Shown: piece by piece, positions 1-64,000 of the stretch
Position numbering within the stretch: position 1 is the stretch's first letter
How the letters are laid out: each line of letters starts with the position of its first letter
Virus record (IMG/VR): IMGVR_UViG_3300022602_000025
Length of the DNA: 64,000 bases
Origin: a virus
Lineage: Duplodnaviria > Caudoviricetes
Reading direction: 5' to 3' (one strand)
Position numbers and translations under genes: made by a program
The notes under the pieces: generated by a model
Told to the model about the DNA's origin: nothing
Databases searched by the model: none
The model's input: only the letters and a program-made list of their open reading frames with translations

Positions 1-175
1 GGCTTCTTCGAAGGGCCGAGGTAGTAGAAGGTAAACGGGTTCAACTCCCGGCCGCCCGGAAGGACGGAAGCAAACAGGTTGCTAAACTGGACTAGTATCC
101 CAAGTGACGTACCGAGTCCTAGCCGGCCTTGATAAATGGGTGAATGGTTCCTATAACGATGGTGGAACTACTGAC
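1..175 (+). ncRNA. Candidate structured ncRNA, probably truncated by the window start
   Basis: No convincing ORF. Hairpins include a T-arm-like CGGG-TTCAACT-CCCG (36-50), GGACT/AGTCC, and GTAGTAG(21-27) pairing with CTACTGAC(168-175) with one bulge. Confidence 0.4.
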
Positions 176-188
176 AAATTCAATCTAT

Positions 189-265
189 GGTGTCCATAGT
201 GTAGTGGCTCTGCATACTTGTCTGTGAAACAGGTGGTACGGGATCGTAACCCGTTGGACACCCCA
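189..265 (+). tRNA. tRNA-His(GTG) with genomically encoded G-1 and CCA
   Basis: G-1, acceptor GTGTCCA/TGGACAC, C73, anticodon loop CT-GTG-AA, 3' CCA. Confidence 0.92.
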
Positions 266-275
266 AAAGTTTATT

Positions 276-294
276 CGGAGTGTAGCGCAGTCTG
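276..294 (+). pseudogene. 5' fragment of an interrupted tRNA-Pro-like gene
   Basis: CGGAGTG-TA-GCGC-AGTCTG is a typical tRNA-Pro 5' end. CGGAGTG pairs with TACTCCG of the orphan 3' half at 844-878. Confidence 0.75.
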
Positions 295-325
295 TTTGAG
301 AATATCTCGTTTTGTACGCTAAAAG

Positions 326-332
326 ATAAATA
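326..332 (+). promoter_or_regulatory. T4-like late promoter box ATAAATA
   Basis: ATAAATA 5 nt before the HNH ATG. The same box is at 7373, 8960, 31975, 44421, 48526, 52360, 55026 and 62349. Confidence 0.65.
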
Positions 333-337
333 AGTGT

Positions 338-772
338 ATGAAACATATAGACTGTCAATACTGTAGTAAAACAACTAACACTCAAAATATTAAACGGCAC
401 GAAGATAATTGTTATCTAAATCCAATTAATATTACAGAGTGTGTTGTATGCTCAACTCCTATCAAAGACTACAAGAACTCAAAAGGTACATGTAGTCGTA
501 GTTGTGCTAATAAGCATTTTAAGAGTGGTGAAAGTAACGGTAACTGGAAAGGTGAAAAATACCAATCAATCTGTTTCTTACATCATGAAAAGAAATGTGT
601 AGTATGTGGTGAGGACAAAATTGTAGCAGTACATCATTATGATCATAACCATGAAAATAATGATCCAAACAATTTAGTTCCATTATGTCCTACACACCAT
701 AGTTATGTTCATAGTCGTTATATTGGAGAGGTACAATCTATAATAGACGATTATGTTAAAACCCGTGTGTAG
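338..772 (+). CDS. HNH homing endonuclease with Cys-rich Zn-binding N-terminus
   Basis: CxxC pairs plus CVVCG...VHHYDHNHENNDPNNLVPLCPTHH HNH motif. The stop codon overlaps the 5' end of tRNA-Pro. Confidence 0.85.
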   Translation: MKHIDCQYCSKTTNTQNIKRHEDNCYLNPINITECVVCSTPIKDYKNSKGTCSRSCANKHFKSGESNGNWKGEKYQSICFLHHEKKCVVCGEDKIVAVHHYDHNHENNDPNNLVPLCPTHHSYVHSRYIGEVQSIIDDYVKTRV

Positions 773-839
773 CTCAGCCTGGTAGAGCTCTGCGTTTGGG
801 ACGCAGTGGTCGCATGTTCAAATCGTGTCACACGGACCA
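763..839 (+). tRNA. tRNA-Pro(TGG)
   Basis: Acceptor CCGTGTG/CACACGG, anticodon arm CTGCG-TTTGGGA-CGCAG, CCA. Confidence 0.92.
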
Positions 840-843
840 ATTT

Positions 844-878
844 AGGTGTTTAAGGTTCGAATCCTTGTACTCCGACCA
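844..878 (+). pseudogene. 3' fragment (T-arm, acceptor strand, ACCA) of the interrupted tRNA
   Basis: TAAGG-TTCGAAT-CCTTG-TACTCCG-A-CCA with no D or anticodon arm upstream. Complements the 276-282 acceptor strand. Confidence 0.75.
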
Positions 879-903
879 ATTTTATTTTTTTTAGGAGATA
901 GGC

Positions 904-927
904 ATGAAACGTTCAGGTAAACGTTAG
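904..927 (+). CDS. Mini-ORF MKRSGKR (possible leader peptide)
   Basis: AGGAGA Shine-Dalgarno at 893-898, then ATG AAA CGT TCA GGT AAA CGT TAG. Confidence 0.4.
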   Translation: MKRSGKR

Positions 928-988
928 TGTCAACCTTAACCCCGTATTGGTTCTGGTTGGCACATTAAATCAATTTAATTACGACCAA

Positions 989-1064
989 CCACTTGTAGCG
1001 TTAACGGTAGCGCACTTGACTCTTAATCAATGAGGTGTCAGTTCGAATCTGACCAAGTGGACCA
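989..1064 (+). tRNA. tRNA-Lys(CTT)
   Basis: Acceptor CCACTTG/CAAGTGG, loop CT-CTT-AA, T loop TTCGAAT, CCA. Confidence 0.9.
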
Positions 1065-1068
1065 ATGC

Positions 1069-1143
1069 GGGGGTATAACTTAACGGCTAAAGTAGTAGGC
1101 TTTTAACCTATTAATCAGGGTTCGATTCCCTGTGCCCCTACCA
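1069..1143 (+). tRNA. tRNA-Lys(TTT)
   Basis: Acceptor GGGGGTA/TGCCCCT, arm GTAGG-CTTTTAA-CCTAT, CCA. Confidence 0.9.
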
Positions 1144-1147
1144 TATT

Positions 1148-1272
1148 GAATCTTTATACACATGCACACTTGGACAAGGCCTTGTCTAGTTATGGTAAAC
1201 TGCCCCGGTCATTGGCCGGAACTGGTGAAGCAGGTTCAATTCCTGCGATAGTGTGCAGTTGTATACAGATTC
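1148..1272 (+). ncRNA. Candidate structured RNA with a long closing stem and a tRNA-like T-arm
   Basis: GAATC..TATACA..TGCACACT pairs with AGTGTGCA..TGTATA..GATTC. Internal GCAGG-TTCAATT-CCTGC and CCGGTC/GGCCGG hairpins. Confidence 0.55.
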
Positions 1273-1289
1273 TTAAAAAGGAGATTGAA

Positions 1290-1655
1290 ATGAGCTTGTA
1301 CAATATGCTATTTGGTGTAAACCCAAACTCAGATCAACTTCTGGGTATCCTGGGTTATACTCGTGGAGATTGCGGTCGTTTCCGTGATGTGTATGTCGAT
1401 GATGGTTTTATCGTTATTCATACTCGTAATGGCGGCGGTAACCGTGAAGACTACGAAGATGTCTTTGACATGATGTCAGAACATCCGTGGTATGAAAAAG
1501 ACGAAGATGACAGCTTTGACTGTACCTATGCCAACATCTACTTCCGTGTTCCGGAAGACAGGATGAAAACAATGGTAGCGTTACTTGATCAAGGTCATGA
1601 CCCTGCAACCGCATGGAAAGAATTGTTCGATCACATGCGAGCAGATGCAAAATAA
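1290..1655 (+). CDS. Hypothetical protein directly upstream of rtcB
   Basis: AAGGAG SD before ATG 1290. The ORF track's extension to 1146 overlaps the structured RNA. Confidence 0.7.
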   Translation: MSLYNMLFGVNPNSDQLLGILGYTRGDCGRFRDVYVDDGFIVIHTRNGGGNREDYEDVFDMMSEHPWYEKDEDDSFDCTYANIYFRVPEDRMKTMVALLDQGHDPATAWKELFDHMRADAK

Positions 1656-1664
1656 GGATACAAA

Positions 1665-2852
1665 ATGGAAAATGTAAAGATGTGGACAGGCGATATGGTT
1701 GTAGAGCGTGAAGCTCTTGACCAAATTCGCAACATCGCTAGCTTGCCAATCTTGGCAGGACACTTAGCGATCATGCCAGACGTCCACGCTGGTATAGGTG
1801 CTACAGTTGGTTCAGTAATTCCAACTCGTGGTGCTATTATTCCTGCTGCGGTAGGAGTAGACATTGGTTGTGGGATGTGTGCTGTTATGACAAACTTAAC
1901 AGCAGAAGACTTGCCAGATAGCTTGTTTGCTATGCGAAACGACATTGAACGATCAGTTCCTGTTGGATTCTCTGAACACAAACAAAGTTCTATCAAGGTT
2001 AAAGGTCACTATGCTGATGTACTGCGTAAAGCAGAAACAAAGTTGTTTCAACGCTGGGAAAAACTAGCATTGAAAGAAAAGTTAGGTCGTGCAGACCCTT
2101 ACAAGATTGCCAACCAAATTGGTACTCTTGGAGGTGGAAATCACTTTATTGAAATCTGTTTGGACTCTGAAAACCGTGTGTGGGTAATGTTACACTCTGG
2201 TTCTCGTGGTATTGGTAACCAAATTGGTAGTGTTGCAATCAACATGGCCAAGGAAGTTGCTATCCGTGAAAACCGTAAGTTAGTAGACAGTAACTTAGCA
2301 TGGTTGGACGAAGGTTCAGCTGAATTCAATTCCTACATCGAATCTATGCACTGGGCTCAAGATTACGCTATGCTTAATCGTGAGACTATGATGCAGATTG
2401 TGTTGGAAGGTTTACGTAAGCGTTTTACTAAGATGAAAATCTTAGGAGAAGTTGTAAACTGCCATCACAACTTTACTTCGTTAGAAAACCACTTTGACGA
2501 AGATGTGTGGGTAACTCGTAAAGGTGCCGTATCAGCTCGTGAGGGCCAAATGGGCATTATACCAGGATCAATGGGTGCTAAGTCATTCATCGTGAAAGGT
2601 AAGGGGAACCACGATTCATATTGTTCATGCTCACACGGGGCTGGACGCACAATGAGCCGTACAAAAGCACGTCAGTTCTTCAGTACTGAAGATCTTGTCG
2701 CACAGACCCAAGGCGTTGAGTGTCGTAAAGACCAAGACGTCCTTGACGAGATCCCAGGTGCCTACAAGGATATCGACGCTGTTATGGCCGCACAAACTGA
2801 TTTAGTGGATGTAGTTCACACACTAAAGCAAGTCTTGTGTGTAAAAGGGTAA
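1665..2852 (+). CDS. rtcB: RtcB RNA 3'-phosphate/5'-OH ligase
   Basis: Motifs PDVHAG, GVDIGCG, GTLGGGNHFIE, HSGSRG, CHHN and CSHGAGR (guanylylated His). Confidence 0.97.
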   Translation: MENVKMWTGDMVVEREALDQIRNIASLPILAGHLAIMPDVHAGIGATVGSVIPTRGAIIPAAVGVDIGCGMCAVMTNLTAEDLPDSLFAMRNDIERSVPVGFSEHKQSSIKVKGHYADVLRKAETKLFQRWEKLALKEKLGRADPYKIANQIGTLGGGNHFIEICLDSENRVWVMLHSGSRGIGNQIGSVAINMAKEVAIRENRKLVDSNLAWLDEGSAEFNSYIESMHWAQDYAMLNRETMMQIVLEGLRKRFTKMKILGEVVNCHHNFTSLENHFDEDVWVTRKGAVSAREGQMGIIPGSMGAKSFIVKGKGNHDSYCSCSHGAGRTMSRTKARQFFSTEDLVAQTQGVECRKDQDVLDEIPGAYKDIDAVMAAQTDLVDVVHTLKQVLCVKG

Positions 2853-2892
2853 GGCAAGGAACTCGTTTAGTGGGGTGTACGTAACACTCCAC

Positions 2893-2964
2893 ACCATATA
2901 CAAGCACATTGTTCGGCATGCTGGGCCCTAGGTATAACCTCCAGTCAGTGTGCTTATATATGGT
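2893..2964 (+). ncRNA. Long-stem element of the AAGCACATT/AGTGTGCTT family
   Basis: ACCATATACAAGCACATT pairs with AGTGTGCTTATATATGGT around a 36-nt insert with its own hairpins. Confidence 0.5.
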
Positions 2965-2992
2965 TGACAAAACCAAAAAGAGACAGTATAAT
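2964..2992 (+). promoter_or_regulatory. sigma70-type promoter
   Basis: TTGACA-17 nt-TATAAT. A near-identical copy lies at 5311-5339. Confidence 0.85.
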
Positions 2993-3016
2993 ATATACTG
3001 TTCTTTAAAAAATTGT

Positions 3017-3182
3017 CATTACTTGAAAACATTAGTAGGTATCGTGTATGGACGCATACACTAGGCGGGCTGGTCGGGCCATCGATCAGTCCTGAGAAAA
3101 CTAGGGCAATGGCTTAGGACTTCGTCGCGGAAGACTCCAAAATTCGCTTAACCTATAGGGTTATTAGTGTTTTCAATTAATG
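3017..3182 (+). ncRNA. Candidate multibranch ncRNA transcribed from the 2964 promoter
   Basis: TTGAAAACATTA/TAGTGTTTTCAA closing stem. Internal GTGTATG/CATACAC, GCTGGTCG/CGATCAGT and GTCCTGAG/CTTAGGAC helices. No ORF. Confidence 0.55.
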
Positions 3183-3256
3183 GTAATGTAGCATAATGGT
3201 AGTGCACCTCCTTCATACGGAGCCCAGTGAAAGTTCGACTCTTTCCATTACCACCA
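3182..3256 (+). tRNA. tRNA with CAT anticodon (elongator Met or Ile2)
   Basis: Acceptor GGTAATG/CATTACC, loop TT-CAT-AC, CCA. G1-C72 is paired, so not the initiator. Confidence 0.85.
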
Positions 3257-3262
3257 AACAAT

Positions 3263-3338
3263 GCGGATGTAGTTCAGTTGGTAGAATACATGCTTGCCAA
3301 GCACGAGGTCACGGGTTCGAACCCCGTCATCCGCTCCA
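3263..3338 (+). tRNA. tRNA-Gly(GCC)
   Basis: GCGGATG/CATCCGC, loop TT-GCC-AA, U73-CCA. Confidence 0.92.
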
Positions 3339-3344
3339 AATAAG

Positions 3345-3373
3345 TTGACTACAGCCTATAATGGCTGTATCAT
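3345..3373 (+). promoter_or_regulatory. sigma70-type promoter (leaderless gene follows)
   Basis: TTGACT-17-TATCAT, ATG after a 6-nt gap. Confidence 0.6.
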
Positions 3374-3379
3374 GGTTGA

Positions 3380-3991
3380 ATGAGAATTAGTAAATCAGAA
3401 ATTTTTCCAACTACGATTGTATCAGTAGATGTATCAGATTTTATCACTAAACAGGATCAACAGGATCTTATACGTGAGATTGATGCTATGTGTCAAAAAC
3501 CTGAGCTGTTACATCTAAATGATTTAGCACCTTTAGTACAGTCTAAACCATTTGTGTTTGGACATGATCAAAGTGCTGTGTGGTTAAAGTTGCGTAGGTC
3601 ATTCCAAATGGCTTGTGAAGCATACGTAAAGAATACTGCACAGTTTGTTACTAATCAGGAAGAATTATTTTTTACTACATGCAGAGCATGGTTTTATAAA
3701 AGCAATTCAGATGATCAGAAGAAGAGTGGTCAGCCTTGGCATAATCATAATCCATCATTTCTAAGTGGTGCGTTTTATTTGAAGATCCCAAGTGATGCTG
3801 AACCTGCAGGAACTGAGTTTTTAGATCCTAGGCATCCTTCTGCTCATAGAAATAAAACATATGAAATTGTTCCGTTAGAATTAACGTGGACAATATTCCC
3901 AGGATGGTTGAATCATCGTGCTGGTGTAATTACATCTAAAGATTATAGATACGTAATTGCCGCAGACAGCTACGTTGGTTTAGGAAGTTAA
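3380..3991 (+). CDS. 2OG-Fe(II) oxygenase (TIGR02466-like)
   Basis: HNH..SFLSGAFYL...GTEFLDPR...IFPGWLNHR pattern. Confidence 0.8.
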   Translation: MRISKSEIFPTTIVSVDVSDFITKQDQQDLIREIDAMCQKPELLHLNDLAPLVQSKPFVFGHDQSAVWLKLRRSFQMACEAYVKNTAQFVTNQEELFFTTCRAWFYKSNSDDQKKSGQPWHNHNPSFLSGAFYLKIPSDAEPAGTEFLDPRHPSAHRNKTYEIVPLELTWTIFPGWLNHRAGVITSKDYRYVIAADSYVGLGS

Positions 3992-3994
3992 TAT

Positions 3995-4070
3995 GCACGG
4001 TTCGTCTATCGGTTTAGGACACTGGCCTTTCACGTCAGTAAGACGGGTTCGATTCCCGTACCGTGTACCA
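3995..4070 (+). tRNA. tRNA-Glu(TTC)
   Basis: GCACGGT/ACCGTGT, arm CTGGC-CTTTCAC-GTCAG, CCA. Confidence 0.92.
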
Positions 4071-4076
4071 AGTTAT

Positions 4077-4167
4077 GGAAGAGCAAGCCAATTGGTGATG
4101 GCAGCTGTCTTGAAAACAGTCGAGCGTTAATAGCGCCTTGAGGGTTCAACTCCGTCCTCTTCCGCCA
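4077..4167 (+). tRNA. tRNA-Ser(TGA)
   Basis: GGAAGAG/CTCTTCC, loop CT-TGA-AA, long variable arm, G73-CCA. Confidence 0.92.
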
Positions 4168-4185
4168 AACATTAAGGAGAGCTGT

Positions 4186-4329
4186 ATGAACAAGCAAGAC
4201 GAAACGATTGCCAAAGCATACGGCAACATACCTAAGGAAGTTGGATACACTATTGATTTTTCATTTATTCCAACATGGAGAGGAATTAAGTACTACTGGT
4301 ATAAAGTAGTACGAAAAGTAACAAGATAA
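4186..4329 (+). CDS. Small hypothetical protein
   Basis: AAGGAG SD before ATG 4186. The track's upstream extension lies within tRNA-Ser. Confidence 0.6.
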   Translation: MNKQDETIAKAYGNIPKEVGYTIDFSFIPTWRGIKYYWYKVVRKVTR

Positions 4330-4337
4330 AGAATTAC

Positions 4338-4432
4338 GGAGAGTTGGGTGAGCTGGCTGAAACCACCTTCCTGCTAAGAAGACATACGGGCCAAAACCTG
4401 TATCGAGGGTTCGAATCCCTCACTCTCCGCCA
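4338..4432 (+). tRNA. tRNA-Ser(GCT)
   Basis: GGAGAGT/ACTCTCC, loop CT-GCT-AA, long variable arm, GCCA. Confidence 0.92.
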
Positions 4433-4440
4433 AAGTTTTA

Positions 4441-4554
4441 TGCTTGCTGAGTAGCTACACTGGAACACCGAAAAACTTGCCAAAGTCGACCAAAGCAAGG
4501 ACCGGCCAGGAAGAGAAGGGCTATCGTGGATTCAAGCGCCACAGCGAGCACCCA
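4441..4554 (+). ncRNA. Atypical 114-nt tRNA-like RNA (8-bp acceptor, T-arm, CCA, no normal anticodon arm)
   Basis: TGCTTGCT/AGCGAGCA + C + CCA. T-arm GTGGA-TTCAAGC-GCCAC. CTTGC/GCAAG stem with a 14-nt loop. Confidence 0.55.
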
Positions 4555-4558
4555 ATAT

Positions 4559-4638
4559 GGAACGGTGGCAGAGCATGGTCCAATGCAATCGCCTGCAAAG
4601 CGATAAAACCGTAGGTTCAAATCCTACCCGTTCCTCCA
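4559..4638 (+). tRNA. tRNA-Cys(GCA)
   Basis: GGAACGG/CCGTTCC, arm ATCGC-CTGCAAA-GCGAT, U73-CCA. Confidence 0.92.
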
Positions 4639-4640
4639 GT

Positions 4641-4779
4641 TTTGCTTATGTGCGTACGGTAACCCATATGTGATTAGCGAGTCGACCAAGACACTTGTTA
4701 ATGTACCTGATGTCCGTAGCAGGCTTGGCTACATGCCGGGCTCCGCACACGACTTGGAAATTGTGTAACGGTAAGCAAA
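4641..4779 (+). ncRNA. Candidate structured ncRNA between tRNA-Cys and tRNA-Trp
   Basis: TTTGCTTA/TAAGCAAA closing stem, GTGCG/CGCAC, GTAGC/GCTAC and ACACGA/TTGTGT helices. Confidence 0.45.
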
Positions 4780-4790
4780 TTCATTTTTAT

Positions 4791-4864
4791 GTCTCGGTAG
4801 TATAATGGCAGTACTGCGGTCTCCAAAACCGTTAGTGGGAGTTCGAGTCTCTCCCGGGACGCCA
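4791..4864 (+). tRNA. tRNA-Trp(CCA)
   Basis: GTCTCGG/CCGGGAC, loop CT-CCA-AA, GCCA. Confidence 0.92.
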
Positions 4865-4869
4865 AGTTT

Positions 4870-4968
4870 GCCCCTGTAGCTTAATGGTAAAGAAACGAGC
4901 TTATACCTCGTCATAGCACCGTCTAGATAAGGCGGAGTGTGGGGGTTCGAGTCCCTCCAGGGGCACCA
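4870..4968 (+). tRNA. tRNA with TAT anticodon (Ile AUA) and a 29-nt variable region
   Basis: GCCCCTG/CAGGGGC, arm ACGAG-CTTATAC-CTCGT, variable hairpin CCGTCT/AGGCGG, A73-CCA. Confidence 0.75.
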
Positions 4969-4970
4969 TT

Positions 4971-5045
4971 CGGGCTTTGGTGAAATGGATATCATTGCGG
5001 TCTTCGAAACCGTTGGTGTAGGTTCGATTCCTACAGGCCCGGCCA
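4971..5045 (+). tRNA. tRNA-Arg(TCG)
   Basis: CGGGCTT/AGGCCCG, loop CT-TCG-AA, GCCA. Confidence 0.9.
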
Positions 5046-5059
5046 AAGTTAAATTTAAT

Positions 5060-5134
5060 ACCCCTGTAGTATAATGGATAATACACTGGTCTACGAAGCC
5101 GGGGATTGTGGTTCGATTCCATACAGGGGTGCCA
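5060..5134 (+). tRNA. tRNA-Arg(ACG)
   Basis: ACCCCTG/CAGGGGT, loop CT-ACG-AA, GCCA. Confidence 0.9.
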
Positions 5135-5139
5135 TACAT

Positions 5140-5214
5140 GCGGCTATAGTATAACGGATAATGCAACGGTCTTCTACACCGTGAATGTGGGTTCGATTCC
5201 TGCTAGCCGCGCCA
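5140..5214 (+). tRNA. tRNA-Arg(TCT)
   Basis: GCGGCTA/TAGCCGC, arm ACGGT-CTTCTAC-ACCGT, GCCA. Confidence 0.9.
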
Positions 5215-5225
5215 AACAAAAGTAT

Positions 5226-5303
5226 GCCCCTATGGACAAATTGGTAAAGTCGGCTCTCTCAAAAGGAGCAGTTTTCTCTGTTCGAATCAGAGTAGGGGTA
5301 CCA
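5226..5303 (+). tRNA. tRNA-Leu(CAA) lacking the long variable arm
   Basis: GCCCCTA/TAGGGGT, Leu-type D loop AAATTGGTAAA, loop CT-CAA-AA, only about 6 nt variable region, A73-CCA. Confidence 0.8.
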
Positions 5304-5310
5304 AAACTAG

Positions 5311-5339
5311 TTGACAAAACCAAATAGAGACAGTATAAT
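5311..5339 (+). promoter_or_regulatory. sigma70-type promoter (leaderless gene follows)
   Basis: TTGACA-17-TATAAT, ATG after a 6-nt gap. Confidence 0.85.
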
Positions 5340-5345
5340 AATTGC

Positions 5346-5561
5346 ATGTATAAAGTTAATTGGAATGCTAGCGGTGTCGCTAGTGAGAAAGAAGTAGAGA
5401 ATTTGGATTCAGCGATGAGTTTCGCTAAAGAATTAAACTGTTTGGTTACTATAACAGGTAACGGAATGGAAATCGTTGGACTGTTTGGTTCGGACTCTGT
5501 CAAAGATGGCAAGTGTCCAGACGGTACTGACTACACTTGGATGAAGAGGAGAACCCAATGA
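5346..5561 (+). CDS. Hypothetical protein
   Basis: ORF starting at the predicted TSS, overlapping the next gene. Confidence 0.65.
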   Translation: MYKVNWNASGVASEKEVENLDSAMSFAKELNCLVTITGNGMEIVGLFGSDSVKDGKCPDGTDYTWMKRRTQ

Positions 5562-5866
5562 GCGGCGGACATTTCGACTATAAGCAATATAAAATTGGCT
5601 ACATCGCAGACGAAGTAGAGCAATTAATCATAGACAATGATAGTGATGAACGCAATGAGTGGGGTGACGTTAAAGGTTATCATTTTACGCCAGAAACTAT
5701 TGAGGAATTCAAAAAAGGGCTTACAATACTAAGGCAAGCACACATATACGCACAGCGTATTGATTGGTTGGTTAGTGGCGATGACGGCGAGGATAGTTTT
5801 CATAGACGTTTGAAACAAGAGTTGGAGAATTTAAATGCCGTGGATACAAAATATAGCGTTAGCTGA
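5558..5866 (+). CDS. Hypothetical protein
   Basis: GAGGAG SD before ATG 5558 (MSGGHFDY...). Confidence 0.65.
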   Translation: MSGGHFDYKQYKIGYIADEVEQLIIDNDSDERNEWGDVKGYHFTPETIEEFKKGLTILRQAHIYAQRIDWLVSGDDGEDSFHRRLKQELENLNAVDTKYSVS

Positions 5867-6326
5867 TGTAGGCAAAGGCCATCATTTTGATGCCGGCTTT
5901 AATTCTATGCTGATCCAGATTGTGGATCCTGCGATGGCATTTCCTACTCCAAAGCACCAGTTTAAAGAAGTACATCAATTTGAGTTCTTAGATCTTGAGC
6001 GAGATGATCCTTGGGGCGAAGAATTTAAAATTACGGACGAACAAGCAGAAAAATTAGTTCAATTGCTACAACATGCTCTTGACAATCATATGCAAGTCGT
6101 AGTACACTGCGTTGCTGGAGTATGCAGATCAGGAGCAGTTTGCGAAGTAGGTGTGATGATGGGCTTTGATGATACGGAAGTTTTCCGTAGTCCTAATCTG
6201 CTTGTAAAGCACAAGATGATGAAAGCACTTGGTTGGACATATGACGAAAACGAACCTCATACTATAAATGGTATAGAGCTAGATTCTGGATTGATCGTTC
6301 CAAAAAATTACGAAGGTGATATATGA
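5835..6326 (+). CDS. Dual-specificity/PTP-like phosphatase
   Basis: Catalytic loop VVVHCVAGVCRSG (HCxxGxxRS). Confidence 0.8.
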   Translation: MPWIQNIALADVGKGHHFDAGFNSMLIQIVDPAMAFPTPKHQFKEVHQFEFLDLERDDPWGEEFKITDEQAEKLVQLLQHALDNHMQVVVHCVAGVCRSGAVCEVGVMMGFDDTEVFRSPNLLVKHKMMKALGWTYDENEPHTINGIELDSGLIVPKNYEGDI

Positions 6327-6688
6327 CAGCGATAGTTGAAGTACGTAACAGTACAACAGTAATGAACAAGGTCTACGATGATCGTGGTCGTGTTGCTGTT
6401 CTATATTCACCCGATTATGGCGCAGGTTGGTTTACTTGGAATACAGAGTATCCTGAGATGCTATATGACCCAACCATCGTACATATTGTTCTTCAAGACC
6501 TCGACCCAAAAGAGAAAACTGAAAGAATCGTAGTATATGCAACACTTAGATATCCAGATGCTTATTTGGGCGGAGCGGGTGATCTTACTGTTGAGTGGAT
6601 ACCGGAAGGCACTTTGTTTAGAGTTACTGAATATGACGGTAATGAAGGCATAGAGCTTAAAGAATCAGATCAGTGGTTCGTAGCGTAA
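6323..6688 (+). CDS. Hypothetical protein
   Basis: Translationally coupled ORF (ATGA overlap). Confidence 0.65.
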   Translation: MTAIVEVRNSTTVMNKVYDDRGRVAVLYSPDYGAGWFTWNTEYPEMLYDPTIVHIVLQDLDPKEKTERIVVYATLRYPDAYLGGAGDLTVEWIPEGTLFRVTEYDGNEGIELKESDQWFVA

Positions 6689-6693
6689 TTATT

Positions 6694-6778
6694 GCGACTG
6701 TGATGAAATTGGTATACATGACAGACTTAAAATCTGTTGCCGCAAGGCATGGCGGTTCAAGTCCGCCCAGTCGCACCA
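6694..6778 (+). tRNA. tRNA-Leu(TAA)
   Basis: GCGACTG/CAGTCGC, arm ACAGA-CTTAAAA-TCTGT, variable arm, ACCA. Confidence 0.92.
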
Positions 6779-6782
6779 AAAC

Positions 6783-6979
6783 CCGGGTTACACTTTGTAC
6801 TGTTAATTAAAGTGGGTAATTGCCAAACCATAAGAGCACGGTGCATTGGATCTACCGTAAGGCCCAGGTAGGGCGACTTAAGAAATCACAAAGGCGAGAA
6901 CACTAGTCGTCTAGATAGAAACAACGTGTGGACAGGGTAACAACTCAGTCCGGGGCTTATGTGGTGTAAGTAGCCGGAC
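6783..6979 (+). ncRNA. Candidate ~200-nt structured ncRNA
   Basis: ORF-free. GTTACACTTT/AAAGTGGGTAAT 5' hairpin, CTACC/GGTAG, and a GTCCGG..CCGGAC 3' hairpin. Confidence 0.45.
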
Positions 6980-7060
6980 ACTTTATTAAAGCACATTAGG
7001 CGACATCCGAGTATTCTGGAATAGTAAGGTGGCATAGCCCCTAGTGTGCTTCAATAAAGT
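6980..7060 (+). ncRNA. Long-stem element of the AAGCACATT/AGTGTGCTT family
   Basis: ACTTTATTAAAGCACATT pairs with AGTGTGCTTCAATAAAGT around a 45-nt insert. Confidence 0.5.
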
Positions 7061-7141
7061 ACGTTTAACTTAAATATAATTTAGGTAGTAAGGACAGGGC
7101 ACCACTGTTATGAAAAGCCATAGATGTACTTTAAAAAATAT

Positions 7142-7217
7142 GCGGGTGAAGTGTTTGTGGTTACACGTCAGTCTTCCAAACTGAAATAGACGAGTTCAAC
7201 TCTCGCCTCCCGCTCCA
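7142..7217 (+). tRNA. tRNA-Gly(TCC)
   Basis: GCGGGTG/CTCCCGC, arm TCAGT-CTTCCAA-ACTGA, U73-CCA. Confidence 0.9.
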
Positions 7218-7271
7218 AACTCTCCCTTACACACGGAGTATAATAGGATAAGTTGTGTGTAACAGATCAAT

Positions 7272-7345
7272 CGCGGGATGGAGAAAAGGCATCTCATGAG
7301 TCTCATAAGCTCAGGTTCTTGGTTCGAGTCCAGGTCCCGCAACCA
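7272..7345 (+). tRNA. Initiator-type tRNA-fMet(CAT)
   Basis: C1.A72 mismatch (CGCGGGA/TCCCGCA), loop CT-CAT-AA, CCA. The anticodon stem lacks the usual three G-C pairs. Confidence 0.75.
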
Positions 7346-7384
7346 TTTCAATGCAATTTTAACAACAGACGGATAAATAATTAT

Positions 7385-7837
7385 ATGCTAACATTTATCA
7401 CAGATCTTGCAAGCCCACTGCTACAGTTCATCAAGGATGACCCAGTGCGTCCTGAGATTCCTGTTGACTTCCGTGTTAGCGAAAATCGTTTTGTTTCTAG
7501 TATTGTCGAAGGCGAAGATCCTAAGGCAATCGTTTGTGTAGCACTACAGGACTTTGTTCCTTCAAGTGTAGCTGAACTAGCACAAGAAACATTTGCACCA
7601 AATACAGCGATTTTCTATACTATCTGGAGTTACGCACCTGGTGCAGGTAAAGAACTTCTTCTTCAAACTGTTGATCGTATCCGCGAACAATTTCCAACCG
7701 TTACACGCTTTGTTACGCTAAGTCCAAAGAGTGAAATGGCCAAACGTTTCCACTTAAAAAATGGCGCAGAAATCTTCCGCGAAAACGATGATACAGTTAA
7801 TTATGAATACAAAATACTTGACTTCGCTCAAGATTAA
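7385..7837 (+). CDS. Hypothetical protein, possible GNAT-like fold
   Basis: ATAAATA box 5 nt upstream of the ATG. AIFYTIWSYAPGAGKELL...A.RFHLKNG resembles GNAT motifs A/B (weak). Confidence 0.55.
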   Translation: MLTFITDLASPLLQFIKDDPVRPEIPVDFRVSENRFVSSIVEGEDPKAIVCVALQDFVPSSVAELAQETFAPNTAIFYTIWSYAPGAGKELLLQTVDRIREQFPTVTRFVTLSPKSEMAKRFHLKNGAEIFRENDDTVNYEYKILDFAQD

Positions 7838-7846
7838 TTGTACAAT
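7818..7846 (+). promoter_or_regulatory. sigma70-type promoter
   Basis: TTGACT-17-TACAAT. Confidence 0.7.
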
Positions 7847-7860
7847 ATTACATAAGGTTT

Positions 7861-8128
7861 GAAAATCAAGTTCGCTTGGTTTTCCGGTAGGGTAAAACAG
7901 AGATGAGAGATAGCGCCACAGTTAACGACTACAAATCGTTTACTGAACTATTGGCCTTGACAGCCTCCGTAACTTAGTGACCCAGGGTAAATTTGCTTAA
8001 TCGCTATGTCATTTGCTCCTTGGAAATGTTAAGTTCTCTGTTATTTGTTACTTGTAAGTGAAGGTTAGTCACCTGAACAAATTGTCTTTTGCATTTTGTC
8101 CAGCTATTCACTTGCTGTTTTACCAACC
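7861..8128 (+). ncRNA. Candidate ~270-nt structured leader or ncRNA
   Basis: 10-bp UUCG hairpin (7861-7884), long-range GGTAGGGTAAAACAG/CTGTTTTACCAACC pairing (7886-7900/8115-8128), ATAGCG/CGCTAT and CAGT-AACGA/TCGTT-ACTG helices. Confidence 0.6.
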
Positions 8129-8155
8129 GTTTTTACAATTTAAAAAGGATTTAAA

Positions 8156-8731
8156 ATGAAAATTTCTCTTCGCAAGGCATCTGTAGTACAACAAAACATC
8201 CAACAACTGTTGAAGTCTGTTGAGGTTGCAACTACTGTAAAGTTTAACGAATTTGAAGAAACTGCAGACGTTTTGGCTAAGGCTACAGAAGCTCTGTATG
8301 CCGCAGACAACCGCCGTGCCCAATTGCTTGCAGCCTTGTACGCTGTACGCAAACTAGTAGCTCGTGCAAACGTTGAGACAGAAATCAGCGATCGTTTGGC
8401 TAGCTGTGCATTTATCGACAAGCGTTTGAGCCAGCTTGCTCCGCTTACAGAAAAGACAGCTCTGCAGGAACCTGCCGCTGTTGTTGCAGGTAAGCTAGAC
8501 AAGATTCGCAACGACAAGGGCGAAAGCCGTCGTAGTATCTACGGATACGATGACACAGTTAGCTCTGGCATTTTGCTAGCTACCCAAATTGAAGGTTTCC
8601 AAAGTGAAGTACTAGAACTTAAGAAATCTAAACAAAAGCTCAACGATGAAATTTTGGAACTCAATGTCCGTACAGAGATTGAAATTCCAGAAGATATCGA
8701 AGAAATTCTGCTTAAGGAACATTTGGTTTAA
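8156..8731 (+). CDS. Helical/coiled-coil hypothetical protein
   Basis: 191-aa ORF with AAGGA SD and heptad-like Leu/Lys/Glu-rich segments. Confidence 0.75.
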   Translation: MKISLRKASVVQQNIQQLLKSVEVATTVKFNEFEETADVLAKATEALYAADNRRAQLLAALYAVRKLVARANVETEISDRLASCAFIDKRLSQLAPLTEKTALQEPAAVVAGKLDKIRNDKGESRRSIYGYDDTVSSGILLATQIEGFQSEVLELKKSKQKLNDEILELNVRTEIEIPEDIEEILLKEHLV

Positions 8732-8738
8732 AAAGAAA

Positions 8739-8767
8739 TTGCTCACTAGGTTACAATTATGTATAAT
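8739..8767 (+). promoter_or_regulatory. sigma70-type promoter for the atypical tRNA
   Basis: TTGCTC-17-TATAAT, 6 nt before the RNA 5' end. Confidence 0.55.
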
Positions 8768-8773
8768 TACATA

Positions 8774-8875
8774 GTGGCTGTGAGCAAATATGGCAAAGCT
8801 CTCCCCCTTTTGGGTCGAGGTCGGGCAACGTTCTAAACAACGCCCATGGAGGTTCAAGCCCTCCCAGCCACACCA
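8774..8875 (+). tRNA. Leu-type tRNA scaffold with an aberrant anticodon arm (undetermined anticodon)
   Basis: GTGGCTG/CAGCCAC, A73-CCA, D arm AGC-AAATATGGCAAA-GCT, T arm GGAGG-TTCAAGC-CCTCC, long variable arm GGGC/GCCC. No canonical 5-bp/7-nt anticodon arm. Confidence 0.6.
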
Positions 8876-8882
8876 GATTTAA

Positions 8883-8956
8883 GCCCTGTTCGTATAGAGG
8901 CATTACGCCTGATTTGTAATCAGGTTACGGCAGTTCGATTCTGTCACGGGGCACCA
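8883..8956 (+). tRNA. tRNA-Thr(TGT)
   Basis: GCCCTGT/ACGGGGC, arm CCTGA-TTTGTAA-TCAGG, CCA. Confidence 0.92.
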
Positions 8957-9024
8957 GAGATAAATAATTGTAGCAGTGCCCGAGTGGGGCTGCTACAATT
9001 CTTGCTTAACAAAGGAGAAAAATA

Positions 9025-10950
9025 ATGAGCAAAATCATCGGTATCGACTTAGGTACAACTAATAGCTGCGTAGCTATCATCGAGAACGGAACTTCCAAAG
9101 TAATTGAAAATTCAGAAGGCGCAAGAACAACGCCCTCAATCGTCGCCTATATGGATGACGGTGAAGTAATCATTGGAGCACCTGCAAAACGCCAGGCCGT
9201 TACAAATCCAAAAAATACAATCTATGCCGCCAAGCGTTTAATTGGTCGTAGATTTTCAGAAGATGCTGTACAAAAAGACATTGACCTAATGCCTTACAAA
9301 ATCGTAGCGGCAGACAATGGTGACGCATGGGTAGAAGTGCGTGACGACAAACTAGCACCTCCACAAATTAGTGCTGAAGTTCTTCGCAAGATGAAGAAGA
9401 CCGCAGAAGACTATTTGGGTGAACCAGTAACACAGGCTGTTATTACAGTACCAGCTTACTTCAATGACTCACAACGTCAAGCAACTAAAGATGCAGGTAA
9501 GATCGCAGGTTTAGAAGTTCTGCGTATTATCAACGAGCCAACAGCGGCTGCACTAGCGTATGGTGTTGACAAACAGGATAAAGCAGATCGCAAGATTGCA
9601 GTTTACGACTTGGGTGGTGGTACATTTGACGTATCTATCATTGAAATCGCAAACGTAGATGGCGACAAACAAATTGAAGTTCTTTCAACTAACGGAGATA
9701 CATTCCTAGGTGGTGAAGACTTTGACCAACGTATTATGGATCACATTATCGCAGAATTCAAGAAAGAATCTGGTGTTGATCTAAGCAAGGATGTACTTGC
9801 ACTACAGCGTCTAAAAGATGCGGCTGAAAAGGCTAAGATTGAGTTGTCTAGCTCAATGCAAACAGAAGTTAACTTGCCTTACATTACAGCAGATGCAAGC
9901 GGTCCAAAACATTTGAATATTAAAATCACTCGTAGCAAGTTTGAAAATCTTGTTGAAGAATTGATTGAGCGTAGTTTGGTTCCATGCCGTACAGCTCTAG
10001 CAGATGCTAAAGTTAGTGCTAGCGACATTGACGAAGTTATCCTAGTCGGTGGACAAACACGTATGCCTAAAGTACAAGAAGCAGTTGAGAAACTGTTTGG
10101 CAAGGCTCCACGTAAAGACGTTAACCCAGACGAAGCTGTTGCTGTTGGTGCGGCTATCCAAGGACAAGTTTTAGGTGGTGATCGTACAGACGTTCTATTG
10201 CTAGACGTTACTCCACTAAGCCTAGGTATTGAAACTTCAGGCGGTGTGATGGCTAAGGTTGTAACTAAGAATACAACTATTCCTAGCAAGAAAACAGAAA
10301 TGTTCTCAACAGCAGAAGACAACCAACCTGCCGTAACACTAAAAGTTTACCAAGGTGAGCGTGAAGTTGCTAAACACAACAAACTGTTGGGCGAGTTTAA
10401 TCTAGATGGTATTATGCCAGCACGTAGAGGTGAGCCTCAAATTGAAGTAACCTTTGATATTGATGCTAACGGTATTCTTAAAGTAAGTGCTACAGATAAG
10501 AAAACTGGTAAGGAAAACAACATCACGATTAAAGCCAACTCTGGTCTAAGTGATGATGAAATCCAACAAATGATCAAAGATGCAGAAGCTAACGCTGAAG
10601 CAGATGCTAAGGCTGTTGCTGTTGTTAAACAACGTAACCAAACTGAAGCGTTCACTGGAATCATTCGTGAGCATCGTGCAAAACACGGCGATACAGCTCT
10701 AACAGACGAAGAACGTACTTTGTTTGATGAATGTATGGCTAAGCTAGACGAAGCTGACAAGGGCGACGACGTTGAAGCTATGCAAACAGCATTTAACGAA
10801 GTGTTTGACAAGTGTTCTAAGATTATTGAAAAGCTACAACAAGCTGACGATGATGCAAGAGCTCGTGAAAAGGCAGCTGAGGAAGAAGCTAAGAAAGCCG
10901 CTGAAGCAGCGACTGCAGAAGCGACAGACAAACCGGCTGATGCTGAGTAA
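9025..10950 (+). CDS. dnaK: Hsp70 chaperone DnaK
   Basis: [37 protein letters not shown] and [11 protein letters not shown] motifs. Confidence 0.99.
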
Positions 10951-10954
10951 AACA

Positions 10955-10982
10955 AAATGGGCTAGCAATAGTCCATTTTTTT
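10955..10982 (+). terminator. Intrinsic terminator after dnaK
   Basis: AAAATGGGCT/AGTCCATTTT hairpin followed by a T-tract. Confidence 0.7.
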
Positions 10983-10985
10983 CCA

Positions 10986-11144
10986 ATGAGAAGTATTTGG
11001 CGAATATGGGCTAAAGCCCTAGGTGAAAAAAGTGGCAAAACTGACAAAGAAGCGGACTTGATTGCTATCGTCAGAAGTGCTATAATATTAATATACGTAG
11101 TAACAAATTTCTTTATCATTGCCGGTGTTATACGGCATTGGTAA
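10986..11144 (+). CDS. Small membrane protein (52 aa, MRSIWRIWAKALGEK...NFFIIAGVIRHW)
   Basis: Manually translated, below the track cutoff. One hydrophobic helix. Confidence 0.55.
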   Translation: MRSIWRIWAKALGEKSGKTDKEADLIAIVRSAIILIYVVTNFFIIAGVIRHW

Positions 11145-11178
11145 GTAAGTTTATACAGAAGTGATGTAAAGGTTTAAT

Positions 11179-11263
11179 GCCCCTTTGGCGAAATTGGTAG
11201 ACGCGCCAGATTTAGGTTCTGGTATCTTCGGGTGTGAGAGTTCGAGTCTCTTGGGGGGCACCA
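11179..11263 (+). tRNA. tRNA-Leu(TAG)
   Basis: GCCCCTT/GGGGGGC, arm CCAGA-TTTAGGT-TCTGG, variable arm, ACCA. Confidence 0.92.
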
Positions 11264-11279
11264 CAATTTAGGATATAAA

Positions 11280-11456
11280 ATGCCAGAAGAAAAAAAGAGC
11301 AAAAATCCGTTTATCGCGGCCGCACAAGCCGCTAAAGCAGCTGCAGGAAACCCAAGCGTTCCTGGTGCTAAAACTAGCCAAGTACAGCAGGCTAAATTCC
11401 ATAATCAAGTACAGGGTAAAAAACCAGCTACAAGATCAGCTGGAAGAGGTCGTTAA
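11280..11456 (+). CDS. Small basic, Ala/Lys-rich protein (58 aa)
   Basis: AGGA SD. MPEEKKSKNPFIAAAQAAKAA...RSAGRGR. Confidence 0.55.
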   Translation: MPEEKKSKNPFIAAAQAAKAAAGNPSVPGAKTSQVQQAKFHNQVQGKKPATRSAGRGR

Positions 11457-11515
11457 GTAGGTACATAATGGTTTTGTGCTATGTCAGGTAAATATAGCTG
11501 ATATGGGAGAGAATC

Positions 11516-12247
11516 ATGACACATGCTTCTTCATACGATTGGAGCGAATGGGATAAAAACTCAATTGTAGAAATGGTCTACATGCTTCGGCCTATCCTCG
11601 TAAATCAGACCCTTTCAATCAGTGAATTCCATAATACAGTAACTAAGCATATCAAAAAATGGATGCCTGTCCGTGTACGCAAAAGCCACGAATTACAAGT
11701 AGATCCAACATACGTATGGGTAGGGGGTGTTTACCATACTGAATACGATATGAACAAGCAAAAGGCTATTGAGCTGTGCTTTGCCTATAGCCTAGCAGAT
11801 ACCAAATTAACTTACAATGGCAAACGTTTTAAGCGTCTTTGCCAACGTATTGCAGACGTTATATTGCATGAAGTTATACACATGCGACAAGCCCGCAAAC
11901 GTAAATTTAAAGCACTTCCAGGATACAGTAGTTCGGCTGAATCCACCAAGCAACGCCAAGAACAAGAGTACTTAGGCGACAACGATGAAATAGACGCATA
12001 CGCATTTAATATGGCCTGCGAGCTTAACGAAAAGTTCAAAGGTGATATGAAGCGTATTGTCAACTACTTAAACGAAGAACAAAAGGGCAAGCGCCGTCAA
12101 TACGACACGTGGCGCACATACCTTAAAGCGTTTAATTGGGACCAAAATCATCGCATCTGTAAACGCATCAAAAAGCGTTCAATCTATTACTTGAGCCGCT
12201 CTCAAGTAGTCAAACCCTTCCAATCTAAGGATTGGATTCATCGGTAG
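11516..12247 (+). CDS. Hypothetical protein with HExxH zincin-like motif
   Basis: ILHEVIHMRQ and a downstream EIDAYA. Confidence 0.6.
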   Translation: MTHASSYDWSEWDKNSIVEMVYMLRPILVNQTLSISEFHNTVTKHIKKWMPVRVRKSHELQVDPTYVWVGGVYHTEYDMNKQKAIELCFAYSLADTKLTYNGKRFKRLCQRIADVILHEVIHMRQARKRKFKALPGYSSSAESTKQRQEQEYLGDNDEIDAYAFNMACELNEKFKGDMKRIVNYLNEEQKGKRRQYDTWRTYLKAFNWDQNHRICKRIKKRSIYYLSRSQVVKPFQSKDWIHR

Positions 12248-12272
12248 TTCTACCAAAATCTCCAAAAAACAC

Positions 12273-12301
12273 TTGACATAAAAACCAACTGAGCATATAC
12301 T
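12273..12301 (+). promoter_or_regulatory. sigma70-type promoter
   Basis: TTGACA-17-TATACT. Confidence 0.75.
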
Positions 12302-12355
12302 ATTAAAACTGTACAGTTTCGTACAGGTAATCATCAAAACTGGAAAGGACCAAAA

Positions 12356-13537
12356 ATGATGAACTTGATTAGTAATGCCCTCGCCACACCCGTGGCATCG
12401 ACAAACGTATCTTATGCGTCTGTTAAAAATGCTCGTTTCAACAACACAGCGAGCAACGTCTTAACAATCAAACAACGTTGGGACGAAACATTCAACAGTC
12501 TTCCCGTCTTAGAACAACGTGCAATTACTGCAGGTTTGCAGGCCGCTGTTAACGAGTTCCAAAGACGTAACCCAACTGTTAAATCTTGGCGACATCTTAG
12601 GAAAGAACTTGCCCGTGCTATTGATGTTAAGATGTCTAACATCAAGATTGATGGCACTATGCAACGTCTACTGAATATCAATTGGGTGCTACACCTGTTG
12701 AATATTTTCGTAGCAACCAAAGTTATTCCTATCCAAGTATATCAACCTGACCCAACTAAAGACGAATACCTCGCTTGGGACGGGCAGCACACTTTAGTAT
12801 TACTGTGGTTGATCGCAACTCAAATCTTTGCAGAAAATCCAGAAACTTTAGAAGTTCCTGTGAACATCTATGCTAGTCATCTTAAGCCAGAGATGCGTCA
12901 AAGTTTTGTTGACTTGAATGGACCTGCAGGTAAACGTGGCCTTGATCAGTTTGATCATTATGAGCAAATGGTCTATGGTGTTCGTATTGATGGTAGCACA
13001 AATCCATTGTGGGTTATCGCTGAACAAAAACAAACAGCGATTGAATCCAGAGGCTTGTTCTTAACCAGCAAGAAGTTTGGCGACCACGACCAGCCAGGTG
13101 CTATTAGTCGTTCTCAAGAAATTACAAAAGTTAGCCCAGAAGTAGTAGGTTGGATCTGTGATTATCTTGTTGCCGTTGGTGCTCAAGGACGTCCAGTAGA
13201 AGAAAAGGAAATGGTAATGATGAGCTACTTCTTTGAAAGTTGCCGTCATGCTGATATCAAGGTAACGGCCAAATACATCAAAGATGTAGCAAATGCTACT
13301 AAGGCTCGCTTTGCCGCTGACTTCAGCCCTACAAGTATTTTCTGGACTAAGGCAAGTAACGCATACAAGAACTGGCATGCTACTCATATCGTGTATGGAA
13401 CTCCACGTTTTAACAAAGAGCCTGTACATGGTTATCCATTCCTAGTTAAACAACTGGAAAAGGATGTGCCTGGTATGAAACTGCCAAAGGCTCGTAGTAG
13501 TTCTGAGTTCCAACCATCTGCAGAGGACTTGTTCTAA
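12356..13537 (+). CDS. ParB/Srx-like (DGQH-motif) domain protein
   Basis: IKIDGTMQR.LN...IPIQVY...YLAWDGQHT pattern. Confidence 0.7.
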   Translation: MMNLISNALATPVASTNVSYASVKNARFNNTASNVLTIKQRWDETFNSLPVLEQRAITAGLQAAVNEFQRRNPTVKSWRHLRKELARAIDVKMSNIKIDGTMQRLLNINWVLHLLNIFVATKVIPIQVYQPDPTKDEYLAWDGQHTLVLLWLIATQIFAENPETLEVPVNIYASHLKPEMRQSFVDLNGPAGKRGLDQFDHYEQMVYGVRIDGSTNPLWVIAEQKQTAIESRGLFLTSKKFGDHDQPGAISRSQEITKVSPEVVGWICDYLVAVGAQGRPVEEKEMVMMSYFFESCRHADIKVTAKYIKDVANATKARFAADFSPTSIFWTKASNAYKNWHATHIVYGTPRFNKEPVHGYPFLVKQLEKDVPGMKLPKARSSSEFQPSAEDLF

Positions 13538-13538
13538 A

Positions 13539-14015
13539 ATGCGTGAGTTCAAATGGGATCAGCCAAAATCTTTGGCACAGATTCGCAAGGAACTTGGACT
13601 CACATGCAAGCACCCGGACTGTAATAAGCCCCTAACTAATATGTTAGGACCAGGTTCGGGTTCTTGCTGTAGAGAACATCAACTTCAATTGCGAGAGTAT
13701 GGCGGGTATGGTCGTTTAGATCGTTTACATTCATGGCATAGATCAGACGTTTGTTCATGCTGTGGGCAAGACATTAATGATGATCCACGTTGGGAAAAGG
13801 CTGAAAAGTTCTTTGGCATAACCCTATCAGATGATCAACGCAATGAAATTAAGCGTAGATACAATCACGGAGACCATCAAGAACGTCAAGCAGACGGAGG
13901 CGGGCATACAGGTGATAATGTTGTAGCACTTTGCTCATTTTGTCATTGGGTCAAAACAGTTATTTTCAACGATGGACGCAGGGCTGTTTTGGACGAAGAC
14001 GAGGTTGACAATTAG
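13539..14015 (+). CDS. HNH endonuclease-like protein
   Basis: CSCCG...NHGDHQERQADGG.HTGDNVVALCSFCHWVK. Confidence 0.7.
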   Translation: MREFKWDQPKSLAQIRKELGLTCKHPDCNKPLTNMLGPGSGSCCREHQLQLREYGGYGRLDRLHSWHRSDVCSCCGQDINDDPRWEKAEKFFGITLSDDQRNEIKRRYNHGDHQERQADGGGHTGDNVVALCSFCHWVKTVIFNDGRRAVLDEDEVDN

Positions 14016-14034
14016 GTAAAACCTGTGTTATAAT
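14005..14034 (+). promoter_or_regulatory. sigma70-type promoter
   Basis: TTGACA-18-TATAAT with an extended -10 TG. Confidence 0.7.
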
Positions 14035-14063
14035 ATACACATACTGAGAAAGAAAGGTACGAT

Positions 14064-14984
14064 ATGCACATCCAAAAGTTTTTAGAACAAGACGTTAGTA
14101 AGCAACTTGAAAAGGCCTGTATCTGGGGCTTGCGGCTACATTATTTGGCCAGCGACTTGAGGACGTTTGCTAACGAAATTGGTGCTAAGGATTTGGAAAC
14201 ACTTGAGCAATACCATTGGTTCAATCAGCATTTTGGTCCAGGGTTTGGCGCAGGTCAGGGCTATCGTACCGCCTCAAACGAAAACTACAATAACCTAGGT
14301 TACTGTATCCGCGAAACACAAAGTAACGTTCTTAACACGACTGAAAAGAAAGGCAACTTGGGTGCTGACCTTGTAACAGGTTTTGCACTCGGTCATATGC
14401 TGGCAACAGGTCGTGCGGGTCTTACTACAGATGATTTCCATACTAAAGAAGGCGGCTTCCATTGTGAGCATAACTTCCAGGTAAACCATATCAAGAAATT
14501 GCTATTGGAAAAATTGCTTACTAAAAATAAGATTGATCCAAAAAGCCTTGTCCGCTTTGTTATTGACCATAGTCTTGTTGTTACTGTTCATAATAGTGAA
14601 CGCAAGGACGGCGGGTCTAATATGAACAAAAACATCGCTCCGTTTTGGCGATATGCCAATGTAGGTGCAAACGTACTACAATATACTGACGATGGTTTTG
14701 AAGACGTTACCAACGCCACTATCAATGAAATTAATTCCAACCGTTGGAATCGCAATAAATATTTTAAAGAGTTCCGTAACTCTTTTGAAAGTATTGCACA
14801 GGATACCATTGATCAATTCCGTAATGAAGTGTATAATAGCACTTATATGAAGGAACCTTGTAGTTCTACTTCACCCATTTTAAATGAGGCGAATTTGAAA
14901 TTGTTGGTTAAGAATGATCCTGCGGCAATCGCTAAGGCATTCTACCCAGACAAATTTAAAGATAGATGGAAAAAAGGCAAATGA
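14064..14984 (+). CDS. Hypothetical protein (possible His-Me nuclease remnant, FHCEHNF)
   Basis: 306-aa ORF with SD. The motif similarity is weak. Confidence 0.6.
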   Translation: MHIQKFLEQDVSKQLEKACIWGLRLHYLASDLRTFANEIGAKDLETLEQYHWFNQHFGPGFGAGQGYRTASNENYNNLGYCIRETQSNVLNTTEKKGNLGADLVTGFALGHMLATGRAGLTTDDFHTKEGGFHCEHNFQVNHIKKLLLEKLLTKNKIDPKSLVRFVIDHSLVVTVHNSERKDGGSNMNKNIAPFWRYANVGANVLQYTDDGFEDVTNATINEINSNRWNRNKYFKEFRNSFESIAQDTIDQFRNEVYNSTYMKEPCSSTSPILNEANLKLLVKNDPAAIAKAFYPDKFKDRWKKGK

Positions 14985-16015
14985 ACAATTATACATGGCA
15001 ACAATGGGATATCAATCACTTTAGGACTCTAAGTCCACTACACACAGATCCAACTAAAGAACTCATACATAATCGTATGGGTCGCCTTTATTGGGTCACC
15101 GCAGGCGATGCACTTTATGTACAACGCTTCGCAAGAGAAAATGGTCCGTATCAAGGACGCAATTTAAAATTTCTAAGAACTGTTGTACCAAACGCTCAAA
15201 CTATTATTGACGTTGGAATGAATGTAGCAAACAATACGATGGAGTATGCTACCTGGGCACAGGACGTACATGGCTTTGAGCCGTTTCCTGAAACCTATCA
15301 ACTGGCAACAGAAACAATCACACTTAATCAACACGTTGAACTCAAAGGTCGTTATTGGGATACTAGAGCCGTTAAGACAGTCCATAATCCTAATCACGAT
15401 GACGGCTGGTTTAAAAAGCCAGATGGAACTTTCGCTAGTCTTGCACTCACAGGCAACATCCATACTTACAATGTAGGATTGGGCGAAGTGCCTGGATCCT
15501 TCCAGATGGAACATCATCCTAACAATGCAGGTCACAACTGTATCCTTACAGAAGGTCGTAAAGATAAAACAAACTATGCTCTGCATACTGTTACAGTTAA
15601 TACGTTAGATTCTTATAACTTTGAAAATGTAGACATTATTAAAGTAGACGTTGAAGGTTATGAGTTTCCTGTACTCAAAGGCGGAGAGCAGACTATTCGC
15701 CGTTGCCGTCCTGTCGTACAACTTGAAATGGTAGAAGCACAGGCTAAGAAATTTGGTTATACTCCGCAAGACATCGCAGACTTTTTTATTAACAAGATTG
15801 GCAACTACAGCATCTATACATTCAAAGGTGAGAAACTTCCAGATACTTGGGCCAAGGTCAAAGGCATTATGGATTATTTCTTTGTGCCTAATGAACGTGC
15901 AGGTAACATTGTTGTAGACAAAGCGACAACACATCCAGGTATGGGCGAAGGCGGTTTTGGAAAACGTCATCAAACTACACCACTACTTAACCCAGAAATA
16001 TTTGTTGAGGAATAA
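14981..16015 (+). CDS. FkbM-family SAM-dependent methyltransferase
   Basis: IIDVGMNVA, VHGFEPF and DIIKVDVEGYEFPVLKG motifs. Confidence 0.88.
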   Translation: MNNYTWQQWDINHFRTLSPLHTDPTKELIHNRMGRLYWVTAGDALYVQRFARENGPYQGRNLKFLRTVVPNAQTIIDVGMNVANNTMEYATWAQDVHGFEPFPETYQLATETITLNQHVELKGRYWDTRAVKTVHNPNHDDGWFKKPDGTFASLALTGNIHTYNVGLGEVPGSFQMEHHPNNAGHNCILTEGRKDKTNYALHTVTVNTLDSYNFENVDIIKVDVEGYEFPVLKGGEQTIRRCRPVVQLEMVEAQAKKFGYTPQDIADFFINKIGNYSIYTFKGEKLPDTWAKVKGIMDYFFVPNERAGNIVVDKATTHPGMGEGGFGKRHQTTPLLNPEIFVEE

Positions 16016-17170
16016 GTGTCAGACCTTATAGTCGCTGATTACTACAACTACCTCTGTCAAGCCTGGAATTTTACACCTACTGATCGTGTGTGTTCAGGCT
16101 ATGAGGCATATCTACCTCGCCTGCGTGAGTTAGGTAAAGGTGCATGGATTGCCGCGGATGAAATTGGTAAACAAGAAATACAGCAAGAAGTATTTGAGAT
16201 TTATCGCAAGGTGGGAATAGTACCTATCCATTATTACAATCTAGACGGTTGCCGCGATGAAATACTGGAACTAGCAACTAAATCAAAAAATGTAGAGAAT
16301 AAAACCATAGGCGTTGGCAATAATGAAGCCCTTGCATTTGGACGCTTTTGGTTTGAAAACATGCAGGATGCACATACACGCAACGACTTTGAAGTAAGTC
16401 TGCGTGGACGTTTCTTAAATGATGTCAAACTCAAACGGGCTATTAAGATATGCTACGAGCATAGAGACGAAGGCGCAGACGCTGTTATTCCAAAAAATCT
16501 ACGCCGTGCTTTTGATTTGGTTAGTGGAGGAAGTATCCAAAACTTCAAGCCAATGAACGCTCGTGCTGTTTGGGAATATATCTGTCCTGTGTTTAAAGGT
16601 CGAGTGTTGGACTTTAGTAGTGGGTATGGGGGTCGTATGCTAGGTGCGATGACTAGCAAAATGCGATACCATTACACCGGCATAGACCCTAATACTAAAA
16701 CTTATAATGGTCTTACAGCATTGGGCACCTTAATCAATGCCACTTTGGATACAGAATTTGAAATGAACTGTATGGGTAGCGAAGACTTTGATCCAGTAGC
16801 AGGCGACTATGATGCGGCCTTTTCAAGCCCTCCATATTTTAATTTGGAAACCTACACCGATGAACCTACCCAATGTATGAATCGTTATAGCGACATAGAT
16901 CGTTGGTTTGAAGGATATGTAGAGCCCACACTTAAAATGGTACATAAAGCGTTGGACAATGATGCCATCTATGCTGTCAATATTGCAGACTATAAAATGG
17001 GCAAGGAACAATTCCAAATCGTAGAGCGTTGGAAAGAGCTTAGCCAAAAGGTTGGATTCAAATATCAAGATACTGTCCACATGCTGTTAAATGTGCGTCC
17101 TGGAGTTGGTAATGGTAAATCAGAACAGGCATTTAAAAGCGAAGGCATTTATATCTTTAAAAAGTGTTGA
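16016..17170 (+). CDS. DNA amino-methyltransferase (N4C/N6A)
   Basis: VLDFSSGYGGR SAM-binding motif and FSSPPYF catalytic motif. Confidence 0.85.
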   Translation: MSDLIVADYYNYLCQAWNFTPTDRVCSGYEAYLPRLRELGKGAWIAADEIGKQEIQQEVFEIYRKVGIVPIHYYNLDGCRDEILELATKSKNVENKTIGVGNNEALAFGRFWFENMQDAHTRNDFEVSLRGRFLNDVKLKRAIKICYEHRDEGADAVIPKNLRRAFDLVSGGSIQNFKPMNARAVWEYICPVFKGRVLDFSSGYGGRMLGAMTSKMRYHYTGIDPNTKTYNGLTALGTLINATLDTEFEMNCMGSEDFDPVAGDYDAAFSSPPYFNLETYTDEPTQCMNRYSDIDRWFEGYVEPTLKMVHKALDNDAIYAVNIADYKMGKEQFQIVERWKELSQKVGFKYQDTVHMLLNVRPGVGNGKSEQAFKSEGIYIFKKC

Positions 17171-17195
17171 CAGCCTTTAAAATAACAAGTATAAT
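17167..17195 (+). promoter_or_regulatory. sigma70-type promoter (leaderless gene follows)
   Basis: TTGACA-17-TATAAT, ATG after a 6-nt gap. Confidence 0.8.
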
Positions 17196-17201
17196 AATAG
17201 T

Positions 17202-17480
17202 ATGAAAAAACTGTTTTTATTATCTTTAACACTTGCGATTTCATTAACTATGTTGGTCTCTTGCGGCGACGATTATCGTGAGATTCCAAAAGCGTTGAAA
17301 AATAAATTACAAATCTCTGTGCTAAAACACAGCGACGAAGATAACGAGAATGTTCCAAAAGATTTAACAATACTGTGCGTTGATGGAATCAAATATTTGG
17401 TTACACCACAAGGCGGAATCACTGTTAAATTCCAAGCTAATCGCGAGGGCGATCCATCAGCAGAGGAATGCGATGAATAA
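17202..17480 (+). CDS. Putative lipoprotein
   Basis: MKK + hydrophobic signal + LVSC lipobox. Confidence 0.7.
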   Translation: MKKLFLLSLTLAISLTMLVSCGDDYREIPKALKNKLQISVLKHSDEDNENVPKDLTILCVDGIKYLVTPQGGITVKFQANREGDPSAEECDE

Positions 17481-17754
17481 AGTCAATAAACAACCGAGCC
17501 AATTTGAATTATGGTTGCAACGCATTTGGTTTGAAAATAAACAAGAACACGATGAGTTCGGTGAACCTACACTTACCATGCAGGAATATTTTGCCAAATA
17601 CAAATACTGGCTCAAACGTAAATTCCGCGAACAACAAAAAGAAGAAAGCCACGATTCAAACTTTGTCGCAGACATGATTTTAAACGATAAATTAGATTAT
17701 AGGACTACTTCTTTGCTGTCTGACAGCCAAAATAAATTACTTAAAAAAGGTTAA
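17473..17754 (+). CDS. Hypothetical protein
   Basis: GAGGA SD before ATG 17473. Confidence 0.6.
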   Translation: MNKVNKQPSQFELWLQRIWFENKQEHDEFGEPTLTMQEYFAKYKYWLKRKFREQQKEESHDSNFVADMILNDKLDYRTTSLLSDSQNKLLKKG

Positions 17755-17756
17755 TA

Positions 17757-18473
17757 ATGAAAAATAAAGGTAAACTACAGATCCCAAGCCGCCCGCAACA
17801 GAACAGAGTGGCACAGCCTGCTCCACAAGCTCAAGCACCACAAGGTAAAGCACCAAGCGTGATGATCCTAGTGCCAGCTATGGAAATGGTTAATGCAGAA
17901 TTTGCACAGCACTTGGCTATGGCAGCAGCTAACTTAGTGGCCAACGGAATTAAAATTAACTGTGCATTTAATATTGGATCAGTTATTACTATCGCCCGCC
18001 GTAACTTAACTGACATCTTTATGAAGTCAGATTTTGACTTTGCTTGGTGGGTTGATTCAGACATGAAGTTTCCAATTGATGCTCCTCTAAAATTGTTGAA
18101 GCGTGGCGTTCCATTAGTTGGCTGTAATTATCGCAGACGACGTTTCCCAAATCCAGGCTTCACTGGCATGATGGGTACTCCGGGTAACTTCGCAGAATTG
18201 GTTACAGACGATAATAGTCCTCCTATTGAAAAGGTAGATGTATTGCCACACGGTATGATGATGGTTCATCGTTCAGTTTATGAAAAGATTCCTCAACCGC
18301 ATTACCTACAAGACTTTGTTCCAGAACTTAATTTAGAAGTTGGTGAGGATATCTATTTCTGTAACAAAGCAAAAGCCGCTGGATTTGACGCATGGTGCGA
18401 TCACGAGCTAAGCCGTGAAATTGCACACATTGGCATTTTCCACTTTAATTACAATTTATCAGTACCACAATAA
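17757..18473 (+). CDS. GT-A fold glycosyltransferase (GT2-like)
   Basis: WWVDSDM DxD motif, GEDIYFC and HIG motifs. Confidence 0.8.
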   Translation: MKNKGKLQIPSRPQQNRVAQPAPQAQAPQGKAPSVMILVPAMEMVNAEFAQHLAMAAANLVANGIKINCAFNIGSVITIARRNLTDIFMKSDFDFAWWVDSDMKFPIDAPLKLLKRGVPLVGCNYRRRRFPNPGFTGMMGTPGNFAELVTDDNSPPIEKVDVLPHGMMMVHRSVYEKIPQPHYLQDFVPELNLEVGEDIYFCNKAKAAGFDAWCDHELSREIAHIGIFHFNYNLSVPQ

Positions 18474-18491
18474 CACACACAAGGAGGTCCT

Positions 18492-18665
18492 ATGGACTTT
18501 GAAACGATAGAGCTACGCAAGGTAAAGAACGGAGTAATTGTAGCACTCCGCACAGAAGACGATGATGGCGAATACATCTTCGATACTAATCGCAAGGCTC
18601 TGAAATTTGTCCGTGATCTCCTTGAAAACAAACTACCACAACAGATAATCTCAAATGCTGAATAG
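18492..18665 (+). CDS. Small hypothetical protein (57 aa)
   Basis: AAGGAGG SD, manually translated (MDFETIELRKVKNG...). Confidence 0.6.
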   Translation: MDFETIELRKVKNGVIVALRTEDDDGEYIFDTNRKALKFVRDLLENKLPQQIISNAE

Positions 18666-19014
18666 TGTATTACTCGTTTTAATTCTTCTCCAAATTAAAC
18701 ATTGGTATATTGATTTTGTAAATCAAAGCGAAGAAGAAGTACAGCACAAAGGAACATATCTTGATTGGCGTGGCGTTAAGCACAGCCTAAAGCAAGGTGT
18801 TGCTACTATGTTTGTATTTTTCTGGTTCATTGATCCTATATCGTCATTTATTTTAGGATTGATTGATTTCATCTCACATTACCATATTGATTTTTGTAAA
18901 ATCCGTTTTGGTAACAGAGATATTAAAACTCCGCAGTTTTGGGCCCAACTAGGATTAGACCAAATGGCCCACCAGCTCACATACATTGGGCTGATATGGT
19001 TACTGTTTATATGA
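18655..19014 (+). CDS. DUF3307-like membrane protein
   Basis: KHWYIDF, HYHIDF and DQMAHQL His/Asp motifs in TM helices. Confidence 0.7.
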   Translation: MLNSVLLVLILLQIKHWYIDFVNQSEEEVQHKGTYLDWRGVKHSLKQGVATMFVFFWFIDPISSFILGLIDFISHYHIDFCKIRFGNRDIKTPQFWAQLGLDQMAHQLTYIGLIWLLFI

Positions 19015-19448
19015 AAAAAGAATATAATATTAAAGACACCGTTTGGATTCATATCGGTGAAAGAAAACTTACTGAAGGTCGTGTAGTAGAAATTATCGAC
19101 CTTGAGCACTTAGGTGAAGGGCACGATTCTTCAAACGAGCTGTACATTATTGAACTTAAAACAGGTATTGATGACATTTACGAAGTACGGACATTTGAAC
19201 AAATCAGTCCGGACGCACAGGGTCCAATTACCCTGTTTAGAAAACACAAGGATGAATTAGTTCAAGGTAATCGCCTGCTAAAGAAAATAGGAATGCCATT
19301 GCCAGACAGCGTGGCTATCTATGAGCCAACACCTGACGAAATTCATGCCGCGATGGAACGTAGCCAACAGGCTACACAACATGCACCTTTGAACACCAAA
19401 CCCAAATCTAATCGCAAATACGTTAAACGAAAGCCTAGAGTAAAATGA
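19011..19448 (+). CDS. Hypothetical protein
   Basis: Coupled start (MKKEYNIKD), basic C-terminus. Confidence 0.6.
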   Translation: MKKEYNIKDTVWIHIGERKLTEGRVVEIIDLEHLGEGHDSSNELYIIELKTGIDDIYEVRTFEQISPDAQGPITLFRKHKDELVQGNRLLKKIGMPLPDSVAIYEPTPDEIHAAMERSQQATQHAPLNTKPKSNRKYVKRKPRVK

Positions 19449-19633
19449 TCAGGATTTCAATTAAGGGAGGCCCTGCTGGCATAGATGCTAGCGAATGGTG
19501 TCAGGCTAACCTTAATGATGAAGATTGGGACTTATGGATGGACTTGCCCAATTCCTGGACAACTTATCATTTTGAGTTCAGTACTGAACAGGCCGCTACC
19601 TTATTCTCACTAAGATGGGCAGAGTACGCATAG
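19445..19633 (+). CDS. Small hypothetical protein
   Basis: ATGA overlap with the upstream gene. Confidence 0.55.
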   Translation: MIRISIKGGPAGIDASEWCQANLNDEDWDLWMDLPNSWTTYHFEFSTEQAATLFSLRWAEYA

Positions 19634-19914
19634 ACTTCCATGACCATGCCGATGGGTCAAAAGTGTTTAATAATCTTATGCAGGCATATTATAAAGAACA
19701 CGGAACTACACCAGAATTCTATTCTGGATATCATGCTGGAAAAGAAACATGGCAATCACAACTAACAGAATGGATTGGCAGTCAAGGGTTCCCTTGCCGG
19801 GCCTTTCAGGACAGGACTTTGGTACATGGCGGGAACAATATGGCCACCTCGTACTCAGTAGGACTCGAAATGCCAAGCTCAATCAGTATATTATTTTGGA
19901 TGAAGTGGTTGTGA
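19615..19914 (+). CDS. Hypothetical protein
   Basis: ORF filling the operon gap, start uncertain. Confidence 0.45.
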   Translation: MGRVRIDFHDHADGSKVFNNLMQAYYKEHGTTPEFYSGYHAGKETWQSQLTEWIGSQGFPCRAFQDRTLVHGGNNMATSYSVGLEMPSSISILFWMKWL

Positions 19915-20168
19915 TAACTAAAGAAATCGTTGTTCATCATTTTACTATGGGCGATGTAGACGATCCTGATTTATACGCAGCTGAACCTTTGTATCAGTGG
20001 CAAATAAGTGAACAGGGAAAATGGGTAATGGAACGGGCGTTAGAAACGCCAGTTTGGCACAGGATAACAGATCCTACAAGTTTTGGATATAGATATACTG
20101 TAACAGCAACGTTTCAAGAAAAATATGTAACTGAGTTTTATTTAAGGTGGGGAAATGCCAATACGTGA
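19749..20168 (+). CDS. Hypothetical protein (true start probably near 19908)
   Basis: The C-terminal part (HHFTMGDVDDPDLYAAEPL...) looks coding. The N-terminal part overlaps the previous ORF. Confidence 0.5.
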   Translation: MAITTNRMDWQSRVPLPGLSGQDFGTWREQYGHLVLSRTRNAKLNQYIILDEVVVITKEIVVHHFTMGDVDDPDLYAAEPLYQWQISEQGKWVMERALETPVWHRITDPTSFGYRYTVTATFQEKYVTEFYLRWGNANT

Positions 20169-20339
20169 ATATCAATGCGAAGAATGTGGTGCGGAGTGGG
20201 AGGAATTACGCCGTGATCAAACGGATCCTTCCGAATGTCCTGAGTGTGGAGAGAGTGATTGCATCCATAGGAAACTTGCCTCTGGATCTTTCCAATTCAA
20301 AACCAAAGGGTTCTCTGGTACAACTTAATCCAAAATCAA

Positions 20340-20368
20340 TTGACAAAACCTAAGTTTCTTGTTATAAT
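20340..20368 (+). promoter_or_regulatory. sigma70-type promoter (leaderless gene follows)
   Basis: TTGACA-17-TATAAT, ATG after a 6-nt gap. Confidence 0.85.
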
Positions 20369-20374
20369 AGTACT

Positions 20375-20920
20375 ATGAAACTTACTTGTCTTGATTTAGA
20401 AATGAACCAACCTAGCGGCCGAATCGTCCAAATTGGTGCCGTTGTTGGTGACACAGCTACTGGAGAAATCGTCCAGCGGCTCCGTGTGTACGTCAATCCG
20501 GGCGAACCAATCGCTCCCTTTATTACTGATCTATGCGGAATCACGCAAGAGCAAATAGATAAAGAAGGAGTTCCTTTAGACGAAGCATATCAGCAACTTA
20601 AAGAAATGCACCGCCGCCATACAGAATTTGTAAACCCTGTTACATGGGGTGGCGGCGACAGCCAAGAAGTTTTTGAACAGATCAGTGATGATGCTCGCAA
20701 AGATTGGTGCTTTGGACGCAGATGGATCGATGCCAAGACGCTAGTTGTTAGTCAAATGATCGGCAAAGAAAACCGAGTGTATAGCGGTGGCCTTAGTTCT
20801 GCTATGAAAAGGTTTAATCTTAAGTTTGAAGGTCGTAAGCATGATGCCCAAGATGATGCAGAAAACACTTGGCGCATTTATTATCATATGTTATACTTGA
20901 TGAGACACGGGAGTTTTTAA
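20375..20920 (+). CDS. DEDDh 3'-5' exonuclease (DnaQ-like)
   Basis: CLDLEMN (Exo I), WIDAK and HDAQDDA (Exo III). Confidence 0.85.
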   Translation: MKLTCLDLEMNQPSGRIVQIGAVVGDTATGEIVQRLRVYVNPGEPIAPFITDLCGITQEQIDKEGVPLDEAYQQLKEMHRRHTEFVNPVTWGGGDSQEVFEQISDDARKDWCFGRRWIDAKTLVVSQMIGKENRVYSGGLSSAMKRFNLKFEGRKHDAQDDAENTWRIYYHMLYLMRHGSF

Positions 20921-21159
20921 TGGCTGAAATTACTAGACACGCTAGTACTTGCATGATCAAAATGGCTAAGAGTTCTAAACTCACGGAAGCTGTTGTAGAG
21001 GACTTTAAAGATAAAGTTTCTCTTAACGTGATTGTAAATAAAGCTGTAAGAATTAGTTTAAAATGGAATGGACAATGCTACGAAGGGCGTTCAGCAGGAA
21101 TGGACTTTGAAAGTGCTGGACCTACAGTATCTAAAACACAAACAGGAATACGAGGATAA
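20920..21159 (+). CDS. Hypothetical protein
   Basis: TAATG overlap with the exonuclease gene. Confidence 0.6.
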   Translation: MAEITRHASTCMIKMAKSSKLTEAVVEDFKDKVSLNVIVNKAVRISLKWNGQCYEGRSAGMDFESAGPTVSKTQTGIRG

Positions 21160-21160
21160 A

Positions 21161-21394
21161 ATGGCTAAGAAGAAAATTACTGTTGAATTTGCACCTGGAT
21201 GCTTTGACAACTTTGATGGCACTCAAGAAGAACTGGACCAGTTGATTGCGGAAATCACTCGCATGGCAGAATCTGGCGAGATGCTTGAAAAATCACGCCC
21301 GCTTGACTTTGATGAAATGATTGAGGAAGATCCAGAGATTGCCCAAAAAGTCATTGAGGCGATTGTAAAAGAAGGGACTCGCAAATTACAATGA
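21161..21394 (+). CDS. Hypothetical acidic protein
   Basis: GAGGA SD before ATG 21161. Confidence 0.6.
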   Translation: MAKKKITVEFAPGCFDNFDGTQEELDQLIAEITRMAESGEMLEKSRPLDFDEMIEEDPEIAQKVIEAIVKEGTRKLQ

Positions 21395-21771
21395 AAGCAG
21401 AAAAACCAGCAGAAGGCATTCTACTTAAAAAAGATTTTGGTGATGCTAAAATCTATGAAATTGTATGCGAGTGCGGCGATTGCAACCATTCACATACAGT
21501 ATGGGTAGAGGCAGAAGATATTGGCGTTAATGTTACTATCTATACTCAACAAAAAACCAAATGGTGGAAACTTAACCGCTGGCAAAAGATTTGGACACTA
21601 TTAACCAAAGGCTACATTGAGTATGAAGCTAGTCTTATTATGGGCGAACAACAAGCCCTAAACTATGCAGAAACTCTAAAATCTGCTATCAAAGATGTTA
21701 AGGTGTTCAAGGCAGATCGTGCAGAAAAAACAGCAACAAGAAAACTAACTGAAAATCTAGATTGCGTATAA
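21391..21771 (+). CDS. Hypothetical protein with CECGDC motif
   Basis: Coupled ORF. Confidence 0.6.
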   Translation: MKAEKPAEGILLKKDFGDAKIYEIVCECGDCNHSHTVWVEAEDIGVNVTIYTQQKTKWWKLNRWQKIWTLLTKGYIEYEASLIMGEQQALNYAETLKSAIKDVKVFKADRAEKTATRKLTENLDCV

Positions 21772-21781
21772 GGAATCATAC

Positions 21782-22612
21782 ATGAGATCACATTATTGGA
21801 CATGCTCAAAATTTGCAGACTGGCTTCGTGGCACACCTAAGCCTGGTGCGGCTACTAGCGAGGGTTGGGATGAATGGACTGAAAAGGCCAAAGCGGCACA
21901 TCCTATCCGTTATTGGATAGCTGACGATGCATTGGACTTTCTTCAAACAGTTGTATACTATATTCCGGACAGACTAAATGACATCAGATATTATATCAAC
22001 AATCGTTGGATTAGTAAGGCTCATGCTCTTACTGCCCACCCTCGTGATATCCGCCCTGGCCATTGGAGTGACGTTGGTAATCGTTTTCTTCCATGTATGT
22101 TTAACGAACTTGTGGACTTTGTTGAAATTGAACAGGCGTGGCATTATGTAATGTGGAACAGCGAAGAACAGAAGAAATATAATGTTCCTTGGTATCGCAG
22201 TGGTTGGTTGCGCTGGCGCACTTGGCGCTGTCCAGAAGCTGGCATGGCCTATTTGAATTGGGCCAGTACTCTTACCAACGAAGAGTTTCTTGACAAAGAT
22301 AAAAAACATTTAGCAGAACCGACTTATCAAGCCAAAGCCGCTAAAGAAATTATCGAGCTTTACACTTGGTGGACCACTGTCTATCGCAATCGTCCAGACC
22401 CTCATGATGCTAGTGGATGGACTGCTTACTGTGAACTTAGCCGTTTACAAAACGGTGGTCGGTTAAGTTGGGGTGCAGATAAAACTCCTGCACTTAAAAA
22501 AGCTAGTAAGATGGCACTTAATGAACTTCGTAAGATTGAAAAGGCTTATGAAAAAGAAGATGAAGCTATGATGATTCGTTTGATCAAAGTGAGACATGGA
22601 CTATGGACATAG
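21782..22612 (+). CDS. Trp-rich hypothetical protein
   Basis: 276-aa ORF with AAGGA SD. Confidence 0.7.
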   Translation: MRSHYWTCSKFADWLRGTPKPGAATSEGWDEWTEKAKAAHPIRYWIADDALDFLQTVVYYIPDRLNDIRYYINNRWISKAHALTAHPRDIRPGHWSDVGNRFLPCMFNELVDFVEIEQAWHYVMWNSEEQKKYNVPWYRSGWLRWRTWRCPEAGMAYLNWASTLTNEEFLDKDKKHLAEPTYQAKAAKEIIELYTWWTTVYRNRPDPHDASGWTAYCELSRLQNGGRLSWGADKTPALKKASKMALNELRKIEKAYEKEDEAMMIRLIKVRHGLWT

Positions 22613-22983
22613 ATGTTGGACTACTTATTTTATTTTGTGTGCTTGCCTGGATAGCATCACAAATAATTTTAGGCATTATGGATGCGTATCACGCTATTAA
22701 AGTAGCTGATCGTATGGAATTCTTAAAAAAACTTAATGATTCCATACACCAAGTTAAAGTTGAAAAACACGGTGATATGGAATATTGGTTTGATCAACAC
22801 TCTGATGAATTCTTAGGACAAGGCAAAACCCTTGAAGAAATCGCCAAAGTACTAAAGTCAAGATTTCCAACACATTTGTTTTTGCTAGATAGTCGAGGTG
22901 GTATAGCAGAACAGACAAATTGGAAACTAATGAATCCAGAAGAATTTAAGAAACTCACACTTTCATCGAAAGATTTAGTATGA
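22603..22983 (+). CDS. Hypothetical protein with N-terminal TM helix
   Basis: Hydrophobic N-terminus. Confidence 0.6.
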   Translation: MDIDVGLLILFCVLAWIASQIILGIMDAYHAIKVADRMEFLKKLNDSIHQVKVEKHGDMEYWFDQHSDEFLGQGKTLEEIAKVLKSRFPTHLFLLDSRGGIAEQTNWKLMNPEEFKKLTLSSKDLV

Positions 22984-23525
22984 CTGATGTTAGCAAAAGC
23001 CCAGAACGAAACACATTCCAATTAAACAATTATATCAAACGCCAAGAAGAAGAAGGTAAAGAGCCAAACGAGGCTTACCTAAATTTTTGGAAATCTGCTA
23101 CACAACAAGACGAAGAAAATATGGTTGATCCAGAATGGCAACGTAATAATCTGGAATACGACCTACGTTCAACAGATTGGATTTTGGCTAAAGCTCGTGC
23201 TAGAGAAAATTATGCCCAAAATATCTATGCCGCCATGTGCAATATGCGTTGGTGTAATGTTAAAGGTACAGATGCTGATGTTACTATGGACATTCTTAAA
23301 GACAACCTTTGGAGTTGTAGCTGGCGCTCGGCTGGAGGCATCGTGGCAGATATGCTACAAAAAGGCGACTACATAGATTGGTACTGTAGTGGTATTGGCG
23401 GTGTTGTTAATTACGATGACGAACTCCGAGAAGGCTATGTACCAGAAGGTGTAGTTACTGAAGAAATCCGTGGCGATTTTGCAACACTTGGGTGGATTCC
23501 TGTGCCGTGGGATGACGACAAATAA
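22980..23525 (+). CDS. Hypothetical protein
   Basis: Coupled 181-aa ORF. Confidence 0.65.
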   Translation: MTDVSKSPERNTFQLNNYIKRQEEEGKEPNEAYLNFWKSATQQDEENMVDPEWQRNNLEYDLRSTDWILAKARARENYAQNIYAAMCNMRWCNVKGTDADVTMDILKDNLWSCSWRSAGGIVADMLQKGDYIDWYCSGIGGVVNYDDELREGYVPEGVVTEEIRGDFATLGWIPVPWDDDK

Positions 23526-23528
23526 CGG

Positions 23529-23557
23529 TTGACAAAACCAATTTGCGGTGCTATAAT
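23529..23557 (+). promoter_or_regulatory. sigma70-type promoter
   Basis: TTGACA-17-TATAAT. Confidence 0.85.
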
Positions 23558-23587
23558 ATATACATATAGTTAAACAACGGAGTGAAT

Positions 23588-24769
23588 ATGGCAACAAAAC
23601 TCAAACAAGCAAGTATCGCAATTCGTCAAAATAGAGGCAAAGATCTTAGTCCAAAATGGGACGGAGTTGAGACGCTTACCGCTGACGAGTTTGCTAAGAA
23701 GTTCCGCGAGGCGATGGATTGGTATCGTTTGGAAAGTTCTGCTAAAGAACTTAAACCTAAAGTTATTGATTGGATGGGCCGTAATGGTTACAGCAAAGCT
23801 GAAATCCAAGCATTTAAGAAAACAAAAGACAATCGTTGCTCAGGTACAGTAGGTGCTATTGCCGCATGTTTGCTCAAAGGTATGCCTACACAACGTGATG
23901 ACTTTAATAACGGTCGTGACATTGAAGCATGGTTGCGTCAGCAAATCGTTAGCATTACTAACGAAGGCAAAAACGACATTGACGAAGATGCAGAAACTAA
24001 ACCTGTAGCCAAAGTTGAAGTGTACGTGCCTTCAATCCAAGAACGTTTGCGTGATGCGGCAGGTCAAATGAGCGAAGACATTGATTATGCTATCGATGAG
24101 TGGATCGTGGATCCAGATTCGTTTGATCCAAAAGCATTTAAGGTTGTATCATTGTTGCGTGGTAAAGGTGTTAAAGCCGCACATGCTCGCATGATTAAAG
24201 GCTTTTATGAACGCATGACAGCTGAGATTGAAGAAGTACAGACTAAAGACTGTGAAGAACAACTTGCAGAAGCGTACTCAACTATCAGCAAAAAGAACAT
24301 TAAGAAGATACATGACTTTTTGCTTAGTATTACAGCCGCTTGTGACCAAATCATTGGCGAAGCTAAACTTACTAAGAAGCCACGTGCTAAGAAAGCTAAA
24401 CCTGCAGAAGAATTAGTTAAGAAGCTTAAATTCAAAGCAAGTGACGACAAGTTGGGTGTAACTTCAGTACCGCCTGCACAGTTGATTGGTGCTAGCGCCG
24501 CTGTAGTCTATAACACTAAAACTCGTAAGATTGGATACTACAATGCACTTAATAGCTCAGGATTGACTGTTAAAGGCACTACGATTGGCAATTATACAGA
24601 TAAGTCAACACAAAAGACTCTGCGTAAGCCAGAGATTCAATTGCGTGAGTTTAAAGATCAGAATACACAGAAACGTGTAGAAACTTGGATTAAGAATATC
24701 CGAGCTACTGAGATTGGACTTAACGGACGTCTAAACGCTGACACAATGATCTTGAAAGTGTTTAAGTAA
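23588..24769 (+). CDS. Large hypothetical protein (Lys-rich)
   Basis: GGAG SD before ATG 23588, ~393 aa. Confidence 0.75.
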   Translation: MATKLKQASIAIRQNRGKDLSPKWDGVETLTADEFAKKFREAMDWYRLESSAKELKPKVIDWMGRNGYSKAEIQAFKKTKDNRCSGTVGAIAACLLKGMPTQRDDFNNGRDIEAWLRQQIVSITNEGKNDIDEDAETKPVAKVEVYVPSIQERLRDAAGQMSEDIDYAIDEWIVDPDSFDPKAFKVVSLLRGKGVKAAHARMIKGFYERMTAEIEEVQTKDCEEQLAEAYSTISKKNIKKIHDFLLSITAACDQIIGEAKLTKKPRAKKAKPAEELVKKLKFKASDDKLGVTSVPPAQLIGASAAVVYNTKTRKIGYYNALNSSGLTVKGTTIGNYTDKSTQKTLRKPEIQLREFKDQNTQKRVETWIKNIRATEIGLNGRLNADTMILKVFK

Positions 24770-25029
24770 TGACACTACCCGACGAACGATATCGTGCTAT
24801 AATGTATGCTAAGAGCTTGTGTGAGGACTTACTTGACCCAAGTAAGACTCCTCGAGTTCCAAAGGATGTTCGCCGTCGAGCCTTAGGTGTGTTACGTCAT
24901 TTTCCAGATGAGTATTATCTAAGTATGTTAGCAGAAGCTCGTCCGGATATTTTAGAGCGTAGAGGAGATCCGTTTGATCCTCTTTACAAAATGGTTAAAG
25001 AATATGATCTACAGAAAGGATCCAAATGA
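24769..25029 (+). CDS. Hypothetical protein
   Basis: TAATG overlap. Confidence 0.65.
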   Translation: MTLPDERYRAIMYAKSLCEDLLDPSKTPRVPKDVRRRALGVLRHFPDEYYLSMLAEARPDILERRGDPFDPLYKMVKEYDLQKGSK

Positions 25030-25304
25030 AAAAAATGTATTTTATTAAATGGTGTTGGTCTAAGTTTGTTGCGTATGTTAAATCTTGGGACCGTTGGATG
25101 TGGGGTTGGTTAGTTACCTGTGCTTGGGGGCCGGATGCTGTTACAGAACGTGCAACTAACCCTAATTCGTTTTATTGCTTTATGATCTTTGCGTTAGTGT
25201 TTTGGGTAGGCTACGGGGTTATCTACACAGGCATTAAGCGATTGTATCAAAAGTTTGTTGATGAACAAGAGCGTATTGTTGATCATTTAAAGAACGCAGG
25301 GTGA
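25026..25304 (+). CDS. Membrane hypothetical protein
   Basis: Hydrophobic helices. Confidence 0.6.
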   Translation: MKKMYFIKWCWSKFVAYVKSWDRWMWGWLVTCAWGPDAVTERATNPNSFYCFMIFALVFWVGYGVIYTGIKRLYQKFVDEQERIVDHLKNAG

Positions 25305-25452
25305 ACAATGGATCGTAAAATTCGTAATAAAATTCTAGAAGAATTGAGTTTAGAGGCGTGGCGTCATGCGATCAAGGGACAGCAGTTATTGAGTCGTATT
25401 AGAGATTTAGAAACAATGTTCAAAGCAGAAGATGCTAGAGAGGATAAACAGA

Positions 25453-25707
25453 ATGAGCAAGTCAAAGCATAAACCTTATCAATGGATTGACGGCGAAACT
25501 GCGGATCGTATTACCAGTCTTAACCTAAAGGACTATCGTGCATATCTTAAGAAGGAACTTAAGGAATGGCGTAAAAATCCCAAGACTGAAACCAACCCAG
25601 ATGGTAAATGGATGCACGAAAGTGATGTAGCACTTAACATCCGCACTATTGATGCATTGGATTTGATTATCAGTCACTTTGTAGAAACATCGGATGAGAT
25701 CAAATGA
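25453..25707 (+). CDS. Hypothetical protein
   Basis: GAGGA SD, MSKSKHKPY start. Confidence 0.6.
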   Translation: MSKSKHKPYQWIDGETADRITSLNLKDYRAYLKKELKEWRKNPKTETNPDGKWMHESDVALNIRTIDALDLIISHFVETSDEIK

Positions 25708-25973
25708 TCTATTTTAACTTTGCTGTTGAAAATCCGTGGAGCGATCGATGGAATACCATTTGGTTTAAAAATGGATTACTTCCAAAACATAAAGCATGGG
25801 AATTTAACGGCTACCGTACACATCACCTAATCAACTTTAATTTCAAATTAAACTTTAAAGGCGATCATGCAGGCTTACAAATTGAACTAGGCTTGTTAGG
25901 GTATGATGTTGAGTTTAATGTGTACGATACACGTCATTGGGATTATAAACACGACTGTTGGGAACTGTTATGA
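25704..25973 (+). CDS. Hypothetical protein
   Basis: Coupled ORF. Confidence 0.6.
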   Translation: MIYFNFAVENPWSDRWNTIWFKNGLLPKHKAWEFNGYRTHHLINFNFKLNFKGDHAGLQIELGLLGYDVEFNVYDTRHWDYKHDCWELL

Positions 25974-26164
25974 AACTAGTAGACACATTTATTCTATCAT
26001 TTGGAGCAACAGCAAGTGTATTAATGGTTATTGCTATTTGTTCATTTCTATTGCCCAAGCACGGTGAAGTAGTGTATAATTGCAGTATAGCCGAGATTAG
26101 TCCGGACTTTCCACCCGAGGTACGTGAACAATGTCGCAAACTTAATGCGGAGAAAAATATATGA
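25970..26164 (+). CDS. Small membrane protein
   Basis: N-terminal TM helix. Confidence 0.55.
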   Translation: MKLVDTFILSFGATASVLMVIAICSFLLPKHGEVVYNCSIAEISPDFPPEVREQCRKLNAEKNI

Positions 26165-26559
26165 TTGATTGCTTAATTATGGGCGATAGTATTGCTGTAG
26201 GTACACACCAATTCAAACCTGAGTGTGCTGTTATAGCCAAAGGTGGCATCAATAGTTATCAATGGGTTAATAAAAATATTGATAAAGCCCCATACCAGGC
26301 CAAGAGCGTTATTATCAGTTTGGGCAGTAACGACCACAAGTATGTAAAAACTGAAGAAGAGTTGCGTACTATTAGACAACTTACCAAAGCTGATCGTGTA
26401 TACTGGATCCTGCCTGCTATCAAACCTAACATCCAAGAGATTGTTAAAAAGGTTGCGGCAGAATACGGCGATGTTGTTCTGCCTATCAACAGTTTACAAC
26501 CAGATAAAATTCACCCAAGCTGGGCTGGATACAAAGAGATTGCGAAAGAAGCACAATGA
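26161..26559 (+). CDS. SGNH/GDSL hydrolase
   Basis: GDSI block I, GSND block III and DKIHP block V. Confidence 0.8.
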   Translation: MIDCLIMGDSIAVGTHQFKPECAVIAKGGINSYQWVNKNIDKAPYQAKSVIISLGSNDHKYVKTEEELRTIRQLTKADRVYWILPAIKPNIQEIVKKVAAEYGDVVLPINSLQPDKIHPSWAGYKEIAKEAQ

Positions 26560-27191
26560 ATTTAAACATTAAAAATCAAGAAATCATAACACTATTTCCC
26601 AGTTTGCTTTTTAAAGCTGAACTAGAAGACGATAGCCTGTGCGATGACCTGGAAAGAAAACTAAGGACTCTTAAAACATTAGGCAAAGGAGTGATGGAGC
26701 ATAAAAACTTTATCAGTTCTGATATGCTACATGAGGATCCGGACTTTGCGGAAGTAGCCCATTTGGTTTTGAGAGAAACTGGATCTATTTTAGACTTTTA
26801 TAAAGTAGTACGTGATGACCATTACATTTCTAACATGTGGGGCAACATCACTAATCCAAATCACCGTCATATGAATCATACTCACCCAAATACATTTTTG
26901 AGTGGTATCCTTTATCTTAAGACTCCGGAAAAGTGTGGCTTCACAGCATTTAACGATCCCCGCCCTGGAGCAAGAGTATTTGAACCCAGCTACTCTGAAA
27001 TGAATGAAACTAACTCTGGTGTGTTTATGTTTCCACCAAAGAAAGGTACAATGTTGTTTTGGAACAGTTGGTTGCCACATGGTGTTGAACGTGGCTTTAG
27101 CGAAACAAAAGAAGACCGTGTTGTGATCGCATTTAATGTTATGCTTAAGGCAAAGATTAACCTACCTACAGCCAAATTGGAATTAAAATGA
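26556..27191 (+). CDS. 2OG-Fe(II) oxygenase (TIGR02466-like)
   Basis: HTHPNTFLSGILY...FNDPR...FWNSWLPHGV...DRVVIAFN. Confidence 0.85.
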   Translation: MNLNIKNQEIITLFPSLLFKAELEDDSLCDDLERKLRTLKTLGKGVMEHKNFISSDMLHEDPDFAEVAHLVLRETGSILDFYKVVRDDHYISNMWGNITNPNHRHMNHTHPNTFLSGILYLKTPEKCGFTAFNDPRPGARVFEPSYSEMNETNSGVFMFPPKKGTMLFWNSWLPHGVERGFSETKEDRVVIAFNVMLKAKINLPTAKLELK

Positions 27192-27778
27192 AACGTGAAC
27201 TAGATGAATACCTATGTAAGACCTATCCAAAGATGATGGTCAACCGCAACAAGAGCATGATGGAGACTTGCATGTGCTGGGGCTTTGAATGCGGTGATGG
27301 TTGGTTCCAAATCATCAATCAGCTTATGGGCAATATACAGCATCACATTGATTGGAAGATCCAACAACGTGATTGGGCTATCAAATATAATGAAATGGTC
27401 GCACAATGTAAAAATGGAATATTTGATCTATTTGAAGCTGATATGCAATCAGTTTTAGATGAAGAATATAAGGAAAAGCGTCTAAAGGATATCATAGACG
27501 GTGATTTTAGAACTGTGCCTGAACCTATTACACAAGTGACCTTAGATCAAGTTAAGGAAAAGTTTGGCACACTACGCTTCTATTATAGCGGAGGCGATGA
27601 CTACATCCGTGGTATGGTTACTATGGCAGAATCAATGTCAGGTGTAACTTGCGAAGAGTGTGGCAAGCCAGGTACCAGCACAAGTGGTGGTTGGATTAAG
27701 ACAGCGTGTTTGGAACACGGTGGGCAAGATTATAATGAAAGCGAAGAAGATTATCTTAAACAGGGGTACGAAGAATGA
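27188..27778 (+). CDS. Hypothetical protein (QVKEKFGTLRFY motif, C-terminal CxxC)
   Basis: Coupled ORF. Confidence 0.7.
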   Translation: MKRELDEYLCKTYPKMMVNRNKSMMETCMCWGFECGDGWFQIINQLMGNIQHHIDWKIQQRDWAIKYNEMVAQCKNGIFDLFEADMQSVLDEEYKEKRLKDIIDGDFRTVPEPITQVTLDQVKEKFGTLRFYYSGGDDYIRGMVTMAESMSGVTCEECGKPGTSTSGGWIKTACLEHGGQDYNESEEDYLKQGYEE

Positions 27779-28005
27779 ATTATATTAAACCAGAAGATAT
27801 TAAAGAGTATGTCAGTAAAAACCCAGAAGGTATTGCTGGCATGAGCGAAGAATTAGCAGTAATGGTAAATCATTTCGCCGAGTTGATTGTGCAGGAATGT
27901 GCTGAGTCATTGTGGACGGAAGAATGTTACACGAGCGATTTGGCCTTAAAAGAATTTGAAAAGAATAGCAAGAAGATTAAACTACATTTTGGAGTTGAAG
28001 AATGA
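27775..28005 (+). CDS. Hypothetical protein
   Basis: Coupled ORF. Confidence 0.55.
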   Translation: MNYIKPEDIKEYVSKNPEGIAGMSEELAVMVNHFAELIVQECAESLWTEECYTSDLALKEFEKNSKKIKLHFGVEE

Positions 28006-28565
28006 TTACAATGAAAGAATGGATGGAATTAGTTGACTATAAGATCACTGAAGGTGGTGAGTACGGTTGGCAATGCTATGGTCACAATGCCTATTGTTTG
28101 GACAGTTGGAATGGTGTCCACGGCAAGGGCGGATATAGTTTTAACATTATTTTTAGTACAAAAAGCCAAAAGGTATACGAAGTAAGTGTATGCGACTATA
28201 CAAATGATCGTGCTTATCGTATGATCAATCCCAAGTTTGTTGAAAAGCATCGTAAAGAAGCTGAACACAAGAGTGAACTAGCCAATCAAGCATGGGACGA
28301 TGTCAACTATGTTGATTTAGAAGTTGTTGACGACTTTATCCAAAAATGCCTAGCTATCAAGGCTGGTGAAGATTACAGCACAGATATCAGTGTTCCGTTA
28401 GACTTACCAGATGACTTGCTGATGTTTGCGTTCAAGGCCGCACATGCTGAAAACATGACTTTTAATGATTGGATGAACAAGATGTTAAAAGCGTTCATTG
28501 ACCAAGTTAAAGTAGGTGAGTACACCAAAGAAGACGCCCAAAAATTTCTAGAAGAAAATGTTTAA
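28002..28565 (+). CDS. Hypothetical protein
   Basis: Coupled ORF. Confidence 0.65.
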   Translation: MITMKEWMELVDYKITEGGEYGWQCYGHNAYCLDSWNGVHGKGGYSFNIIFSTKSQKVYEVSVCDYTNDRAYRMINPKFVEKHRKEAEHKSELANQAWDDVNYVDLEVVDDFIQKCLAIKAGEDYSTDISVPLDLPDDLLMFAFKAAHAENMTFNDWMNKMLKAFIDQVKVGEYTKEDAQKFLEENV

Positions 28566-28962
28566 GCCACTTCGCGATGACCTAATGGTCCAACAACAAA
28601 TAGATGGCGCTTGGCAGCACATGGTGGGCGTCATTATGTTAAACCAAACAGGACGAAAACCTGTTAAGACAACTTTGCCAGAATTCTTATATTGGTTTCC
28701 TACTCCGTATGCTCTGCTCAAAGCAGATGAAGAGTTTGTTAAAAGCATTATCGAACCGCTAGGCATGATGAACGTGCGATATACTCGCTTGATGAAAATG
28801 AGCCAGGACTTTTTGACATGGGACGGCGATGATGCTACAATGTTATATGGAATTGGCAAATATGGTAGTGACAGCTACGAGATTTTCTTTAAGCAGAACT
28901 ACTCAGTTGAGCCGACAGACAAAGAACTAAAACGATATCTAGAAGAGGAAATTTACGCATGA
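28558..28962 (+). CDS. MBD4-like HhH-GPD DNA glycosylase (catalytic domain only)
   Basis: VIMLNQT, FPTP, PLGM and [15 protein letters not shown] resemble the MBD4 glycosylase HhH region (LHGIGKYGNDSYRIF). Confidence 0.75.
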
Positions 28963-29594
28963 ATTTAGTACCAATGGTAGTTGAAAAGTCAAGTAACGGT
29001 GAACGTGCTTATGACATTTATAGTCGCTTGTTGAAAGAGCGTATTATCTTTTTAAACGGACCGGTGGATGATAACTCTGCTAACTTAATTGTAGCCCAGA
29101 TGTTGTTTTTAGAATCAGAAGATGCTGATAAAGACATCAATTTTTATATCAATAGTCCAGGTGGACTAGTAACAGCAGGATTAAGCATCTATGATGTTAT
29201 GCAATTTATTAAACCAGATGTAGCGACCTATGTCATGGGGCAGGCGGCATCAATGGGATCATTCCTAGCACAAGCAGGTGCCAAGGGCAAGCGTTTTGTC
29301 TTGCCAGAGTCACGTACAATGATCCATCGTGTTAGCTCAGGTACTCCTGGTACTAGCGGTAGTGTCCATGTACAAGAACTTGAATTCGAAGATGCAAAAC
29401 GTGCCTATGAAGAAAGTCAACGCATCAATAAACGCTTGACAGAATTGTATGTACGTCATAATACCGCAAACAAAACTTATGACGAAATGTTTGCTACCAT
29501 GAAGTTTGATACATTCTTAAGTGCAGAACAGGCTGTTAAGTTCGGACTTGCAGATCAGATCGTTGAAAAGCGTCCAGACGAAATTGTATCATAA
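28959..29594 (+). CDS. clpP: ATP-dependent Clp protease proteolytic subunit
   Basis: [27 protein letters not shown] (Ser), MIH (His) and D.FLSAEQA (Asp). Confidence 0.97.
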
Positions 29595-29679
29595 TTTAAT
29601 TTCCGATTGAGCCTAGATAATTATTATTGTAGAACAAAATTCTACCAGGCACATTTAGGCTCAATTTAGGGAAATTAAT

Positions 29680-29991
29680 ATGAATAAAATTACAAAACAT
29701 CTTGAAGAAGTAAACCGTTTAACCTTTCAACATAAACTATGGTTATTGTTAAGCGGAGTTGTCGCGACAATTATAGTCGTATTTTTTATAGATCGCAACA
29801 TCATTCAAAATTCAAACGCATTCTGGATCATAATAGGGTTAGGCGCAGCAATAACGGTAGTATGGTGGTATTGGACTATGAAGATAGTACACCGCCTTAT
29901 AAGCCATCGTCGAGAAGAATCTGAAATACTACACGATCTCGTAAAGTGTATTAGAGAAATTAGAGAAGACGTAAAAAACTTACCGAAGTAG
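29680..29991 (+). CDS. Two-TM membrane protein
   Basis: Two hydrophobic segments. Confidence 0.6.
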   Translation: MNKITKHLEEVNRLTFQHKLWLLLSGVVATIIVVFFIDRNIIQNSNAFWIIIGLGAAITVVWWYWTMKIVHRLISHRREESEILHDLVKCIREIREDVKNLPK

Positions 29992-30019
29992 TTGACAACA
30001 GTAAATAAGAGTATATAAT
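29992..30019 (+). promoter_or_regulatory. sigma70-type promoter for queD
   Basis: TTGACA-16-TATAAT. Confidence 0.75.
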
Positions 30020-30026
30020 TATACTA

Positions 30027-30067
30027 TGCGGTCTAGGCGTCATCCCGCAATATAAACTCTGCCGCCA
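30027..30067 (+). promoter_or_regulatory. preQ1-I riboswitch-like leader
   Basis: P1 TGCGG/CCGCA, loop TCTAGGCGTCATC, A-rich tail ATATAAAC. Sits between the TSS and queD. Confidence 0.5.
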
Positions 30068-30090
30068 TTGCTAATCTTAAGGAGACTACA

Positions 30091-30618
30091 ATGGCAAAAT
30101 TTTACTCAACAAAAACTTACGGAAACGATCGCGGCTTATCATGCTGTTTTAGACAATGGCGTGCCACACATAGCCACTGCTCAACACTACACGGTTATTC
30201 AATTGGCATCAAATTAATCTTTGAATGTGATACACTAGATGACAAAAACTGGTGTATGGACTTTGGCGGACTCAAAGAATTTAAAGAGTGGGCAGATCAT
30301 ATGTTTGATCATACTTTGGTAATTGCTGAAGATGACCCAATGCTAGATCGATTCAAAGAAATGTCAGGCTGGAGTTCAAATCCAGAGCATGATAGTAACC
30401 CAGAACGTGTACAAGTAGAACCATTCCGCCGTCAAGGCATCTGTGATTTACGTATTGTACCTGCTGTTGGTTGCGAAATGTTTGCCAAAATGGCATACGA
30501 CAAAATGGCTGAATTGCTAGCTTCTGGCAATATGCGTTATCCAATCAATCCAAGTGTGCGTGTAAAAAGCGTAGAAGTATTTGAGCACGGTGCGAATTCC
30601 GCTACATACGAAGGTTGA
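30091..30618 (+). CDS. queD: 6-carboxytetrahydropterin synthase (QueD/PTPS family)
   Basis: HCSTLHGY, DFGGLK, FDHT and V..VEVFEH T-fold motifs. Confidence 0.85.
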   Translation: MAKFYSTKTYGNDRGLSCCFRQWRATHSHCSTLHGYSIGIKLIFECDTLDDKNWCMDFGGLKEFKEWADHMFDHTLVIAEDDPMLDRFKEMSGWSSNPEHDSNPERVQVEPFRRQGICDLRIVPAVGCEMFAKMAYDKMAELLASGNMRYPINPSVRVKSVEVFEHGANSATYEG

Positions 30619-30643
30619 TCTTTACCAAAGTCTGTGTTATAAT
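30615..30643 (+). promoter_or_regulatory. sigma70-type promoter (leaderless gene follows)
   Basis: TTGATC-17-TATAAT with TG extension, ATG after a 6-nt gap. Confidence 0.7.
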
Positions 30644-30649
30644 AGTACT

Positions 30650-31687
30650 ATGACACAGACACTTAAACGCATTGGATTTTGTTGTAAATGGATCGATGGT
30701 CCTAGCCAAATTGACGGGATCAAACAAACTGACACAGCAAAGAAATATAACACCGGTACAACTACTGTCGCTTGGTTAAATAGACAAACAAGGGATGTAG
30801 CGGAGCAAAAGTTATGGGACCTAATGGTAGGCAATATCGAGGCAACTCGATTATTAGTAGAGCGTGTCGGGCAGCTTGAGCCTTCTCTTCGCATGGTTAG
30901 GATTAGCAGCGACATCCTGCCTGTTTATACTCACGCTGATTTTGCTGATTATTGGCGTAAACCTGACGTTGTTTCATACGCCGAAACCCACTTTAAGAGA
31001 GTGGGTGATATTGCTCGCGATCGCGGTGTGCGGCTTTCTTTTCATCCTGGGCAGTTTACTGTGTTGGCAAGTGATAACCCAGGAATTGTCGAGCGGTCGA
31101 TTGCAGAATTTGAATACCACGCAGACATGGCCCGCTGGATGGGGTACGGAAGAAACTTCCAAGACTTCAAAATCAACGTGCATATCGCCGGACGTCAAGG
31201 ACCAGAAGGCATCCGCAGAGCGTACCAAAAACTAAGTCCAGAAGCACGTAACTGTATTACAATCGAAAACGAAGAAAACTCTTGGGGGTTAGATGACTGC
31301 TTATCTATTTCTGATATTGTCCCTATTGTGCTTGATATACACCATCATTGGATCAGGGAAGGAGAATACATCGATCCTACTGACCAAAGAGTACAAAAGG
31401 TTGTTGATAGTTGGCGTGGTGTGCGCCCTGCTTGCCATTACTCCGTATCTAGAGAAGATGTCTTGGATATTAGAGAACATCCCACTAGGCCCGAAATGGC
31501 CCTGCTGTTAGAGCGAGGTTACAAAAAACAAAAACTCCGTGCTCATTCTAATTTCTATTGGAATAGAGATGTTAATGAATGGGCACTGAGTTTCTTGGAT
31601 AAGTTTGATATCCAGTGCGAAAGCAAGGCTAAAAATCTAGCTAGTTTCGCACTTGCCAAGCAAGCAAAAGAGCTTAACTTGCTTTAG
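30650..31687 (+). CDS. uvsE: UV damage endonuclease
   Basis: RIGFCC, RISSDILP, RLSFHPGQF, TIENEE and VLDIHHH motifs. Confidence 0.92.
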   Translation: MTQTLKRIGFCCKWIDGPSQIDGIKQTDTAKKYNTGTTTVAWLNRQTRDVAEQKLWDLMVGNIEATRLLVERVGQLEPSLRMVRISSDILPVYTHADFADYWRKPDVVSYAETHFKRVGDIARDRGVRLSFHPGQFTVLASDNPGIVERSIAEFEYHADMARWMGYGRNFQDFKINVHIAGRQGPEGIRRAYQKLSPEARNCITIENEENSWGLDDCLSISDIVPIVLDIHHHWIREGEYIDPTDQRVQKVVDSWRGVRPACHYSVSREDVLDIREHPTRPEMALLLERGYKKQKLRAHSNFYWNRDVNEWALSFLDKFDIQCESKAKNLASFALAKQAKELNLL

Positions 31688-31937
31688 GCTTACGTGTAGT
31701 AGCTTTCTTAACAGTTGGCTTCTTAGAGGCTGTTGCTTTAGCTGGTGCTTTCTTAGCACGTGGCTTTTTAGCTGGAGTAACGCTTTCTACCATTGCTTGA
31801 GTTGCTACGTCAGCAACTTCAGTCACTTCTGGGGTTGCTTCAATCTTATAAGGAGCAACTTCTACTTCTACTTTCTTTGGGCGGAATGCAATATACAAAC
31901 CTGCCAATACTACTAAACCAATAACAATAAATTCCAT
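31674..31937 (-). CDS. Small membrane-anchored protein with a Lys/Ala-rich histone-H1-like tail
   Basis: N-terminal TM helix, PAKKPRAKKAPAK repeats, AAAGGAG SD on the minus strand. Confidence 0.7.
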   Translation of the reverse strand: MEFIVIGLVVLAGLYIAFRPKKVEVEVAPYKIEATPEVTEVADVATQAMVESVTPAKKPRAKKAPAKATASKKPTVKKATTRKPKAS

Positions 31938-32114
31938 TTGGAATCTCCTTTAAATGTATACTTTATTTAAGTCAATAAATATCACAGTAACATAAAAAGG
32001 TTGAGCGCCAATTTACCTTTAAGCCACATTAGCTGTACTACGCAAAAACAGGGAAAGTTCGTAGTTAGGGGTCCTTGGATGCCCTGTTAACCACTCAACA
32101 AACTATTTAACATT

Positions 32115-32669
32115 ATGTATAACTTTATAAGACAAATAACTGAAGGTAGATTAGGAAAGACACTAGAGCGTGTTAAGCTAGAGTATCCTTTAGATGGGCT
32201 GGGCCGAAGCCTGAGCAAGCAAACTATGAACTATCATTACGGCAAGTTATATAAAACCTACTGTGATCGATATAATGCAGGAGAAGGTGACTTAGATTTC
32301 AATGAAGCAGGCGCATACTTACACGGAGTATACTTTAGCCAATTTAGATCACCAAAAGGTTCAAACAAACCAGATGGTGCTATATTAGAGCTTATTGAAC
32401 AGCATTTTAAATCGTGGGATAAGTTTCAAAAAGAATTTGAAAAGACTGCGATGGCTATACAGGGTAGTGGTTGGGTATATCTGTCAAATGACGGTGAACT
32501 TAAAACAATCAAAAATCACGAAATCAAAAAAGATATCTTACTATTAGTTGATTGGTGGGAACATGCGTGGGCATTAGATTATCAAGCAGACAAAGCAGGC
32601 TACTTGAATAACTTATGGAAGATCATAGATTGGTCTGTGATCAATAACAGACTAGTAATAAAAACTTGA
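32115..32669 (+). CDS. sod: Fe/Mn superoxide dismutase
   Basis: YHYGK, LH, GSGWVYL and DWWEHAW metal-ligand motifs. Confidence 0.88.
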   Translation: MYNFIRQITEGRLGKTLERVKLEYPLDGLGRSLSKQTMNYHYGKLYKTYCDRYNAGEGDLDFNEAGAYLHGVYFSQFRSPKGSNKPDGAILELIEQHFKSWDKFQKEFEKTAMAIQGSGWVYLSNDGELKTIKNHEIKKDILLLVDWWEHAWALDYQADKAGYLNNLWKIIDWSVINNRLVIKT

Positions 32670-32700
32670 TTTAAACTATAAAATACAGTATACTTAATCT

Positions 32701-33417
32701 ATGCTTAAAATAAAAAAACTATCAGCAGCATCACAAAGCCAGTCAATGTTACAAGACATAAACTTAGAAGTTAAAGCAGGAGAAATCCACGCTGTCATGG
32801 GACCTAAGTTTAGTGGAAAATCAGCACTACTACATTCAATACTAGGGCATCCAAATATACAACAAGTAGATGGATCCATTACATTTAACAAGAAAAAAAT
32901 ACACGACTTAGAAACTGATGAGCGAGCAAAGCTAGGTATCTTTGTTGGTTGGCAATTTCCTCCAGAGTTTGATAACTTAACAAATTGGGAAATCGTTAGC
33001 AGGCTATACAGTGGAACAGAAAATTTAGATCTAGATTATACTACAGCATGTATGGTGCTAGACTTAGGGTTTGATCACGGAGCAAAACATCCTACCGGTT
33101 TTGAAATGAACATGGGCCAAGCCAAACGTGCTGAACTTGTACACATGTATCTATCAAAACCTTCGCTTGTGCTTATTGACGAAATTGATGTAAACGCAAG
33201 TGCAGAAGAAGTACAATTAATGGCTGCGTTTCTAAAAGATTATATCACACCAGAACGAGCAGGCATAATTACTACTAACAATCAAGAATTCCTAGATATT
33301 ATTCAACCAACACATGTTCATGTAATGAGTGAGGGAGAGATTAAATTATCAGGCGATGCAGAATTATATAAAAGGATCATTAAAGATGGGTATCCAGAGT
33401 TTTCTAAAAGCAACTAA
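32701..33417 (+). CDS. SufC-like ABC ATPase (degenerate)
   Basis: GEIHAVMGPKFSGKS, ERAKLGIF..WQFPPE and LIDEID. The signature and H-loop are altered. Confidence 0.8.
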   Translation: MLKIKKLSAASQSQSMLQDINLEVKAGEIHAVMGPKFSGKSALLHSILGHPNIQQVDGSITFNKKKIHDLETDERAKLGIFVGWQFPPEFDNLTNWEIVSRLYSGTENLDLDYTTACMVLDLGFDHGAKHPTGFEMNMGQAKRAELVHMYLSKPSLVLIDEIDVNASAEEVQLMAAFLKDYITPERAGIITTNNQEFLDIIQPTHVHVMSEGEIKLSGDAELYKRIIKDGYPEFSKSN

Positions 33418-34210
33418 AGGTGATCCGGATTGGGCGTTTACTCCAGAACAATATTTTGAGAAAGAATTTAAATTAATCGATGCTAACTTGATAGAATTAG
33501 GTCAAGATAAAACTGATAAGATTATTCTACGCCAAACACCTACAGAAAAAGAAATGCTGGCCAAGCACTTGCGTATTGATGTACGTGAGAACGCTAAACT
33601 AGACGTCACTATTATTAACGAAGCTAGCGATAAATTACAGCAAGTATTCCTTTACGACATCCGTGTACGTGAGGGCGGGCATATTAATCTTGGTGCATTT
33701 ATTAAGGGCGGAAAACTAAACAAACATATTTTCCAAGTAATCCTTGATGATGGTGCTAATTTTAATGCTTATGGATATGCTCATAATGATGTAGGTGGCG
33801 ACTCTGAATTTATTACTAAAATAGAGCATCAAGGTCCTTATAGTGTTAGCAATCAATATTTTGTATCAGAAGCTGGAAAGAATAGTCAAACAGTATTCCA
33901 ATCAATGATCAACATATTCCCTGACGCAAACTACTCGCAAGTTGGCATTGAAAACGAAAACTTAATCACAGGTGATGAAGGCCGTTGTCAAAGTGTCCCT
34001 GAAGTATACAATCATACATCAACATCAAATGTCAGCAACGCAACTGTTACTAACCCTTTGGAAGATGATAAAGTTTACTATCTACAGAGCCGCGGTATTT
34101 CAAAAGCAGATGCTAAAGCTCTACTAATTTCTGCCCACAGAAAAGCAGTGCTAAACATACTACAAAATTCAGAAATTAAAGAAGAAGTTGAGCAACTGTT
34201 AGTAGACTAA
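33386..34210 (+). CDS. SufB/SufD-like beta-helix protein
   Basis: C-terminal YYLQSRGISKADAKALLI matches the SufB/D C-terminus, adjacent to SufC-like. Confidence 0.75.
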   Translation: MGIQSFLKATKGDPDWAFTPEQYFEKEFKLIDANLIELGQDKTDKIILRQTPTEKEMLAKHLRIDVRENAKLDVTIINEASDKLQQVFLYDIRVREGGHINLGAFIKGGKLNKHIFQVILDDGANFNAYGYAHNDVGGDSEFITKIEHQGPYSVSNQYFVSEAGKNSQTVFQSMINIFPDANYSQVGIENENLITGDEGRCQSVPEVYNHTSTSNVSNATVTNPLEDDKVYYLQSRGISKADAKALLISAHRKAVLNILQNSEIKEEVEQLLVD

Positions 34211-34494
34211 AGTTTACTAATATCATCTGTACTACTTGCAGGTTTATCCCAGATAAATCTGCGCTCTACGCCCTTACGCTGGGCAAAACGCTTTGAATCG
34301 CACTTAGAGCAACAATGGAAATAGGCATTACTGCGCCTTTTAGTTTCCATCTTTGCTTGCGGTCTTTCAAACAGCTCATTACAGCTATCACAGCGAAATA
34401 CTACAATGGTCTTTACCCTTTTGTGGCTATGAACCTTACCTAGTTTGCTAGCTCGCTGATATTCAGTGGTTATTTTCTTTGTTGTGATGAACAT
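34207..34494 (-). CDS. Basic Cys-rich hypothetical protein
   Basis: CDSC and CCSKC motifs, GTAAATA late-like box upstream on the minus strand. Confidence 0.65.
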   Translation of the reverse strand: MFITTKKITTEYQRASKLGKVHSHKRVKTIVVFRCDSCNELFERPQAKMETKRRSNAYFHCCSKCDSKRFAQRKGVERRFIWDKPASSTDDISKL

Positions 34495-34563
34495 TGATTA
34501 TTTACATTGTGGTTACAAAAATCTTTGGTAAATAACACAAAGTAACCCGCTCGGAGCGAATCA

Positions 34564-37500
34564 ATGGCAAATAAAGAATATATTAACGTAGGTAGTCAAT
34601 CAAACGACGGTACTGGTGACAGTATACGTGACGCATTTAGTAAAGTAAACACAAACTTCGATACCCTGTTTAACGTAGCAGGACTAGGAAATGGACTAAG
34701 AATCAAAGGTGGTTTTTCTGATGGTCCTACCGGATATAATACACAATCAGTCTTATTAACAGACGCATTAGGTACAACTGTAACCCAAGCTACAATCGTT
34801 GGTGGTACTGGAATTGGTATTAACTACGACTTTGCCGCTGGCACTATTACGTTAACTAACAATAGAAGTTCACTAAGTTCAGATCCAAATCCTACTTTAT
34901 CCGCAAATCTAAGCGGAAACTATACTTACAGAGCTGTAGATTTTGCCAATCCAGCTGCTGATCAAGACTTAGTTACAAGACGCTGGATATATGACAACTT
35001 CTTAAATCGCGATAGTAACTATGTTTACGAAAGCGGAATTCCTCCAACAACTAGCACAGTATTTGGCGGTAGCACACTTCGCCAAAATATTAGTTTATTA
35101 ACTACAGCAACAAGTTCAACACACTTAGTCAACAAAGCCTATGCTGATGGTAAAGTATCATTAGCTGGTATTAGTGCGATTGATCCTGCTACAGGATCTA
35201 CTAATACATCATTTGGACAAATGACTGGTGCATTACAATTATTTAGAAATCCAAATTCAGGTGACAGCTACTTAACAGCCGCTACCATGGGGTACGTTGA
35301 CAACAATACCTATTGGAGTGATAACAACATCTATGTTAACACTAAAGGTAGCGACTATCAGCCAACAGTACCAAGCGGACGACGTGGCCGTAATAGCCAA
35401 TATGCGTTTGCTACGATCAACAAAGCGGCACGTTATGCAGAAGCATTACAAAATGCAGCCAAAATTGAAGTTGGTGATTATGCACGTCTAATTACCTATG
35501 CCAACGGGCAGGCCGCTACTGTAAGTTCTACTGTAAACAACTACGGTGGAAGCAAACTAACACAATTAAATTTAAATGTAGGAACTGTTGGATCAGACCA
35601 ATTCGGTTCTGTGTCTCCAGGTAACTACACTATTTTCCCTGGACAATATATCCAAGGTGTCGAAAGCGGCGCTCTTGCACTTATTGAAAATATTGCTAAA
35701 TCATCATTTAGTGGCGCTCCAGAAGTATACACCATCCAATATGTTGATTACGCTATCGGCTTCAACACAGACATCATTGCCAGCAATCCACTAAACTCTG
35801 GTACTGTAGCATTTACATTCGTCAGTTTAGAAACTGCACCTATCCCTGATTTCTGGGTAGGCTATCAGTTCTATACTGATACAGGGGTTCCAAACGGTAC
35901 GATCGTAAGTGTACAATCAACAGCTGACTTCCAAGGTAACTATCACGATTCTTTTGTTGTAGAATTTACTTCAGGAGCACCTACTTCAGGAACTATTTCA
36001 AACGGCACATGGCACGTTTATTCAGGCGACCTACAGGCAAACGAACAAGTAGTTTATAATACCAACGTAAGTTCATATCAGATTAGTCTTATTTTAGAGT
36101 CAGGTGAATACTACGAACAGTATCCAATTAAACTTCCACCTAATACTTCTATCCGCGGTGATGAATTCCGCCGTTGTATTATTCGTCCTGCATACGGTGC
36201 ATCAGGAAGTAAGTGGGCTAACACATATTTCAAACGTGATACACAGATTGACGGACTACAGATTGCCGCACTTAACAGCGGAACTAACTATGCTAGCACA
36301 GGAAGCATAGCAAACGCATCAGTATCCTTAACTGGTAGTAATGGTAGCATCACTGTTGCTGTAAGTACAGGTACAGTATCATCTACACTAACAAACTTCA
36401 TGTTTGTTGGTAATGGCGGACAAGGTGTTATTACCGCTGTCAACGGAAGTAGTTTTTCTGTTACTGTTGATAACAACGGATTGACTAGTGCTAGTTCTAT
36501 TCCAGCAGGTAGCTGGGCAATTTACAAACCATATAACTTTGGTTATCACTATCTACGTGATCCAAGCCGTCCAATTAACGTTGGTAACACACAAACCAAC
36601 TACGGCGGATACGCAAGTGCGGCTGCATTGTTAACAGAAAATAGACAGTTTATTCAAGCACAGACTGTTGCGTATGTTAATGCGATTACTTCTGGAACTA
36701 ACTTCCAATACAATCAAGTGTTATGCTATCGTGACGCAGGATTAATTGTTGATAGTTTAGTATACGACTTAACCTACGGTGGTTATGGACAAAGTACAGT
36801 CGCAGGTGATTCATATGCTAACGTAACCGCTGTACAGTCTGGAGAGTTGACTACAACTACCGCTGCCATTGCGTTCATTGGCACACTTTCACAACAGATC
36901 ATACAGAATCAAAGCGTAACCTTATATCAGAATACAGTAACACAAACTATTGATACAACATACACAGCAGAGTCTGGCTCTGGTGTAGTGCTTGCTGATA
37001 TGGTTAATGTTATTAACAAGATCCTAAACAAGGAAGCAGATCTAAACTTACCAAAACTAAACAGCGAAATGGATGTGTTCTTAATGAACGATGCAACCAT
37101 GGTTCGTTATGTTAGCTGTCAAAACCATGGCGGCTTCATGGAAGTTCTCGATCCTGTTGGCCAGATTAAAAATAAATCACCTTACACACAGACCTGTTCG
37201 TCATTTAGTCAAAGTAATGCTAAACAACGTTTTGCAGGTGGTATGTACTGTGACGGCTTTGCTGGTAACGTACTAGCAACTCCAACAACTTCAACACTGA
37301 CAACTCCTATACTGTTCCCAGTTAACGGACTATTACGTAGACCACAGGTTCCAACATTCTTTAATGTAAATGGTATACGCTATGAAGTTGACTTCTTTAG
37401 CAACTATACTCCAGATGTTATTTTACCAACAGGTGAACAAACATACAAAGCTACATTAAATCTAAGTCCAATTAAACTTGGAGGTTTGACTTTAGGCGCA

Positions 37501-40500
37501 ACTGTTGTAACTGATTTGATCGGCGGCTTCCAACCTAACCAAACATACATACCTGTTACATTTAGTTCTCCAACTGCTGTAGGTGGATCAAAAGCCCAGG
37601 GTTATGTTCAAACAAATAGTGCTGGTAAGGTTTATAACTTTGTTATAACTTTCCCAGGTGTTGGATATTCAACCGCTCCAACAGTAACTATCGGTGGTGC
37701 GGTTATTAACAACCTTGTGATCAGCACAGGTGGTGCTATTACATCATTTAATATTGCATCAGGCGGACAAGGTTATTCAACAGGCACAACGATTACAATT
37801 AATCCTATCGGAACTACTACTGTTAATACAGCGACAGCTCAAGTAACAGCGGTTAATACAGTAACTGGTGCTATCACATCAGCTACAATTATTTCAGGTG
37901 GTACTAACTGGGCTAGCAATATCAGTTACAATGTAGTATATGGTAACGTTTCATTACCAGTACCAACTCCAGTTCCAGGCTTCTTAGATAATGTACCTGC
38001 ACAGATTGAATTACAAACAGCTGGTAACCGTAGTATGTTGGCCAATGACTTTACACAGGTCAACGATTTAGGTTATGGTATCTTTATTAATAACGGTGGC
38101 TTCGCTGAAAACGTTTCAATGTTTACATACTACAACCATGTATCGTATTACTCATTGAATGGTTCACAAATTCGTTCTACTACAGGTTCAAGCTGTTACG
38201 GTGACTACGGTCTACGTGCTGAAGGTTCAGATCCTAATGAAGTTCCGACAGCAGCTAACTTATCATATGCGTTGACACAAGCTGTTGGTGCTTATGTAAG
38301 TTCTCCATCATACACAGCACTTCTTGGTGCAACTACAATTTATGTCCTTGTTGATTTAGTAAACGGAGGCTTCCCTCCATACAGCAGTGGACAGATGGAA
38401 ATCAACCATCACGGTGTTATCCAGAACTACACAATTAATGCCGCAAGCCAAATATTAGATGGCAGTGGAAATCCATTAACATCAGGCGGTAAGTATGTTT
38501 ACCAAATAACATTCGGTCCAGTTGGGTTGATTGATAACGTTGATAGCACAACTCCAATCGTACTACGTGCCACTGACGTATTCAAGTTGAATGGATTTAA
38601 TCCAGCGGCATTTAGTCGTCCTGCAACTGTACTAACATTCAATGATGATCCTACAACAATCTATCACGTAACTGATTACAGTTCAGTACAAACTGACAAC
38701 GCTGTATTCTCATACACTAGCGAAAATTATAATTACATCACATTTAGTACACAGAATCAAGGTGTAAATTATATTCCAATCGCTAACTCAGGTACACTCT
38801 ATACTACCGCTACTGTAACAATTAGTACAACAACATTATCACAAAACGTTACTAAGACAGTTAACGGTACACAAGGTAGTGCATTGTCAGGTGTTCAATA
38901 CCTAGCATTGACTACTTCATCTGGTACTCCAGTTGTTGGACAAGTTGTTAGCGGAACTGGTATTACAACAGGAACTGTTGTAACATTCTTTAATACAACT
39001 ACTCAGATCGTTGGTCTAAGTGTATCAACCGCAGCTTCTGTTGCCGGTGGTACAACTTTAACATTTACAAGTGTAAGACCTTCTGCAAGCGTAAAAATTA
39101 ATGGTGCAGGTAATATTGCAGGCATTACAGTAACTCCTGGCGCCGGTTGGGTTGGTACCACTACTACTGTTGCACTAACAGGAACTACTACAGGCGTTGG
39201 TGCTATTATTCCAACTAACATCAATATCGCAGGTAATGTCGGATCTAAGACGCTCCAAATCAGTAACTTAGATGCCAAGAGTGCCGCAAGAATTGCAAAC
39301 GGTTTAGCCGCAAGCACTCCTTACTATTATGAGTTTGGTGTTAACGGACAAAAATTTAAGATCCTTGCATATCGTAGCACAAGCGTAACTGGCCAGACAT
39401 GGGCAGAAATTGATGTCGACCAAGCGATCGCTGTTGCTATCAAACCAGGAATGACTTTACAAGCTGGCTTACCTAGCAACGGTTCTGCGGCAATCACAGT
39501 TATTATTTCTCTATGCCGTGTAACAGGACATGACTTCGTTGACGTAGGTACAGGTGGTTATGCAACTACTCGTATTCCAAACGACTTATACGGACCTCCA
39601 ATTATTAGTCCTGATCAAACTAAGGAAGTAATTGAAGTAGGCAAAGGTCGTGTATTCTATGTGTCTACTGACCAAGACGGTAACTTCCGTGTTGGTAGTG
39701 CTTTCCGTGTTGATCAATCACAAGGTACAGTTACTATTAGTGCTCCGTTAGATTTGACAAACTTAACTAGTTTGAGTTTGAAGAAAGATCTTGGACCAGC
39801 TATTACACAATTTACTATTGATGATACATTAGACGGATCAAGTCCAACTAACCAATTTGTTCCAACTGAACTAGCTGTTGTTAACTATATCAGCAGACGT
39901 TTAGGTATTGACCAAAACGGTAACGTTTATGCTGGATCTCCATTAGGACCACAGTTCTTAGCACGTAGTGGTGTGTTGCCAATGACTGGCTCAATTGACA
40001 TGGGTACACATAATATTGTTAACCTTGCTGCGCCGCGCCTAAGTTATGGTACTGACGCTGTTAACAAGAACTATGCAGATACTAAGATTAGTAACGCAGG
40101 TACTGCCGCTCTTGATGTTGATGGTTCTACACACGTTCCTAACTGGGGTGTAATGACTGGATCACTACAATTATCTAATGATCCATTTGTAGTTACAACT
40201 AGTGCAACTACTCAAGCTGTTAGCGGATTGTTCACAATCACTTTAGCAACTGTAACTGGTGTTACATTAGAAAATCAAGTTAACGCACCTGGTATAACTC
40301 CAGGTAGCTATATCACTCAGATTGATTATGTAAACAAAGTTATCACGTTGAATCAAGCGATTGCAACAACTATCACTCCATCAACAACTATTACGATTGA
40401 TCCTGTAGTGCAGGCCGCAACAAAACGTTACGTTGATAAACAAAGTCAATTCAATCAGCTACGTGATGTTTCAGTAAGCACAGCGACTGATACTGATTTA

Positions 40501-41937
40501 GTAATGTTTGCAGGTCCTATCGCTGTTAGTACAACAACTAACCCTGCTGTATATAATACTGCAACTAGAGTTGTTAATGTAACAAACAATACAGCTGCTA
40601 TCACAAACACATCATCTGCAAATGGTGGCGGTAGTGATGTAACATTAGCACGTACTGGCAATCAAGTAACTATTAAACTAGTCGGTGGTCAAGGTAGTGC
40701 TAACCCAATTACAGACTACCATGTAAACAATAATGCGGCTATCCAACAAAGTAAGTTGGCTATGAATGCCGCAACTACTCGTGCTAGTTCATCAGGAATT
40801 ACACAAGCTAACTTAGGTCTATCAAGTTTTGATAGTTCATTGTTTGCCGCAACTAACGGATGGGTAACATTAAACCTAGCAAACAATCTTTCACCGACAA
40901 CTGATATTGCTTATAACTTAGGTTCGTCAGGATTCCGTTGGGGTAACTTATTTGTTAACACAGCAACTATCAGCAGTAATTTAAATGTTGCAGGTGGATT
41001 AGTAACTACTAATACTTCATTCAACTTGTTAAATGCTACAGCAACTACAATTAACTTTGGTGGTGCTGGTACAGCGATCCGCATTGGTGCAAATACAGGT
41101 TGGACAAATATCAACAACCTTACAACAATCACTAATACAGCTAATGCTACTACTGTAACTAATGGTGCATTAAATGTTGTCGGTGGTTTAGGTGTACAAA
41201 AAGATGCGTACTTTGGCGGCCAGTTATATGTAGGAGGTAGTCCAGTACTAACTTATGCTAACTATACTCCAGGTGGTGTACAACAATTACTTGCAGGTCC
41301 TAATATTGCATTGAACCCAACAAGCGGTACAGGAACTGTAACTATAAGTGTAACAGGACAGTTAGGTGTTCCAACTGTAATTGGCTCGGCTAATCAGATT
41401 TTAGTAAATGGTTCAAGCGGGTCAACTTCAACTACAGCAACATTTACACTATCGCCAACACTTGATATTACTGTACAAAACTTACGTTCAGTTAGTGGCG
41501 GTGCTACTGTATATGGTACATGGACGTTAGCTAGCGGTGCTACTTTCCAAGCAACATACGCTGACTTGGCAGAGTGGTACACATCAGATGATTTCTACGA
41601 ACCAGGTACTGTGTTAATATTTGGTGGTGTTGCTGAAGTAACTGTAACAGCAGTAAGTAACGATTCAAGAGTTGCAGGTGTTGTAACAACTGATCCAGCT
41701 TATGTAATGAACGCAGGTATATCTACAGGTACAGCAGCTTGTATAGCATTACAAGGTCGTGTACCAGTTAAGGTTATCGGTGTTGTACGTAAAGGAGATT
41801 TACTAACAACTTCACTTACACCAGGATATGCAACTAAGGCAATGAACCCAACAGTAGGTACTATCATTGGTAAGGCATTAGCAGATAAAACAGACCCAGG
41901 AATGGGAATTATTGAAGTAGCTATAGGAAGAATGTAA
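34564..41937 (+). CDS. 2457-aa baseplate/tail-fibre-like structural protein
   Basis: N-terminus INVG...DGTGDSIRDAFSKVNTNF (T4 gp9/gp10-like), Thr/Gly/Ser-rich beta repeats, C-terminal YADLAE...GRVPVKV...IIGKAL domain typical of phage fibres. Confidence 0.85.
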   Translation: MANKEYINVGSQSNDGTGDSIRDAFSKVNTNFDTLFNVAGLGNGLRIKGGFSDGPTGYNTQSVLLTDALGTTVTQATIVGGTGIGINYDFAAGTITLTNNRSSLSSDPNPTLSANLSGNYTYRAVDFANPAADQDLVTRRWIYDNFLNRDSNYVYESGIPPTTSTVFGGSTLRQNISLLTTATSSTHLVNKAYADGKVSLAGISAIDPATGSTNTSFGQMTGALQLFRNPNSGDSYLTAATMGYVDNNTYWSDNNIYVNTKGSDYQPTVPSGRRGRNSQYAFATINKAARYAEALQNAAKIEVGDYARLITYANGQAATVSSTVNNYGGSKLTQLNLNVGTVGSDQFGSVSPGNYTIFPGQYIQGVESGALALIENIAKSSFSGAPEVYTIQYVDYAIGFNTDIIASNPLNSGTVAFTFVSLETAPIPDFWVGYQFYTDTGVPNGTIVSVQSTADFQGNYHDSFVVEFTSGAPTSGTISNGTWHVYSGDLQANEQVVYNTNVSSYQISLILESGEYYEQYPIKLPPNTSIRGDEFRRCIIRPAYGASGSKWANTYFKRDTQIDGLQIAALNSGTNYASTGSIANASVSLTGSNGSITVAVSTGTVSSTLTNFMFVGNGGQGVITAVNGSSFSVTVDNNGLTSASSIPAGSWAIYKPYNFGYHYLRDPSRPINVGNTQTNYGGYASAAALLTENRQFIQAQTVAYVNAITSGTNFQYNQVLCYRDAGLIVDSLVYDLTYGGYGQSTVAGDSYANVTAVQSGELTTTTAAIAFIGTLSQQIIQNQSVTLYQNTVTQTIDTTYTAESGSGVVLADMVNVINKILNKEADLNLPKLNSEMDVFLMNDATMVRYVSCQNHGGFMEVLDPVGQIKNKSPYTQTCSSFSQSNAKQRFAGGMYCDGFAGNVLATPTTSTLTTPILFPVNGLLRRPQVPTFFNVNGIRYEVDFFSNYTPDVILPTGEQTYKATLNLSPIKLGGLTLGATVVTDLIGGFQPNQTYIPVTFSSPTAVGGSKAQGYVQTNSAGKVYNFVITFPGVGYSTAPTVTIGGAVINNLVISTGGAITSFNIASGGQGYSTGTTITINPIGTTTVNTATAQVTAVNTVTGAITSATIISGGTNWASNISYNVVYGNVSLPVPTPVPGFLDNVPAQIELQTAGNRSMLANDFTQVNDLGYGIFINNGGFAENVSMFTYYNHVSYYSLNGSQIRSTTGSSCYGDYGLRAEGSDPNEVPTAANLSYALTQAVGAYVSSPSYTALLGATTIYVLVDLVNGGFPPYSSGQMEINHHGVIQNYTINAASQILDGSGNPLTSGGKYVYQITFGPVGLIDNVDSTTPIVLRATDVFKLNGFNPAAFSRPATVLTFNDDPTTIYHVTDYSSVQTDNAVFSYTSENYNYITFSTQNQGVNYIPIANSGTLYTTATVTISTTTLSQNVTKTVNGTQGSALSGVQYLALTTSSGTPVVGQVVSGTGITTGTVVTFFNTTTQIVGLSVSTAASVAGGTTLTFTSVRPSASVKINGAGNIAGITVTPGAGWVGTTTTVALTGTTTGVGAIIPTNINIAGNVGSKTLQISNLDAKSAARIANGLAASTPYYYEFGVNGQKFKILAYRSTSVTGQTWAEIDVDQAIAVAIKPGMTLQAGLPSNGSAAITVIISLCRVTGHDFVDVGTGGYATTRIPNDLYGPPIISPDQTKEVIEVGKGRVFYVSTDQDGNFRVGSAFRVDQSQGTVTISAPLDLTNLTSLSLKKDLGPAITQFTIDDTLDGSSPTNQFVPTELAVVNYISRRLGIDQNGNVYAGSPLGPQFLARSGVLPMTGSIDMGTHNIVNLAAPRLSYGTDAVNKNYADTKISNAGTAALDVDGSTHVPNWGVMTGSLQLSNDPFVVTTSATTQAVSGLFTITLATVTGVTLENQVNAPGITPGSYITQIDYVNKVITLNQAIATTITPSTTITIDPVVQAATKRYVDKQSQFNQLRDVSVSTATDTDLVMFAGPIAVSTTTNPAVYNTATRVVNVTNNTAAITNTSSANGGGSDVTLARTGNQVTIKLVGGQGSANPITDYHVNNNAAIQQSKLAMNAATTRASSSGITQANLGLSSFDSSLFAATNGWVTLNLANNLSPTTDIAYNLGSSGFRWGNLFVNTATISSNLNVAGGLVTTNTSFNLLNATATTINFGGAGTAIRIGANTGWTNINNLTTITNTANATTVTNGALNVVGGLGVQKDAYFGGQLYVGGSPVLTYANYTPGGVQQLLAGPNIALNPTSGTGTVTISVTGQLGVPTVIGSANQILVNGSSGSTSTTATFTLSPTLDITVQNLRSVSGGATVYGTWTLASGATFQATYADLAEWYTSDDFYEPGTVLIFGGVAEVTVTAVSNDSRVAGVVTTDPAYVMNAGISTGTAACIALQGRVPVKVIGVVRKGDLLTTSLTPGYATKAMNPTVGTIIGKALADKTDPGMGIIEVAIGRM

Positions 41938-44432
41938 TGACAGCATTAACCTGGCGTTTTGCTCCAGGGTTTTTAGGAACCCTCACAGAAAGACAATTCT
42001 CATCGGTATCTGTTGAGGCACAGCCAGCTGGAAACATTACCTACTCTTTATTGAGTGGTAGTCTTCCTCCAGGGATGAATCTTAACTCATCAACTGGTAT
42101 TATTAATGGAACTCCTCTATCAGTTCCGGATGATGTTGATTCAACATTTGTTATTCGTGCTGTTAACACATCATCTGGAATAATAGACGGAACATTTAGT
42201 ATTGAAGTACAAGGACCAACACAGCCAATCTGGGCGACTTCATCTGGTTCACTTCCCGCAGGATTAAATGGCGAGTATTATACGTTTAATAAAGAATTCG
42301 TTGACTATACCGTTAGAGCGCAGACAGATGTATTAACAAACGGAAACACATTAAAGTATTTCATTGGTGATAATGATGGTAGTTTGCCTCCTGGTTTAAC
42401 ATTAACACAGTCGGGTCGCATCTATGGATTCGTAAATGACCTCCTAACATTAGATTACGGCGCAAGTAATACAGGCGGGTATGACAGCGAAAACTATGAC
42501 GGCTATCCATACGATCATGCGATCTACAATAGCCAAGGTGTTCTTCAGCAGGTTAAACCAACGTCCATTGATAAAATTTATCAATTTTATATTACAGTCA
42601 CAGATGGTATTGCGACCAGCAAGAGATTATTCAGTATCAAAGTTATTGACCCTAATAGTTTGCGTGTTGATAATACGTTTATCAAATCTGACGAAACAGA
42701 TTTTGACACCAGCGTAGGCTATCTATTAAGTCCACTATGGCAAGATAATCTTGGAAATAAATTAGCGGGTGTTTCAAATTTAGGATCTATAAGAGCAGGT
42801 AAAGAACAAGTGTTTTCTTTATATGAGTACGATCCTTATCCTTTAACTGGTCCAGTTACTTACAGTTGGGACATAGCAGTTAACCCAGAAATATCGTTAG
42901 TAACAGATAATAGAATTAATAATGCAGGTATTGATGCAGAAAACATTCCTGGAAAGACAGCAATATATTTTAAAAATGCAACTGTATTTCCTATAGCAGG
43001 AATGAAAGTTAGATTTAGTGATTACATCGGAACTGCAGGAACTACGGTATATACTATCACTGGAGTAGTTAAACTAGGGTCTACTCAAGGTTACCTAAAC
43101 ATTGATCAACCGTTAGCTGATCATTTGCCTGACTCAACTGTATTTTATGTTGGAACTCCAAGTGTCCATCCGCCAGGCTTGACTCTTGATGGAAGTACAG
43201 GAAAATTATACGGAAGAATACAATACCAACCTGCGTTTAGTAAGACATATAGATTTACGATCAAGACAATAAAGACAGACATCAACACAGGCGGTGTTGC
43301 AACTAACAGTCAAATCTTTAGCATGACTGTTCTTGGGGATATACAAAGTAGCATACAATTCATAACCACAGGTAGCCTTGGTACTTTAATACCTGGAGAA
43401 ATTAGCGAGTTAGCTGCTGTGGCGACTAATACCAATAGTACGTTTCCTTTAGAGTATTCTTTAGTAAGCGGACAGTTACCAGATGGATTAACTTTAAATA
43501 GCGATGGATCTATCCAAGGACAAATCGCATTTGATAGTCAGACACATATTGATCTATTACCTGGCGATGGCACTCCTTATGGCTATGGTGCGTTTACCTT
43601 AGACGGTGGTACAACTACTATTGACGAGAATTGGTATTTTACTGTACAAGCTAATGACGTTTATAAATTAGATGCTGTAACTCAACAGGTATATATCAAA
43701 GTCCTAGAAGACAATTTAAATCTATATACAAGAATATATATTAAACCGTTCTTAAGTATTGACAAGAGAACTGCTTACAAAAATTTCACTACAGACAAAA
43801 CAGTTTTTGATCCAGCATTACTATACAGACCTAATGATCCAAACTTTGGAGTTCAGAGTTCAATCAAATTAGTAATTGAATCAGGAATCCAGCAAGCTAC
43901 CGTAGATCAATATTTTGGTGCCCTACAAAACTTCCTAAGTAAAAAACGTTTTTACTTTGGTGATGTAGGATATATCACAGCAACTGATATCTATGGAAAA
44001 TCTTATTACGATATTGTGTATGTGAGTATTGTCGACTCTCAAATGTCTGGATCAGTAAGTGTAAGTCCTACAACATATTCCTACAACGGGCAATCATATA
44101 CTACCTATCCAGAATCAATTGGATATCTACAGACACAATTAGAATCTATTGATGTTGTTAGTGGCACAACAATCTTAGTAGATGATAGATTACAGCCAAA
44201 ATATCAAACAACATTAGATCAATCCACGGGTGTTCCTATTGGATTTATTAAAGCGGTGCCGCTGTGCTATACCTTACCTGGACAGTCAGCTAAGATCGTA
44301 TCACGAATTAATAACCTAATTACTACAGGACAGTTTAGTTTCCAACAGTTTGATTTTGATACTGATAGAATTGTAGTAGAAACTTTAGGGACTGGAACAA
44401 ATTGGGTAAATTTTCCACTAATAAATACATAA
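41937..44432 (+). CDS. Structural protein with putative Ig (He_PIG-like) repeats
   Basis: Repeated SGSLPPG(M/L)xLxxxG.I.G motifs. Confidence 0.8.
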   Translation: MTALTWRFAPGFLGTLTERQFSSVSVEAQPAGNITYSLLSGSLPPGMNLNSSTGIINGTPLSVPDDVDSTFVIRAVNTSSGIIDGTFSIEVQGPTQPIWATSSGSLPAGLNGEYYTFNKEFVDYTVRAQTDVLTNGNTLKYFIGDNDGSLPPGLTLTQSGRIYGFVNDLLTLDYGASNTGGYDSENYDGYPYDHAIYNSQGVLQQVKPTSIDKIYQFYITVTDGIATSKRLFSIKVIDPNSLRVDNTFIKSDETDFDTSVGYLLSPLWQDNLGNKLAGVSNLGSIRAGKEQVFSLYEYDPYPLTGPVTYSWDIAVNPEISLVTDNRINNAGIDAENIPGKTAIYFKNATVFPIAGMKVRFSDYIGTAGTTVYTITGVVKLGSTQGYLNIDQPLADHLPDSTVFYVGTPSVHPPGLTLDGSTGKLYGRIQYQPAFSKTYRFTIKTIKTDINTGGVATNSQIFSMTVLGDIQSSIQFITTGSLGTLIPGEISELAAVATNTNSTFPLEYSLVSGQLPDGLTLNSDGSIQGQIAFDSQTHIDLLPGDGTPYGYGAFTLDGGTTTIDENWYFTVQANDVYKLDAVTQQVYIKVLEDNLNLYTRIYIKPFLSIDKRTAYKNFTTDKTVFDPALLYRPNDPNFGVQSSIKLVIESGIQQATVDQYFGALQNFLSKKRFYFGDVGYITATDIYGKSYYDIVYVSIVDSQMSGSVSVSPTTYSYNGQSYTTYPESIGYLQTQLESIDVVSGTTILVDDRLQPKYQTTLDQSTGVPIGFIKAVPLCYTLPGQSAKIVSRINNLITTGQFSFQQFDFDTDRIVVETLGTGTNWVNFPLINT

Positions 44433-44451
44433 TCAAAGGGCAACTGTAAAA

Positions 44452-45594
44452 ATGACAACACTAAGAAATCAGATTGTAAATTTAACGTCAAATATCGACG
44501 CTAACTTTCCTGTACAAGGACAGGACAATCCCAGCGCAGGTTTTAGAAATAACTTTGGTGCAATCCAAACAGTTTTTTATGAAGTTTCTAATGCGTTTAA
44601 TGACATTTACAATAACCCTTTACAAGCACCCTTAGCAACTACATCTAGTACGGGCGTAGTAATTATATCAACTGGATTACATGTTAGCACCACTACAGGT
44701 GCTGTTAGTGTTGTTTCTGCAACTACATCATCAATTGGCGGAGTGATTGTAGGATCTGGAATCAATGTAGACAATTCCGGAACTATTTCAGTTACACCGT
44801 ATAGCTTGGTAACAGCAACTAATTCTGTATTAGGTTGTGTGATCGTAGGATCCGGCATTGATGTTAACAATGGAATTATCAGTGTAACTCCATATACACT
44901 TAATACAGCAACTGCGCTGGCTCTAGGCGGAGTTAAAATTGGATCAAATATCAATGTTGCAGGTGATGGAACTATTAGTGTTACATTCCCGCAAGCATAT
45001 ACCTTAGCCACAGCAACCAATTCTGTATTGGGCGGAGTTAAGATCGGTGCAAACGTAACCATCGCAGGTGATGGAACTATTAGTGTTGCTACCCCATACT
45101 CATTGCCTGCCGCAACTAACGCTACATTAGGTGGTGTCATTGCAGGATCAAATGTAAACATCGCAGGTGATGGTACTATCAGTGTTGCAGCTCCTTACTC
45201 TTTAACAACCGCAACAGCAAGCTCGTTAGGTGGAATTAAACTTGGTTCTAACTTAACTGCAACTGCAGACGGAACAGTAAGTTCTAATTGGAATGGTGGC
45301 ACTATTGCTAACCCAACATCAATTACTAATACTACACAAAGCACAAGTACAAATACAGGTGCGTTGACTGTAACAGGCGGACTTGGAGTAGGTGGCAATG
45401 CCCACGTAGGCGGTACTATGACATTAGGTGCTCCACTGGTATTACCAATTTATTCAACATCAACATTAAAAACAATAGTTTCAACAGCTACAGCGGCAAT
45501 AGTTTATGTTACTGATGCTCCTTTTGGTGCTCAACCCTGTTACTATAATGGTAACACTTGGTATACTCTAAACGCTCAGGTGCGTGTAGTTTAA
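44452..45594 (+). CDS. Tail-fibre-like protein with tandem ~28-aa repeats
   Basis: N-terminal IDANFPVQGQDN...GFRNNF anchor, repeats ATxxxLGGVKIGSNINVAGDGTISV. Confidence 0.8.
   Translation: MTTLRNQIVNLTSNIDANFPVQGQDNPSAGFRNNFGAIQTVFYEVSNAFNDIYNNPLQAPLATTSSTGVVIISTGLHVSTTTGAVSVVSATTSSIGGVIVGSGINVDNSGTISVTPYSLVTATNSVLGCVIVGSGIDVNNGIISVTPYTLNTATALALGGVKIGSNINVAGDGTISVTFPQAYTLATATNSVLGGVKIGANVTIAGDGTISVATPYSLPAATNATLGGVIAGSNVNIAGDGTISVAAPYSLTTATASSLGGIKLGSNLTATADGTVSSNWNGGTIANPTSITNTTQSTSTNTGALTVTGGLGVGGNAHVGGTMTLGAPLVLPIYSTSTLKTIVSTATAAIVYVTDAPFGAQPCYYNGNTWYTLNAQVRVV
44680..45290 (+). repeat. Imperfect tandem coding repeats (~84-105 bp units)
   Basis: GCAGGTGATGG(A/T)ACTAT(T/C)AGTGTT recurs near 44960, 45064 and 45163, with more diverged copies upstream. 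Confidence 0.75.
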
Positions 45595-45628
45595 CTATTA
45601 AATATAAACCTATAACGGATAAGAACAG

Positions 45629-47104
45629 ATGGCATCAAATATAAACCCAAACTCAATAGACGCAACATTTCCTGTCCCAGGGCAGGATAACGACACACAA
45701 GGATTTAGAGATAACTTCAGTGCTATCGTTACCGCCTTAACTACAGCAAATTTTGAAATCAGCCAGCTACAGATGAATGGTGCTAGTCTAGTTCAAAATA
45801 ACGATTTTAACACTAACGAAATCCGTAATGCTATTTTACATGATGTAGGTTGGCTAGTTGCAGACTATACAGGCCAAGCTGTTACAGGGTTTAACACAAT
45901 TAATTACCAAGCTGGTAACTATCAAAAGTTCTTAGTAGATCCAACAACTACAACTAACTTTACTGTTATCAATTGGCCAGCAAATAACATTAATGGCGCA
46001 CTACAAGTACAGGTACAATCTACTAATACACAAGGTATGGTTTACTTCCAAGCTGTAACAACAGGAACTACACTATATGTTGACAGCAGAATTAAAAATC
46101 CATACACAGTAAATTCACAAACAGCCGTTATATTTGAGATTTCTAGTCCCGACCAAGGCAAAACACAATTCCTAACAGCATATTCTGTTGGTACATCAAC
46201 AACTACAGGTGCTATCACATTTAGTGATATTACGGTTACTGACACAGCTAACAGCACATCAACTACTACAGGTGCGTTGATAGTCAATGGCGGTGTTGGT
46301 GTTGCTGCTGATGTTGTCGTTGGCGGCACTATTACGGCCAACAGCGGAAGTTATACTACATTTAATGTTGGCGGCTACGGTGTATCTACATCAACTGTGG
46401 TTAATACTGTTCTTAACAGTTCAACTTATATCGTAGGTGACGGTAGCTGGAATCAAAATATCACTTTCCCAGTTGATTATGGCTTAGGATCATACCAACG
46501 TTATACAGTAAACAATACTCAAACAAGCGTTGGGTTCTACTTTACTAACTGGCCACAAGACGGCGGTGTACATAAAGGTACTCTTGAAATCCAATACACT
46601 AAGAGAACACGAGTAGCGTTCCAACAAACAGGTATCTATATCAGTACTTGTACAACTAACGGTATGAGTGTTGATGTTTATTTGGGTTCAGGTACAGCAT
46701 TAAATCAATTTAAGATTGGTAGCGGTTGGTATGCTTGGACTGATACAACTCCGTCAAGCAGTTTAGGTCTATGGGATCCAACTAATCCTGCTACCTACAC
46801 AACTTTAACTACAGTTCAATCAGTTATTGGTTCACAGATTATTACAGTAAATCCTCCAATTAACTTGTCAACAGCAACAACCTTATACTTTGCACCAGGA
46901 CCAGGAGCGGCAGGTAGAGTTGGTTATGTGTCTAACGGAGCAACACTTGTAGTTAATAGACAGTATCCAAGTAACTACGCTGTAGGCAATACTGGAACTA
47001 CTATCGTATTAGAAGTTACAACTCCAGACGGTGGCAATACCATATTCGTAGATAGAGTAGATGCTTACGATGCTGGCTTTGCAGATATTAACTCAGCTAA
47101 CTAA
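45629..47104 (+). CDS. Tail-fibre-like structural protein, paralogous N-terminus to 44452
   Basis: IDATFPVPGQDNDTQGFRDNF anchor, Thr-rich body. Confidence 0.75.
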   Translation: MASNINPNSIDATFPVPGQDNDTQGFRDNFSAIVTALTTANFEISQLQMNGASLVQNNDFNTNEIRNAILHDVGWLVADYTGQAVTGFNTINYQAGNYQKFLVDPTTTTNFTVINWPANNINGALQVQVQSTNTQGMVYFQAVTTGTTLYVDSRIKNPYTVNSQTAVIFEISSPDQGKTQFLTAYSVGTSTTTGAITFSDITVTDTANSTSTTTGALIVNGGVGVAADVVVGGTITANSGSYTTFNVGGYGVSTSTVVNTVLNSSTYIVGDGSWNQNITFPVDYGLGSYQRYTVNNTQTSVGFYFTNWPQDGGVHKGTLEIQYTKRTRVAFQQTGIYISTCTTNGMSVDVYLGSGTALNQFKIGSGWYAWTDTTPSSSLGLWDPTNPATYTTLTTVQSVIGSQIITVNPPINLSTATTLYFAPGPGAAGRVGYVSNGATLVVNRQYPSNYAVGNTGTTIVLEVTTPDGGNTIFVDRVDAYDAGFADINSAN

Positions 47105-47346
47105 TGTTTAATCCATTACTAGACGACCTTACTCAATTAAAAGATCAGGACTTGGAAGCCAAGATGACTGATCTTAATAAAAAGTATACCATAGCACTTA
47201 GAACTGGTAACGGTTCTTTGGCTATGCAGGTCGCTATGATAATTGAAGCCGTGCGTGACGAAACACTAAGACGCCAATCAGAAGCTACCAAAAAAATGTT
47301 AGCAAAACAAAACAAAGACCTAGATGGTTTAATCAATATTGGTTGA
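47104..47346 (+). CDS. Small helical hypothetical protein
   Basis: TAATG overlap. Confidence 0.6.
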   Translation: MFNPLLDDLTQLKDQDLEAKMTDLNKKYTIALRTGNGSLAMQVAMIIEAVRDETLRRQSEATKKMLAKQNKDLDGLINIG

Positions 47347-47371
47347 CCTGCAACTGCAGATGTGTTATAAT
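47343..47371 (+). promoter_or_regulatory. sigma70-type promoter (leaderless gene follows)
   Basis: TTGACC-17-TATAAT, ATG after a 6-nt gap. Confidence 0.7.
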
Positions 47372-47377
47372 TAGCAC

Positions 47378-47899
47378 ATGAAAGTCACAGATTTTAGAGA
47401 AGTAATTTTAGATGAACAGGATATATTCCAAGGACTATATTCTGGCAAAATTACCAAACTAGATCAAGTCAACATTGACAATCAAACGCTTATTGAGCGA
47501 TTCAATACAGCTCGTAATCAAAACGCAGATCCATTTCCTGTATTACACAAATTTGAACAAACCGTTGATAGCATTAAAGATTTTGATGCTAAAAATCAAG
47601 ATCAATGGTTTATGCCAGAAGAATACAGATTATATGACATCGTAGACTGGTTATATTGCGAATGCCGTACTGAAGAAGAAAAGACCAGGGTAACTGAAGA
47701 ATTAAAGCTGTTCGCCCAACATAACATGATCACCCTCTTAAAATACCTTAAATACTTAGTCGACACTATGCGTACTAACAAGATTGTTTGGGGTGTAGGA
47801 CGTGGATCAAGCGTAGCAAGTTATTGTTTATTCTTAATAGGTGTCCATAAAGTTGACAGTATCAAGTATGATTTAGACATACATGAGTTTTTAAAATAG
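47378..47899 (+). CDS. Stand-alone fragment homologous to DNA polymerase III alpha (GRGS region)
   Basis: WGVGRGSSVASYCLFLIGVHKVDSIKYDL..EFL matches the DnaE GRGSAAGS.V.Y.LGIT.VDP..Y.L.FERFL motif. Confidence 0.75.
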   Translation: MKVTDFREVILDEQDIFQGLYSGKITKLDQVNIDNQTLIERFNTARNQNADPFPVLHKFEQTVDSIKDFDAKNQDQWFMPEEYRLYDIVDWLYCECRTEEEKTRVTEELKLFAQHNMITLLKYLKYLVDTMRTNKIVWGVGRGSSVASYCLFLIGVHKVDSIKYDLDIHEFLK

Positions 47900-47909
47900 G
47901 AGAGTCATT

Positions 47910-48110
47910 ATGACCCGTAAAGTATATAAGAGTATGCAGGGAAAAACTGTAGACATGGAATCATTAGCAGCTCGTAACGAAACAATGCCAGCCGTTGGAA
48001 ATGTTCGTATGAATGCTCGTGGTGATCAATTAGGCCCAGGCGGTCAAGTTGTTAAGAAACGTGAAGATATCGTTAACGATCACTACAAAAATCAATCACC
48101 AAAACAATAA
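47910..48110 (+). CDS. Small basic hypothetical protein
   Basis: AGGAG SD. Confidence 0.65.
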   Translation: MTRKVYKSMQGKTVDMESLAARNETMPAVGNVRMNARGDQLGPGGQVVKKREDIVNDHYKNQSPKQ

Positions 48111-48122
48111 TAAGGAGGCCCA

Positions 48123-48503
48123 ATGGCTGTTAAAGGAAACTTTATTCCATTAAAAGACAATGTACTTTTACACAATATGAACTTTGATGAAGAAGTTCTC
48201 GAATCAGGTATTATACTTCAAAGTGATAATGGTAAAGGTGAAGGTGTTCATCCTAGATGGGCGCAGGTTTGGGCTATTGGTCCAGAACAGACAGAAGTAA
48301 AAGTGGGCGAGTGGGTCCTTATGGAACACGGACGTTGGAGCCGTGCAATCAAGTATGAGTATGATGATGGTACAGAAATTGATATACATCTAGCAGATAA
48401 TAACGCTATAATGTTGTCATCAGATGAAAAGCCTTCTAATACAGGGTACCGTGCTGTTGCGGCAGGCGTTGGTGGTAATTTTAATTTTAACATTCCGGGA
48501 TAA
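48123..48503 (+). CDS. groES: GroES/gp31-like co-chaperonin
   Basis: PLKDNV, ESGIIL, V.AIGP and VKVGEWVL pattern. Confidence 0.75.
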   Translation: MAVKGNFIPLKDNVLLHNMNFDEEVLESGIILQSDNGKGEGVHPRWAQVWAIGPEQTEVKVGEWVLMEHGRWSRAIKYEYDDGTEIDIHLADNNAIMLSSDEKPSNTGYRAVAAGVGGNFNFNIPG

Positions 48504-48537
48504 TTATGACGAATCCATTTCGGTGATAAATAGTTGT

Positions 48538-49140
48538 ATGATATACTTGTACATTAAAACTCACCGGAAAACAGGATTAAAATATTTAGGAAAAACTTCT
48601 TCTACAGATCCGCATTTATACCCTGGATCAGGAACAAGATGGCGGGCACATTTAGACAAGTACGGATACGACTTTGATACTGAAATATTGTTAGAAAGTA
48701 ATGATCCTGTTAAGATAAAAGAAGCAGGGTTGCATTATAGTAACATGTGGAATGTTGTAGAAGATATAACATGGGCAAATCTTAAACCAGAATCCGGAGA
48801 CGGAGGAACGTTTACTCACACTGAAGAAGCTAAGGAAAAGATAGGCAACGCATCAAGAGGAAGGCCGAGTCCGTATAAAGGTATGACATACGAAGAGATT
48901 CAGAAAGATCCAATAAAAGCGTTAGAAAGAAAACAGCAACATCAGCAGTGGATGGAAGAAAATAACCCGTATCGAGGAAAAACTCACTCTGATGAGAGCA
49001 GAGAAAAAATGAAAAGTTCTGCATCGAAAAGAGCATTACTAACAGAAGAAGAACGAAAACAAAGCTGGGGTCATCTGAAAGGAAAGCCCTGGTCAGAAGC
49101 AAGAAAATTAGCACAACAAAATAGAAAGAAGACAAAATGA
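48538..49140 (+). CDS. GIY-YIG-like homing endonuclease with NUMOD3 repeats
   Basis: YLYIKTH...KYLGKT...YPGSG catalytic region, HTEEAKEKI and GKTHSDESREKM NUMOD3 motifs. Confidence 0.85.
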   Translation: MIYLYIKTHRKTGLKYLGKTSSTDPHLYPGSGTRWRAHLDKYGYDFDTEILLESNDPVKIKEAGLHYSNMWNVVEDITWANLKPESGDGGTFTHTEEAKEKIGNASRGRPSPYKGMTYEEIQKDPIKALERKQQHQQWMEENNPYRGKTHSDESREKMKSSASKRALLTEEERKQSWGHLKGKPWSEARKLAQQNRKKTK

Positions 49141-49505
49141 ATCTATTTAGAGACCAAGAAAAATTTATGAAGGCTTGCGACCAAACGGTCGACGAGTTTA
49201 ACCAATCACAGTATAATCTATATATAGGGTTGATCGCAGAAGAGACCGCAGAATTAAACGGTGCTATAGCACAAGGTGATCGTGTTGAACAGTTAGACGC
49301 ACTAATAGATATCCTAGTTGTTACCATTGGTGCGATCCATTCAGCGGGTGCTGACGGTGAAGGAGCCTGGAAAGAAGTTATGCGTACCAACTTCGCTAAG
49401 ATTGATAAAGAAACAGGCAAGGTACGTAAACGTGAAGATGGAAAAGTGTTGAAGCCGCTAGGTTGGGAGCCACCTAACTTAAAAACATTTGTCCAAAAGG
49501 AGTAA
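49137..49505 (+). CDS. MazG-like nucleotide pyrophosphohydrolase
   Basis: LIAEETAEL, DALIDILVV, EVMRTNFAK and RKREDGKVLKP. Confidence 0.8.
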   Translation: MNLFRDQEKFMKACDQTVDEFNQSQYNLYIGLIAEETAELNGAIAQGDRVEQLDALIDILVVTIGAIHSAGADGEGAWKEVMRTNFAKIDKETGKVRKREDGKVLKPLGWEPPNLKTFVQKE

Positions 49506-49507
49506 GT

Positions 49508-49825
49508 ATGAAAAAGCTATTGGCAATTTTTACATTATGTGCAGGGTTAGGTACATGTGCAACATCATATGCTGAACCGTGGCACCATGGTGGTGGGCAT
49601 TATGTTTACCGTCCAGGATTTGGTTGGGTAGTACCAGCTGTGGTTGGCGGGGTTATTGGATACGAGATCGCTCGTCCATATCAGCCAAACGTTGTTGTAG
49701 TTCAACCACAACCAGTATATCCTCCTCCAGCCGCTCCAGTATATCCTCAACCAGCAGGATATCATTGGGAAGCTATCCTAGATGCTAACTGTAATTGTTA
49801 TAAAACAGTTTTAGTTCCAAATTAA
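49508..49825 (+). CDS. Secreted Pro-rich protein
   Basis: Signal peptide, VVVQPQPVYPPP repeats. Confidence 0.6.
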   Translation: MKKLLAIFTLCAGLGTCATSYAEPWHHGGGHYVYRPGFGWVVPAVVGGVIGYEIARPYQPNVVVVQPQPVYPPPAAPVYPQPAGYHWEAILDANCNCYKTVLVPN

Positions 49826-49840
49826 TAAATCCAATAGGGC

Positions 49841-49870
49841 TTGACACGGCCCTGTTCTTCCCTGTATAAT
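49841..49870 (+). promoter_or_regulatory. sigma70-type promoter (leaderless gene follows)
   Basis: TTGACA-18-TATAAT, ATG after a 6-nt gap. Confidence 0.7.
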
Positions 49871-49876
49871 AAACAC

Positions 49877-50365
49877 ATGATATTCAACCGCGTAAAAGAA
49901 TTAAAAGAACAAGGACTAAGGATTGGTATAACCTTTAGTCAATTTGATATGCTCCATGCAGGACATATCGCTATGTTAAGCGAAGCAAAGAATCATTGCG
50001 ATTACTTAATTGCTGGATTACAAAACAATGCACAATGGGATCGTCCAGAAAAGAACGAACCTATCCAAAGTATTGTAGAAAGACAAATCCAATTGGCCGC
50101 TACTCGTTATGTAGACGAAATCGTAGTTTACAACACAGAACGAGACCTAGTTGACCTATTGCTTATTCTTCCAGTAGATGTTAGAATACTAGGTGTAGAA
50201 TACGAACATAAAGATTTCACAGGACGTAATGAGTGCATGGCCCGTGGTATTGAAATTATATACAACGGACGTGATCATTCATTTAGTTCTAGTAGTTTAC
50301 GTAAACGTGTAGTACAAGCAGAATCAAATAAAATTTTAAAGGGCGAACATGAAAGATCTAACTAG
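49877..50365 (+). CDS. Cytidylyltransferase (TagD/RfaE-like)
   Basis: FDMLHAGH (HxGH), YVDEIV, RDHSFSSSSLR. Confidence 0.85.
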   Translation: MIFNRVKELKEQGLRIGITFSQFDMLHAGHIAMLSEAKNHCDYLIAGLQNNAQWDRPEKNEPIQSIVERQIQLAATRYVDEIVVYNTERDLVDLLLILPVDVRILGVEYEHKDFTGRNECMARGIEIIYNGRDHSFSSSSLRKRVVQAESNKILKGEHERSN

Positions 50366-50540
50366 GATTCCTGATCCAAAAAAACATCAATATATTAGTT
50401 TTATCAAAAGCGGATTTAGAATCCTTGCAGGAATCGCATTAGCCGTTGCTGGATTAGACGGTGGCAATTATCTTATAGAAGTTACAGGATTACTTTTAGT
50501 GTTCGCTGAAGTGTTAGGAATAGCTGAGGAATTAGTATGA
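50349..50540 (+). CDS. Small membrane protein
   Basis: Hydrophobic helices. Confidence 0.6.
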   Translation: MKDLTRIPDPKKHQYISFIKSGFRILAGIALAVAGLDGGNYLIEVTGLLLVFAEVLGIAEELV

Positions 50541-51454
50541 AAGAACTATGGGTAGAAAAGTATCGTCCAAACCACATCACTGATTATGTGTTTAGAGACG
50601 GGCATCAACGTAAGCAAGTTGAAAATTGGATCAAAGAAGGTTCAATTCCGCACTTGCTGTTTAGTGGTGCGGCAGGTATTGGTAAGACTACCCTTGCTAA
50701 AGTTCTGTTCAACGAATTGTGTCTAGAAGAATACGACATCTTAGAAATCAATGCGTCACGTGAAAATAACGTTGACACAGTCCGCGATAAGATTATCAAC
50801 TTTGTACAGATGATGCCTTTTGGCCCATTTAAGGCGGTACTACTTGACGAGGCTGATTACTTGACTCCAAACGCACAGGCTATCTTGCGTGGTGTTATGG
50901 AAACTTATTCAAGCACTAGTAGATTTATTTTAACCTGTAACTATCCTAATCGTATCATTCCAGCACTACACAGTCGCTGTCAAGGATTCCACGTTGAGAA
51001 AACTGATCAAACAGAATTTACAGCTCGTGTTGCTACTATCCTAGTAACTGAAGAAGTTGACTTTGATCTAGATACTCTAGACACTTATGTAAAAGTCACT
51101 TATCCAGATATGCGTAAGTGTATTAATATGGTACAGCAAAATGTAGTAGATGGCAAGTTAGCAGGTGTTGATTCTAGCGACACAGGTCAAGCAGACTACA
51201 AAGTTGAAATGGTACAACTGTTTAAAGCTGGCAAGATTAAAGAAGCACGTAAACTTGTATGTGCATCAGCTCGCCCAGAAGAGATGGAAGATATCTATCG
51301 TTGGATGTATGACAACTTAGATTTGTTTGGAAAAGACGAAGAAACTAAAGATAGTGCGTTGTTGATTATTAAACAAGGCCTAGTTGATCATACCTTGATT
51401 GCAGATGCTGAAATTAACTTAGCCGCAACATTAACTAAACTAGCAAGACTCTAA
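50537..51454 (+). CDS. Sliding-clamp loader small subunit (RFC/gp44-like)
   Basis: WVEKYRP, GAAGIGKTT, LLDEAD and SRC motifs. Confidence 0.93.
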   Translation: MKELWVEKYRPNHITDYVFRDGHQRKQVENWIKEGSIPHLLFSGAAGIGKTTLAKVLFNELCLEEYDILEINASRENNVDTVRDKIINFVQMMPFGPFKAVLLDEADYLTPNAQAILRGVMETYSSTSRFILTCNYPNRIIPALHSRCQGFHVEKTDQTEFTARVATILVTEEVDFDLDTLDTYVKVTYPDMRKCINMVQQNVVDGKLAGVDSSDTGQADYKVEMVQLFKAGKIKEARKLVCASARPEEMEDIYRWMYDNLDLFGKDEETKDSALLIIKQGLVDHTLIADAEINLAATLTKLARL

Positions 51455-51458
51455 AAAG

Positions 51459-51504
51459 AAAACCACATAGTCTAACGTGCAGGTCGGGTTACTATGTGGT
51501 TTTT
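51459..51504. terminator. Bidirectional terminator between convergent genes
   Basis: AAAACCACATAGT/ACTATGTGGTTTT stem flanked by A/T tracts. Confidence 0.7.
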
Positions 51505-51525
51505 GCTGAATAAAATTAGTGGTTC

Positions 51526-52275
51526 TTATTCGATATTATTTTCCTTATAGATTTTCAAAATTTCTTTTACAACAGGGTGTCTTTCAACATCTTTTGTCTC
51601 AAACGTAGCCATAGCAATCATACGATAGTCACCTCCTTCGCCGTATAGACTGCAAAATTCTAGTAGACCATTCTCCTTTGGACGGTCTGCTTGATTCAAA
51701 TCCCCTGTTACTACCATTCTTGAGTTTTCGCCCAATCTGGTTAATAACATTTTCATCTGACTTGGTGTTGCGTTTTGCATTTCGTCAGCGATCACAAACG
51801 CATTTTTAAATGTGCGTCCACGCATATACGCTAACGGTGATATTTCAATCACGCCATCCTCAAGCATTTCTGCAATTTCTTTTGGATGATAGTACTCCTC
51901 AAACACGTCAAATATTGGTCGGGTCCATGGTTCCATTTTCTGGTTTAATGTTCCAGGTAGGAATCCGTGATCCTCATCTACGCTAACAGCTGGCCTAGTA
52001 ACCACTATTTTACTAATCTCCCCCTCTTTGAATAGTTTGATAGCCATCTGCACCGCCAACATGGTTTTGCCCGTGCCCGCAGGCCCGATTGCAAAAACTA
52101 TGTATTTTCGTGGGTTTTTAAGCAGTTCCAAGTATGTTTCTTGTGCCACGTTACGTGGAACAATATTAACTTGATGCTTTTTACGCAGATATTGATTCAT
52201 TTGAATCAAATTTGAAGTGTCGTTGCTGTGAGTAGGATTAGTATTAACCCTTTCTCTTCGTTTTGCTCTAGACAA
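51526..52275 (-). CDS. phoH: PhoH-like ATPase
   Basis: GPAGTGKT, RPAV, LAYMRGRTF, DEMQN, GDLNQAD, RHPVV. Confidence 0.95.
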   Translation of the reverse strand: MSRAKRRERVNTNPTHSNDTSNLIQMNQYLRKKHQVNIVPRNVAQETYLELLKNPRKYIVFAIGPAGTGKTMLAVQMAIKLFKEGEISKIVVTRPAVSVDEDHGFLPGTLNQKMEPWTRPIFDVFEEYYHPKEIAEMLEDGVIEISPLAYMRGRTFKNAFVIADEMQNATPSQMKMLLTRLGENSRMVVTGDLNQADRPKENGLLEFCSLYGEGGDYRMIAMATFETKDVERHPVVKEILKIYKENNIE

Positions 52276-52387
52276 ATTATGCCTCCTATAAGAGCGACCT
52301 GCATAGATATTTACATCAAATCTCTAAAATCCATATCAAATGCTATTATTTTTTACAGCATAAATATTATGTCAAAAGAGAGCTCTT

Positions 52388-52921
52388 ATGCACGATATTG
52401 TAGATATTATAAAAAACATAGAATCACTAACAACAAACGACTCAGCGTTTAAGATCCTTAAGGATTTTGAAAGAGTTCTAGACGACCTAGATTTGTACGT
52501 TTTTGAAAACTGGGAAGACGGCGAACTAGTTGAAGGTCCGGATATTCACAGACACGTTGTTAGCTGTAAATTTATGTGGCCATACAAAAATATGCCAGAC
52601 CCAGTTGGTGCCACTAGATTATTAGATTACGGATGCCAAGTTAAGTATCAAAAACATAACTTGCTAGTTCCACGTAAAGTATACAAGCCTAGCGATTTCC
52701 GCCCAGGTACAAAGAAAGGCAAAATTGATGCTCACCCAATTTGGGTAGTAGAAATCACAATGCCTAAGAAATTAATGCAAGATATCTATCAAGGCCAGAA
52801 ACGCCAAACAAGCGAATATGTTCGCGATCATATAGATATCAACCCTAACCAAGCTATGACCCCAGACGCAGCAGCAACAGAGGCGATGCCAGATGAACAA
52901 GCACCAATCCAAGGACAGTAA
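52388..52921 (+). CDS. Hypothetical protein (late-expressed)
   Basis: ATAAATA box at 52360. Confidence 0.7.
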   Translation: MHDIVDIIKNIESLTTNDSAFKILKDFERVLDDLDLYVFENWEDGELVEGPDIHRHVVSCKFMWPYKNMPDPVGATRLLDYGCQVKYQKHNLLVPRKVYKPSDFRPGTKKGKIDAHPIWVVEITMPKKLMQDIYQGQKRQTSEYVRDHIDINPNQAMTPDAAATEAMPDEQAPIQGQ

Positions 52922-53654
52922 TCTAACTGAAGGTCTTCGTCATGCTGATTTAAAAAGCATGATCAATAACCTTTTTACGATAGATCAGTATAGTAGCAAA
53001 ATGGGCAATGACAAAGATATTATTGTCCTACGCTTCCGTGCCGCTGATAAAGAACCAGCAATAGATTTAATGGAATTTATTGAAAGAGGTTATCCTTTCG
53101 TACTAGATGCTGATATCAGTTCAGGCGAAGAAAAAGATGGCAACTACAGCATCTTTGTAGAAATTGAACGTAGTAAAAAAGCTCCAGAACAGATCGCAGA
53201 TCTAATGAATGGTATTAGTCGTTTATGCGGTGAAGAAAATTGGCGTTTCCGTTGGTACAAAGATATCGGCGGTAATGATTTTAGCGAAGAAACATTTGCA
53301 ACAGTAGTACCGCTAACTTCTGTAGAATACGAAGAAAGAGTATCAGCAGAAGATAAAGGTGAAGTAACAGACTTCTTTGATCAAGGCGCAACAGATGTAG
53401 AAATGGATGAAAGTAAAAATTTAACTTTCAAGAAACCATATTCAGAAACATTACATGCAAAATTAGTTGCGATTGGTGATTACGCTGTTTTAAAAGAAGC
53501 ACTAAAAGGTGCTCTACAATTAGATGAAGCAAGTCGCGGTCAAGTTGTATACCTAAACAAATTTCTTGGTAATTATGATATTAACAAAATCGAAGGACAT
53601 TTTTTAGTTAGAAATGGTGATCGTGCTGTAATATTAGCCAAGGAGAAATGGTAA
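52893..53654 (+). CDS. Hypothetical protein
   Basis: 253-aa ORF in the operon. Confidence 0.7.
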   Translation: MNKHQSKDSNLTEGLRHADLKSMINNLFTIDQYSSKMGNDKDIIVLRFRAADKEPAIDLMEFIERGYPFVLDADISSGEEKDGNYSIFVEIERSKKAPEQIADLMNGISRLCGEENWRFRWYKDIGGNDFSEETFATVVPLTSVEYEERVSAEDKGEVTDFFDQGATDVEMDESKNLTFKKPYSETLHAKLVAIGDYAVLKEALKGALQLDEASRGQVVYLNKFLGNYDINKIEGHFLVRNGDRAVILAKEKW

Positions 53655-54103
53655 TGTTTAGTTGGGTTGTCCAATTAGTTCTAGGTAATATTCCGTTAAT
53701 TATATGGCCTGCACTAGCAGGCGGCGGCACCGCAGTATTTTTCTTATTTCATTTCCTAAGCGCATTACCACAAGTTAGGCCTTGGGCGTACTTGATTCGC
53801 CCAGTTAGTTTGTTAGTTACAGCGTTTGGTATATTCATGTATGGTGGTGCTGGAGTAACAGCAATATATCAAAAACAAATAGAAGAAATGCAGGCAAACG
53901 TAGAAGCTGCAGAAGCTAAAGCAGATCAAGCAAATCAAGATCTACATAATGCAGTTCAAGGTAAAGTAAAAGTAGTTAAAGAAGTACAAACTGTTTTTAA
54001 AGATAGAATTAAAGAAGTTCAAGTTCAAGTAGATAAAGACTGTAAAGTAGATGCATCAGCAATTGATGCTCTAAATGAAGTCGCTAAAGGTGGCAAACAA
54101 TGA
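53648..54103 (+). CDS. Membrane protein with coiled coil (i-spanin-like)
   Basis: N-terminal TM helices then a coiled coil, upstream of a lipoprotein. Confidence 0.55.
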   Translation: MVMFSWVVQLVLGNIPLIIWPALAGGGTAVFFLFHFLSALPQVRPWAYLIRPVSLLVTAFGIFMYGGAGVTAIYQKQIEEMQANVEAAEAKADQANQDLHNAVQGKVKVVKEVQTVFKDRIKEVQVQVDKDCKVDASAIDALNEVAKGGKQ

Positions 54104-54375
54104 AAAGACTAGCATTACTAATTCCTGTAATACTATTAAGCGGGTGCCTTGCTACTACAAGACCAGTTACAAAATTAGATTTTCCGGCTATACCAGACGA
54201 TTTAAAACAAGCATGTCCTGATCTAGTACTTGCAGATCGCGACAGTCAAAAACTAAGTGACTTAATATCAACAGTTGGCGATAATTACACACAGTATAAT
54301 TTGTGTAAAATTAAAGTAGATGCGTGGATTGAATGGTATAATACTCAAAAACAAATAAGTGATTCTGTGAAATGA
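54100..54375 (+). CDS. Lipoprotein (o-spanin/Rz1-like)
   Basis: LLSGC lipobox, Pro-containing segment, two further Cys. Confidence 0.65.
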   Translation: MKRLALLIPVILLSGCLATTRPVTKLDFPAIPDDLKQACPDLVLADRDSQKLSDLISTVGDNYTQYNLCKIKVDAWIEWYNTQKQISDSVK

Positions 54376-54752
54376 AAAAATTATTATTAGCGGTAGCATT
54401 ACTTTTATCAGGGTGTGCAGCAATACAAGAACAAATTCCTAGTTTTTGGGACCCTAATCAAAGTAAAATTGTAACAGATATTCAACAAACAACTAGACAT
54501 ATCGATTGTACAGCAGATTTAAAACCTCAACTAGTAACGCTTTATAATCAAGTTGAGTGGTACGACTTATATGCTCAAACTAAACCAACTTACGACATGC
54601 AAAAACTAGACAAGTTAATGGTTACTACTATTAAAGAGTTTCAAGATAAAGTAAATGCAGGTCCAGTAAGCCCGTTATATTGCGATCTTAAGAAAAAGAT
54701 CCTAATACAACAGGGTGATATTATTGCCAAAACTGTACAAGGAAGATTCTAA
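54372..54752 (+). CDS. Lipoprotein
   Basis: LLLSGC lipobox. Confidence 0.7.
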   Translation: MKKLLLAVALLLSGCAAIQEQIPSFWDPNQSKIVTDIQQTTRHIDCTADLKPQLVTLYNQVEWYDLYAQTKPTYDMQKLDKLMVTTIKEFQDKVNAGPVSPLYCDLKKKILIQQGDIIAKTVQGRF

Positions 54753-54988
54753 TGAGCGATACATTAAACCAAGTAGCAACTAGCGGTGACCAATGGGCGG
54801 CAGAACGTGCCCAATACGCACTACAAGTTCAACAAGCAGTAAGCGCAGGACAAATGAGTACGAGTGAAGCTAAAGAAGTATTGCAAGATCTTATCAATAC
54901 TCAACAGTTACAAGAACAGGCCAATGCAGATCATGTTAAGGCTGCATTATTTTTTGGAATAACACAATTAATCAGTTTCTACGCATAA
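54752..54988 (+). CDS. Small helical hypothetical protein
   Basis: TAATG overlap. Confidence 0.6.
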   Translation: MSDTLNQVATSGDQWAAERAQYALQVQQAVSAGQMSTSEAKEVLQDLINTQQLQEQANADHVKAALFFGITQLISFYA

Positions 54989-55057
54989 TATAATCTAACT
55001 TTAATCAGATTTATTAAGTATGTAGATAAATAGTTGCATTAAAGGGGCAACTAGCAA

Positions 55058-56140
55058 ATGGCGTCAACAAAAGTTTTATTCATTCTCAAGAGACGAGAAG
55101 ATTTCAATCCTGTGAAACACAGTCCACAGGGATTAAGCACAGGTCTATTCAATTCCGCAAATTTCATGAACGAAATGCTTCAAGAAGCAGGCATCGATTC
55201 TGCGATTGAAGTTGCTATCGATAATAATTGCATTGATAGACTAGTAACCCTACATAAACCTACCCATGTTATTATTGAAGCCCTGTGGGTAGTTCCAACT
55301 AAATTTGCTGTGCTAACTCCCCTACACCCAGATGTTAAATGGATAGTACGCTTACATAGCGAGATGCCATTCATAGCAGGTGAAGGTATGGCGATGGACT
55401 GGATCGGCGAATATATCAAATTCCCTCAAATTAGTATTGGTGTAAACGCACCTCGTATGCTCAACGAAGCTAGAGTGTATTTGTCCACTACTACAAAATT
55501 AACAGAGCAAGAAATAGACAAGCGTGTATTTTACATGCCTAATTTTTACCCTCAAACATACAATACTAAAGTAGGAAAACCTACTCACAAATATCGCGGT
55601 GATCAATATTGGATTGATGTTGCATGTTTTGGTGCAATCCGCCCATTAAAGAATCACATGATACAAGCTGTAGCCGCCCTAAAATATGCCAATCAACACG
55701 GTAAACAATTACGGTTCCATATTAATGCAGGCCGTGTAGAAATGCAGGGTAGCCCTGTACTAAACAATCTAAAAAATATGTTCGAACATCTAGCAGATTA
55801 CGGACACAAACTAGTAATGCACGAATGGCGTCCAAGAGAAGAATTCCTAGAATTATGTGCAGAAATGGATGTCGGACTACAATGTAACTTCTCAGAAACA
55901 TTTAATATTGTAAGTTCTGATCTAATGAGCCAAGGTGTACCAATCGTAAGCTCACGAGAAATCCCATGGAGTGCTTCTTTCTTTAACGCTAACCCAACAG
56001 AAAGTGATGAGATTTTCCATGCTATGACCCGCGCCCTAGTTTTTAAACAAGCTAACGTGTGGTTACATCAGCGAAAATTAACTAAATACACTGACAAAAC
56101 AAGAAAGATTTGGGTTAACTACTTCAAATCTCAAGAATAA
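55058..56140 (+). CDS. GT-B fold glycosyltransferase-like protein
   Basis: FGAIRPLKNH and ETFNIVSSD...GVPIV (E-x7 motif region of the GT4 type). Confidence 0.65.
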   Translation: MASTKVLFILKRREDFNPVKHSPQGLSTGLFNSANFMNEMLQEAGIDSAIEVAIDNNCIDRLVTLHKPTHVIIEALWVVPTKFAVLTPLHPDVKWIVRLHSEMPFIAGEGMAMDWIGEYIKFPQISIGVNAPRMLNEARVYLSTTTKLTEQEIDKRVFYMPNFYPQTYNTKVGKPTHKYRGDQYWIDVACFGAIRPLKNHMIQAVAALKYANQHGKQLRFHINAGRVEMQGSPVLNNLKNMFEHLADYGHKLVMHEWRPREEFLELCAEMDVGLQCNFSETFNIVSSDLMSQGVPIVSSREIPWSASFFNANPTESDEIFHAMTRALVFKQANVWLHQRKLTKYTDKTRKIWVNYFKSQE

Positions 56141-56403
56141 TGTTTAACTGGATTAGACAGTTAATAAAAAAGCAGAACACTACTGCAATTTTTAAGGAAA
56201 AAGAAATGTCAAAAAAACATCGTGTAAGATTACATAATTGGGTTGATGGTCTACTTTTGTGGACGGAGCAAGCATTTGAGTCAATTGAAGAAGCTGTAGA
56301 ATTTGCTAACAATTCCGGTGCAAGCAGCGCCAAAGTATTCAATGAAGATAACGTCATTGTTCATCATGTAAAAACTACAGAGACTGGTAGTACATACGCT
56401 TAA
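56140..56403 (+). CDS. Hypothetical protein
   Basis: Coupled ORF, alternative start at MSKKHR. Confidence 0.55.
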   Translation: MFNWIRQLIKKQNTTAIFKEKEMSKKHRVRLHNWVDGLLLWTEQAFESIEEAVEFANNSGASSAKVFNEDNVIVHHVKTTETGSTYA

Positions 56404-56419
56404 TTAGGAGAAACTGCAA

Positions 56420-57010
56420 ATGGCATTATTAGATTCAATGTTGAACCTAATTAATAAGCAACCAAAAGATCCAGACGCACCTAAACCACCAGTCGGCTCA
56501 CGTTCAGAACGTGAAGCTAAAATCAAAGATAAAGCAGGTATGGTTATTAATGTGTTTGCGTTGCTATTAGCAGTTAACGTGTGGTACGGTGGCAAGTTGT
56601 CTAGTACCATTATGAACAACACAATCAAAGCCAGCGACATATATAACTTTTATCAAGCAAAAAGTCTAAAACAAGGCCTAGCAGAACAAAATCTTTATGA
56701 AGCACAAAAGAGTGGTGATAAAGCTCGTGCTGCAGAAATGGCTGAAAAGATTGAAAAGTACGAAAGCGATCCTAAATCGGGAGAAGGCAAGAAAGAGCTA
56801 CTAGCAAAAGCAAATAAACTAGAAGCAGAACGTGACGAAGCTAAAGCACGTAGCCCGTGGATTGGATATGCGTCAACCGCTTACCAAATGGCAATCGTTA
56901 TTCTTTCAGCAAGTATCCTTGCTGTTAGTATGGGACTGTTCTGGAGTAGTTTTGTAGTAGCAGGTTTAGGTTTAATATTAAGCCTAAACGGTTTGTTTCT
57001 TTGGTTTTAA
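56420..57010 (+). CDS. DUF4337-like membrane protein
   Basis: TM helix, D.YNFYQAKS.K motif, coiled coil, C-terminal TMs. Confidence 0.7.
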   Translation: MALLDSMLNLINKQPKDPDAPKPPVGSRSEREAKIKDKAGMVINVFALLLAVNVWYGGKLSSTIMNNTIKASDIYNFYQAKSLKQGLAEQNLYEAQKSGDKARAAEMAEKIEKYESDPKSGEGKKELLAKANKLEAERDEAKARSPWIGYASTAYQMAIVILSASILAVSMGLFWSSFVVAGLGLILSLNGLFLWF

Positions 57011-57028
57011 ACTTTTAGGAGAAGTAAA

Positions 57029-57397
57029 ATGGGATTTTTTTCAAACACAGTTAGTAAGGCAAAAGATATTGAAGGTACTATCGTAAAAGATTTTCAAAAA
57101 TTTGAAAATTTAATTGTATCAGATGTTAAAAAAGATTTTGAATCTGCACGTGCCGATGCACTGGCAGCAAATGAGTTGGTTAACAAATTAAAAGCAGACT
57201 TACAGGCTGCGTTAACTAAAGCACGTGATTTACACCAAGTCGCTGTAGATGCCGCAACAGCAGCCGCTCAGGCCGCAGATGCTGATTCTGCAAAATTTAA
57301 AGCGTTAGCAGCTGCACACGCCGCTGACTTAGCTACACAAGCAAGCCAAATCATTGCACCTCCAGCGCCAGTAGTAGACACTCCCGCAGCACAATAA
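57029..57397 (+). CDS. Ala-rich coiled-coil protein
   Basis: AGGAG SD. Confidence 0.65.
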   Translation: MGFFSNTVSKAKDIEGTIVKDFQKFENLIVSDVKKDFESARADALAANELVNKLKADLQAALTKARDLHQVAVDAATAAAQAADADSAKFKALAAAHAADLATQASQIIAPPAPVVDTPAAQ

Positions 57398-57419
57398 CAC
57401 CAAACAGCAAGGAGCGACA

Positions 57420-58052
57420 ATGTCAAAGAAAAACGATAACTGGATGCAAACACTATGGCGTCCAATGATGGGTTGGATGTACATGTTAATATGTCTGTTA
57501 GACATGGCGGTATTCCCAGTCCTATGGGCATTATGGCAAGGTTATAATCATGTACCTATCACACAGTGGAATCCACTAACACTTCAAGGTGCTGGCTTAT
57601 TCCATATCGCCATGGGTGCTGTGTTAGGTATCTCAGCATTTGGTCGTACACAAGAAAAATTAGCAGGTACAGCGGCCAATCCAACTGCTACAAGCCAAAC
57701 TATTACTAATAATCAAAACATGTCAGGCAACGTAGCTGGCGGCTTTGGTAGCAACTCAGGTGGTATGGGTGGCGGAATGGGCGGCATGAACTCAGGAATG
57801 GGCGGTGGTATGGGCGGTGGCTTTGGTGGCTCAAGTATGGGTGGCGGCTTTAGTGCTCCTGCATCAAGCGGATTCGGTGGATCTAGTAGTTTTGGATCAC
57901 CGTCAACACCTGCACCAACAAGTAGTTTTGGTGCAGCGACAACTCCATCAAGTAGCCCAATTCCTCCAGCAAGTAACCCTACAATCAAACCGCCTCCAAT
58001 AACTAGCGGTCCTCCACCATCACCAGCAGGTGGATTTGGTAGCGGATTCTAA
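57420..58052 (+). CDS. Holin-like membrane protein with Gly/Met- and Pro/Ser-rich tail
   Basis: WRPMMGW...FHIAMGAVLGISAFGRTQEK resembles the 3TM holin family, low-complexity C-terminus. Confidence 0.6.
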   Translation: MSKKNDNWMQTLWRPMMGWMYMLICLLDMAVFPVLWALWQGYNHVPITQWNPLTLQGAGLFHIAMGAVLGISAFGRTQEKLAGTAANPTATSQTITNNQNMSGNVAGGFGSNSGGMGGGMGGMNSGMGGGMGGGFGGSSMGGGFSAPASSGFGGSSSFGSPSTPAPTSSFGAATTPSSSPIPPASNPTIKPPPITSGPPPSPAGGFGSGF

Positions 58053-58054
58053 TC

Positions 58055-58083
58055 TTGACATCGTTGAGCAAAGGTAGTATAAT
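58055..58083 (+). promoter_or_regulatory. sigma70-type promoter for dnaJ-def-clpA
   Basis: TTGACA-17-TATAAT. Confidence 0.8.
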
Positions 58084-58109
58084 TACTATATTACTTTTGC
58101 TTAAACGAT

Positions 58110-58943
58110 ATGACTGACTTTTACCAAACACTCGGAGTTCCAAAAAACGCTAGCGAAGAGGACATTAAAAAGGCCTATAGATCGTTAGCTATGAAACATC
58201 ATCCTGACCGCGGGGGCGATCAGGCTAAATTCCAACAAATTCAAGAAGCCTACGCTACACTTAGCGATCCACAGGCTCGTGCTGAATACGATAATCCTCA
58301 ACCACAATTTGGCCCAGGCGGCCCAGGCGGATTCCAATTTCACTTTGGTCCAGGTGGTGGCGGATTTGAACAGTTCTTTGAACGTAGTCCGTTTGGAGAT
58401 ATATTTGGATTTAGACAACCAATGGGCAATCGCCCAATACAATTACAAACCTCTATTACATTAGAAGATGCTTTTTACGGTAAAGAAATAGTCGCACAGA
58501 TTACTTTACCTAGTGGACGTGATCGTACTATCAATATCAGTATACCAAAAGGTATACATGAAGGCACTACATTACGATTAGCAGGTATGGGGGACGACTC
58601 TATACAAACAGCACCAAAAGGTGATATTCTTCTTAATGTTCATATACAAGATCATCCTACATTTAAACGCCAGGGCGATGACCTTGTTCGTGATTTAGAA
58701 ATTAGTGCCATTGATGCATTGTTAGGTGCTAAAGTAGTTGTAAGTAGTTTAGATGGTAAACAACTTGAAACAGTTATTGATGCAGGTATCCAGCACGATG
58801 CTGTGTTGAGTTTAGGGGGTTATGGTATGCCAAACTTTAACGATCCAACAAGACGTGGACGGCTGTTGGTTAAGATTAAATTGCGTGTACCAAAACTAGA
58901 CGATAATCAAAAACAACAATTAAGAAACCTCAACCTTAAATGA
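58110..58943 (+). CDS. dnaJ: Class II J-domain chaperone (DnaJ/CbpA-like, no Zn finger)
   Basis: FYQTLGV...[10 protein letters not shown]-rich linker, C-terminal [13 protein letters not shown]. Confidence 0.92.
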
Positions 58944-59431
58944 ATATTGTAAAATTTCCAGCAGAGATTTTGCGGACAAGGATGCCAGAGTTTGACTTTG
59001 ACAATCCTACTACAGATCCTGTACAATTAGAAAAAGACATGATTGAAGCCATGCTAACATATGATGGGATTGGGCTTGCTGCTAATCAAGTAGGCATCAA
59101 TGCTAGAATGTTTGTTATGGGTCATAGAGATAACCCAGAAAATGCAACAGCATTTTTTAATCCCGTAGTTGTTGCTAATACGGAAGATGTTAAAGATTTA
59201 GAAGAAGGCTGTTTAAGTTTTCCGGGTGTGTTTGTTAATGTTAAACGACCTACCGCTATTAAAGCACGTTGGCAAAACTCTAAAGGTGAAACACTAGAAG
59301 GAGAATTTAGTGGATATGAATGTAAGTGTTTTTTACATGAATTAGACCATTTAGAGGGTATTGTTTTTCAAGATAGAGTAAGTACATTAAAGTGGGCCAT
59401 GGCCGTTAAGAAATCAAAGAAAAGGAAATAA
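58940..59431 (+). CDS. def: Peptide deformylase
   Basis: [15 protein letters not shown] and HELDHLEG. Confidence 0.96.
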
Positions 59432-59432
59432 G

Positions 59433-61712
59433 ATGTTAGAACCAAATAGCGATTTAGAAGCTGTATTTGATCGTGCTGTTAAAATTGCCGCAAAAAACAA
59501 ACACGAGTATATTACGTTAGAACACTTCTTATACAGTTTAATCATTGATTCAAAATTTGAACAGTTGCTGGGCGACTTTGGTGCAGATCTTGAATCTCTT
59601 AAAACTAACCTAGAAACATATATTGCAACAAAGCTAACTGAAATTGTTGTAGAAGATTTAAATCAGCGTCCTAAGAAAACACACTCAATGGAACGTATGT
59701 TAAATCGTGCGTTTACACAAGTGTTGTTTAGCGGTCGTTCAACTATCAGTCCTGTTGATTGCTTCATCAGTATGTTTGCTGAAAAGAAAAGTCATGCCGC
59801 ACATTTTATGCGTCAGGCAAAAATTGACAAAGATGCGTTCATTGACTATATTGGACAAGAAAAGACATCTTCAGAAAATCTTCCAGAAGATGTAAATTCT
59901 ACCCAACTTGAACGTATGTTGGTTCAATTCTGTACTAACCTTAATAACAAAGTTAAGCAGAAGAAAATTGATCCAGTTATTGGTCGTGAAAAAGAAATTG
60001 AAGAAATGCAATTGGTTCTTGCACGTAGAAACAAATGCAACGTCATGATGATTGGCGATCCTGGTGTAGGTAAGACAGCGATTGCTGAAGGTCTTGCACG
60101 TAACATCGTTGAAGGCAAGGTTCCTAAATTTATTGCTGACCATACCGTGTACGCATTAGATATCTCAGCTATGCTTGCTGGCAGTAAGTATCGCGGAGAT
60201 TTTGAAGAACGCTTGAAGATGGTTATCAACGCTCTTGAAAAGAAAAAGAATTGCATCTTGTTTATTGACGAAGCACACATGATTAACGGTGCAGGTGCTG
60301 TAAGCGGTAGTTCAAACGATATGGCTAATATGCTGAAACCTGCACTAGGCAAAGGCACTATTAAAGTTGTTGCGTCGACTACATGGGACGAATATCGTAA
60401 GCACTTTGAAAAGGATCGTGCATTGATGCGCCGTTTCCAACGTGTTGTGATTGACGAGCCAAGCGAAGCAACAGCTATTAAGATCCTTAAAGGTCTTAAG
60501 AAGTATTACGAAAAACATCATAATGTTAAGATCACTAATCAAGCGATCATTGATGCTGTCAAATATAGTATCAAGTATATGCCAGATAAGCACTTACCAG
60601 ACAAAGCTATTGATTTGATTGATTGTGCATCTGCTCGTTTTAAAGTACGTGACGAGGAAGGTGGCATTGTTGATCATGATGAAATCGTTTTTGAAGTATC
60701 TAAGATCGCAAATCTTCCAACAGAACAAGTTGCATCAAAAGAAAATAAAAACCTGCGTGACCTTGATAAGAACATGCGTGGTAAAGTGTTTGGCCAAGAA
60801 AAAGCGATTGATATTTTGTTAGACAAAATTTATATCGCACAAGCAGGATTAAAATCTATCAACAAGCCAGTTGGAAACTTCTTGTTCGTAGGTCCTACGG
60901 GCTGTGGTAAGACTGAGACAGCAAAAGTATTGGCAGAATCAATGGGAGTACAACTTGTACGATTTGATATGAGTGAGTTCCAAGAACAACACTCTGTTGC
61001 CAAGTTCATTGGTGCTCCTCCGGGCTATGTTGGCTTTGAGGATAATGCAGGTCAACTTGTTACTAAACTACAAGAACACCCAAACTGTATCTTGTTATTA
61101 GACGAAATTGAAAAAGCACATCCAAGTGTAAGCAACGTATTGTTAGGATTGATGGACAATGGCTTTGTAACAGGATCTAATGGTAAGAAAGCAGATGCTC
61201 GTAACGCTATCGTTATCCTAACTTCAAACTTAGGTGCAAGTGATGCTGAAAAGAACGGTATTGGATTTGGTAGCATTGATAAAGACGGCGAAATTAACAA
61301 TGCTGTTAATTCGTTCTTCAAACCAGAGTTCCGCAATCGTTTAGACGGTGTTATCCAGTTTGGTAAATTAGATCATGTTGTAATGATTAGGATCGTTAAG
61401 AAATTCGTTGACGAACTTAATGTGCAGATCAAAGATAAGAATGTGTTTGTTAAACCAGATACAGACGCTGTTGAATTGCTAATCAAGAAAGGCTTTAACA
61501 AGAAGATGGGTGCTCGTCCATTAGCTCGTGCTATTGATGAACATATCAAGAAACCGTTAAGTAAAGAAATTCTATTTGGAAGGTTAGTCAACGGCGGAGT
61601 TGTTGAAATCACTGCCGAGGACGATAAATTTAGTTTCAAGTTTGCTGACATATTGCCAGTTGAAAAAGCTAACATCGAAGAAGTTGAAGATGAAAGTTTA
61701 TCAAACGAATAA
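59433..61712 (+). CDS. clpA: ClpA-type AAA+ unfoldase
   Basis: N-domain, two AAA modules (GDPGVGKT, GPTGCGKT), IGF ClpP-docking loop, FKPEFRNRLD. Confidence 0.95.
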   Translation: MLEPNSDLEAVFDRAVKIAAKNKHEYITLEHFLYSLIIDSKFEQLLGDFGADLESLKTNLETYIATKLTEIVVEDLNQRPKKTHSMERMLNRAFTQVLFSGRSTISPVDCFISMFAEKKSHAAHFMRQAKIDKDAFIDYIGQEKTSSENLPEDVNSTQLERMLVQFCTNLNNKVKQKKIDPVIGREKEIEEMQLVLARRNKCNVMMIGDPGVGKTAIAEGLARNIVEGKVPKFIADHTVYALDISAMLAGSKYRGDFEERLKMVINALEKKKNCILFIDEAHMINGAGAVSGSSNDMANMLKPALGKGTIKVVASTTWDEYRKHFEKDRALMRRFQRVVIDEPSEATAIKILKGLKKYYEKHHNVKITNQAIIDAVKYSIKYMPDKHLPDKAIDLIDCASARFKVRDEEGGIVDHDEIVFEVSKIANLPTEQVASKENKNLRDLDKNMRGKVFGQEKAIDILLDKIYIAQAGLKSINKPVGNFLFVGPTGCGKTETAKVLAESMGVQLVRFDMSEFQEQHSVAKFIGAPPGYVGFEDNAGQLVTKLQEHPNCILLLDEIEKAHPSVSNVLLGLMDNGFVTGSNGKKADARNAIVILTSNLGASDAEKNGIGFGSIDKDGEINNAVNSFFKPEFRNRLDGVIQFGKLDHVVMIRIVKKFVDELNVQIKDKNVFVKPDTDAVELLIKKGFNKKMGARPLARAIDEHIKKPLSKEILFGRLVNGGVVEITAEDDKFSFKFADILPVEKANIEEVEDESLSNE

Positions 61713-62352
61713 ACTATTTTTTAAAAAATGGCCTTATAAAGTAGAAACTAATGCCCCAAAAGCTCATTTAATCAAAGAGTGGGGCATTAGCCGTACTATT
61801 GATATTTGCACGAATACATGGCAACCATTATGGGTCCGTAAGCAACTATCTGAAGATCAAAAATTAAAACTACACAAATATATCTATGATTCTACAGAAT
61901 TCTTAAATTCTGCAGGACAACTTAGATTTGAAGGCGATACTTGTAGTTTCTATACTGACGACTACGAGTTATACAAAAAAATGTGTACAGAAATGTCACC
62001 GTGGGTTGTAAGTATAACCGAACCTGCTAGCGAAGAAGATTTAAAGATACTTCAAGAAAAAAGTAGGTACCGTCTTTGTGATCGATTGCCTTATAACAAA
62101 TACAAGTACAAGGTATACCTCCGTGAACGTATGCCCCAAAATGTTAGATCTAACTTTGCTACATGGTTAGAACACTATTCTGAACAAGTTAAAATGGCTA
62201 AGAATACACATTTTTGGTTGGCTGGAAAAAGAAATTGGATACAAGACCCGTTCCTTTATGTGGTAGATGGCCCTAACCTAAGCATGATTACTATGTTTTT
62301 AGGTGAATATGTTAAAAAAACACAAGAATTTGTCCTAAGAGATATACAATAA
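61690..62352 (+). CDS. Hypothetical protein
   Basis: Start MKVYQTNK overlapping the clpA end. Confidence 0.6.
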   Translation: MKVYQTNKLFFKKWPYKVETNAPKAHLIKEWGISRTIDICTNTWQPLWVRKQLSEDQKLKLHKYIYDSTEFLNSAGQLRFEGDTCSFYTDDYELYKKMCTEMSPWVVSITEPASEEDLKILQEKSRYRLCDRLPYNKYKYKVYLRERMPQNVRSNFATWLEHYSEQVKMAKNTHFWLAGKRNWIQDPFLYVVDGPNLSMITMFLGEYVKKTQEFVLRDIQ

Positions 62353-62373
62353 ATAGTATATCTAGGACAAATT

Positions 62374-62841
62374 ATGCCAGCAACTAGTACGACACTACAA
62401 TTTTACAATCCATACATAACTCGTAATCAGCACGTTTCACAGCCTAGCTTTACGATGCCACAAATGGTCAACGGACAACAAGTTCCGCCTGTGCTAACTG
62501 TGTACAGCGATCGCATAAATGCCGCTGGCTATTACAGTTTAGGCTCTGTACAACACACAATTAGCTATACTATAGAAGGTTCATTTAGAGGAACCATTAC
62601 AATACAATACTCTAATTTTCCTAATCCGCAAGATACTGACTGGACAGATATTCCAGAAACACAAAAATACTACTATGGCCTAGAAACTACGGGTAGTGCA
62701 GGCATTAGCGGCGGGTTTAGTGGTGCGATTAGCCACCCTACACAAACTGATCTCTTTAATTTTGTAGGCAATTACGCTTATCTCCGTGCAAGATTAGACA
62801 TTAGCCAAGGTACTGTAAACACAGTCAGGTACAATTTCTAA
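62374..62841 (+). CDS. Beta-rich hypothetical (probably virion) protein
   Basis: ATAAATA box at 62349. Confidence 0.6.
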   Translation: MPATSTTLQFYNPYITRNQHVSQPSFTMPQMVNGQQVPPVLTVYSDRINAAGYYSLGSVQHTISYTIEGSFRGTITIQYSNFPNPQDTDWTDIPETQKYYYGLETTGSAGISGGFSGAISHPTQTDLFNFVGNYAYLRARLDISQGTVNTVRYNF

Positions 62842-62892
62842 AAGCTAAAATGCACTAAATATAGCATATTACCTTAACCCTAGCAGACTATT

Positions 62893-63291
62893 ATGAAACT
62901 ATACGAATTTTTTGGCAAAATTGATCGAAGTGTTAATCCAGAGGATAAAGATAAAGATCCTTCTACATTAAATCAAGAAGAAGAACAGCATCTTGCAGAT
63001 GACCTTTTTTGGTTTATAATCGATCACGATGATCTACATAAACAGCACTTTATGCCTAAGGCTAAAGAGCTTAAGGCTGCACACAGCGCAGACAAATCCG
63101 ATAGTACTAAAGATTGGAAACACTGGCTACCAATGGTTAAGGAAGGCTGTATTAGGTACTTTGAACAACATCATGTACCTGGTGATCCTAAAGAAACATT
63201 TAATCAAGAATTTATGAAAACGTTATGCAGACGTTGTGCAGAACACTATCATAAAGATATCATTAAAGGCGAATATAAGTTAGGCCACTAA
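62893..63291 (+). CDS. Hypothetical protein
   Basis: 132-aa ORF, MKLYEF N-terminus. Confidence 0.6.
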   Translation: MKLYEFFGKIDRSVNPEDKDKDPSTLNQEEEQHLADDLFWFIIDHDDLHKQHFMPKAKELKAAHSADKSDSTKDWKHWLPMVKEGCIRYFEQHHVPGDPKETFNQEFMKTLCRRCAEHYHKDIIKGEYKLGH

Positions 63292-63292
63292 T

Positions 63293-64000
63293 ATGCTTTT
63301 GAATAGTTTATTCCAACCTAAAGAACAAATTAATGAAGCCATCACTGTTGATGAATTCAAAGATATATTAAAGAAGTTCTTGCCCCTTGCTAAAAAGATA
63401 ATTGGTCTAGAAAAACTTCCCACTATCGTTCTTAAAAAAACACTAGCACACGGCGATCAACCAACTATGGGTCGTTTTTATAACGACACTTATACTTTAG
63501 AACTAGCAGTTGCTAATCGTCAACCTGTTGATGCACTGAGAACATTAGCTCACGAGCTAACACATGCCCTACAAGATAGCGAGCATATCGAAATCAGTCC
63601 AGAAACAGGTAGCCCAGAAGAAAACAAAGCGAATGAAATGGCTGGTATTGTTATGCGCCACTTCAATAAGCAATACCCAGAATACTTAAAATACCAATCC
63701 ATTATGGAAGGTGGTAATTTAGAAGTACCTGATGTTGATCAACCAGGTCAATCTCATCAAGCAGATACTATAGAATTAAAAGTACACAACCGTAGTTTCA
63801 TGGTCGGTGTATTAAACAAGTTACTACAAGACATCAATGCGTCTTTCCAAGCACAGTATAATCAACCATTATGGAGTCCTCAGCTGATAAAAGCTGGTAC
63901 ATTCCTAAGTGGTAGCTCATTACACTTCTTCAATGTTAAAGGCATTCCAGACGAACAGTTTGTTGCTAAGAAACCTAAAGTAGGTGACATTGATACACAA
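63293..64000 (+). CDS. Partial ORF with HExxH zincin motif (runs off the window end)
   Basis: Manual translation: MLLNSLF...RTLAHELTH...GSPEENKANEMAG..., no stop before 64000. Confidence 0.75.
   Translation, partial: MLLNSLFQPKEQINEAITVDEFKDILKKFLPLAKKIIGLEKLPTIVLKKTLAHGDQPTMGRFYNDTYTLELAVANRQPVDALRTLAHELTHALQDSEHIEISPETGSPEENKANEMAGIVMRHFNKQYPEYLKYQSIMEGGNLEVPDVDQPGQSHQADTIELKVHNRSFMVGVLNKLLQDINASFQAQYNQPLWSPQLIKAGTFLSGSSLHFFNVKGIPDEQFVAKKPKVGDIDTQ

Follow-up and report, generated by a model that had tools for sequence, protein, structure and literature searches.

Introduction

Homing nucleases normally spare the genome that carries them, either by occupying an intergenic site or by residing in a self-splicing intron or intein. 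Near the start of a 64,000-nucleotide stretch of phage DNA (the window), a gene for an HNH endonuclease and a complete tRNA-Pro gene are found between the two ends of another tRNA-Pro gene, which is broken. This locus raises the question of how a nuclease gene came to lie inside a tRNA gene, and what has become of the tRNA that the broken gene once encoded. An earlier note, made from the letters of the window alone, had read the locus as a selfish cassette that enters the resident tRNA gene and carries its own replacement; rejoining of the two halves by the neighbouring RtcB was considered less likely. In this study, we followed up this reading by comparing the locus with its homologues in other phage contigs and in bacterial chromosomes.

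Data and genomic context

The window is present in two lake metagenomes (runs X1 and X2). It carries a cluster of 20-plus tRNA genes, every one on the + strand, and the sole tRNA-Pro gene recognised in its 64 kb by ARAGORN and Rfam is the complete tRNA-Pro(TGG) at 763-839. Downstream of the insert lie an RtcB gene (1665-2852) and then a gene for a 2OG-Fe(II) oxygenase. The rest of the window resembles a large phage, and the functions of its genes are mostly unknown. Among deposited phages no close relative was found; the sole match covered 138 bp of the HNH gene at 80% identity. The contexts of HNH homologues were taken from IMG/VR, JGI metagenomes, a large protein collection and a contig from a public sequencing run. 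Loci are referred to by L numbers. All of this evidence consists of assembled contigs, from which neither empty alleles in a single population nor transcript ends nor sites of RNase P cleavage can be read. An assembly artefact could be ruled out, because the identical architecture is found in independent assemblies and samples. In the open-access literature, no account of this nested HNH/tRNA-Pro arrangement was found.

Results

A host-type tRNA-Pro gene in two pieces

The broken gene starts with a 5' fragment on the + strand at 276-294, CGGAGTGTAGCGCAGTCTG, which corresponds exactly to bases 1-19 of an intact 77-nt tRNA-Pro(TGG) gene; the earlier note had placed a tRNA 5' half at this position. 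This fragment of the resident tRNA-Pro(UGG) extends from the acceptor 5' strand through U8-A9 and the 5' strand of the D stem into the D loop. Directly behind the D loop lies a remnant of the anticodon loop, TTTGAGA (295-301, + strand; alignment A1), which goes back to TTTGGGA and in which the anticodon TGG has become TGA. The two are brought together by a deletion of 13 nt, namely the second half of the D arm and the 5' strand of the anticodon stem. The 3' fragment is located at 852-878 (+ strand) and represents bases 51-77 of the intact gene, with the T stem-loop, the acceptor 3' strand, A73 and CCA. Over all 27 bases it agrees with both the intact gene and the chromosomal allele of Burkholderiales. 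This half had previously been drawn from 844 to 878; the ACCA end stands, but the start has to be moved, since exact identity begins at 852 and positions 840-851 belong to a conserved linker. Likewise, the middle of the gene is not missing as a whole. The window's resident gene lacks 24 nt (13 + 11), including both strands of the anticodon stem, and retains the anticodon-loop remnant at 295-301.

The linker (ATTTAGGTGTTT, 840-851, + strand) is borne by the cassette and kept among its copies. It follows the CCA either of the complete inner tRNA or of an element designated X, as seen in the window, L200, L202, L204-207 and L248. In the window it is written ATTTAGGTGTTTAAGG, the counterpart of ATTTAGAGTATAAGG in other copies, and in these, as read from the sequences, 7 of the 10 last bases match GGGTCCAAGG of the intact gene. 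The linker may represent a decayed variable loop together with the T-stem 5' strand.

Both halves are the ends, 77 nt apart, of one intact tRNA-Pro(TGG) that is present in many loci, for example L002 and L007, and this 77-nt tRNA-Pro(UGG) gene is intact in over 100 phage contigs. The 19-mer at 276-294 forms the 5' end of an intact tRNA-Pro in at least 120 IMG/VR contigs, and the last 25 bases (854-878) are also matched exactly in at least 120. With so many loci for each half, the resemblance is therefore not due to chance. The pairing of the two acceptor strands (CGGAGTG/TACTCCG) noted earlier is complete at 7/7 and includes the same G.U pair as the intact gene. Polaromonas, Polynucleobacter, Variovorax and other Burkholderiales carry an identical 54-nt core of this tRNA in their chromosomes, and the full 77 nt (CGGAGTGTGG...ACCA) were recovered in 117 of 119 chromosomal matches examined. 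The Burkholderiales chromosomal gene is identical to the broken halves of L200 and L202. The 5' half in the window is one base apart from this allele (A9 vs G9), and its A9 form matches a variant common among phage contigs. This correspondence with chromosomal tRNA-Pro genes argues that the broken gene is a host-type tRNA-Pro(UGG) gene, and it points to freshwater Burkholderiales as the likely hosts.

Leader and HNH gene

The remnant of the anticodon loop is followed by a leader of the cassette (302-337, + strand), which contains a CTCGTT box and an ATAAATA box and is a candidate promoter. The ATAAATA box is located at 326-332, 5 nt ahead of the ATG of the HNH gene. Neither CTCGTT nor TAAATA varies in alignment A1, in which the sequences upstream of ten HNH genes are compared. 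ATAAATA occurs at 10 sites in the window, on the + strand only, vs 22 expected over both strands, and the majority of these sites lie just upstream of ORF starts. This distribution fits a function of the box as a promoter. The locus had been said to hold a late promoter; what is there is the conserved ATAAATA box, a promoter candidate.

The HNH gene (338-772, + strand) encodes a protein of 144 aa, and the original gene call agrees with a match to PHROG 1271 'HNH endonuclease' (E 5.7e-11). The ORF has its own start and the conserved box upstream. The protein combines two N-terminal Cys/His zinc-finger-like motifs with a C-terminal CxxC...HH...N...CxxHH core, and its catalytic motif, VHHYDHNHENNDPNNLVPLCPTHH, contains the His...Asn...His pattern. 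In an alignment of 10 sequences reaching down to 48% identity (A3), H99, H100, N104, N112, H120 and H121 are invariant, as are the zinc-binding pairs C87-x2-C90 and C117-x2-H120. The Pfam families HNH_2 (17.9 bits, cut-off 21) and HNH_3 (16.6 bits, cut-off 24.8) scored below their cut-offs. The AlphaFold model of the protein is weak (mean pLDDT 64); no structural match to it was obtained in the PDB at E <= 0.001, and the best Foldseek matches, the HNH nucleases Cap5, IscB and McrA, are not significant at E 0.2-1. At 90% identity the homologues form 543 clusters, and 0 of the 543 are named as a nuclease or HNH protein. Contigs from an RNA library span positions 478-776 of the HNH region, which is not proof of transcription.

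The cargo tRNA

The tRNA-Pro(TGG) at 763-839 (+ strand; Rfam 60.7 bits), here called the cargo tRNA and designated B1 in the window, is complete, with a C1-G72 pair and A73. Detection by both ARAGORN and Rfam bears out the complete tRNA overlapping the HNH stop that had been described before: bases 8-10 of the cargo (TAG) double as the stop codon of the HNH gene. B1 is 100% identical in L200 and L247, and it is also found as a stand-alone gene in five HNH-less tRNA clusters (L283-L287). Between cassette lineages the cargo tRNAs are 65-78% identical, vs 76-96% for the HNH genes, and in L248 an L205-like HNH gene is joined with the cargo tRNA of L208. Both the greater divergence of the cargo and the mixed pairing in L248 indicate that HNH gene and tRNA are not strictly co-inherited. 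Judged by this mixed pairing and by the stand-alone copies of B1, the cargo tRNA is exchangeable between cassettes.

The two kinds of tRNA-Pro gene also differ in the variable loop. In a sample that is biased, GGGTC, AGGTC or GGGCC is found in the invaded alleles and in almost every intact allele of their type; cargo tRNAs have TGGTC, AACAA, AATAA, TGGTG or AGATC, and only one has GGGTC. The variable loop as an HNH recognition site from which the cargo would have diverged is a lead provided by these sequences.

Recurrence in unrelated contexts

In 17 unrelated contexts with different flanks, a tRNA-Pro(TGG) begins 9-24 nt before the HNH stop. These are the window, L200/L247, the run-X3 contig, L201, L202, L203, L204, L205/207, L208, L244-246, L248, L249, L251, L413, L414, L415 and L225. 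The overlap holds down to a protein identity of 42% (L225). In 14 of the 17 contexts the 5' part of a tRNA-Pro gene survives and runs into the same leader at its anticodon loop; in 6 of them a 3' fragment is retained, with an acceptor strand complementary to the 5' fragment of its own locus. Three pairs of halves were observed: CGGAGTG/TACTCCG in the window, L200 and L202, CGGAGTA/TACTCCG in L204, and CGGAATG/CATTCCG in L205-207 and L248. Each acceptor type resembles a distinct intact allele elsewhere (L001, L194/L138).

In L203-L207 the resident tRNA is complete from base 1 to the anticodon loop TTTGGGA, and the leader AAATCTCG follows directly, so that the order after TTTGGGA is AAATCTCGTTTTTGTATCGC...TGATAAATA...ATG. 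The deleted TTGAGA form, with its 13-nt deletion and a G-to-A change, is common to the window, L200, L202, L208, L244 and L248. Past the CCA of the cargo, the conserved linker ATTTAGAGTATAAGG leads into the T loop, which is followed by the acceptor 3' strand and its CCA. The copies that preserve most of the gene, L205-207, are still 15 nt short, and the 3' strand of the anticodon stem is among the missing parts. The 3' fragments of L205-207 and L248 have the cassette's TAAGG as 5' strand of the T stem, and it does not pair with the resident CCCAC; the remainder of these fragments is resident sequence. This mismatch points to a crossover inside the universally conserved T loop. A search for an intact allele of the exact L205 resident matched only three filled contigs; a near relative of this resident is intact in L001. 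The 147 nt between cargo and 3' fragment in L204-207 were considered as an intron and rejected, as they form an element of their own, found behind intact tRNA-Pro genes as well.

Boundaries and empty sites

The window and L200 are 91% identical across 267-885 only and unrelated outside. A 1.5-kb contig from an independent freshwater run of 2012 (run-X3) matches positions 273-843 only, at 96%, and both of its flanks are unrelated. The earlier note had proposed that an empty allele should contain a contiguous tRNA-Pro gene. Such loci were found: the HNH-less loci L028, L095 and L007 contain the small ORF that lies upstream in L200 (89-94% identity), followed directly by an intact, contiguous CGGAGTG...TACTCCGACCA tRNA-Pro, with only the upstream flank in common with L200. 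A search for a two-sided empty site of L200 covered 80 loci with the downstream dCMP-deaminase-like protein, and a tRNA-Pro lay upstream of it only in L200's own contig. For the flanks of the window, the downstream mini-ORF/tRNA-Lys module was found in at least 7 other contexts, 0 of them preceded by a tRNA-Pro.

Selection on the nuclease and persistence of the halves

The HNH ORF is intact in every locus whose contig holds the whole gene (L247, L250 and L268, in which the gene is cut by contig ends, are outside this count), and it is under purifying selection, with dN/dS of 0.01-0.15. Synonymous divergence between the window and L200 is 0.52, and between the window and L202 it is ~1.4. Over the 46 flanking bases that belong to the broken tRNA, the window and L200 have 1 difference, where ~17 would be expected under neutrality at a dS of 0.52, and the window and L202 have likewise 1 difference at a dS of 1.4. 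In the inner linker, 5-6 of 12 positions differ between the window and L200. This pattern fits halves that would be renewed from fresh intact targets, or arms that would be kept by selection for homing; either process would imply continuing movement of the cassette.

Discussion

The anatomy of these loci is probably best explained by a free-standing homing-endonuclease cassette that has inserted into a resident phage tRNA-Pro(UGG) gene and brought a replacement tRNA with it. The cassette consists of the leader with its ATAAATA box, the gene for the HNH nuclease with its zinc-finger-like motifs for DNA binding, and the complete cargo tRNA-Pro(UGG). The selfish HNH cassette originally proposed, inside a resident tRNA-Pro and with a tRNA-Pro of its own, is supported by this comparison, given its recurrence in 17 contexts among many unrelated freshwater phages, the complementary halves specific to each locus, the end of similarity at the broken tRNA and the contiguous tRNA-Pro of the HNH-less loci that have L200's upstream ORF.

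A possible course of events can be outlined. In a mixed infection, the HNH protein would recognise the intact tRNA-Pro(UGG) gene of a cassette-free genome and would cut or nick it near the junction of anticodon loop and variable loop. This region is indicated as the cut site by the junction after TTTGGGA and by the loss of the anticodon-stem 3' strand and the variable loop. The break would then be repaired from the cassette-bearing genome, with two conserved parts of the tRNA gene, a 5' one with D arm and anticodon loop and a 3' one from T loop to CCA, serving as short homology arms. The recipient would retain its own outer acceptor halves and gain the cassette between them, an outcome that the anatomy of many loci shows. 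The split target would presumably no longer be cut, and the cargo tRNA would restore the supply of tRNA-Pro(UGG). As the HNH gene ends within the cargo tRNA, an RNase P cut that frees this tRNA would leave the HNH message without its stop codon, and nuclease expression could be limited in this way.

Several features of the loci do not sit easily with homing. The arms are very short (5', 12-38 nt; 3', ~27 nt), and about 11 nt of the target are replaced, so that the gene is not cleanly interrupted. The empty alleles share only the upstream flank with L200. HNH gene and cargo tRNA are not strictly inherited together, and B1 also exists as an ordinary stand-alone tRNA.

Other explanations of the locus have to be weighed against a homing cassette. 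The block of HNH gene and tRNA-Pro might be shuffled between tRNA clusters by ordinary recombination at tRNA sequences, without homing, with the nuclease serving the phage otherwise, for instance by excluding competitors, by amplifying tRNA loci as SegB does or by cutting host DNA. The tRNA clusters of these phages are indeed heavily rearranged, with other small modules in many contexts, and HNH gene and cargo tRNA recombine independently. A domesticated function would also fit the strong purifying selection on the HNH gene, and for SegB, amplification of tRNA loci has been described as a way to escape defence (PMC13096335). Moreover, distant homologues (L209, L210, Serratia phage BF and Xanthomonas phage XbC2) lie beside intact tRNA-Pro pairs and not inside a broken one. 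However, shuffling leaves unexplained why the block constantly lands inside tRNA-Pro(UGG) at one junction, why the halves are locally complementary in three allele types, and why they are near-identical to intact alleles despite saturated synonymous divergence. We therefore consider it unlikely. Less credible still, and in our view improbable, is an ancient relic, in which a single old insertion into a tRNA-Pro gene was inherited vertically while the flanks were rearranged later. The junctions TTGAGA/AAATCTCG and CCA/ATTTAGAG..AAGG are common to all copies and thus speak for one original insertion, and dS between copies is high. Yet the acceptor halves show compensatory differences between contexts and correspond to different intact alleles, the empty sites adjoin the same upstream gene, and the halves of a pseudogene would be expected to have decayed at a dS of 0.5-1.4 but are intact.

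The possibility that the insert of 550 nt is removed at the RNA level, by self-splicing or by cleavage and RtcB ligation, so that the outer tRNA-Pro is regenerated, is hardly tenable. An RtcB gene does lie 800 nt downstream, and the anticodon loop is the place where the group I introns of bacterial tRNA genes sit. But joining the halves would yield a tRNA without an anticodon stem, with half a D arm and with the anticodon UGA (TGA in the DNA), and L205-207 would still be short of their 15 nt. With 24 nt missing and the anticodon changed, no splicing or ligation can rebuild the outer tRNA. RtcB genes are also common beside phage tRNA clusters that do not have this element. A group I intron or another ribozyme was rejected as well: no match to an intron family was obtained with Rfam at E <= 1 in positions 1-12000 of the window or in ten related loci (L200-L210 minus L206, a duplicate of L205), a scan that yielded only tRNAs and one GOLLD RNA, and removal of the insert restores no complete tRNA. 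The suggestion that RtcB rejoins the halves can be dropped; the neighbouring RtcB plays no part in the cassette.

Beyond the homing cassette as such, one might speculate about a natural 'home-and-rescue' drive on a tRNA gene, engaged in an arms race, although we regard this extension as doubtful. Any host-type tRNA-Pro(UGG) gene would be a target of the HNH protein, whether carried by a rival phage or, possibly, by the chromosome of the Burkholderiales host, and the cassette would survive by means of a cargo that has diverged at the candidate recognition site, the variable loop. That cargo tRNAs turn over unusually fast would then be a result of rivalry among the cassette lineages.

If the homing cassette is accepted, a family of 543 clusters that carries no nuclease name in any source would consist of nucleases tied to one tRNA isoacceptor, and its protein is predicted to read a tRNA gene in the anticodon/variable-loop region. 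The cassette also offers a concrete mechanism for the exchange and diversification of tRNA genes among phage tRNA clusters.

Comparison with known systems

The gene for SegB, a free-standing homing nuclease, lies in the tRNA cluster of phage T4. The recognition site of the enzyme includes the conserved T-stem-loop motif of tRNA genes, and nearby tRNA genes share in the preferred inheritance of the nuclease gene (PMC2330249). Homologues of SegB are widely tied to tRNAs, with no isotype preference (PMC13096335). The cassette resembles SegB in that a free-standing nuclease gene lies within a phage tRNA cluster. However, SegB is a GIY-YIG enzyme whose gene sits between genes, whereas the nuclease of the cassette is an HNH protein tied to one isoacceptor, and its gene lies inside a broken copy of the presumed target and overlaps the replacement copy.

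In Aeromonas phage Aeh1, nrdA is split by mobE. 'Fractured genes' with split inteins, in which a gene has been split by the insertion of a homing nuclease gene, have been described (PMC2677866). As in these genes, a free-standing homing nuclease gene splits a host gene here, and the pieces stay in order and on the same strand. The products of fractured genes are reassembled, by trans-splicing inteins or by association of subunits; in the cassette, by contrast, the pieces are dead, a whole second gene is carried as cargo, and the target is an RNA gene.

Homing nuclease ORFs are also carried by group I introns of bacterial and phage genes, including introns in the anticodon loops of tRNA genes. 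They have in common with the cassette an insertion in the anticodon loop, a nuclease ORF within the insert and, as proposed for the cassette, a spread into empty alleles. In contrast to these introns, no ribozyme was detected in the cassette, its flanking exons cannot restore the tRNA, and a spare tRNA gene would take the place of splicing in averting harm to the host.

Engineered 'cleave-and-rescue' and 'home-and-rescue' drives employ Cas9 in insects together with a diverged rescue copy. The problem of resistance alleles in gene drives has been discussed (PMC6176634). Like these drives, the cassette would pair a nuclease that disrupts a useful gene with a diverged and presumably uncuttable copy; unlike them, it would be natural, protein-guided and at home in phages, with a target that may be essential and a cargo that may be resistant.

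Homologues of the HNH protein with 46-47% identity are encoded by the cultured jumbo phages Serratia phage BF, Erwinia phage pEa_SNUABM_12/49 and Xanthomonas phage XbC2, which give experimental access to the family. There the HNH gene adjoins tRNA-Pro(TGG), usually in two copies, and lies downstream of an intact or pseudo tRNA-Pro; no nested broken gene was recognised in these phages.

What is new in the cassette is the combination of an HNH family tied to one isoacceptor, its position inside a dead copy of the presumed target, an overlapping full replacement and the absence of a ribozyme. Next to the intergenic site and the self-splicing intron or intein, it suggests a third natural solution by which a homing nuclease may spare its carrier: to break the target gene and to carry a spare copy, following the logic of cleave-and-rescue.

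Discussion

The HNH endonuclease gene (window 338-772, + strand) ends inside the complete tRNA-Pro(TGG) carried by the same cassette (763-839), and U8-A9-G10 (TAG) of this cargo tRNA doubles as the HNH stop codon (763-772). The HNH stop lies within the tRNA in all unrelated loci compared (17/17 contexts). Because of this position, cleavage by RNase P at the 5′ end of the cargo tRNA would strip the HNH message of its stop codon, a loss that could keep the nuclease in check as an inherent brake.

Several loci share a conserved, approximately 145-nt element (AGAGCAG.GGATAAGTTACATTATCC ... CCACCA) that begins immediately 3′ of a tRNA-Pro CCA and terminates in a tRNA-like CCACCA. It is found 3′ of intact tRNA-Pro genes at four loci; copies are present at L083:10298-10424, L051:126-252, L136:837-930 and L093:5207-5355. 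In the cassette-bearing loci L204-207 (L205:2979-3120; also L204 and L207) it follows the cargo tRNA, between the two halves of the resident tRNA-Pro. No Rfam family matched the element, which is a candidate ncRNA.

The 5′ fragment of the broken tRNA-Pro in L201, another locus with the cassette, reads CGGAGTG, then CGGCACATAGCGCAGGTCA-TTTGAAA (L201:2886-2935). Two tRNA-Pro 5′ ends seem to be stacked here, possibly as a trace of successive invasions. The tRNA cluster of L201 also contains a GOLLD RNA (L201:1249-1712; Rfam 196.7 bits), about 1.3 kb 5′ of the HNH cassette.

Two Rfam tRNA matches in the window were not called by ARAGORN (4870-4965 and 8774-8872; 57 and 30 bits, respectively). Long extra arms (or inserts) in tRNAs probably account for their length of about 96-99 nt each. 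A mini-ORF (MKRSGKR*) and a structured stretch (together 893-988) precede tRNA-Lys, and this arrangement recurs with 75-84% identity in at least seven further phage contexts (L036, L095, L148, L024, L245, L168, L042). The upstream neighbours differ in every context, so this is a real conserved module.

A second homing-nuclease-like gene (N-terminus MIYLYIKTHRKTGLKY) is located at 48520-49137 and matches PHROG 314 'homing endonuclease' at E 9e-15. Upstream of it lies GTGATAAATAGTTGTATG, with box and spacing almost identical to those 5′ of HNH. ATAAATA, the box 5′ of HNH, occurs at 10 sites in the window, exclusively on the + strand (326, 7373, 8960, 14755, 31975, 44421, 48526, 52360, 55026 and 62349), against 22 expected with both strands counted. 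The majority are 2-60 nt 5′ of an ORF start, which marks ATAAATA out as a candidate promoter element in the phage.

The chromosomal tRNA-Pro(UGG) genes of Polaromonas, Polynucleobacter, Variovorax and relatives (Burkholderiales genomes L293-L412) are 100% identical to the broken tRNA halves of the cassette loci L200 and L202. If HNH targets this tRNA-Pro(UGG) allele, the host chromosomal gene would hold the site too.

Follow-up and report, generated by a model that had tools for sequence, protein, structure and literature searches.

Phage tRNA arrays are usually seen as supplies of tRNA for codon usage or anti-defence, and the DNA between their tRNAs is ignored. Elsewhere, RNAs are released by the processing of flanking tRNAs, as in mitochondrial tRNA punctuation, the tRNA-miRNA units of MHV68 and engineered tRNA-gRNA arrays. 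At RNase III processing stalks, such as those in the flanks of 16S and 23S rRNA and the early-RNA sites of phage T7, a long helix surrounds a stable RNA within a polycistronic transcript. Phage T4 carries two small stable RNAs of unknown function, species 1 and 2 (rnaC and rnaD), within its tRNA cluster, and rnaC has a T-arm. Finally, YrlA and other bacterial Y RNAs (RF02553; PMC4201824) have a sequence-conserved terminal stem and a variable module able to mimic the tRNA elbow; their Rsr-binding motif is GNCGAAN0-1G (PMC4201824), and Salmonella YrlA belongs to an rsr-yrlBA-rtcBA operon (PMC4201824; PMC7790460).

Here we compare with these systems four stems, E1 to E4, in a 64-kb stretch of viral DNA (the window), together with a family of elements to which we relate them. 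We call these elements cassettes: each consists of a conserved closing helix holding an interchangeable folded cargo RNA, and fills the spacer between two tRNAs. The family is widespread and apparently undescribed, its small-RNA cassettes lying in tRNA operons of freshwater phages that are uncultivated and mostly large; it was not found in Rfam 15, and we found no published description of it. Cassettes resemble RNase III stalks in their likely role, excision and end protection, and their helix of about 18-22 bp fits the length for RNase III, with about two turns of double-stranded RNA in stems that lie between tRNAs or genes of one strand. Unlike the stalks, they reuse one helix sequence around at least 70 small cargos and hold it in a fixed tRNA CCA register, pairing with the CCA; their cleavage is a prediction, and no phage RNase III gene or domain, dsRBD or Ro protein was found in the complete carrier genomes. 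The likeness to YrlA lies in the conserved stem, in the tRNA-like module of some cargos and, for E1, in the position beside rtcB, whereas cassette position is tied to tRNA ends and most cargos are not tRNA-like. Some cargos have a T-arm, as rnaC does, but the AGUGU helix is missing from both T4 RNAs, which have no stem in common with the cassettes, and a scan of the T4 genome with our covariance model R2 (below) found nothing. As in the punctuation-type systems, RNase P and tRNA 3′-end enzymes acting at neighbouring tRNAs would set the ends of a non-tRNA RNA; a conserved closing helix and CCA pairing are absent there, the constant double-stranded handle being an addition of the phage cassettes.

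Results

An earlier note had singled out four long stems with a common inner strand. All four inverted repeats are present on the + strand, inside a tRNA array that spans 190-11263, and minimum free energy (MFE) folds close every one of them. Each repeat is the inner portion of a longer closing stem, and the enclosed lengths are 79 (E1), 36 (E2), 132 (E3) and 45 nt (E4). The features are as follows (z-scores are for MFE against dinucleotide shuffles).

1069-1143, + strand: tRNA-Lys(UUU) (ARAGORN; Rfam 67 bits)
1148-1272, + strand: E1, probable divergent member with extended stem; 5′ arm 1148-1170 (GAAUCU.UAUACA..UGCACACU), cargo 1171-1249, 3′ arm 1250-1272; inner arms GCACACT 1164-1170 / AGTGTGC 1250-1256; fold -50.5 kcal/mol, z -5.0
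1290-1655, + strand: orf121, no Pfam family; a neighbour of the cassettes, not part of them
1665-2852, + strand: rtcB (Pfam RtcB, 5.8e-128); likewise a neighbour, not a part
2870-2896, + strand: 9-bp minihelix (2870-2892) followed by ACCA (2893-2896); fold -14 kcal/mol, z -4.5
2893-2964, + strand: E2, canonical member by R2 score; 5′ arm ACCA+UAUACAAGCACAUU 2893-2910, cargo 2911-2946, 3′ arm AGUGUGCUUAUAUA+UGGU 2947-2964; inner arms AAGCACATT 2902-2910 / AGTGTGCTT 2947-2955; z -3.9
2964-2992, + strand: sigma-70-type promoter TTGACA-17-TATAAT, 12/12 match
3016-3183, + strand: E3, probable divergent member; 5′ arm 3016-3033 (..UUGAAAACAUU), multi-hairpin cargo 3034-3165, 3′ arm 3166-3183; inner arms AAAACATT 3026-3033 / AGTGTTTT 3166-3173; fold -60 kcal/mol, z -4.9
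6980-7060, + strand: E4, canonical member by R2 score; 5′ arm ACUU+UAUUAAAGCACAUU 6980-6997, cargo 6998-7042, 3′ arm AGUGUGCUUCAAUA+AAGU 7043-7060; inner arms AAGCACATT 6989-6997 / AGTGTGCTT 7043-7051; z -4.3

The pattern ACAYT...AGTGT with at least three further pairs occurs seven times on the + strand of the whole 64-kb window. Four of these occurrences are E1 to E4; the other three have short extensions of 3-4 bp, one of them lying in the tRNA cluster and two within coding DNA.

We searched the window with R2, a covariance model built from 46 viral copies that included no window sequence. E4 (55.8 bits, E 2.8e-10) and E2 (49.2 bits, E 9.4e-09) were the only significant matches in the 64 kb, and on these scores both are members of a large modular small-RNA cassette family. 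With filters off, E1 scored 10.7 bits (E 1.3) and E3 8.3 bits (E 4.6; 11.8 bits, E 0.64 with R1), levels that chance matches also reach; the two were among the top non-member + strand R2 matches in the 12 kb scanned in this way. E1 and E3 have the inner helix of the family, its UUGAA/UUC(A)A outer part and a slot adjoining tRNAs, and are probably divergent members.

In total we gathered 118 copies of the family, 103 of them non-redundant, from about 80 viral loci. The copies enclose at least 70 unrelated cargo classes of 22-213 nt, so that the common handle proposed in the earlier note is borne out as a helix conserved in both sequence and pairing. This common closing helix is roughly 14-18 bp long, (ACCA)UAUUGAAGCACAUU / AGUGUGCUUCAAUA(UGGU), around a 14-bp core, UAUUGAAGCACAUU / AGUGUGCUUCAAUA. 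Stem positions -16 to -1 are 84-100% paired in the family alignment, and positions -18 to -10 each show two to six pair types. The stem thus shows compensatory changes among the copies. Since the search pattern behind most copies required the inner 9 bp to be fixed, the invariance of these pairs is partly a matter of ascertainment. Members found by the model carry AAUGU, AGUUU or AGUAU with compensating partners in place of AGUGU; the AGTGT strand, which the note took to be shared, is therefore common in the family but not universal. Arm variants can also be specific to a lineage and common to all copies of one genome, as is GUACAUU in loci L001, L004 and L009. The helix is strand-specific, with 62 G.U pairs against 12 A.C mismatches in family stems and scores 7-22 bits higher on the + than on the - strand of the elements.

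Cargo classes are kept across contigs, with compensatory changes in the cargo hairpins. T-arms are far commoner in cargos than in shuffled cargos and always lie 2-4 nt 5′ of the 3′ arm; some cargos mimic the tRNA elbow and some retain a T-arm alone.

The elements keep a register with tRNA ends. Of the tRNAs at element loci, 890 share the strand of the element and 58 lie on the other one, and in four complete or near-complete genomes the matches are confined to one tRNA-array region per genome. Most copies lie between tRNAs of a single operon, with linkers of 0-8 nt. Where a tRNA adjoins upstream, its CCA end precedes the cargo by exactly 14 nt in 23 of 31 cases, and the commonest start of the downstream tRNA is 15 nt past the cargo. 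CCA occupies positions -17 to -15 in 48 of 103 copies, with UGG opposite in 44 of the 48, and pairing drops to background level at -19, the start of the acceptor stem. In about half of the copies positions -17 to -15 hold no CCA, and one subtype has a helix of 20-21 bp that begins directly after an unpaired CCA.

The window copies can be read against this register. The encoded CCA of tRNA-Lys(UUU) (1141-1143) lies directly 5′ of E1, and the first 7 nt past it, UAUUGAA (1144-1150), match the family consensus. The slot after tRNA-Lys(UUU) is that of canonical elements in relatives, a family element following this tRNA also in L005, L007, L086 and L089; its cargo differs between the window, L005 and L007. 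The E1 cargo resembles a tRNA: its T-arm (1230-1246, GCAGG UUCAAUU CCUGC) lies 3 nt 5′ of AGUGU, and the cargo aligns weakly as tRNA-Sec-like. E2 follows the minihelix and ACCA in the 14-nt register, and the 3′ strand of the minihelix ends exactly at -19, like the tRNA acceptor stems in 29 of 47 CCA-type elements; by fold and position, the minihelix and ACCA are an acceptor-stem-like stand-in for the upstream tRNA. The E2 stem has a single C.A mismatch at -10 and scores higher on the + than on the - strand with R2. A related two-hairpin cargo class with compensatory changes is found in L007, L086, L089 and L159, the alignment of the E2 cargo with it being uncertain. The sigma-70-type promoter, of which an identical repeat lies at 5311-5339, begins at the last base of E2, so that the transcript that follows has E3 at its 5′ end. 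The 3′ arm of E3 reaches into tRNA-Met (3182), sharing its first bases. In E4, ACUU/AAGU replaces ACCA/UGGU, a double compensatory change, and there is an A.C mismatch at -10.

The family occurs independently of RtcB. Three of the four stems do flank rtcB, E1 lying upstream of orf121-rtcB and E2 and E3 downstream, and archaeal RtcB makes circular RNAs, both in keeping with the earlier suggestion that RtcB, encoded next to them, might circularise small RNAs excised at the handles. However, the proposed co-occurrence with rtcB was not borne out: roughly 90 motif-scan loci, 66 of them with elements, have no rtcB in the fetched DNA, elements accompany rtcB at no more than about 9 of the 80 viral loci that carry it, and the complete carrier genomes G007 (at least five elements) and G008 lack RtcB. 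The stems of E1-E4 are continuous, without paired 3-nt bulges, and offer no bulge-helix-bulge. Moreover, RNase P and RNase III leave 5′-P and 3′-OH ends, which are not RtcB substrates. We regard circularisation as very improbable.

Discussion

On balance we lean towards a reading in which the helix is a common handle for recognition and cutting, through which host enzymes that process tRNA or dsRNA would free small RNAs from tRNA transcripts and the helix would stabilise them. In the commonest form the 5′ arm begins directly after the CCA of the upstream tRNA, and the 3′ arm continues as UGG(N), pairing with CCA and the discriminator base and abutting or overlapping the 5′ end of the next tRNA. 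RNase P, cutting at the downstream tRNA, would produce the 3′ end of the cassette, and a host endonuclease, either double-strand-dependent (RNase III-type) or specific for tRNA 3′ ends (RNase Z/BN-type), would cut between CCA and the following U. This second cut would free the CCA end of the tRNA and release a hairpin whose 14-bp stem may shield the cargo from exonucleases, leaving it to act as a free small RNA. The release from the tRNA transcript put forward in the earlier note fits the fixed register with tRNA ends, the cleavage itself being predicted. Since E. coli RNase III sites have base-pair and sequence preferences (PMC6212723), sequence conservation of the stem is in keeping with a role as nuclease site. 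On the other side, a stable helix next to the CCA might just as well impede tRNA maturation as assist it, and no partner protein emerged, no protein family being present at more than 12 of the 78 element loci.

The helix might instead be the handle of a dedicated factor, in a modular RNP system that uses a single scaffold to display dozens of interchangeable cargos, which would serve as decoys, guides or tethers, with CCA pairing coupling phage tRNA activation to cassette cleavage. We hold this to be possible, if on the unlikely side. The lack of a linked protein family would suit helices that are simply host RNase III (or similar) sites separating tRNAs and mRNAs, with cargos that are filler or decayed tRNA remnants, as would a helix of 18-22 bp with at most one 1x1 mismatch, inter-tRNA spacers that are filled exactly and cargos retaining a T-arm alone. 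A spacer has no need of a folded insert of 22-213 nt, however, and the compact structure of the cargos and the persistence of their classes between contigs, with compensatory hairpin changes, make mere punctuation unlikely. A scaffold of the Y-RNA kind, with an RNA-binding protein, Ro60-like or other, on the helix and an effector tethered by the cargo, would account for the long terminal stem, the tRNA-like modules and the place of E1 directly 5′ of orf121-rtcB, reminiscent of YrlA in its operon. Yet RF02553 gave no match to 1130-1290 even at E<=10 (its only weak match in 1-9000 falls on tRNAs at 4813-4920, E 1.9), GNCGAAN0-1G is absent from all four 5′ arms, five related viral records, including two complete ones, gave no TROVE match, and most cargos do not resemble tRNA; we think such a scaffold quite doubtful.

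Identical arms around unrelated cargos, the exchange of cargos in the tRNA-Lys(UUU) slot and the genome-wide sharing of lineage-specific arm variants such as GUACAUU might also be expected if the arms were inverted repeats by which a mobile or recombination cassette moves small genes between phages, much as in PeSL-like modular shuffling, the RNA fold being incidental. Such a DNA-level element is distinctly improbable in view of the strand-specific mismatches, of an orientation that is always that of the tRNAs, of a helix that stops exactly at the discriminator base and of element loci in which no linked transposase or recombinase was found. Recombination between arms may nevertheless be the source of cargo exchange without being the function. 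As for intrinsic terminators or attenuators, E2 does close the rtcB unit and is directly followed by a promoter; but no T-run follows E1-E4, none of nine terminator-like sites coincides with a stem, most copies sit between tRNAs of the same operon, and the sequence of one RNA-library contig continues through E2 as far as 2994. We give this explanation almost no credence, and agree with the earlier note that neither terminators nor local duplication, given one helix around so many unrelated cargos, account for the stems.

Inter-tRNA spacers here hold a large, ordered small-RNA family on one conserved helix locked to tRNA ends. Should this helix serve as a handle for processing, as we favour, it would be a natural counterpart of the tRNA-scaffold trick for expressing engineered RNAs and would point to many uncharacterised phage small RNAs, tRNA mimics included; if it binds a specific factor, it would belong to a new phage RNP system. 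The consensus, model and register define the family well enough for direct testing.

The metatranscriptome data available are assembled contigs from RNA libraries, which do not cover the small RNAs. In three lake runs these contigs span 1280/1283 to 2859/2862, beginning 8-11 nt past E1 and ending 8-11 nt before the minihelix that precedes E2, which is no more than a weak hint.

Two of the closing stems belong to an apparently viral family of RNA cassettes

The earlier note had marked four inverted repeats near the start of the window, and they lie exactly where it placed them; each sits at the inner end of a longer closing stem, giving the following elements:

1148-1272, + strand, E1, closing stem around 79 nt of enclosed RNA
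2893-2964, + strand, E2, closing stem around 36 nt
3016-3183, + strand, E3, closing stem around 132 nt
6980-7060, + strand, E4, closing stem around 45 nt

All four elements are closed in minimum free energy folds, whose z scores against dinucleotide shuffles range from -3.9 to -5.0. The motif ACAYT...AGTGT, extended by further pairs, is present seven times on the + strand of the 64 kb. Four of these are E1-E4, and the other three have short extensions of 3-4 bp, two of them within coding DNA.

Viral contigs encoding the closest RtcB proteins (79-82% identity, loci L001-L007) likewise have rtcB within tRNA arrays, and they carry several near-identical stems around unrelated inserts. An exact-pattern scan of IMG/VR, using the inner 9 bp and a gap of 30-60 nt, identified at least 90 loci, and nearly all of the matches listed extend into a common helix of 16-20 bp with the consensus (U)ACCAUAUUGAAGCACAUU ... 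AGUGUGCUUCAAUAUGGU(A). In total at least 118 copies were collected, of which 103 are non-redundant; they enclose at least 70 classes of cargo, 22-213 nt in length with a median of ~48 nt. We refer to this conserved helix around exchangeable RNA as the AGUGU-stem cassette family.

A family covariance model (R2), trained on 46 copies of which none came from the window, scores E4 at 55.8 bits (E 2.8e-10) and E2 at 49.2 bits (E 9.4e-09), the sole significant matches across the 64 kb. Under this model, which penalises their long cargos, E1 (10.7 bits, E 1.3) and E3 (8.3 bits, E 4.6) do no better than chance. E1 retains UAUUGAA directly after the CCA of tRNA-Lys and GCACACU/AGUGUGC beside its cargo, with an extra helical segment between them, and its slot after tRNA-Lys(UUU) is filled by canonical copies in four other loci (L005, L007, L086 and L089). 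E3 retains UUGAA..ACAUU / AGUGU..UUCAA, and its end falls in the first bases of tRNA-Met. From these retained motifs, E1 and E3 are probably divergent relatives of the family. Rfam searches with the four elements, at the gathering threshold and at E<=5/10, gave nothing above chance (e.g. mir-208, E 0.36).

A 20-nt version of the pattern, searched against bacterial and archaeal genomes totalling 596 Gb, was found in only 15 places, and just one of these has an extended stem, outside a tRNA context; the family looks viral. None of the 50,697 phage genomes deposited in INPHARED is closely related to the window, and the elements themselves retrieved tRNA matches only, or nothing. R2 found no match in T4, Acinetobacter Acj61, Pseudomonas PS119XW or Yersinia fHe-Yen9-04, and the last of these lacks the family stem. 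Full-text literature searches covering trailer hairpins and RNAs of phage tRNA clusters turned up no account of the AGUGU-stem family. A group of 13 contigs with a 51-nt cargo (L081 group) was not counted among secure members, since it lies in repressor-type prophage contexts without tRNAs and has stems of only 11 bp.

The conserved object is an RNA helix on the tRNA strand

Numbering outward from the cargo, positions -16 to -1 are 84-100% paired across 46 aligned, non-redundant copies, and positions -18 to -10 each show 2-6 pair types, with variants such as UUGAAG/CUUCAA, UAAAAG/CUUUUA, AGUGAAG/CUUCACU and UCGAAG/CUUCGA. E4 carries a double compensatory change, with ACUU/AAGU in place of the ACCA/UGGU seen in other copies. 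G.U pairs outnumber A.C mismatches by 62 to 12 in the same alignment. On the complementary strand the conserved U.G turns into an A.C mismatch and covariance-model scores fall by 7-22 bits, indicating that the selected object is the RNA helix on the strand of the tRNAs. The invariance of the inner 9 bp is partly ascertainment, because these were fixed by the search pattern in most loci. Members found by the model alone have AAUGU, AGUUU or AGUAU with compensating partners, so that the AGTGT strand, which the earlier note described as shared by the four stems, is common in the family but not universal.

Cassettes are in register with the ends of tRNAs

In the element loci 890 tRNAs lie on the same strand as the element and 58 on the opposite one, and in whole records, four of them complete or near-complete, covariance-model matches are limited to one short tRNA-array region per genome. 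For 31 upstream tRNAs called by ARAGORN within 60 nt of an element, the CCA end lies exactly 14 nt 5' of the cargo in 23; the most frequent start of the downstream tRNA is 15 nt past the cargo. CCA occupies positions -17 to -15 in 48/103 copies and faces UGG in 44 of those 48, indicating that the helix includes it as a paired segment. The discriminator base (-18) is 73% paired, and at -19 only background pairing is left. Of 47 CCA-type copies, 29 have a 7-bp helix, tRNA-sized in span, whose end falls precisely at -19, marking it as the acceptor stem.

In a few CCA-type copies a short minihelix, instead of an acceptor stem, ends at -19. E2 is of this kind: a 9-bp hairpin (2870-2892) and ACCA (2893-2896) follow the rtcB stop codon, and the 14-nt 5' arm begins at 2897. 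In another subtype (L007, L086 and L089) a 21-bp helix runs from directly after an unpaired CCA to 1 nt before the next tRNA.

Cargos are diverse and some carry a T-arm

Several cargo classes recur across contigs with compensatory changes in their hairpins, for example a 51-nt class and a two-hairpin class (L007, L086, L089 and L159) that resembles the cargo of E2. A minority of cargos contain a T-arm (GGUUCRAnnCC), some together with a D-arm-like hairpin and without an anticodon arm. T-arms are far commoner here than among shuffled cargos and always lie 2-4 nt before the 3' arm, so that they would stack on the conserved helix as on an acceptor stem. E1 is a member of this group. Compared by BLASTN with 80 rtcB loci, the elements gave no sequence homologues for their cargos, and antisense targets of the E1-E4 cargos inside the window were in no excess over shuffled controls.

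Yersinia phage fHe-Yen9-04 (L196) has three tRNAs annotated as pseudo or undetermined, 114-126 nt long (14794-14907, 15617-15742 and 16627-16747), without the family stem. Their acceptor, D and T arms are normal, and an insert that contains a hairpin replaces the anticodon arm.

Processing and candidate partners

The earlier note regarded the stems as a common handle for releasing small RNAs from the tRNA transcript, possibly circularised by RtcB. The link with RtcB did not hold: none of the ~90 loci listed by the motif scan has rtcB within the DNA retrieved, only ~9/80 viral rtcB loci contain elements, and the complete carrier genomes G007, with at least five elements, and G008 lack RtcB. The rtcB-free scan loci and these two genomes speak strongly against an RtcB-dependent family. 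Transcription terminators are likewise very unlikely, as the note had held, since no T-run follows any of the four stems. YrlA RNAs were considered as well, and were excluded by the lack of an Rfam match, of the Ro-binding motif GNCGAAN0-1G (PMC4201824) and of a TROVE gene in five related viral records, two of them complete. The species 1 and 2 RNAs of T4 (rnaC and rnaD) lack the family stem and are analogues of the cassettes in position only.

The register with tRNA ends suggests how a cassette might be released. It occupies the inter-tRNA spacer, and RNase P cleavage at the following tRNA would make its 3' end; its 5' end coincides with the 3' end of the preceding tRNA. As the CCA/cassette junction would be buried in a helix that exonucleases could not remove, an endonuclease would have to cut between CCA and U. 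Candidate cutters are an RNase III-type, double-strand-specific enzyme and RNase Z/BN, the endonuclease that acts at tRNA 3' ends; E. coli RNase III has base-pair preferences (PMC6212723). Such cuts would leave a 14-bp hairpin, nearly blunt at its ends, shielding the cargo. That one helix sequence is kept across at least 70 paralogous cargos argues for a single common recognising factor.

Of the 78 element loci, at most 12 share any one linked protein family. The commonest is PF04308 (YkuK-type, RNase H-like; 156-166 aa), whose gene lies within or next to the tRNA arrays of 12 loci (L003, L005, L082, L091, L092, L102, L120, L122, L139, L145, L150 and L177) and is missing from the window and from two complete genomes, G005 and G008; it may be a nuclease of the tRNA arrays. 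Neither RNase III domains nor dsRBDs were found in the complete carriers, so the nuclease or binder would come from the host or be a phage protein that escaped recognition.

Expression and surroundings of the elements in the window

The window comes from lake water, judged from its sequencing runs, and parts of 1100-3400 are present in 19 lake metatranscriptome runs. In 4 of the 19, RNA-library contigs, which may include DNA and leave small RNAs uncovered, span orf121-rtcB. They start at 1280-1283 in two of the four runs, 8-11 nt past E1, and end at 2859-2862 in three, 8-11 nt short of the minihelix before E2; one extends to 2994. These ends hint only weakly at processing beside the cassettes. 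Metatranscriptome contigs X4-X7 cover neither tRNAs nor elements and contain no joints or back-splice-like records; being assembled contigs, they are silent on small-RNA ends and circles.

The tRNA array at the start of the window has 20-21 tRNAs, all on the + strand (190-11263), and genes with an RNA-repair flavour are scattered through it:

338-772, HNH endonuclease
1665-2852, RtcB
3380-3991, 2OG-Fe(II) oxygenase
5835-6326, DSP/PTP-type phosphatase

A perfect sigma-70 promoter directly after E2 (2964-2992) makes E3 the 5'-terminal element of the next transcript. A second perfect TTGACA-17-TATAAT promoter is present at 5311-5339; both lie within a near-identical ~30-nt repeat (TTGACAAAACCAAAnAGAGACAGTATAATA), and each closes a run of tRNAs or cassettes.

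Further RNAs were seen in the array. Those between tRNAs at 4441-4549 (long terminal stem GCUUGCUG/CAGCGAGC) and 4641-4780 (UUUGCUUA/UAAGCAAA) have no family helix, indicating that its closing-stem RNAs extend beyond the AGUGU family. A tRNA-Ile(UAU)-like gene at 4870-4965, with an extra arm of ~25 nt, scores 57 bits with the Rfam tRNA model and was not called by ARAGORN; the relatives L001 and L004 each carry a tRNA-Ile(tat) of 101 nt immediately upstream of rtcB. The ~200 nt from tRNA-Leu(UAA) to E4 (6779-6979) are structured, free of ORFs and without an Rfam match. Just 3' of tRNA-Pro, 852-878 holds an orphan T-arm and acceptor 3' half terminating in CCGACCAA, and looks like a truncated tRNA remnant. 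Positions 1-189 are structured and ORF-poor with a T-arm-like hairpin (GGGUUCAACUCCC), and the window begins inside this stretch. RNA-library contigs with a depth of ~50 match 1-109 and then diverge into unlike sequence, so their source is probably a related phage.

Follow-up and report, generated by a model that had tools for sequence, protein, structure and literature searches.

A tRNA-like small RNA with a conserved palindromic loop, encoded among the tRNA genes of uncultured freshwater phages

INTRODUCTION

For 50 years it has been known that the tRNA clusters of phages can specify additional small RNAs, as exemplified by RNAC and RNAD of phage T4 (PMC3014915). The roles of these two molecules, which are also called the species 1 and 2 RNAs and are specified by rnaC and rnaD, are still unknown (PMC3014915). 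The element that we describe here is closest in kind to them. RNAC and RNAD are stable RNAs (139 and 119 nt), and like the element they are small and encoded in a phage tRNA cluster, on the strand of the tRNAs and a few bases from a tRNA, and the element shares this position and strand, being a non-tRNA RNA encoded within such a cluster. RNAC resembles it further in carrying a T-arm (GGGUUCGAAUCCC) near its 3' end. The likeness goes only so far, given that RNAD ends in CACCA whereas most members of the element family have no CCA end, and that no conserved palindromic loop was seen in the T4 RNAs. Homology to rnaC and rnaD was considered and rejected, given that our family model, R1, run with filters off on the T4 tRNA region, matched only tRNAs, and those weakly.

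Other described RNAs offer comparisons for the palindromic loop. The HIV-1 DIS presents a six-base self-complementary sequence in a hairpin loop, and the palindrome differs by lineage. The element resembles it in showing a palindromic hexamer in a hairpin loop, one that differs among lineages and is kept by compensatory change, so that a dimer is predicted. The HIV-1 DIS, however, belongs to a viral genomic RNA and to genome packaging, whereas the element appears to be a small RNA that derives from tRNA and is encoded by a DNA phage, and its loop is larger (14 to 15 nt). ROOL and GOLLD are found in both phages and prophages, in many cases beside tRNA genes, and together with OLE they are ornate RNAs of about 500 to 800 nt that are believed to assemble into cages or larger structures. 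GOLLD, ROOL, and OLE form homo-oligomeric complexes, with kissing loops described (PMC12286853). They are far larger than the element, which has 110 nt, no Rfam match, and one palindromic loop that would allow only a simple dimer.

Non-decoding RNAs that imitate tRNA have a precedent in YrlA, which carries a T-arm and is accepted as a substrate by RNase P, in CCA addition, and by tRNA-modifying enzymes (PMC4201824). The defining traits of YrlA are its link to Ro60 and a stem, formed by the 5' and 3' ends, that binds Ro; the ends of the element lie at the acceptor-like helix, and no Ro60 gene was found in the complete or near-complete phage genomes that bear it. Here, we describe the position, distribution, and predicted fold of the element, and we weigh several explanations for its conservation.

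RESULTS

The element lies in a phage tRNA array

The window, by which we mean the whole 64,000-nt stretch of DNA analyzed, is a phage-like genome piece, and the two sequencing runs that cover 95% of it are lake-water metagenomes. Its tRNA array comprises 20 tRNAs identified by Aragorn and 1 more called by Rfam alone, all of them on the + strand between positions 190 and 11263. The element sits in this array with a spacing that resembles that of a tRNA gene, and a search of the window with R1 found a single copy. The features discussed below are as follows.

4338-4432 (+), tRNA-Ser(GCU), upstream neighbor, 8 nt 5' of the element (Aragorn, Rfam)
4441-4550 (+), whole element, 110 nt, predicted three-way-junction RNA of family model R1 (137.7 bits over 4438-4554)
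4441-4449 (+), P1 5' strand, closing (acceptor-like) helix, pairs with 4542-4550
4451-4455 (+), P2 5' strand GUAGC, within the invariant palindromic GUAGCUAC, pairs with 4520-4524
4460-4463 (+), P2b 5' strand CUGG, first pair (with 4509) covaries
4468-4470 (+), P2c 5' strand CCG, pairs with CGG at 4503-4505 (RNAalifold prediction, pairs invariant)
4476-4480 (+), P3 5' strand CUUGC, apical stem, four of five pairs covary
4481-4494 (+), 14-nt apical loop CAAAGTCGACCAAA, flanks conserved (CAAW ... CAW)
4485-4490 (+), self-complementary hexamer GUCGAC, proposed kissing-loop dimerization site, palindromes kept across homologs
4495-4499 (+), P3 3' strand GCAAG, pairs with the P3 5' strand
4503-4505 (+), P2c 3' strand CGG (RNAalifold prediction)
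4506-4509 (+), P2b 3' strand CCAG, pairs with the P2b 5' strand
4510-4519 (+), purine-rich joining strand GAAGAG-nn-GG, conserved
4520-4524 (+), P2 3' strand GCUAU, pairs with the P2 5' strand
4527-4541 (+), T-arm-like hairpin with a UGG/CCA stem, a purine-purine closing pair, and the invariant loop UUCAAGC (4531-4537)
4542-4550 (+), P1 3' strand, abuts the T hairpin with zero bases between, as in tRNA
4551-4554 (+), C + CCA tail (C4551, then CCA at 4552-4554), no family feature
4559-4638 (+), tRNA-Cys(GCA), downstream neighbor, 8 nt past P1 (Aragorn, Rfam)

Known RNA models did not account for the element. Rfam 15 gave zero matches of any kind over the window copy at E <= 10, and at eight homologous loci (E <= 0.5) it returned only tRNAs and tmRNAs located elsewhere, together with chance matches. 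The tRNA models RF00005 and RF01852 did not match it (cmscan, E <= 10), and Aragorn, suggested as a check by the original prediction, made no tRNA call at 4441-4554. Neither Aragorn nor Rfam called a tmRNA (RF00023, RF04321, RF01850) on the element itself; in two related contigs, L088 and L143, tmRNA models matched flanking pieces, with the element in or before the intervening sequence. The original prediction had set aside both tRNA-Sec and tmRNA, and these exclusions hold, given that there is no RF01852 match and no UCA in a 7-nt loop on the one hand, and no tmRNA call and no G3.U70 on the other.

Assembled contigs from two lake metatranscriptome runs cover this region, in run X22 over the element at about 16- to 23-fold and in run X19 as a 259-nt contig over 4552-4810, in both cases in a form from which strand, ends, and true transcription are not readable. 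The X22 sequence carries the family-typical A>T at 4484 and thus derives from a relative rather than from the window phage.

A patchily distributed RNA family in freshwater phages

An exact 25-mer retrieved two IMG/VR contigs, L081 and L082, in which the element is 92 to 93% identical to the window copy, compared to 71 to 82% for the flanking genes, and in which the gene order differs. The three-way alignment with these contigs contains an invariant core and a covarying terminal helix, and the CCA is not conserved. An 18-base core motif was found in 77 IMG/VR contigs, to which a second motif added four, and in at least 119 metagenome stretches; at least 108 distinct core sequences were collected from IMG/VR and metagenome contigs. 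The genomes of 185,579 prokaryote species yielded a single match, on a 4-kb MAG contig, and when 50,697 deposited phage records were searched by BLAST, the element gave 20-base chance matches only. A literature search by core sequence and by concept found no description of the family, which could be included in a published catalog of 8,495 candidate IMG/VR RNAs (PMC10690425). The element thus represents an RNA family without a name, carried by uncultured freshwater phages, many of them jumbo phages. Sequence comparison indicates that the family is under strong purifying selection, and the random decay typical of a pseudogene, which would have spoken against the original prediction, is not what the homologs display.

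R1 found one copy in each of four larger contigs, including genomes of 383 kb and 356 kb (100% and 96% complete), and zero copies in three complete, RtcB-bearing jumbo phage relatives (344 to 369 kb). Its only cross-matches were weak ones to the acceptor and T-arm of real tRNAs. The original prediction had also suggested a check for products of loop excision and RtcB ligation. RtcB is absent from four element-bearing contigs, two of which are 96 to 100% complete, and 80 loci fetched around relatives of RtcB yielded no copy of the element by BLAST, nhmmer, or R1. We therefore dropped the splicing idea, given that the element and RtcB do not co-occur in the complete or near-complete genomes examined. 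The family is an accessory single-copy gene, patchy in distribution and independent of RtcB.

Among 112 distinct genomic contexts, the element follows a tRNA CCA in 46, lies directly after a conserved RNA of about 208 nt in 42, occupies the intervening sequence of a permuted beta-type tmRNA gene in 7, and has another setting in 17. The slot it fills can differ between relatives, being the Ser-Cys gap in the window and the site after an RNA of the 6779 type in L081.

Other RNAs and genes of the array

The conserved non-coding RNA of about 208 nt is present in the window at 6779-6986 (+), directly after tRNA-Leu(UAA), and ends in GUGGUGUAAGUAGCCGGACACUUUAU. It has no Rfam match and was found in 52 of the fetched family loci, immediately 5' of the element in the 42 contexts given above. 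A long hairpin at 6979-7061 (+), closed by ACUUUAUUAAAGCACA/UGUGCUUCAAUAAAGU, has pieces in 12 loci and fills the slot in which L081 has the element, the outer-stem sequence being identical. A second unannotated RNA lies at 4639-4790 (+) between tRNA-Cys and tRNA-Trp and is closed by the covarying helix UUUGCUUA/UAAGCAAA. It is 76 to 91% conserved in five loci (L100, L104, L111, L115, and L129) and has no Rfam match, and its GUCGAC is not conserved. The tRNA at 4870-4965 (+), scored at 57 bits by Rfam and missed by Aragorn, has the anticodon UAU, and its variable arm measures about 28 nt; Aragorn reads similar genes of 91 to 101 nt in L001, L004, L106, and L139 as tRNA-Ile(tat), and a tRNA-Ile(UAU) of type II shape is unusual. 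Permuted two-piece tmRNA genes of the betaproteobacterial type occur in the related phages L088 (4553-4994), L127, L155, L143, L145, and L142, with tags such as ANESVYKIAA and ANDEVYALAA, and the element fills the intervening sequence in L088, L127, and L155.

Several protein genes are interspersed among these RNAs. An RtcB RNA ligase gene (1665-2852, +) and a DSP/PTP-type phosphatase gene (5835-6326, +), the latter found again in 37 family loci, lie inside the array, which suggests a phage RNA-repair set. Also within the array span is a full-length DnaK/Hsp70 gene (835 bits; 9025-10950, +), and further downstream in the window are genes for a UvdE UV endonuclease (30581-31687, +) and a ClpB-like double AAA+ ATPase (59433-61712, +). 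The ORF-poor stretch from rtcB to tRNA-Met (2853-3181, +), parts of which are 81 to 94% conserved in 10 family loci, may hold further structured RNAs. A 63-codon ORF (4138-4329, +) flanked by two tRNA-Ser genes, its DNA 70 to 75% conserved in 10 loci, is a candidate for a small protein gene inside the array.

Covariation indicates a three-way junction with a tRNA-like half

The window element folds no better than its shuffles as a single sequence (MFE z-score, -0.5), and the case for a structure therefore rests on comparison. Pair counts were made on an alignment of 53 distinct sequences and repeated on one of 104, on which they held again. In the 53 sequences, 96.7% of the cells at proposed pairs were paired, compared to 89.0% for shuffles and 32 to 48% when the partners were slid, and 16 pairs showed two-sided changes. 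RNAalifold independently recovered P1, P2 (GUAGC/GCUAC), P2b (nUGG/CCAn'), P2c (CCG/CGG), and P3. The G.U pairs are compatible with the + strand alone, which is the strand of the tRNAs.

The covariation is not evenly distributed among the helices. All nine pairs of P1 had two-sided changes, with 93% of cells paired in the 53 sequences. The acceptor-like stem proposed originally is thus real but longer than the 8 bp ascribed to it, with 9 bp in the window, one of them a U.G pair, and 8 to 10 bp across the family. P2 cells were 99.8 to 100% paired, with a first pair that varies among G-C, G-U, and A-U; the remaining pairs are mostly invariant, so that covariation tests P2 weakly, and GUAGCUAC, being itself palindromic, could pair in an alternative way. 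The closing pair of P2b is A-U in 38, G-U in 37, and C-G in 28 of the 104 sequences and is unpaired in 1. P2c is beyond a covariation test given that its pairs are invariant. P3 occurs as CUUGC/GCAAG, CUUGU/ACAAG, CCGGU/ACCGG, or CUUCU/AGAAG, with 99.8% of cells paired, so the 5-bp stem around a 14-nt loop that had been noted earlier is confirmed. Together, P2, P2b, P2c, and P3 make an interrupted arm of about 17 bp with a tip loop of 14 to 15 nt, longer in some variants. A kink-turn was considered for the AAAUA/GAC internal loop and dropped, given that the consensus G.A pairs are missing.

The last hairpin fits best in a T-loop register, UGG-A-UUCAAGC-G-CCA, across the 104 sequences. One pair of its stem is G-C in 76 and A-U in 28 and is broken in none; the outermost pair is weak, being broken in 28, and the other register that RNAalifold proposed breaks more often. 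The loop, which the original prediction had recognized as a T loop (TTCAAGC), is invariant in the family. About 60 bases in unpaired regions are likewise invariant, and in the joining strand the GAAGAG and the GGG that follows it are invariant or nearly so in the 104 sequences. We infer that this strand (4510-4519) may touch the T-loop.

The alignments therefore support a fold in which the closing helix of a three-way junction runs straight into a T-loop hairpin, as in the acceptor/T-arm half of a tRNA, while one conserved interrupted arm appears to stand in place of the D and anticodon arms. The likeness to tRNA lies in the acceptor-like helix stacked on a UUCRA-type T-loop hairpin that is contiguous with the acceptor 3' strand. 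The differences are that the T-like stem has only three Watson-Crick pairs and a purine-purine closure rather than G53-C61, and that there is no D stem, as had been predicted, no 7-nt anticodon loop, and no conserved CCA. A 5' segment, UAGCUACAnUGGAA, resembles the D-arm of the neighboring tRNAs but pairs elsewhere in the element. The acceptor/T domain of tRNA-Sec has 13 bp, which the 9 + 4 pairs of the element recall. The RNA is not read by the ribosome, and the view of it as a non-decoding RNA with tRNA-like parts was borne out, its acceptor-like helix leading into the T-loop hairpin and its tip loop having 14 to 15 nt or more.

The apical loop stays palindromic through sequence change

At one aligned position of the apical loop, most family members have GUCGAC, others have UCUAGA, ACUAGU, or AACGUU, and one has GUCGCGAC. 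Watson-Crick palindromes make up 64 of the 4,096 possible hexamers (1 in 64). UCUAGA and AACGUU are each combined with more than one version of the P3 stem, and the single-base variants GUUGAC and GUCGAU retain pairing through G.U wobble. When the hexamer was scored as pairs formed in trans, 98% of cells could pair, and all three pairs had two-sided changes. The calculated energy of the GUCGAC self-duplex is -7.5 kcal/mol. We consider that self-pairing explains the loop, given that there would be no need for the hexamer to stay palindromic while its sequence changes if it were a protein site or matched a target in another RNA. Two copies would pair loop to loop to give a symmetric homodimer with a tRNA-like end at each pole, a prediction from sequence that we regard as likely. 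In one divergent long-arm variant, a plain extended hairpin replaces the palindromic loop, and dimerization may thus not be universal.

Two other partners were considered for this loop and rejected. The 9-mer GTCGACCAA does recur at 4681, as originally observed, in the neighboring RNA at 4639-4790, but the hexamer there reads GUCGCC (GTCGCC in the DNA) in four of the five homologs of that RNA, and we do not regard it as a kissing partner. The UCUAGA in the variable-arm loop of the tRNA(UAU) at 4870-4965 is not conserved in homologs and is a coincidence.

DISCUSSION

Our preferred reading, to which we assign a probability of roughly 60%, is that the element, an accessory gene present once per genome in phage tRNA arrays, specifies a small, stable RNA that is of tRNA descent and does not decode. 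The RNA would be co-transcribed with the tRNAs of the array and released by host tRNA-processing enzymes, with RNase P acting at the next tRNA and 3' trimming proceeding to the helix; in the window, an RNase P cut at the 5' end of tRNA-Cys would set the 3' side of the element. We think this route of expression somewhat better than an even bet. What the RNA might then do is a more tentative matter. By analogy, the dimer could work in trans, its tRNA shape making it a decoy or an adaptor for some factor that binds tRNA, the candidates being a host tRNA-directed defense nuclease or a processing or modifying enzyme, and we put this forward as our best guess, with the odds against it. More speculative still is the proposal that the family constitutes a class of phage accessory RNA that is new, in which a symmetric dimer made of RNA alone, with two tRNA top halves held tip to tip, would mislead or occupy a tRNA-directed host factor. 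Such a factor could be the anticodon or acceptor nuclease of a defense system, an enzyme that modifies tRNA or adds CCA, or RNase P.

The element could instead act purely in cis and be degraded afterward, either as a spacer whose own folding prevents neighboring tRNA or tmRNA precursors from misfolding or as a guide for cuts by RNase III or RNase P. Its occurrence in the intervening sequences of permuted tmRNA genes and in inter-tRNA spacers would agree with such a role, as would the complementary flanks (ACUUUAUA/UAUAAAGU or CCAUAUA/UAUAUGG) that in many copies prolong P1 by an outer helix into a long stem, the mean flank pairing energy being -6.1 kcal/mol compared to -2.8 kcal/mol for shuffles. 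However, the window copy has no outer helix, and the majority of tRNA junctions in these arrays lack the element. A spacer, moreover, needs neither the approximately 60 invariant unpaired bases nor an invariant T-loop, nor a loop that stays palindromic through five or more sequence changes. We consider a purely cis-acting cassette unlikely.

We also weighed an aminoacylated but non-decoding tRNA mimic ending in CCA, given that the original prediction noted the C discriminator and CCA and inferred a chargeable RNA. These bases are indeed present in the window copy, directly past the closing helix, but they are not a property of the family. In the 104 sequences, P1 is followed by CCT in 67, CCA in 6, CCC in 2 (the window copy being one of these), and other bases in 29, and the discriminator reading differs from copy to copy. 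Given that 64% of members have CCU after the helix and no more than about 6% have CCA, although the tRNAs beside family members all encode CCA, the C + CCA of the window appears to be an accident of one copy. It is true that 6 of the 104 homologs encode ACCA and that CC follows P1 in 73%, and tRNA-like Y RNAs can gain CCA post-transcriptionally (PMC4201824), so completion to CCA after transcription is conceivable. The element nevertheless has neither an anticodon nor an identity element such as G3.U70, and the tRNA, tRNA-Sec, and tmRNA models give no match on it. Aminoacylation is thus unsupported by the sequences at hand, and we regard the charged mimic as improbable.

A selfish mobile cassette, MITE-like or homing, that hops among the slots of tRNA arrays would account for the different positions in related phages (between the Ser and Cys genes in the window, after the 6779-type RNA in L081), for the different stem-closed insert that the window has at the slot used in L081, and for the inverted flanks with TATA in many copies. 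We find it decidedly improbable all the same, given that the element is single-copy in complete genomes, that its terminal helix covaries and offers no fixed end sequence for a transposase to recognize, that it shows no consistent linkage to a recombinase or endonuclease gene, and that the pattern of selection is that of an RNA structure.

A partnership with the Ro60 (Rsr) protein in the manner of Y RNAs was suggested to us by the RtcB gene near the element in the window. In Salmonella, RtcB is encoded in the rsr-yrlBA-rtcBA operon. YrlA RNAs of bacteria and phages, moreover, carry a tRNA-like module that lacks an anticodon (PMC4201824). Against this, Rfam gave no Y-RNA or YrlA match at E <= 10, RtcB is absent from two near-complete element-bearing genomes, and the ends of the element sit at the acceptor-like helix rather than at a Ro-binding stem. 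Nor was a TROVE/Ro60 gene (PF05731) found in the four element-bearing contigs, including the two that are 96 to 100% complete, whereas the control genomes gave matches, and we hold this reading to be highly improbable. Finally, a decaying tRNA pseudogene or a chance fold, which the z-score of -0.5 and the missing Aragorn call might have suggested, is refuted by the comparative data, namely, at least 108 distinct homologs with compensatory changes and near-invariant cores.

In summary, an accessory RNA gene of tRNA descent remains our preferred reading of the element. With more than 100 natural variants and a well-determined secondary structure, the family gives a better handle on the RNAs of phage arrays, and it offers a testable property, the self-pairing of its palindromic loop, together with the patchy single-copy distribution typical of accessory genes. 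As a compact natural RNA dimer, if the predicted pairing holds, it could serve structural work. For annotation, our findings indicate that the gaps of phage tRNA arrays hold several conserved RNA genes missed by current detectors. Should the RNA prove to be a decoy in the shape of a tRNA, phages would have a further, RNA-based means of countering host defenses that target tRNA.

Follow-up and report, generated by a model that had tools for sequence, protein, structure and literature searches.

A widespread riboswitch-like pseudoknot with preQ1-I-like architecture and opposite predicted logic in the queD leaders of uncultured phages

The preQ1-I riboswitches, catalogued as RF00522, comprise types I-III, with examples such as those of B. 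subtilis queC, T. tengcongensis, C. antarcticum and E. coli, and carry a specificity C directly 5' of the 3' strand of the helix P1, preceded by U or A (PMC11625349). All the described classes of preQ1 riboswitches are OFF switches (PMC11625349). The THF-II riboswitch (folE motif), a hairpin with an internal loop located before folE in the Rhizobiales, is also an OFF switch (PMC6800512). The present analysis concerns the short leader of a queD-like gene in a 64,000-nt stretch of DNA from a lake phage (Duplodnaviria; Caudoviricetes; IMG/VR record IMGVR_UViG_3300022602_000025), the whole of which is hereafter referred to as the window. A preliminary description had proposed that this leader is a preQ1-I-like element, which exerts feedback control on a phage queD. 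The locus was compared with its relatives in viral, bacterial and archaeal sequences, and no public description of such a motif was found in the literature.

The queD leader lies in the gap between a small membrane-protein ORF (29680-29991) and a QueD-like ORF (30091-30618), the latter with profile matches to Pfam PF01242 (E 4e-16), to phrog_2389 'QueD-like' (E 2e-36) and, weakly, to TIGR03367 QueD. The encoded protein is 44-49% identical to the QueD of cultured phages carrying queC/queE/folE clusters. The stem TGCGG/CCGCA, the loop starting with TCTAG and ending in C, the A-rich tail and the 12-nt spacing to the SD that had drawn attention to the leader are all present in the sequence: the 13-nt loop TCTAGGCGTCATC (30032-30044) begins with TCTAG and has C as its last base, and the leader tail downstream of P1 reads ATATAAAC. 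The parts of the locus are as follows.

29992-30019, plus strand: sigma-70-type promoter, with TTGACA at 29992-29997, a 16-nt spacer and TATAAT at 30014-30019 (12/12 consensus matches)
30027-30031, plus strand: 5' strand of P1, UGCGG, with 30045-30049 as its partner
30032-30035, plus strand: L1, UCUA, consisting of a variable first base, conserved C and U, then 0-4 variable bases
30036-30039, plus strand: 5' strand of P2b, GGCG, 4 bp here and 4-7 bp in relatives, with the register set by invariant flanks
30040, plus strand: U30040, opposite C30062 in a conserved U-C mismatch
30041-30042, plus strand: 5' strand of P2a, C30041 and A30042, in the pairs C30041-G30061 and A30042-U30060 (class-level covariation)
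30043-30044, plus strand: L2, UC, a variable base and the conserved C adjoining the 3' strand of P1
30045-30049, plus strand: 3' strand of P1, CCGCA, covarying with 30027-30031
30050-30059, plus strand: L3, AUAUAAACUC, with conserved A at positions 3, 5 and 7, followed by Y, U and C
30060-30062, plus strand: 3' strand of P2a, UG (30060-30061), plus C30062 (class-variant scans)
30063-30066, plus strand: 3' strand of P2b, CGCC, complementary to and covarying with GGCG at 30036-30039
30064-30070, plus strand: 5' strand of P3, GCCAUUG (anti-start), with GCC common to the 3' strand of P2b (folds and P3 covariation)
30075-30085, plus strand: inner hairpin of UCUU (30075-30078) with GAGA (30082-30085) of the SD region (minimum-energy fold, window sequence only)
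30079-30084, plus strand: SD, AAGGAG, 12 nt 3' of CGCC
30089-30095, plus strand: 3' strand of P3, CAAUGGC, including the start codon AUG at 30091-30093 (fold)
30091-30618, plus strand: QueD/PTPS-like gene of 175 aa (PF01242, phrog_2389), the putative regulated gene

The consensus promoter at 29992-30019 places the predicted transcript start at about 30026, at the foot of P1 and one base 5' of the stem. A -10-like box ends 3-11 nt (mode 7) upstream of P1 in 61 of 140 distinct relatives. At the other end of the gene, a second promoter-like site (30615-30643; TTGATC, 17 nt, TATAAT, with TG as an extended -10) lies over the queD stop codon, upstream of a UvdE-like gene (30650-31687); given this site at its stop, queD may be monocistronic. 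The QueD of the window has an insert of ~21 aa (SSNPEHDSNPERVQVEPFR...) at 30332-30442 (residues about 81-117) that is absent from other subfamilies, and the transcripts of relatives carry unrelated 67-100 nt in place of the insert stretch.

The single-sequence fold of the window leader was no better than those of shuffled sequences (z -0.89) and, therefore, the case for the structure rests on the comparison with relatives. In a plain MAFFT alignment, 93.9% of the cells in P1 and the GGCG/CGCC helix were paired against 76.9% in shuffled alignments, with both-sided changes in 6 of the 10 P1/P2 pairs; the covariation score of the two helices was 0.461 against 0.156 for the shuffles, none of 500 shuffles scored as high and slid controls reached <=0.12. 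A gapless P2 alignment of the three sequence classes discussed below had both-sided changes in 7/7 pairs and a score of 0.927 against 0.267, although its rows were picked by class pattern, so that the P2a pairing in it arises by selection and P2a is properly supported by the variant counts contrasted further below. In all of the 52 distinct leaders, the bases 5' of the loop UCA are complementary to the bases 3' of UCUGC. P1 takes forms such as UGCGG/CCGCA, AGCGG/CCGCU, AGAGG/CCUCU, AGUCG/CGACU and AGUGG/CCACU in these leaders, and P2b forms such as GGCG/CGCC, GGCAU with AUGCC or AUGUC, GACGC/GUGUC and AUGGCAU/AUGUCAU. Among 113 distinct aptamers, AU and UA occur at P1 pair 1, CG, AU and UA at pair 3 and GC and CG at pair 4, while each P2 pair shows 3-6 pair types (four to six at pairs 1-3); the loop forms a mean run of 4.5 bp with its own tail and of 1.3 bp with the tails of other sequences. 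Comparative evidence thus confirms the leader element as an H-type pseudoknot, with covariation of P1 and of P2, including the GGCG/CGCC pairing proposed earlier, in over 110 distinct relatives. The other pairing offered in the preliminary description, AG/CT, was discarded, since the loops of relatives do not conserve CTAG.

While the helices vary freely, about ten unpaired and mostly pyrimidine bases at the junction are constant. The equivalent of C30044 is invariant in the protein-selected alignment, and the base before the L2-terminal C is U in 81, C in 19 and A in 9 of the 109 distinct aptamers with a 5-nt L2. L1 begins with ACU in 45, UCU in 40 and CCU in 28 of the 113 distinct aptamers. 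Positions 4 and 6 of L3 (30053 and 30055) covary with P1 pair 3 (30029/30047), with MI values of 0.88 and 0.83, respectively: where the pair is C-G, position 4 is U or C and position 6 is A, and where it is A-U or U-A, position 4 is A and position 6 is U, C or G. Such covariation may reflect a loop-helix triple, with L3 placed in the groove of P1 as it is in preQ1-I, or an effect of shared ancestry. The refined model predicted from these comparisons has a P1 of 5 bp, an L1 of NCU plus 0-4 nt, a P2b of 4-7 bp, the U-C mismatch, a P2a of 2 bp, an L2 of 2 nt (N, C) and an L3 of 10 nt (N-W-A-H-A-N-A-Y-U-C).

The extent of P2 beyond the mismatch was examined through natural variants. Two weak covariance-model matches carried paired changes in the 'invariant' bases, namely UAA with UCUUC and UCG with UCCGC, and the combinations were counted in pattern scans of viral contigs, the counts being lower bounds. 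The canonical UCA/UCUGC gave at least 120 matches, with QueD downstream in 118 of the 120 listed, and the double variant UCG/UCCGC gave at least 120, with QueD downstream in 119 of the 120 listed; 37 matches were listed for the double variant UAA/UCUUC, 16 of them with QueD downstream. The single variants UCA/UCCGC and UCA/UCUUC had 5 and 61 viral-contig matches listed, respectively, none with QueD downstream. As the double variants are common before queD and the single variants were not found there, C30041-G30061 and A30042-U30060 are read as base pairs; on this comparative evidence the loop UCA is paired with the tail UG, and P2a extends P2 beyond the U30040/C30062 mismatch. The natural classes UCA/UG, UCG/CG and UAA/UU are also ready-made mutant controls. 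A change of the L2-terminal C to U was found in 12 matches listed, of which the 3 with QueD downstream represent one distinct sequence. These three (L363, L364 and L368, with identical leaders) have UCACU and not UCAYC as L2, with P2 intact and one P1 pair broken; the element precedes a QueD-like gene and is the sole natural variant of the candidate specificity base listed. It may be either a decaying copy or one with a changed specificity.

A protein-based search identified 359 relatives in IMG/VR, with the leader element in all 79 loci that include upstream DNA; of 79 close QueD relatives chosen by protein similarity (45-95% identity), 50 carried the element, and its absence from the other 29 is a point against the riboswitch reading given below. 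Conservation upstream of homologous phage queD genes, on which the preliminary description had made its proposal depend, was thus found. The core pattern, which covers L2-P1'-L3 only, matched at least 120 viral contigs; P1 and P2 are present on reading in 120/120 of those listed, and 95 of the 120 pass a stricter automatic P1/P2 test. The same pattern matched at least 120 times in 596 Gb of bacterial and archaeal genomes, with P1 and P2 in only 2 of the 120 listed; the other 118 are regarded as chance matches, and the scan serves as a natural negative control. The two true instances in genome bins (L298 and L338) lie on ~6-kb contigs in Bacteroidota MAGs (Crocinitomicaceae in one case); phage DNA binned by mistake is their probable source, and they hint weakly at Bacteroidota as the host phylum.

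The element is located directly 5' of a QueD-like gene in 115 of the 120 listed viral matches, the remaining ones being followed by a cupin or an ORF without a family match and then QueD, or by a 306-aa PTPS; a QueD/PTPS-like gene is within the unit in 119 of the 120 listed core-pattern matches. On two contigs, L171 (6412-6750, minus strand) and L182 (4432-5160, plus strand), the gene between the element and queD encodes a 113-aa cupin or a 243-aa protein without a family match, and these genes are possibly extra members of the regulated unit. A covariance model detected one strong copy per record in 5/5 large phage records, each before the only PTPS gene, and no element before the folE, queE-like or QueC-like loci of these five records. 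With the same model, no second copy was detected elsewhere in the 64-kb window and none before the queD of Flavobacterium phage immuto, Burkholderia BCSR5 and Rhizobium RHph_N17, where the genes are tightly packed. A blastn search with the region and the 72-nt leader gave no real match in 50,697 phage records. The searches point to an element almost confined to uncultured phages, of which hundreds carry it, with one copy per genome before a QueD/PTPS-like gene. Contigs with the queD and leaders of relatives, including the UCUGC-P2' segment, were also found in four lake metatranscriptome libraries, and none of these contigs covers the exact window sequence 5' of 30079. They are a weak hint that the leader is transcribed in the lake samples, DNA carry-over being possible.

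The bases of P2' pair with the SD/AUG zone in the minimum-energy fold of 126 of 130 distinct leaders, and blocking P2' changes the mean dG from -9.1 to -4.3 kcal/mol; the corresponding values for the window leader are -12.1 and -3.7, with -6.1 for the P2 duplex. The resulting helix P3 shows covariation of its own: the base after CAU in the tail (tail+1) and the base before AUG (AUG-1) form C-G in 48 and U-A in 28 cases, and the base before CAU (tail-1) and AUG+4 form U-G in 48, C-G in 17 and U-A in 12. Genes beginning with AUGACUU have leaders with AAGUC in P2' and GACUU in the loop, and other types of platform include CCUAUG with CAUAGG (SD) and, in class 2, ACUCC with GGAGU. The loop strand of P2 would in effect be a decoy for the start region. 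Since the bases GCC of the P2b 3' strand are common to P3, the helices P2 and P3 cannot coexist, and formation of the pseudoknot should free the SD and AUG, an ON logic, if a ligand stabilises the pseudoknot. In all known pseudoknot riboswitches, the ligand stabilises the pseudoknot. The comparison establishes P1 and P2 with their covariation, the exclusive link to one kind of gene and the exclusion between P2 and P3, from which we infer the ON direction, since the binding of a small molecule is itself inferred. The feedback control suggested in the preliminary description is at odds with this prediction, the 3' strand of the pseudoknot being part of the helix that sequesters the SD and AUG.

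We read 30027-30066 as the sensing part of a riboswitch-like RNA, uncatalogued and specific to phages, with which the queD-like mRNA begins and in which the ligand-bound pseudoknot would turn expression ON. A probability of roughly 60% is assigned to this reading. In the absence of the ligand, the more stable P3 (30064-30070 with 30089-30095), together with the inner anti-SD hairpin, would bury the SD and AUG and keep the gene OFF. A small molecule at the P1/P2 junction would lock the pseudoknot, and the locked pseudoknot would withhold the anti-start strand, turning the translation of QueD ON. The general features of a riboswitch, namely a covarying structured aptamer, a link to genes of one pathway and a mutually exclusive platform, appear to be present.

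The conserved junction bases could instead have a protein-related or a purely structural role. A further reading, though an unlikely one, is a leader that acts independently of any ligand by setting a fixed, or a temperature- or Mg-dependent, level of translation or by protecting the 5' end of the mRNA from RNase. The location of the element at the extreme 5' end of the predicted transcript agrees with such a function; however, about ten invariant junction bases and a pseudoknot strand resembling the start region are more than a stabiliser or thermometer needs, and the exclusive tie of the element to one enzyme family, in phages that differ widely, speaks for a pathway-specific signal. Slightly less probable again is a protein-binding operator, with a phage translational regulator or QueD itself deciding between the pseudoknot and P3. 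The conserved single-stranded bases and the single copy per genome before one gene would fit autoregulation of this kind, but the RNA core is near-invariant while the QueD-like proteins encoded downstream belong to different subfamilies, including the canonical HGH-type QueD, with identities to that of the window as low as 27-32%. The two contigs with another gene before queD also speak against an operator, as does the failure to find any candidate regulator gene linked to the element.

The gene folE is absent within the 64-kb window. The search for folE, queE, queC and dpdA recommended in the preliminary description was carried out in five large relatives, two of which are >=91% complete. FolE is present in 5/5, along with a single PTPS gene in each and, in 5/5, a QueE-like radical-SAM gene located 3-13 kb from folE; the QueE-like gene of G002, the only record scanned against PHROGs, matches phrog_2076 (E 5e-51). 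QueC gave weak partial matches only. TGT/DpdA (PF01702) was not detected in the five records, which may be incomplete and in which DpdA3/4-like proteins may escape Pfam, and neither was YhhQ (PF02592). The presence of FolE, PTPS and QueE-like proteins suggests that the lineage can probably make 7-carboxy-7-deazaguanine, and a 7-deazaguanine pathway is plausible.

In G002 (156.7-164.6 kb; L084 and L227), the neighbours of folE are a cupin ('cysteine dioxygenase', phrog_4786) and a phosphoribosyltransferase; the QueE-like gene is nearby, and no QueC or DpdA was detected. Flavobacterium phage immuto (L356) has a similar queD-queE-PRTase-folE cluster. The arrangement of folE, cupin and PRTase suggests a nucleotide-level route for a 7-deazapurine. 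The element also draws attention to a pathway of lake jumbo phages that has FolE, QueD, a QueE-like protein and a phosphoribosyltransferase and no detectable QueC or DpdA. The jumbo phages G001-G003 (the IMG/VR records behind L018, L044 and L073) also have 10-14 radical-SAM genes each, partly clustered (e.g. at 240-264 kb in G002), which is far above the needs of nrdG and queE.

Pyrimidines make up nearly all of the conserved junction bases (C30044, C and U in L1, the terminal U and C of L3 and the U-C mismatch). The similarity to how a purine is enclosed in purine riboswitches favours a guanine-like heterocycle as the ligand. Our guess is, therefore, a compound of the 7-deazaguanine or pterin pathway, with preQ0, CDG, preQ1 or the substrate dihydroneopterin triphosphate as the guessed candidates. 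It would be out of the ordinary for a pathway product to switch ON a gene of its own biosynthesis, which means that the model is incomplete or that the ligand is something other than the end product; the ON logic would fit a substrate or precursor signal at the folate branch point (dihydroneopterin triphosphate) at least as well as an end product. The more specific proposal of a new phage-confined riboswitch class, derived from preQ1-I or convergent with it, which senses a compound of the 7-deazapurine or pterin pathway (possibly the substrate dihydroneopterin triphosphate, or CDG or preQ0 as an intermediate) and turns translation of the branch-point enzyme QueD ON, is held tentatively, at somewhat short of an even chance. 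If true, it would be without precedent both as an ON-type relative of the preQ1 riboswitches and as a riboswitch class known chiefly from viral genomes; if the ligand were confirmed, it would mean that viruses evolve their own metabolite sensors for timing a nucleobase-modification pathway. The element would then probe which pathway intermediate matters during infection, and a 40-nt scaffold working in the reverse sense to preQ1-I would offer synthetic biology a compact ON switch of natural origin.

The layout foreseen in the preliminary description, an H-type pseudoknot with a 5-bp P1 and a C next to P1', was recovered, whereas membership of the preQ1-I family was not. Rfam searches at the gathering score with the window and the loci of 20 relatives gave no preQ1 or other relevant match, and at E<=10, with a 131-nt piece of the window and a 116-nt piece of L001, only the spurious RT-12, rli52 and P31 appeared, with E of ~1-8. 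A divergent but bona fide preQ1-I riboswitch, repressing queD as product feedback on binding preQ1 or preQ0, is the least likely of the alternatives: the 5-bp P1 with a G-C top pair, the C adjoining the P1 3' strand, with U before it in most cases as in type I, the A-rich loop after P1 and the preQ0-pathway gene all recall that family, but the 116-131-nt searches gave no RF00522, RF01054 or RF02680 match at the gathering score or E<=10, L1 opens with a variable base, against the conserved U or UU of preQ1-I on top of the P1 5' strand, the last bases of L3 pair with the loop, and P2', which is without the SD, competes with the start-sequestering helix and so implies ON logic. The leader element is best described, from comparison of sequences, as a real, widespread and publicly undescribed riboswitch-like pseudoknot with a preQ1-I-like architecture and the opposite predicted logic.

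Several known systems share one or the other of its properties. SAM-II, SAM-V, guanidine-III and fluoride riboswitches are also H-type pseudoknots with a compact pocket and loop-helix contacts; however, the consensus and gene context of the queD leader are unrelated to theirs, and none of them was matched in Rfam. Like THF-II, which recognises a heterocycle with a guanine-like face, the queD-leader element is a small translational element associated with the pterin branch that starts with FolE, but the phage folE loci are without it and there is no Rfam match. The add adenine riboswitch of Vibrio vulnificus is a translational ON switch with a three-way-junction purine aptamer, in which the ligand-bound aptamer withholds a strand that otherwise pairs with the SD/AUG; the queD leader similarly has a competing sequestering helix, although it is a pseudoknot and shares no sequence similarity with add. 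The likeness to preQ1-I is the most extensive: both are H-type pseudoknots of ~40 nt with a 5-bp P1, a G-C top pair, a C directly 5' of the P1 3' strand (in the queD leaders mostly after U, as in type I) and an A-containing loop after P1, and the queD-leader element too precedes a gene of the preQ0/queuosine pathway, with translational control predicted here. It differs from preQ1-I in its near restriction to uncultured phages and the lack of a covariance-model match, in a much longer P2 (2 conserved bp, the U-C mismatch and 4-7 variable bp), in an L2 of only 2 nt and in a variable first L1 base (A 45, U 40, C 28) before the conserved C and U. Its L3 carries A at alternate positions (conserved at 3, 5 and 7) and covaries with P1 pair 3, yet it has 10 nt with UC at its 3' end and leads into a P2 of 7-10 layers, against an A-rich L3 of 6-8 nt running into a short P2 3' strand in preQ1-I. 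Finally, whereas the P2 3' strand of preQ1-I overlaps the SD or favours a terminator, P2' of the queD leader lies outside the SD, which is 12 nt downstream, and forms the anti-start strand, so that the predicted response is ON where that of preQ1-I is OFF.
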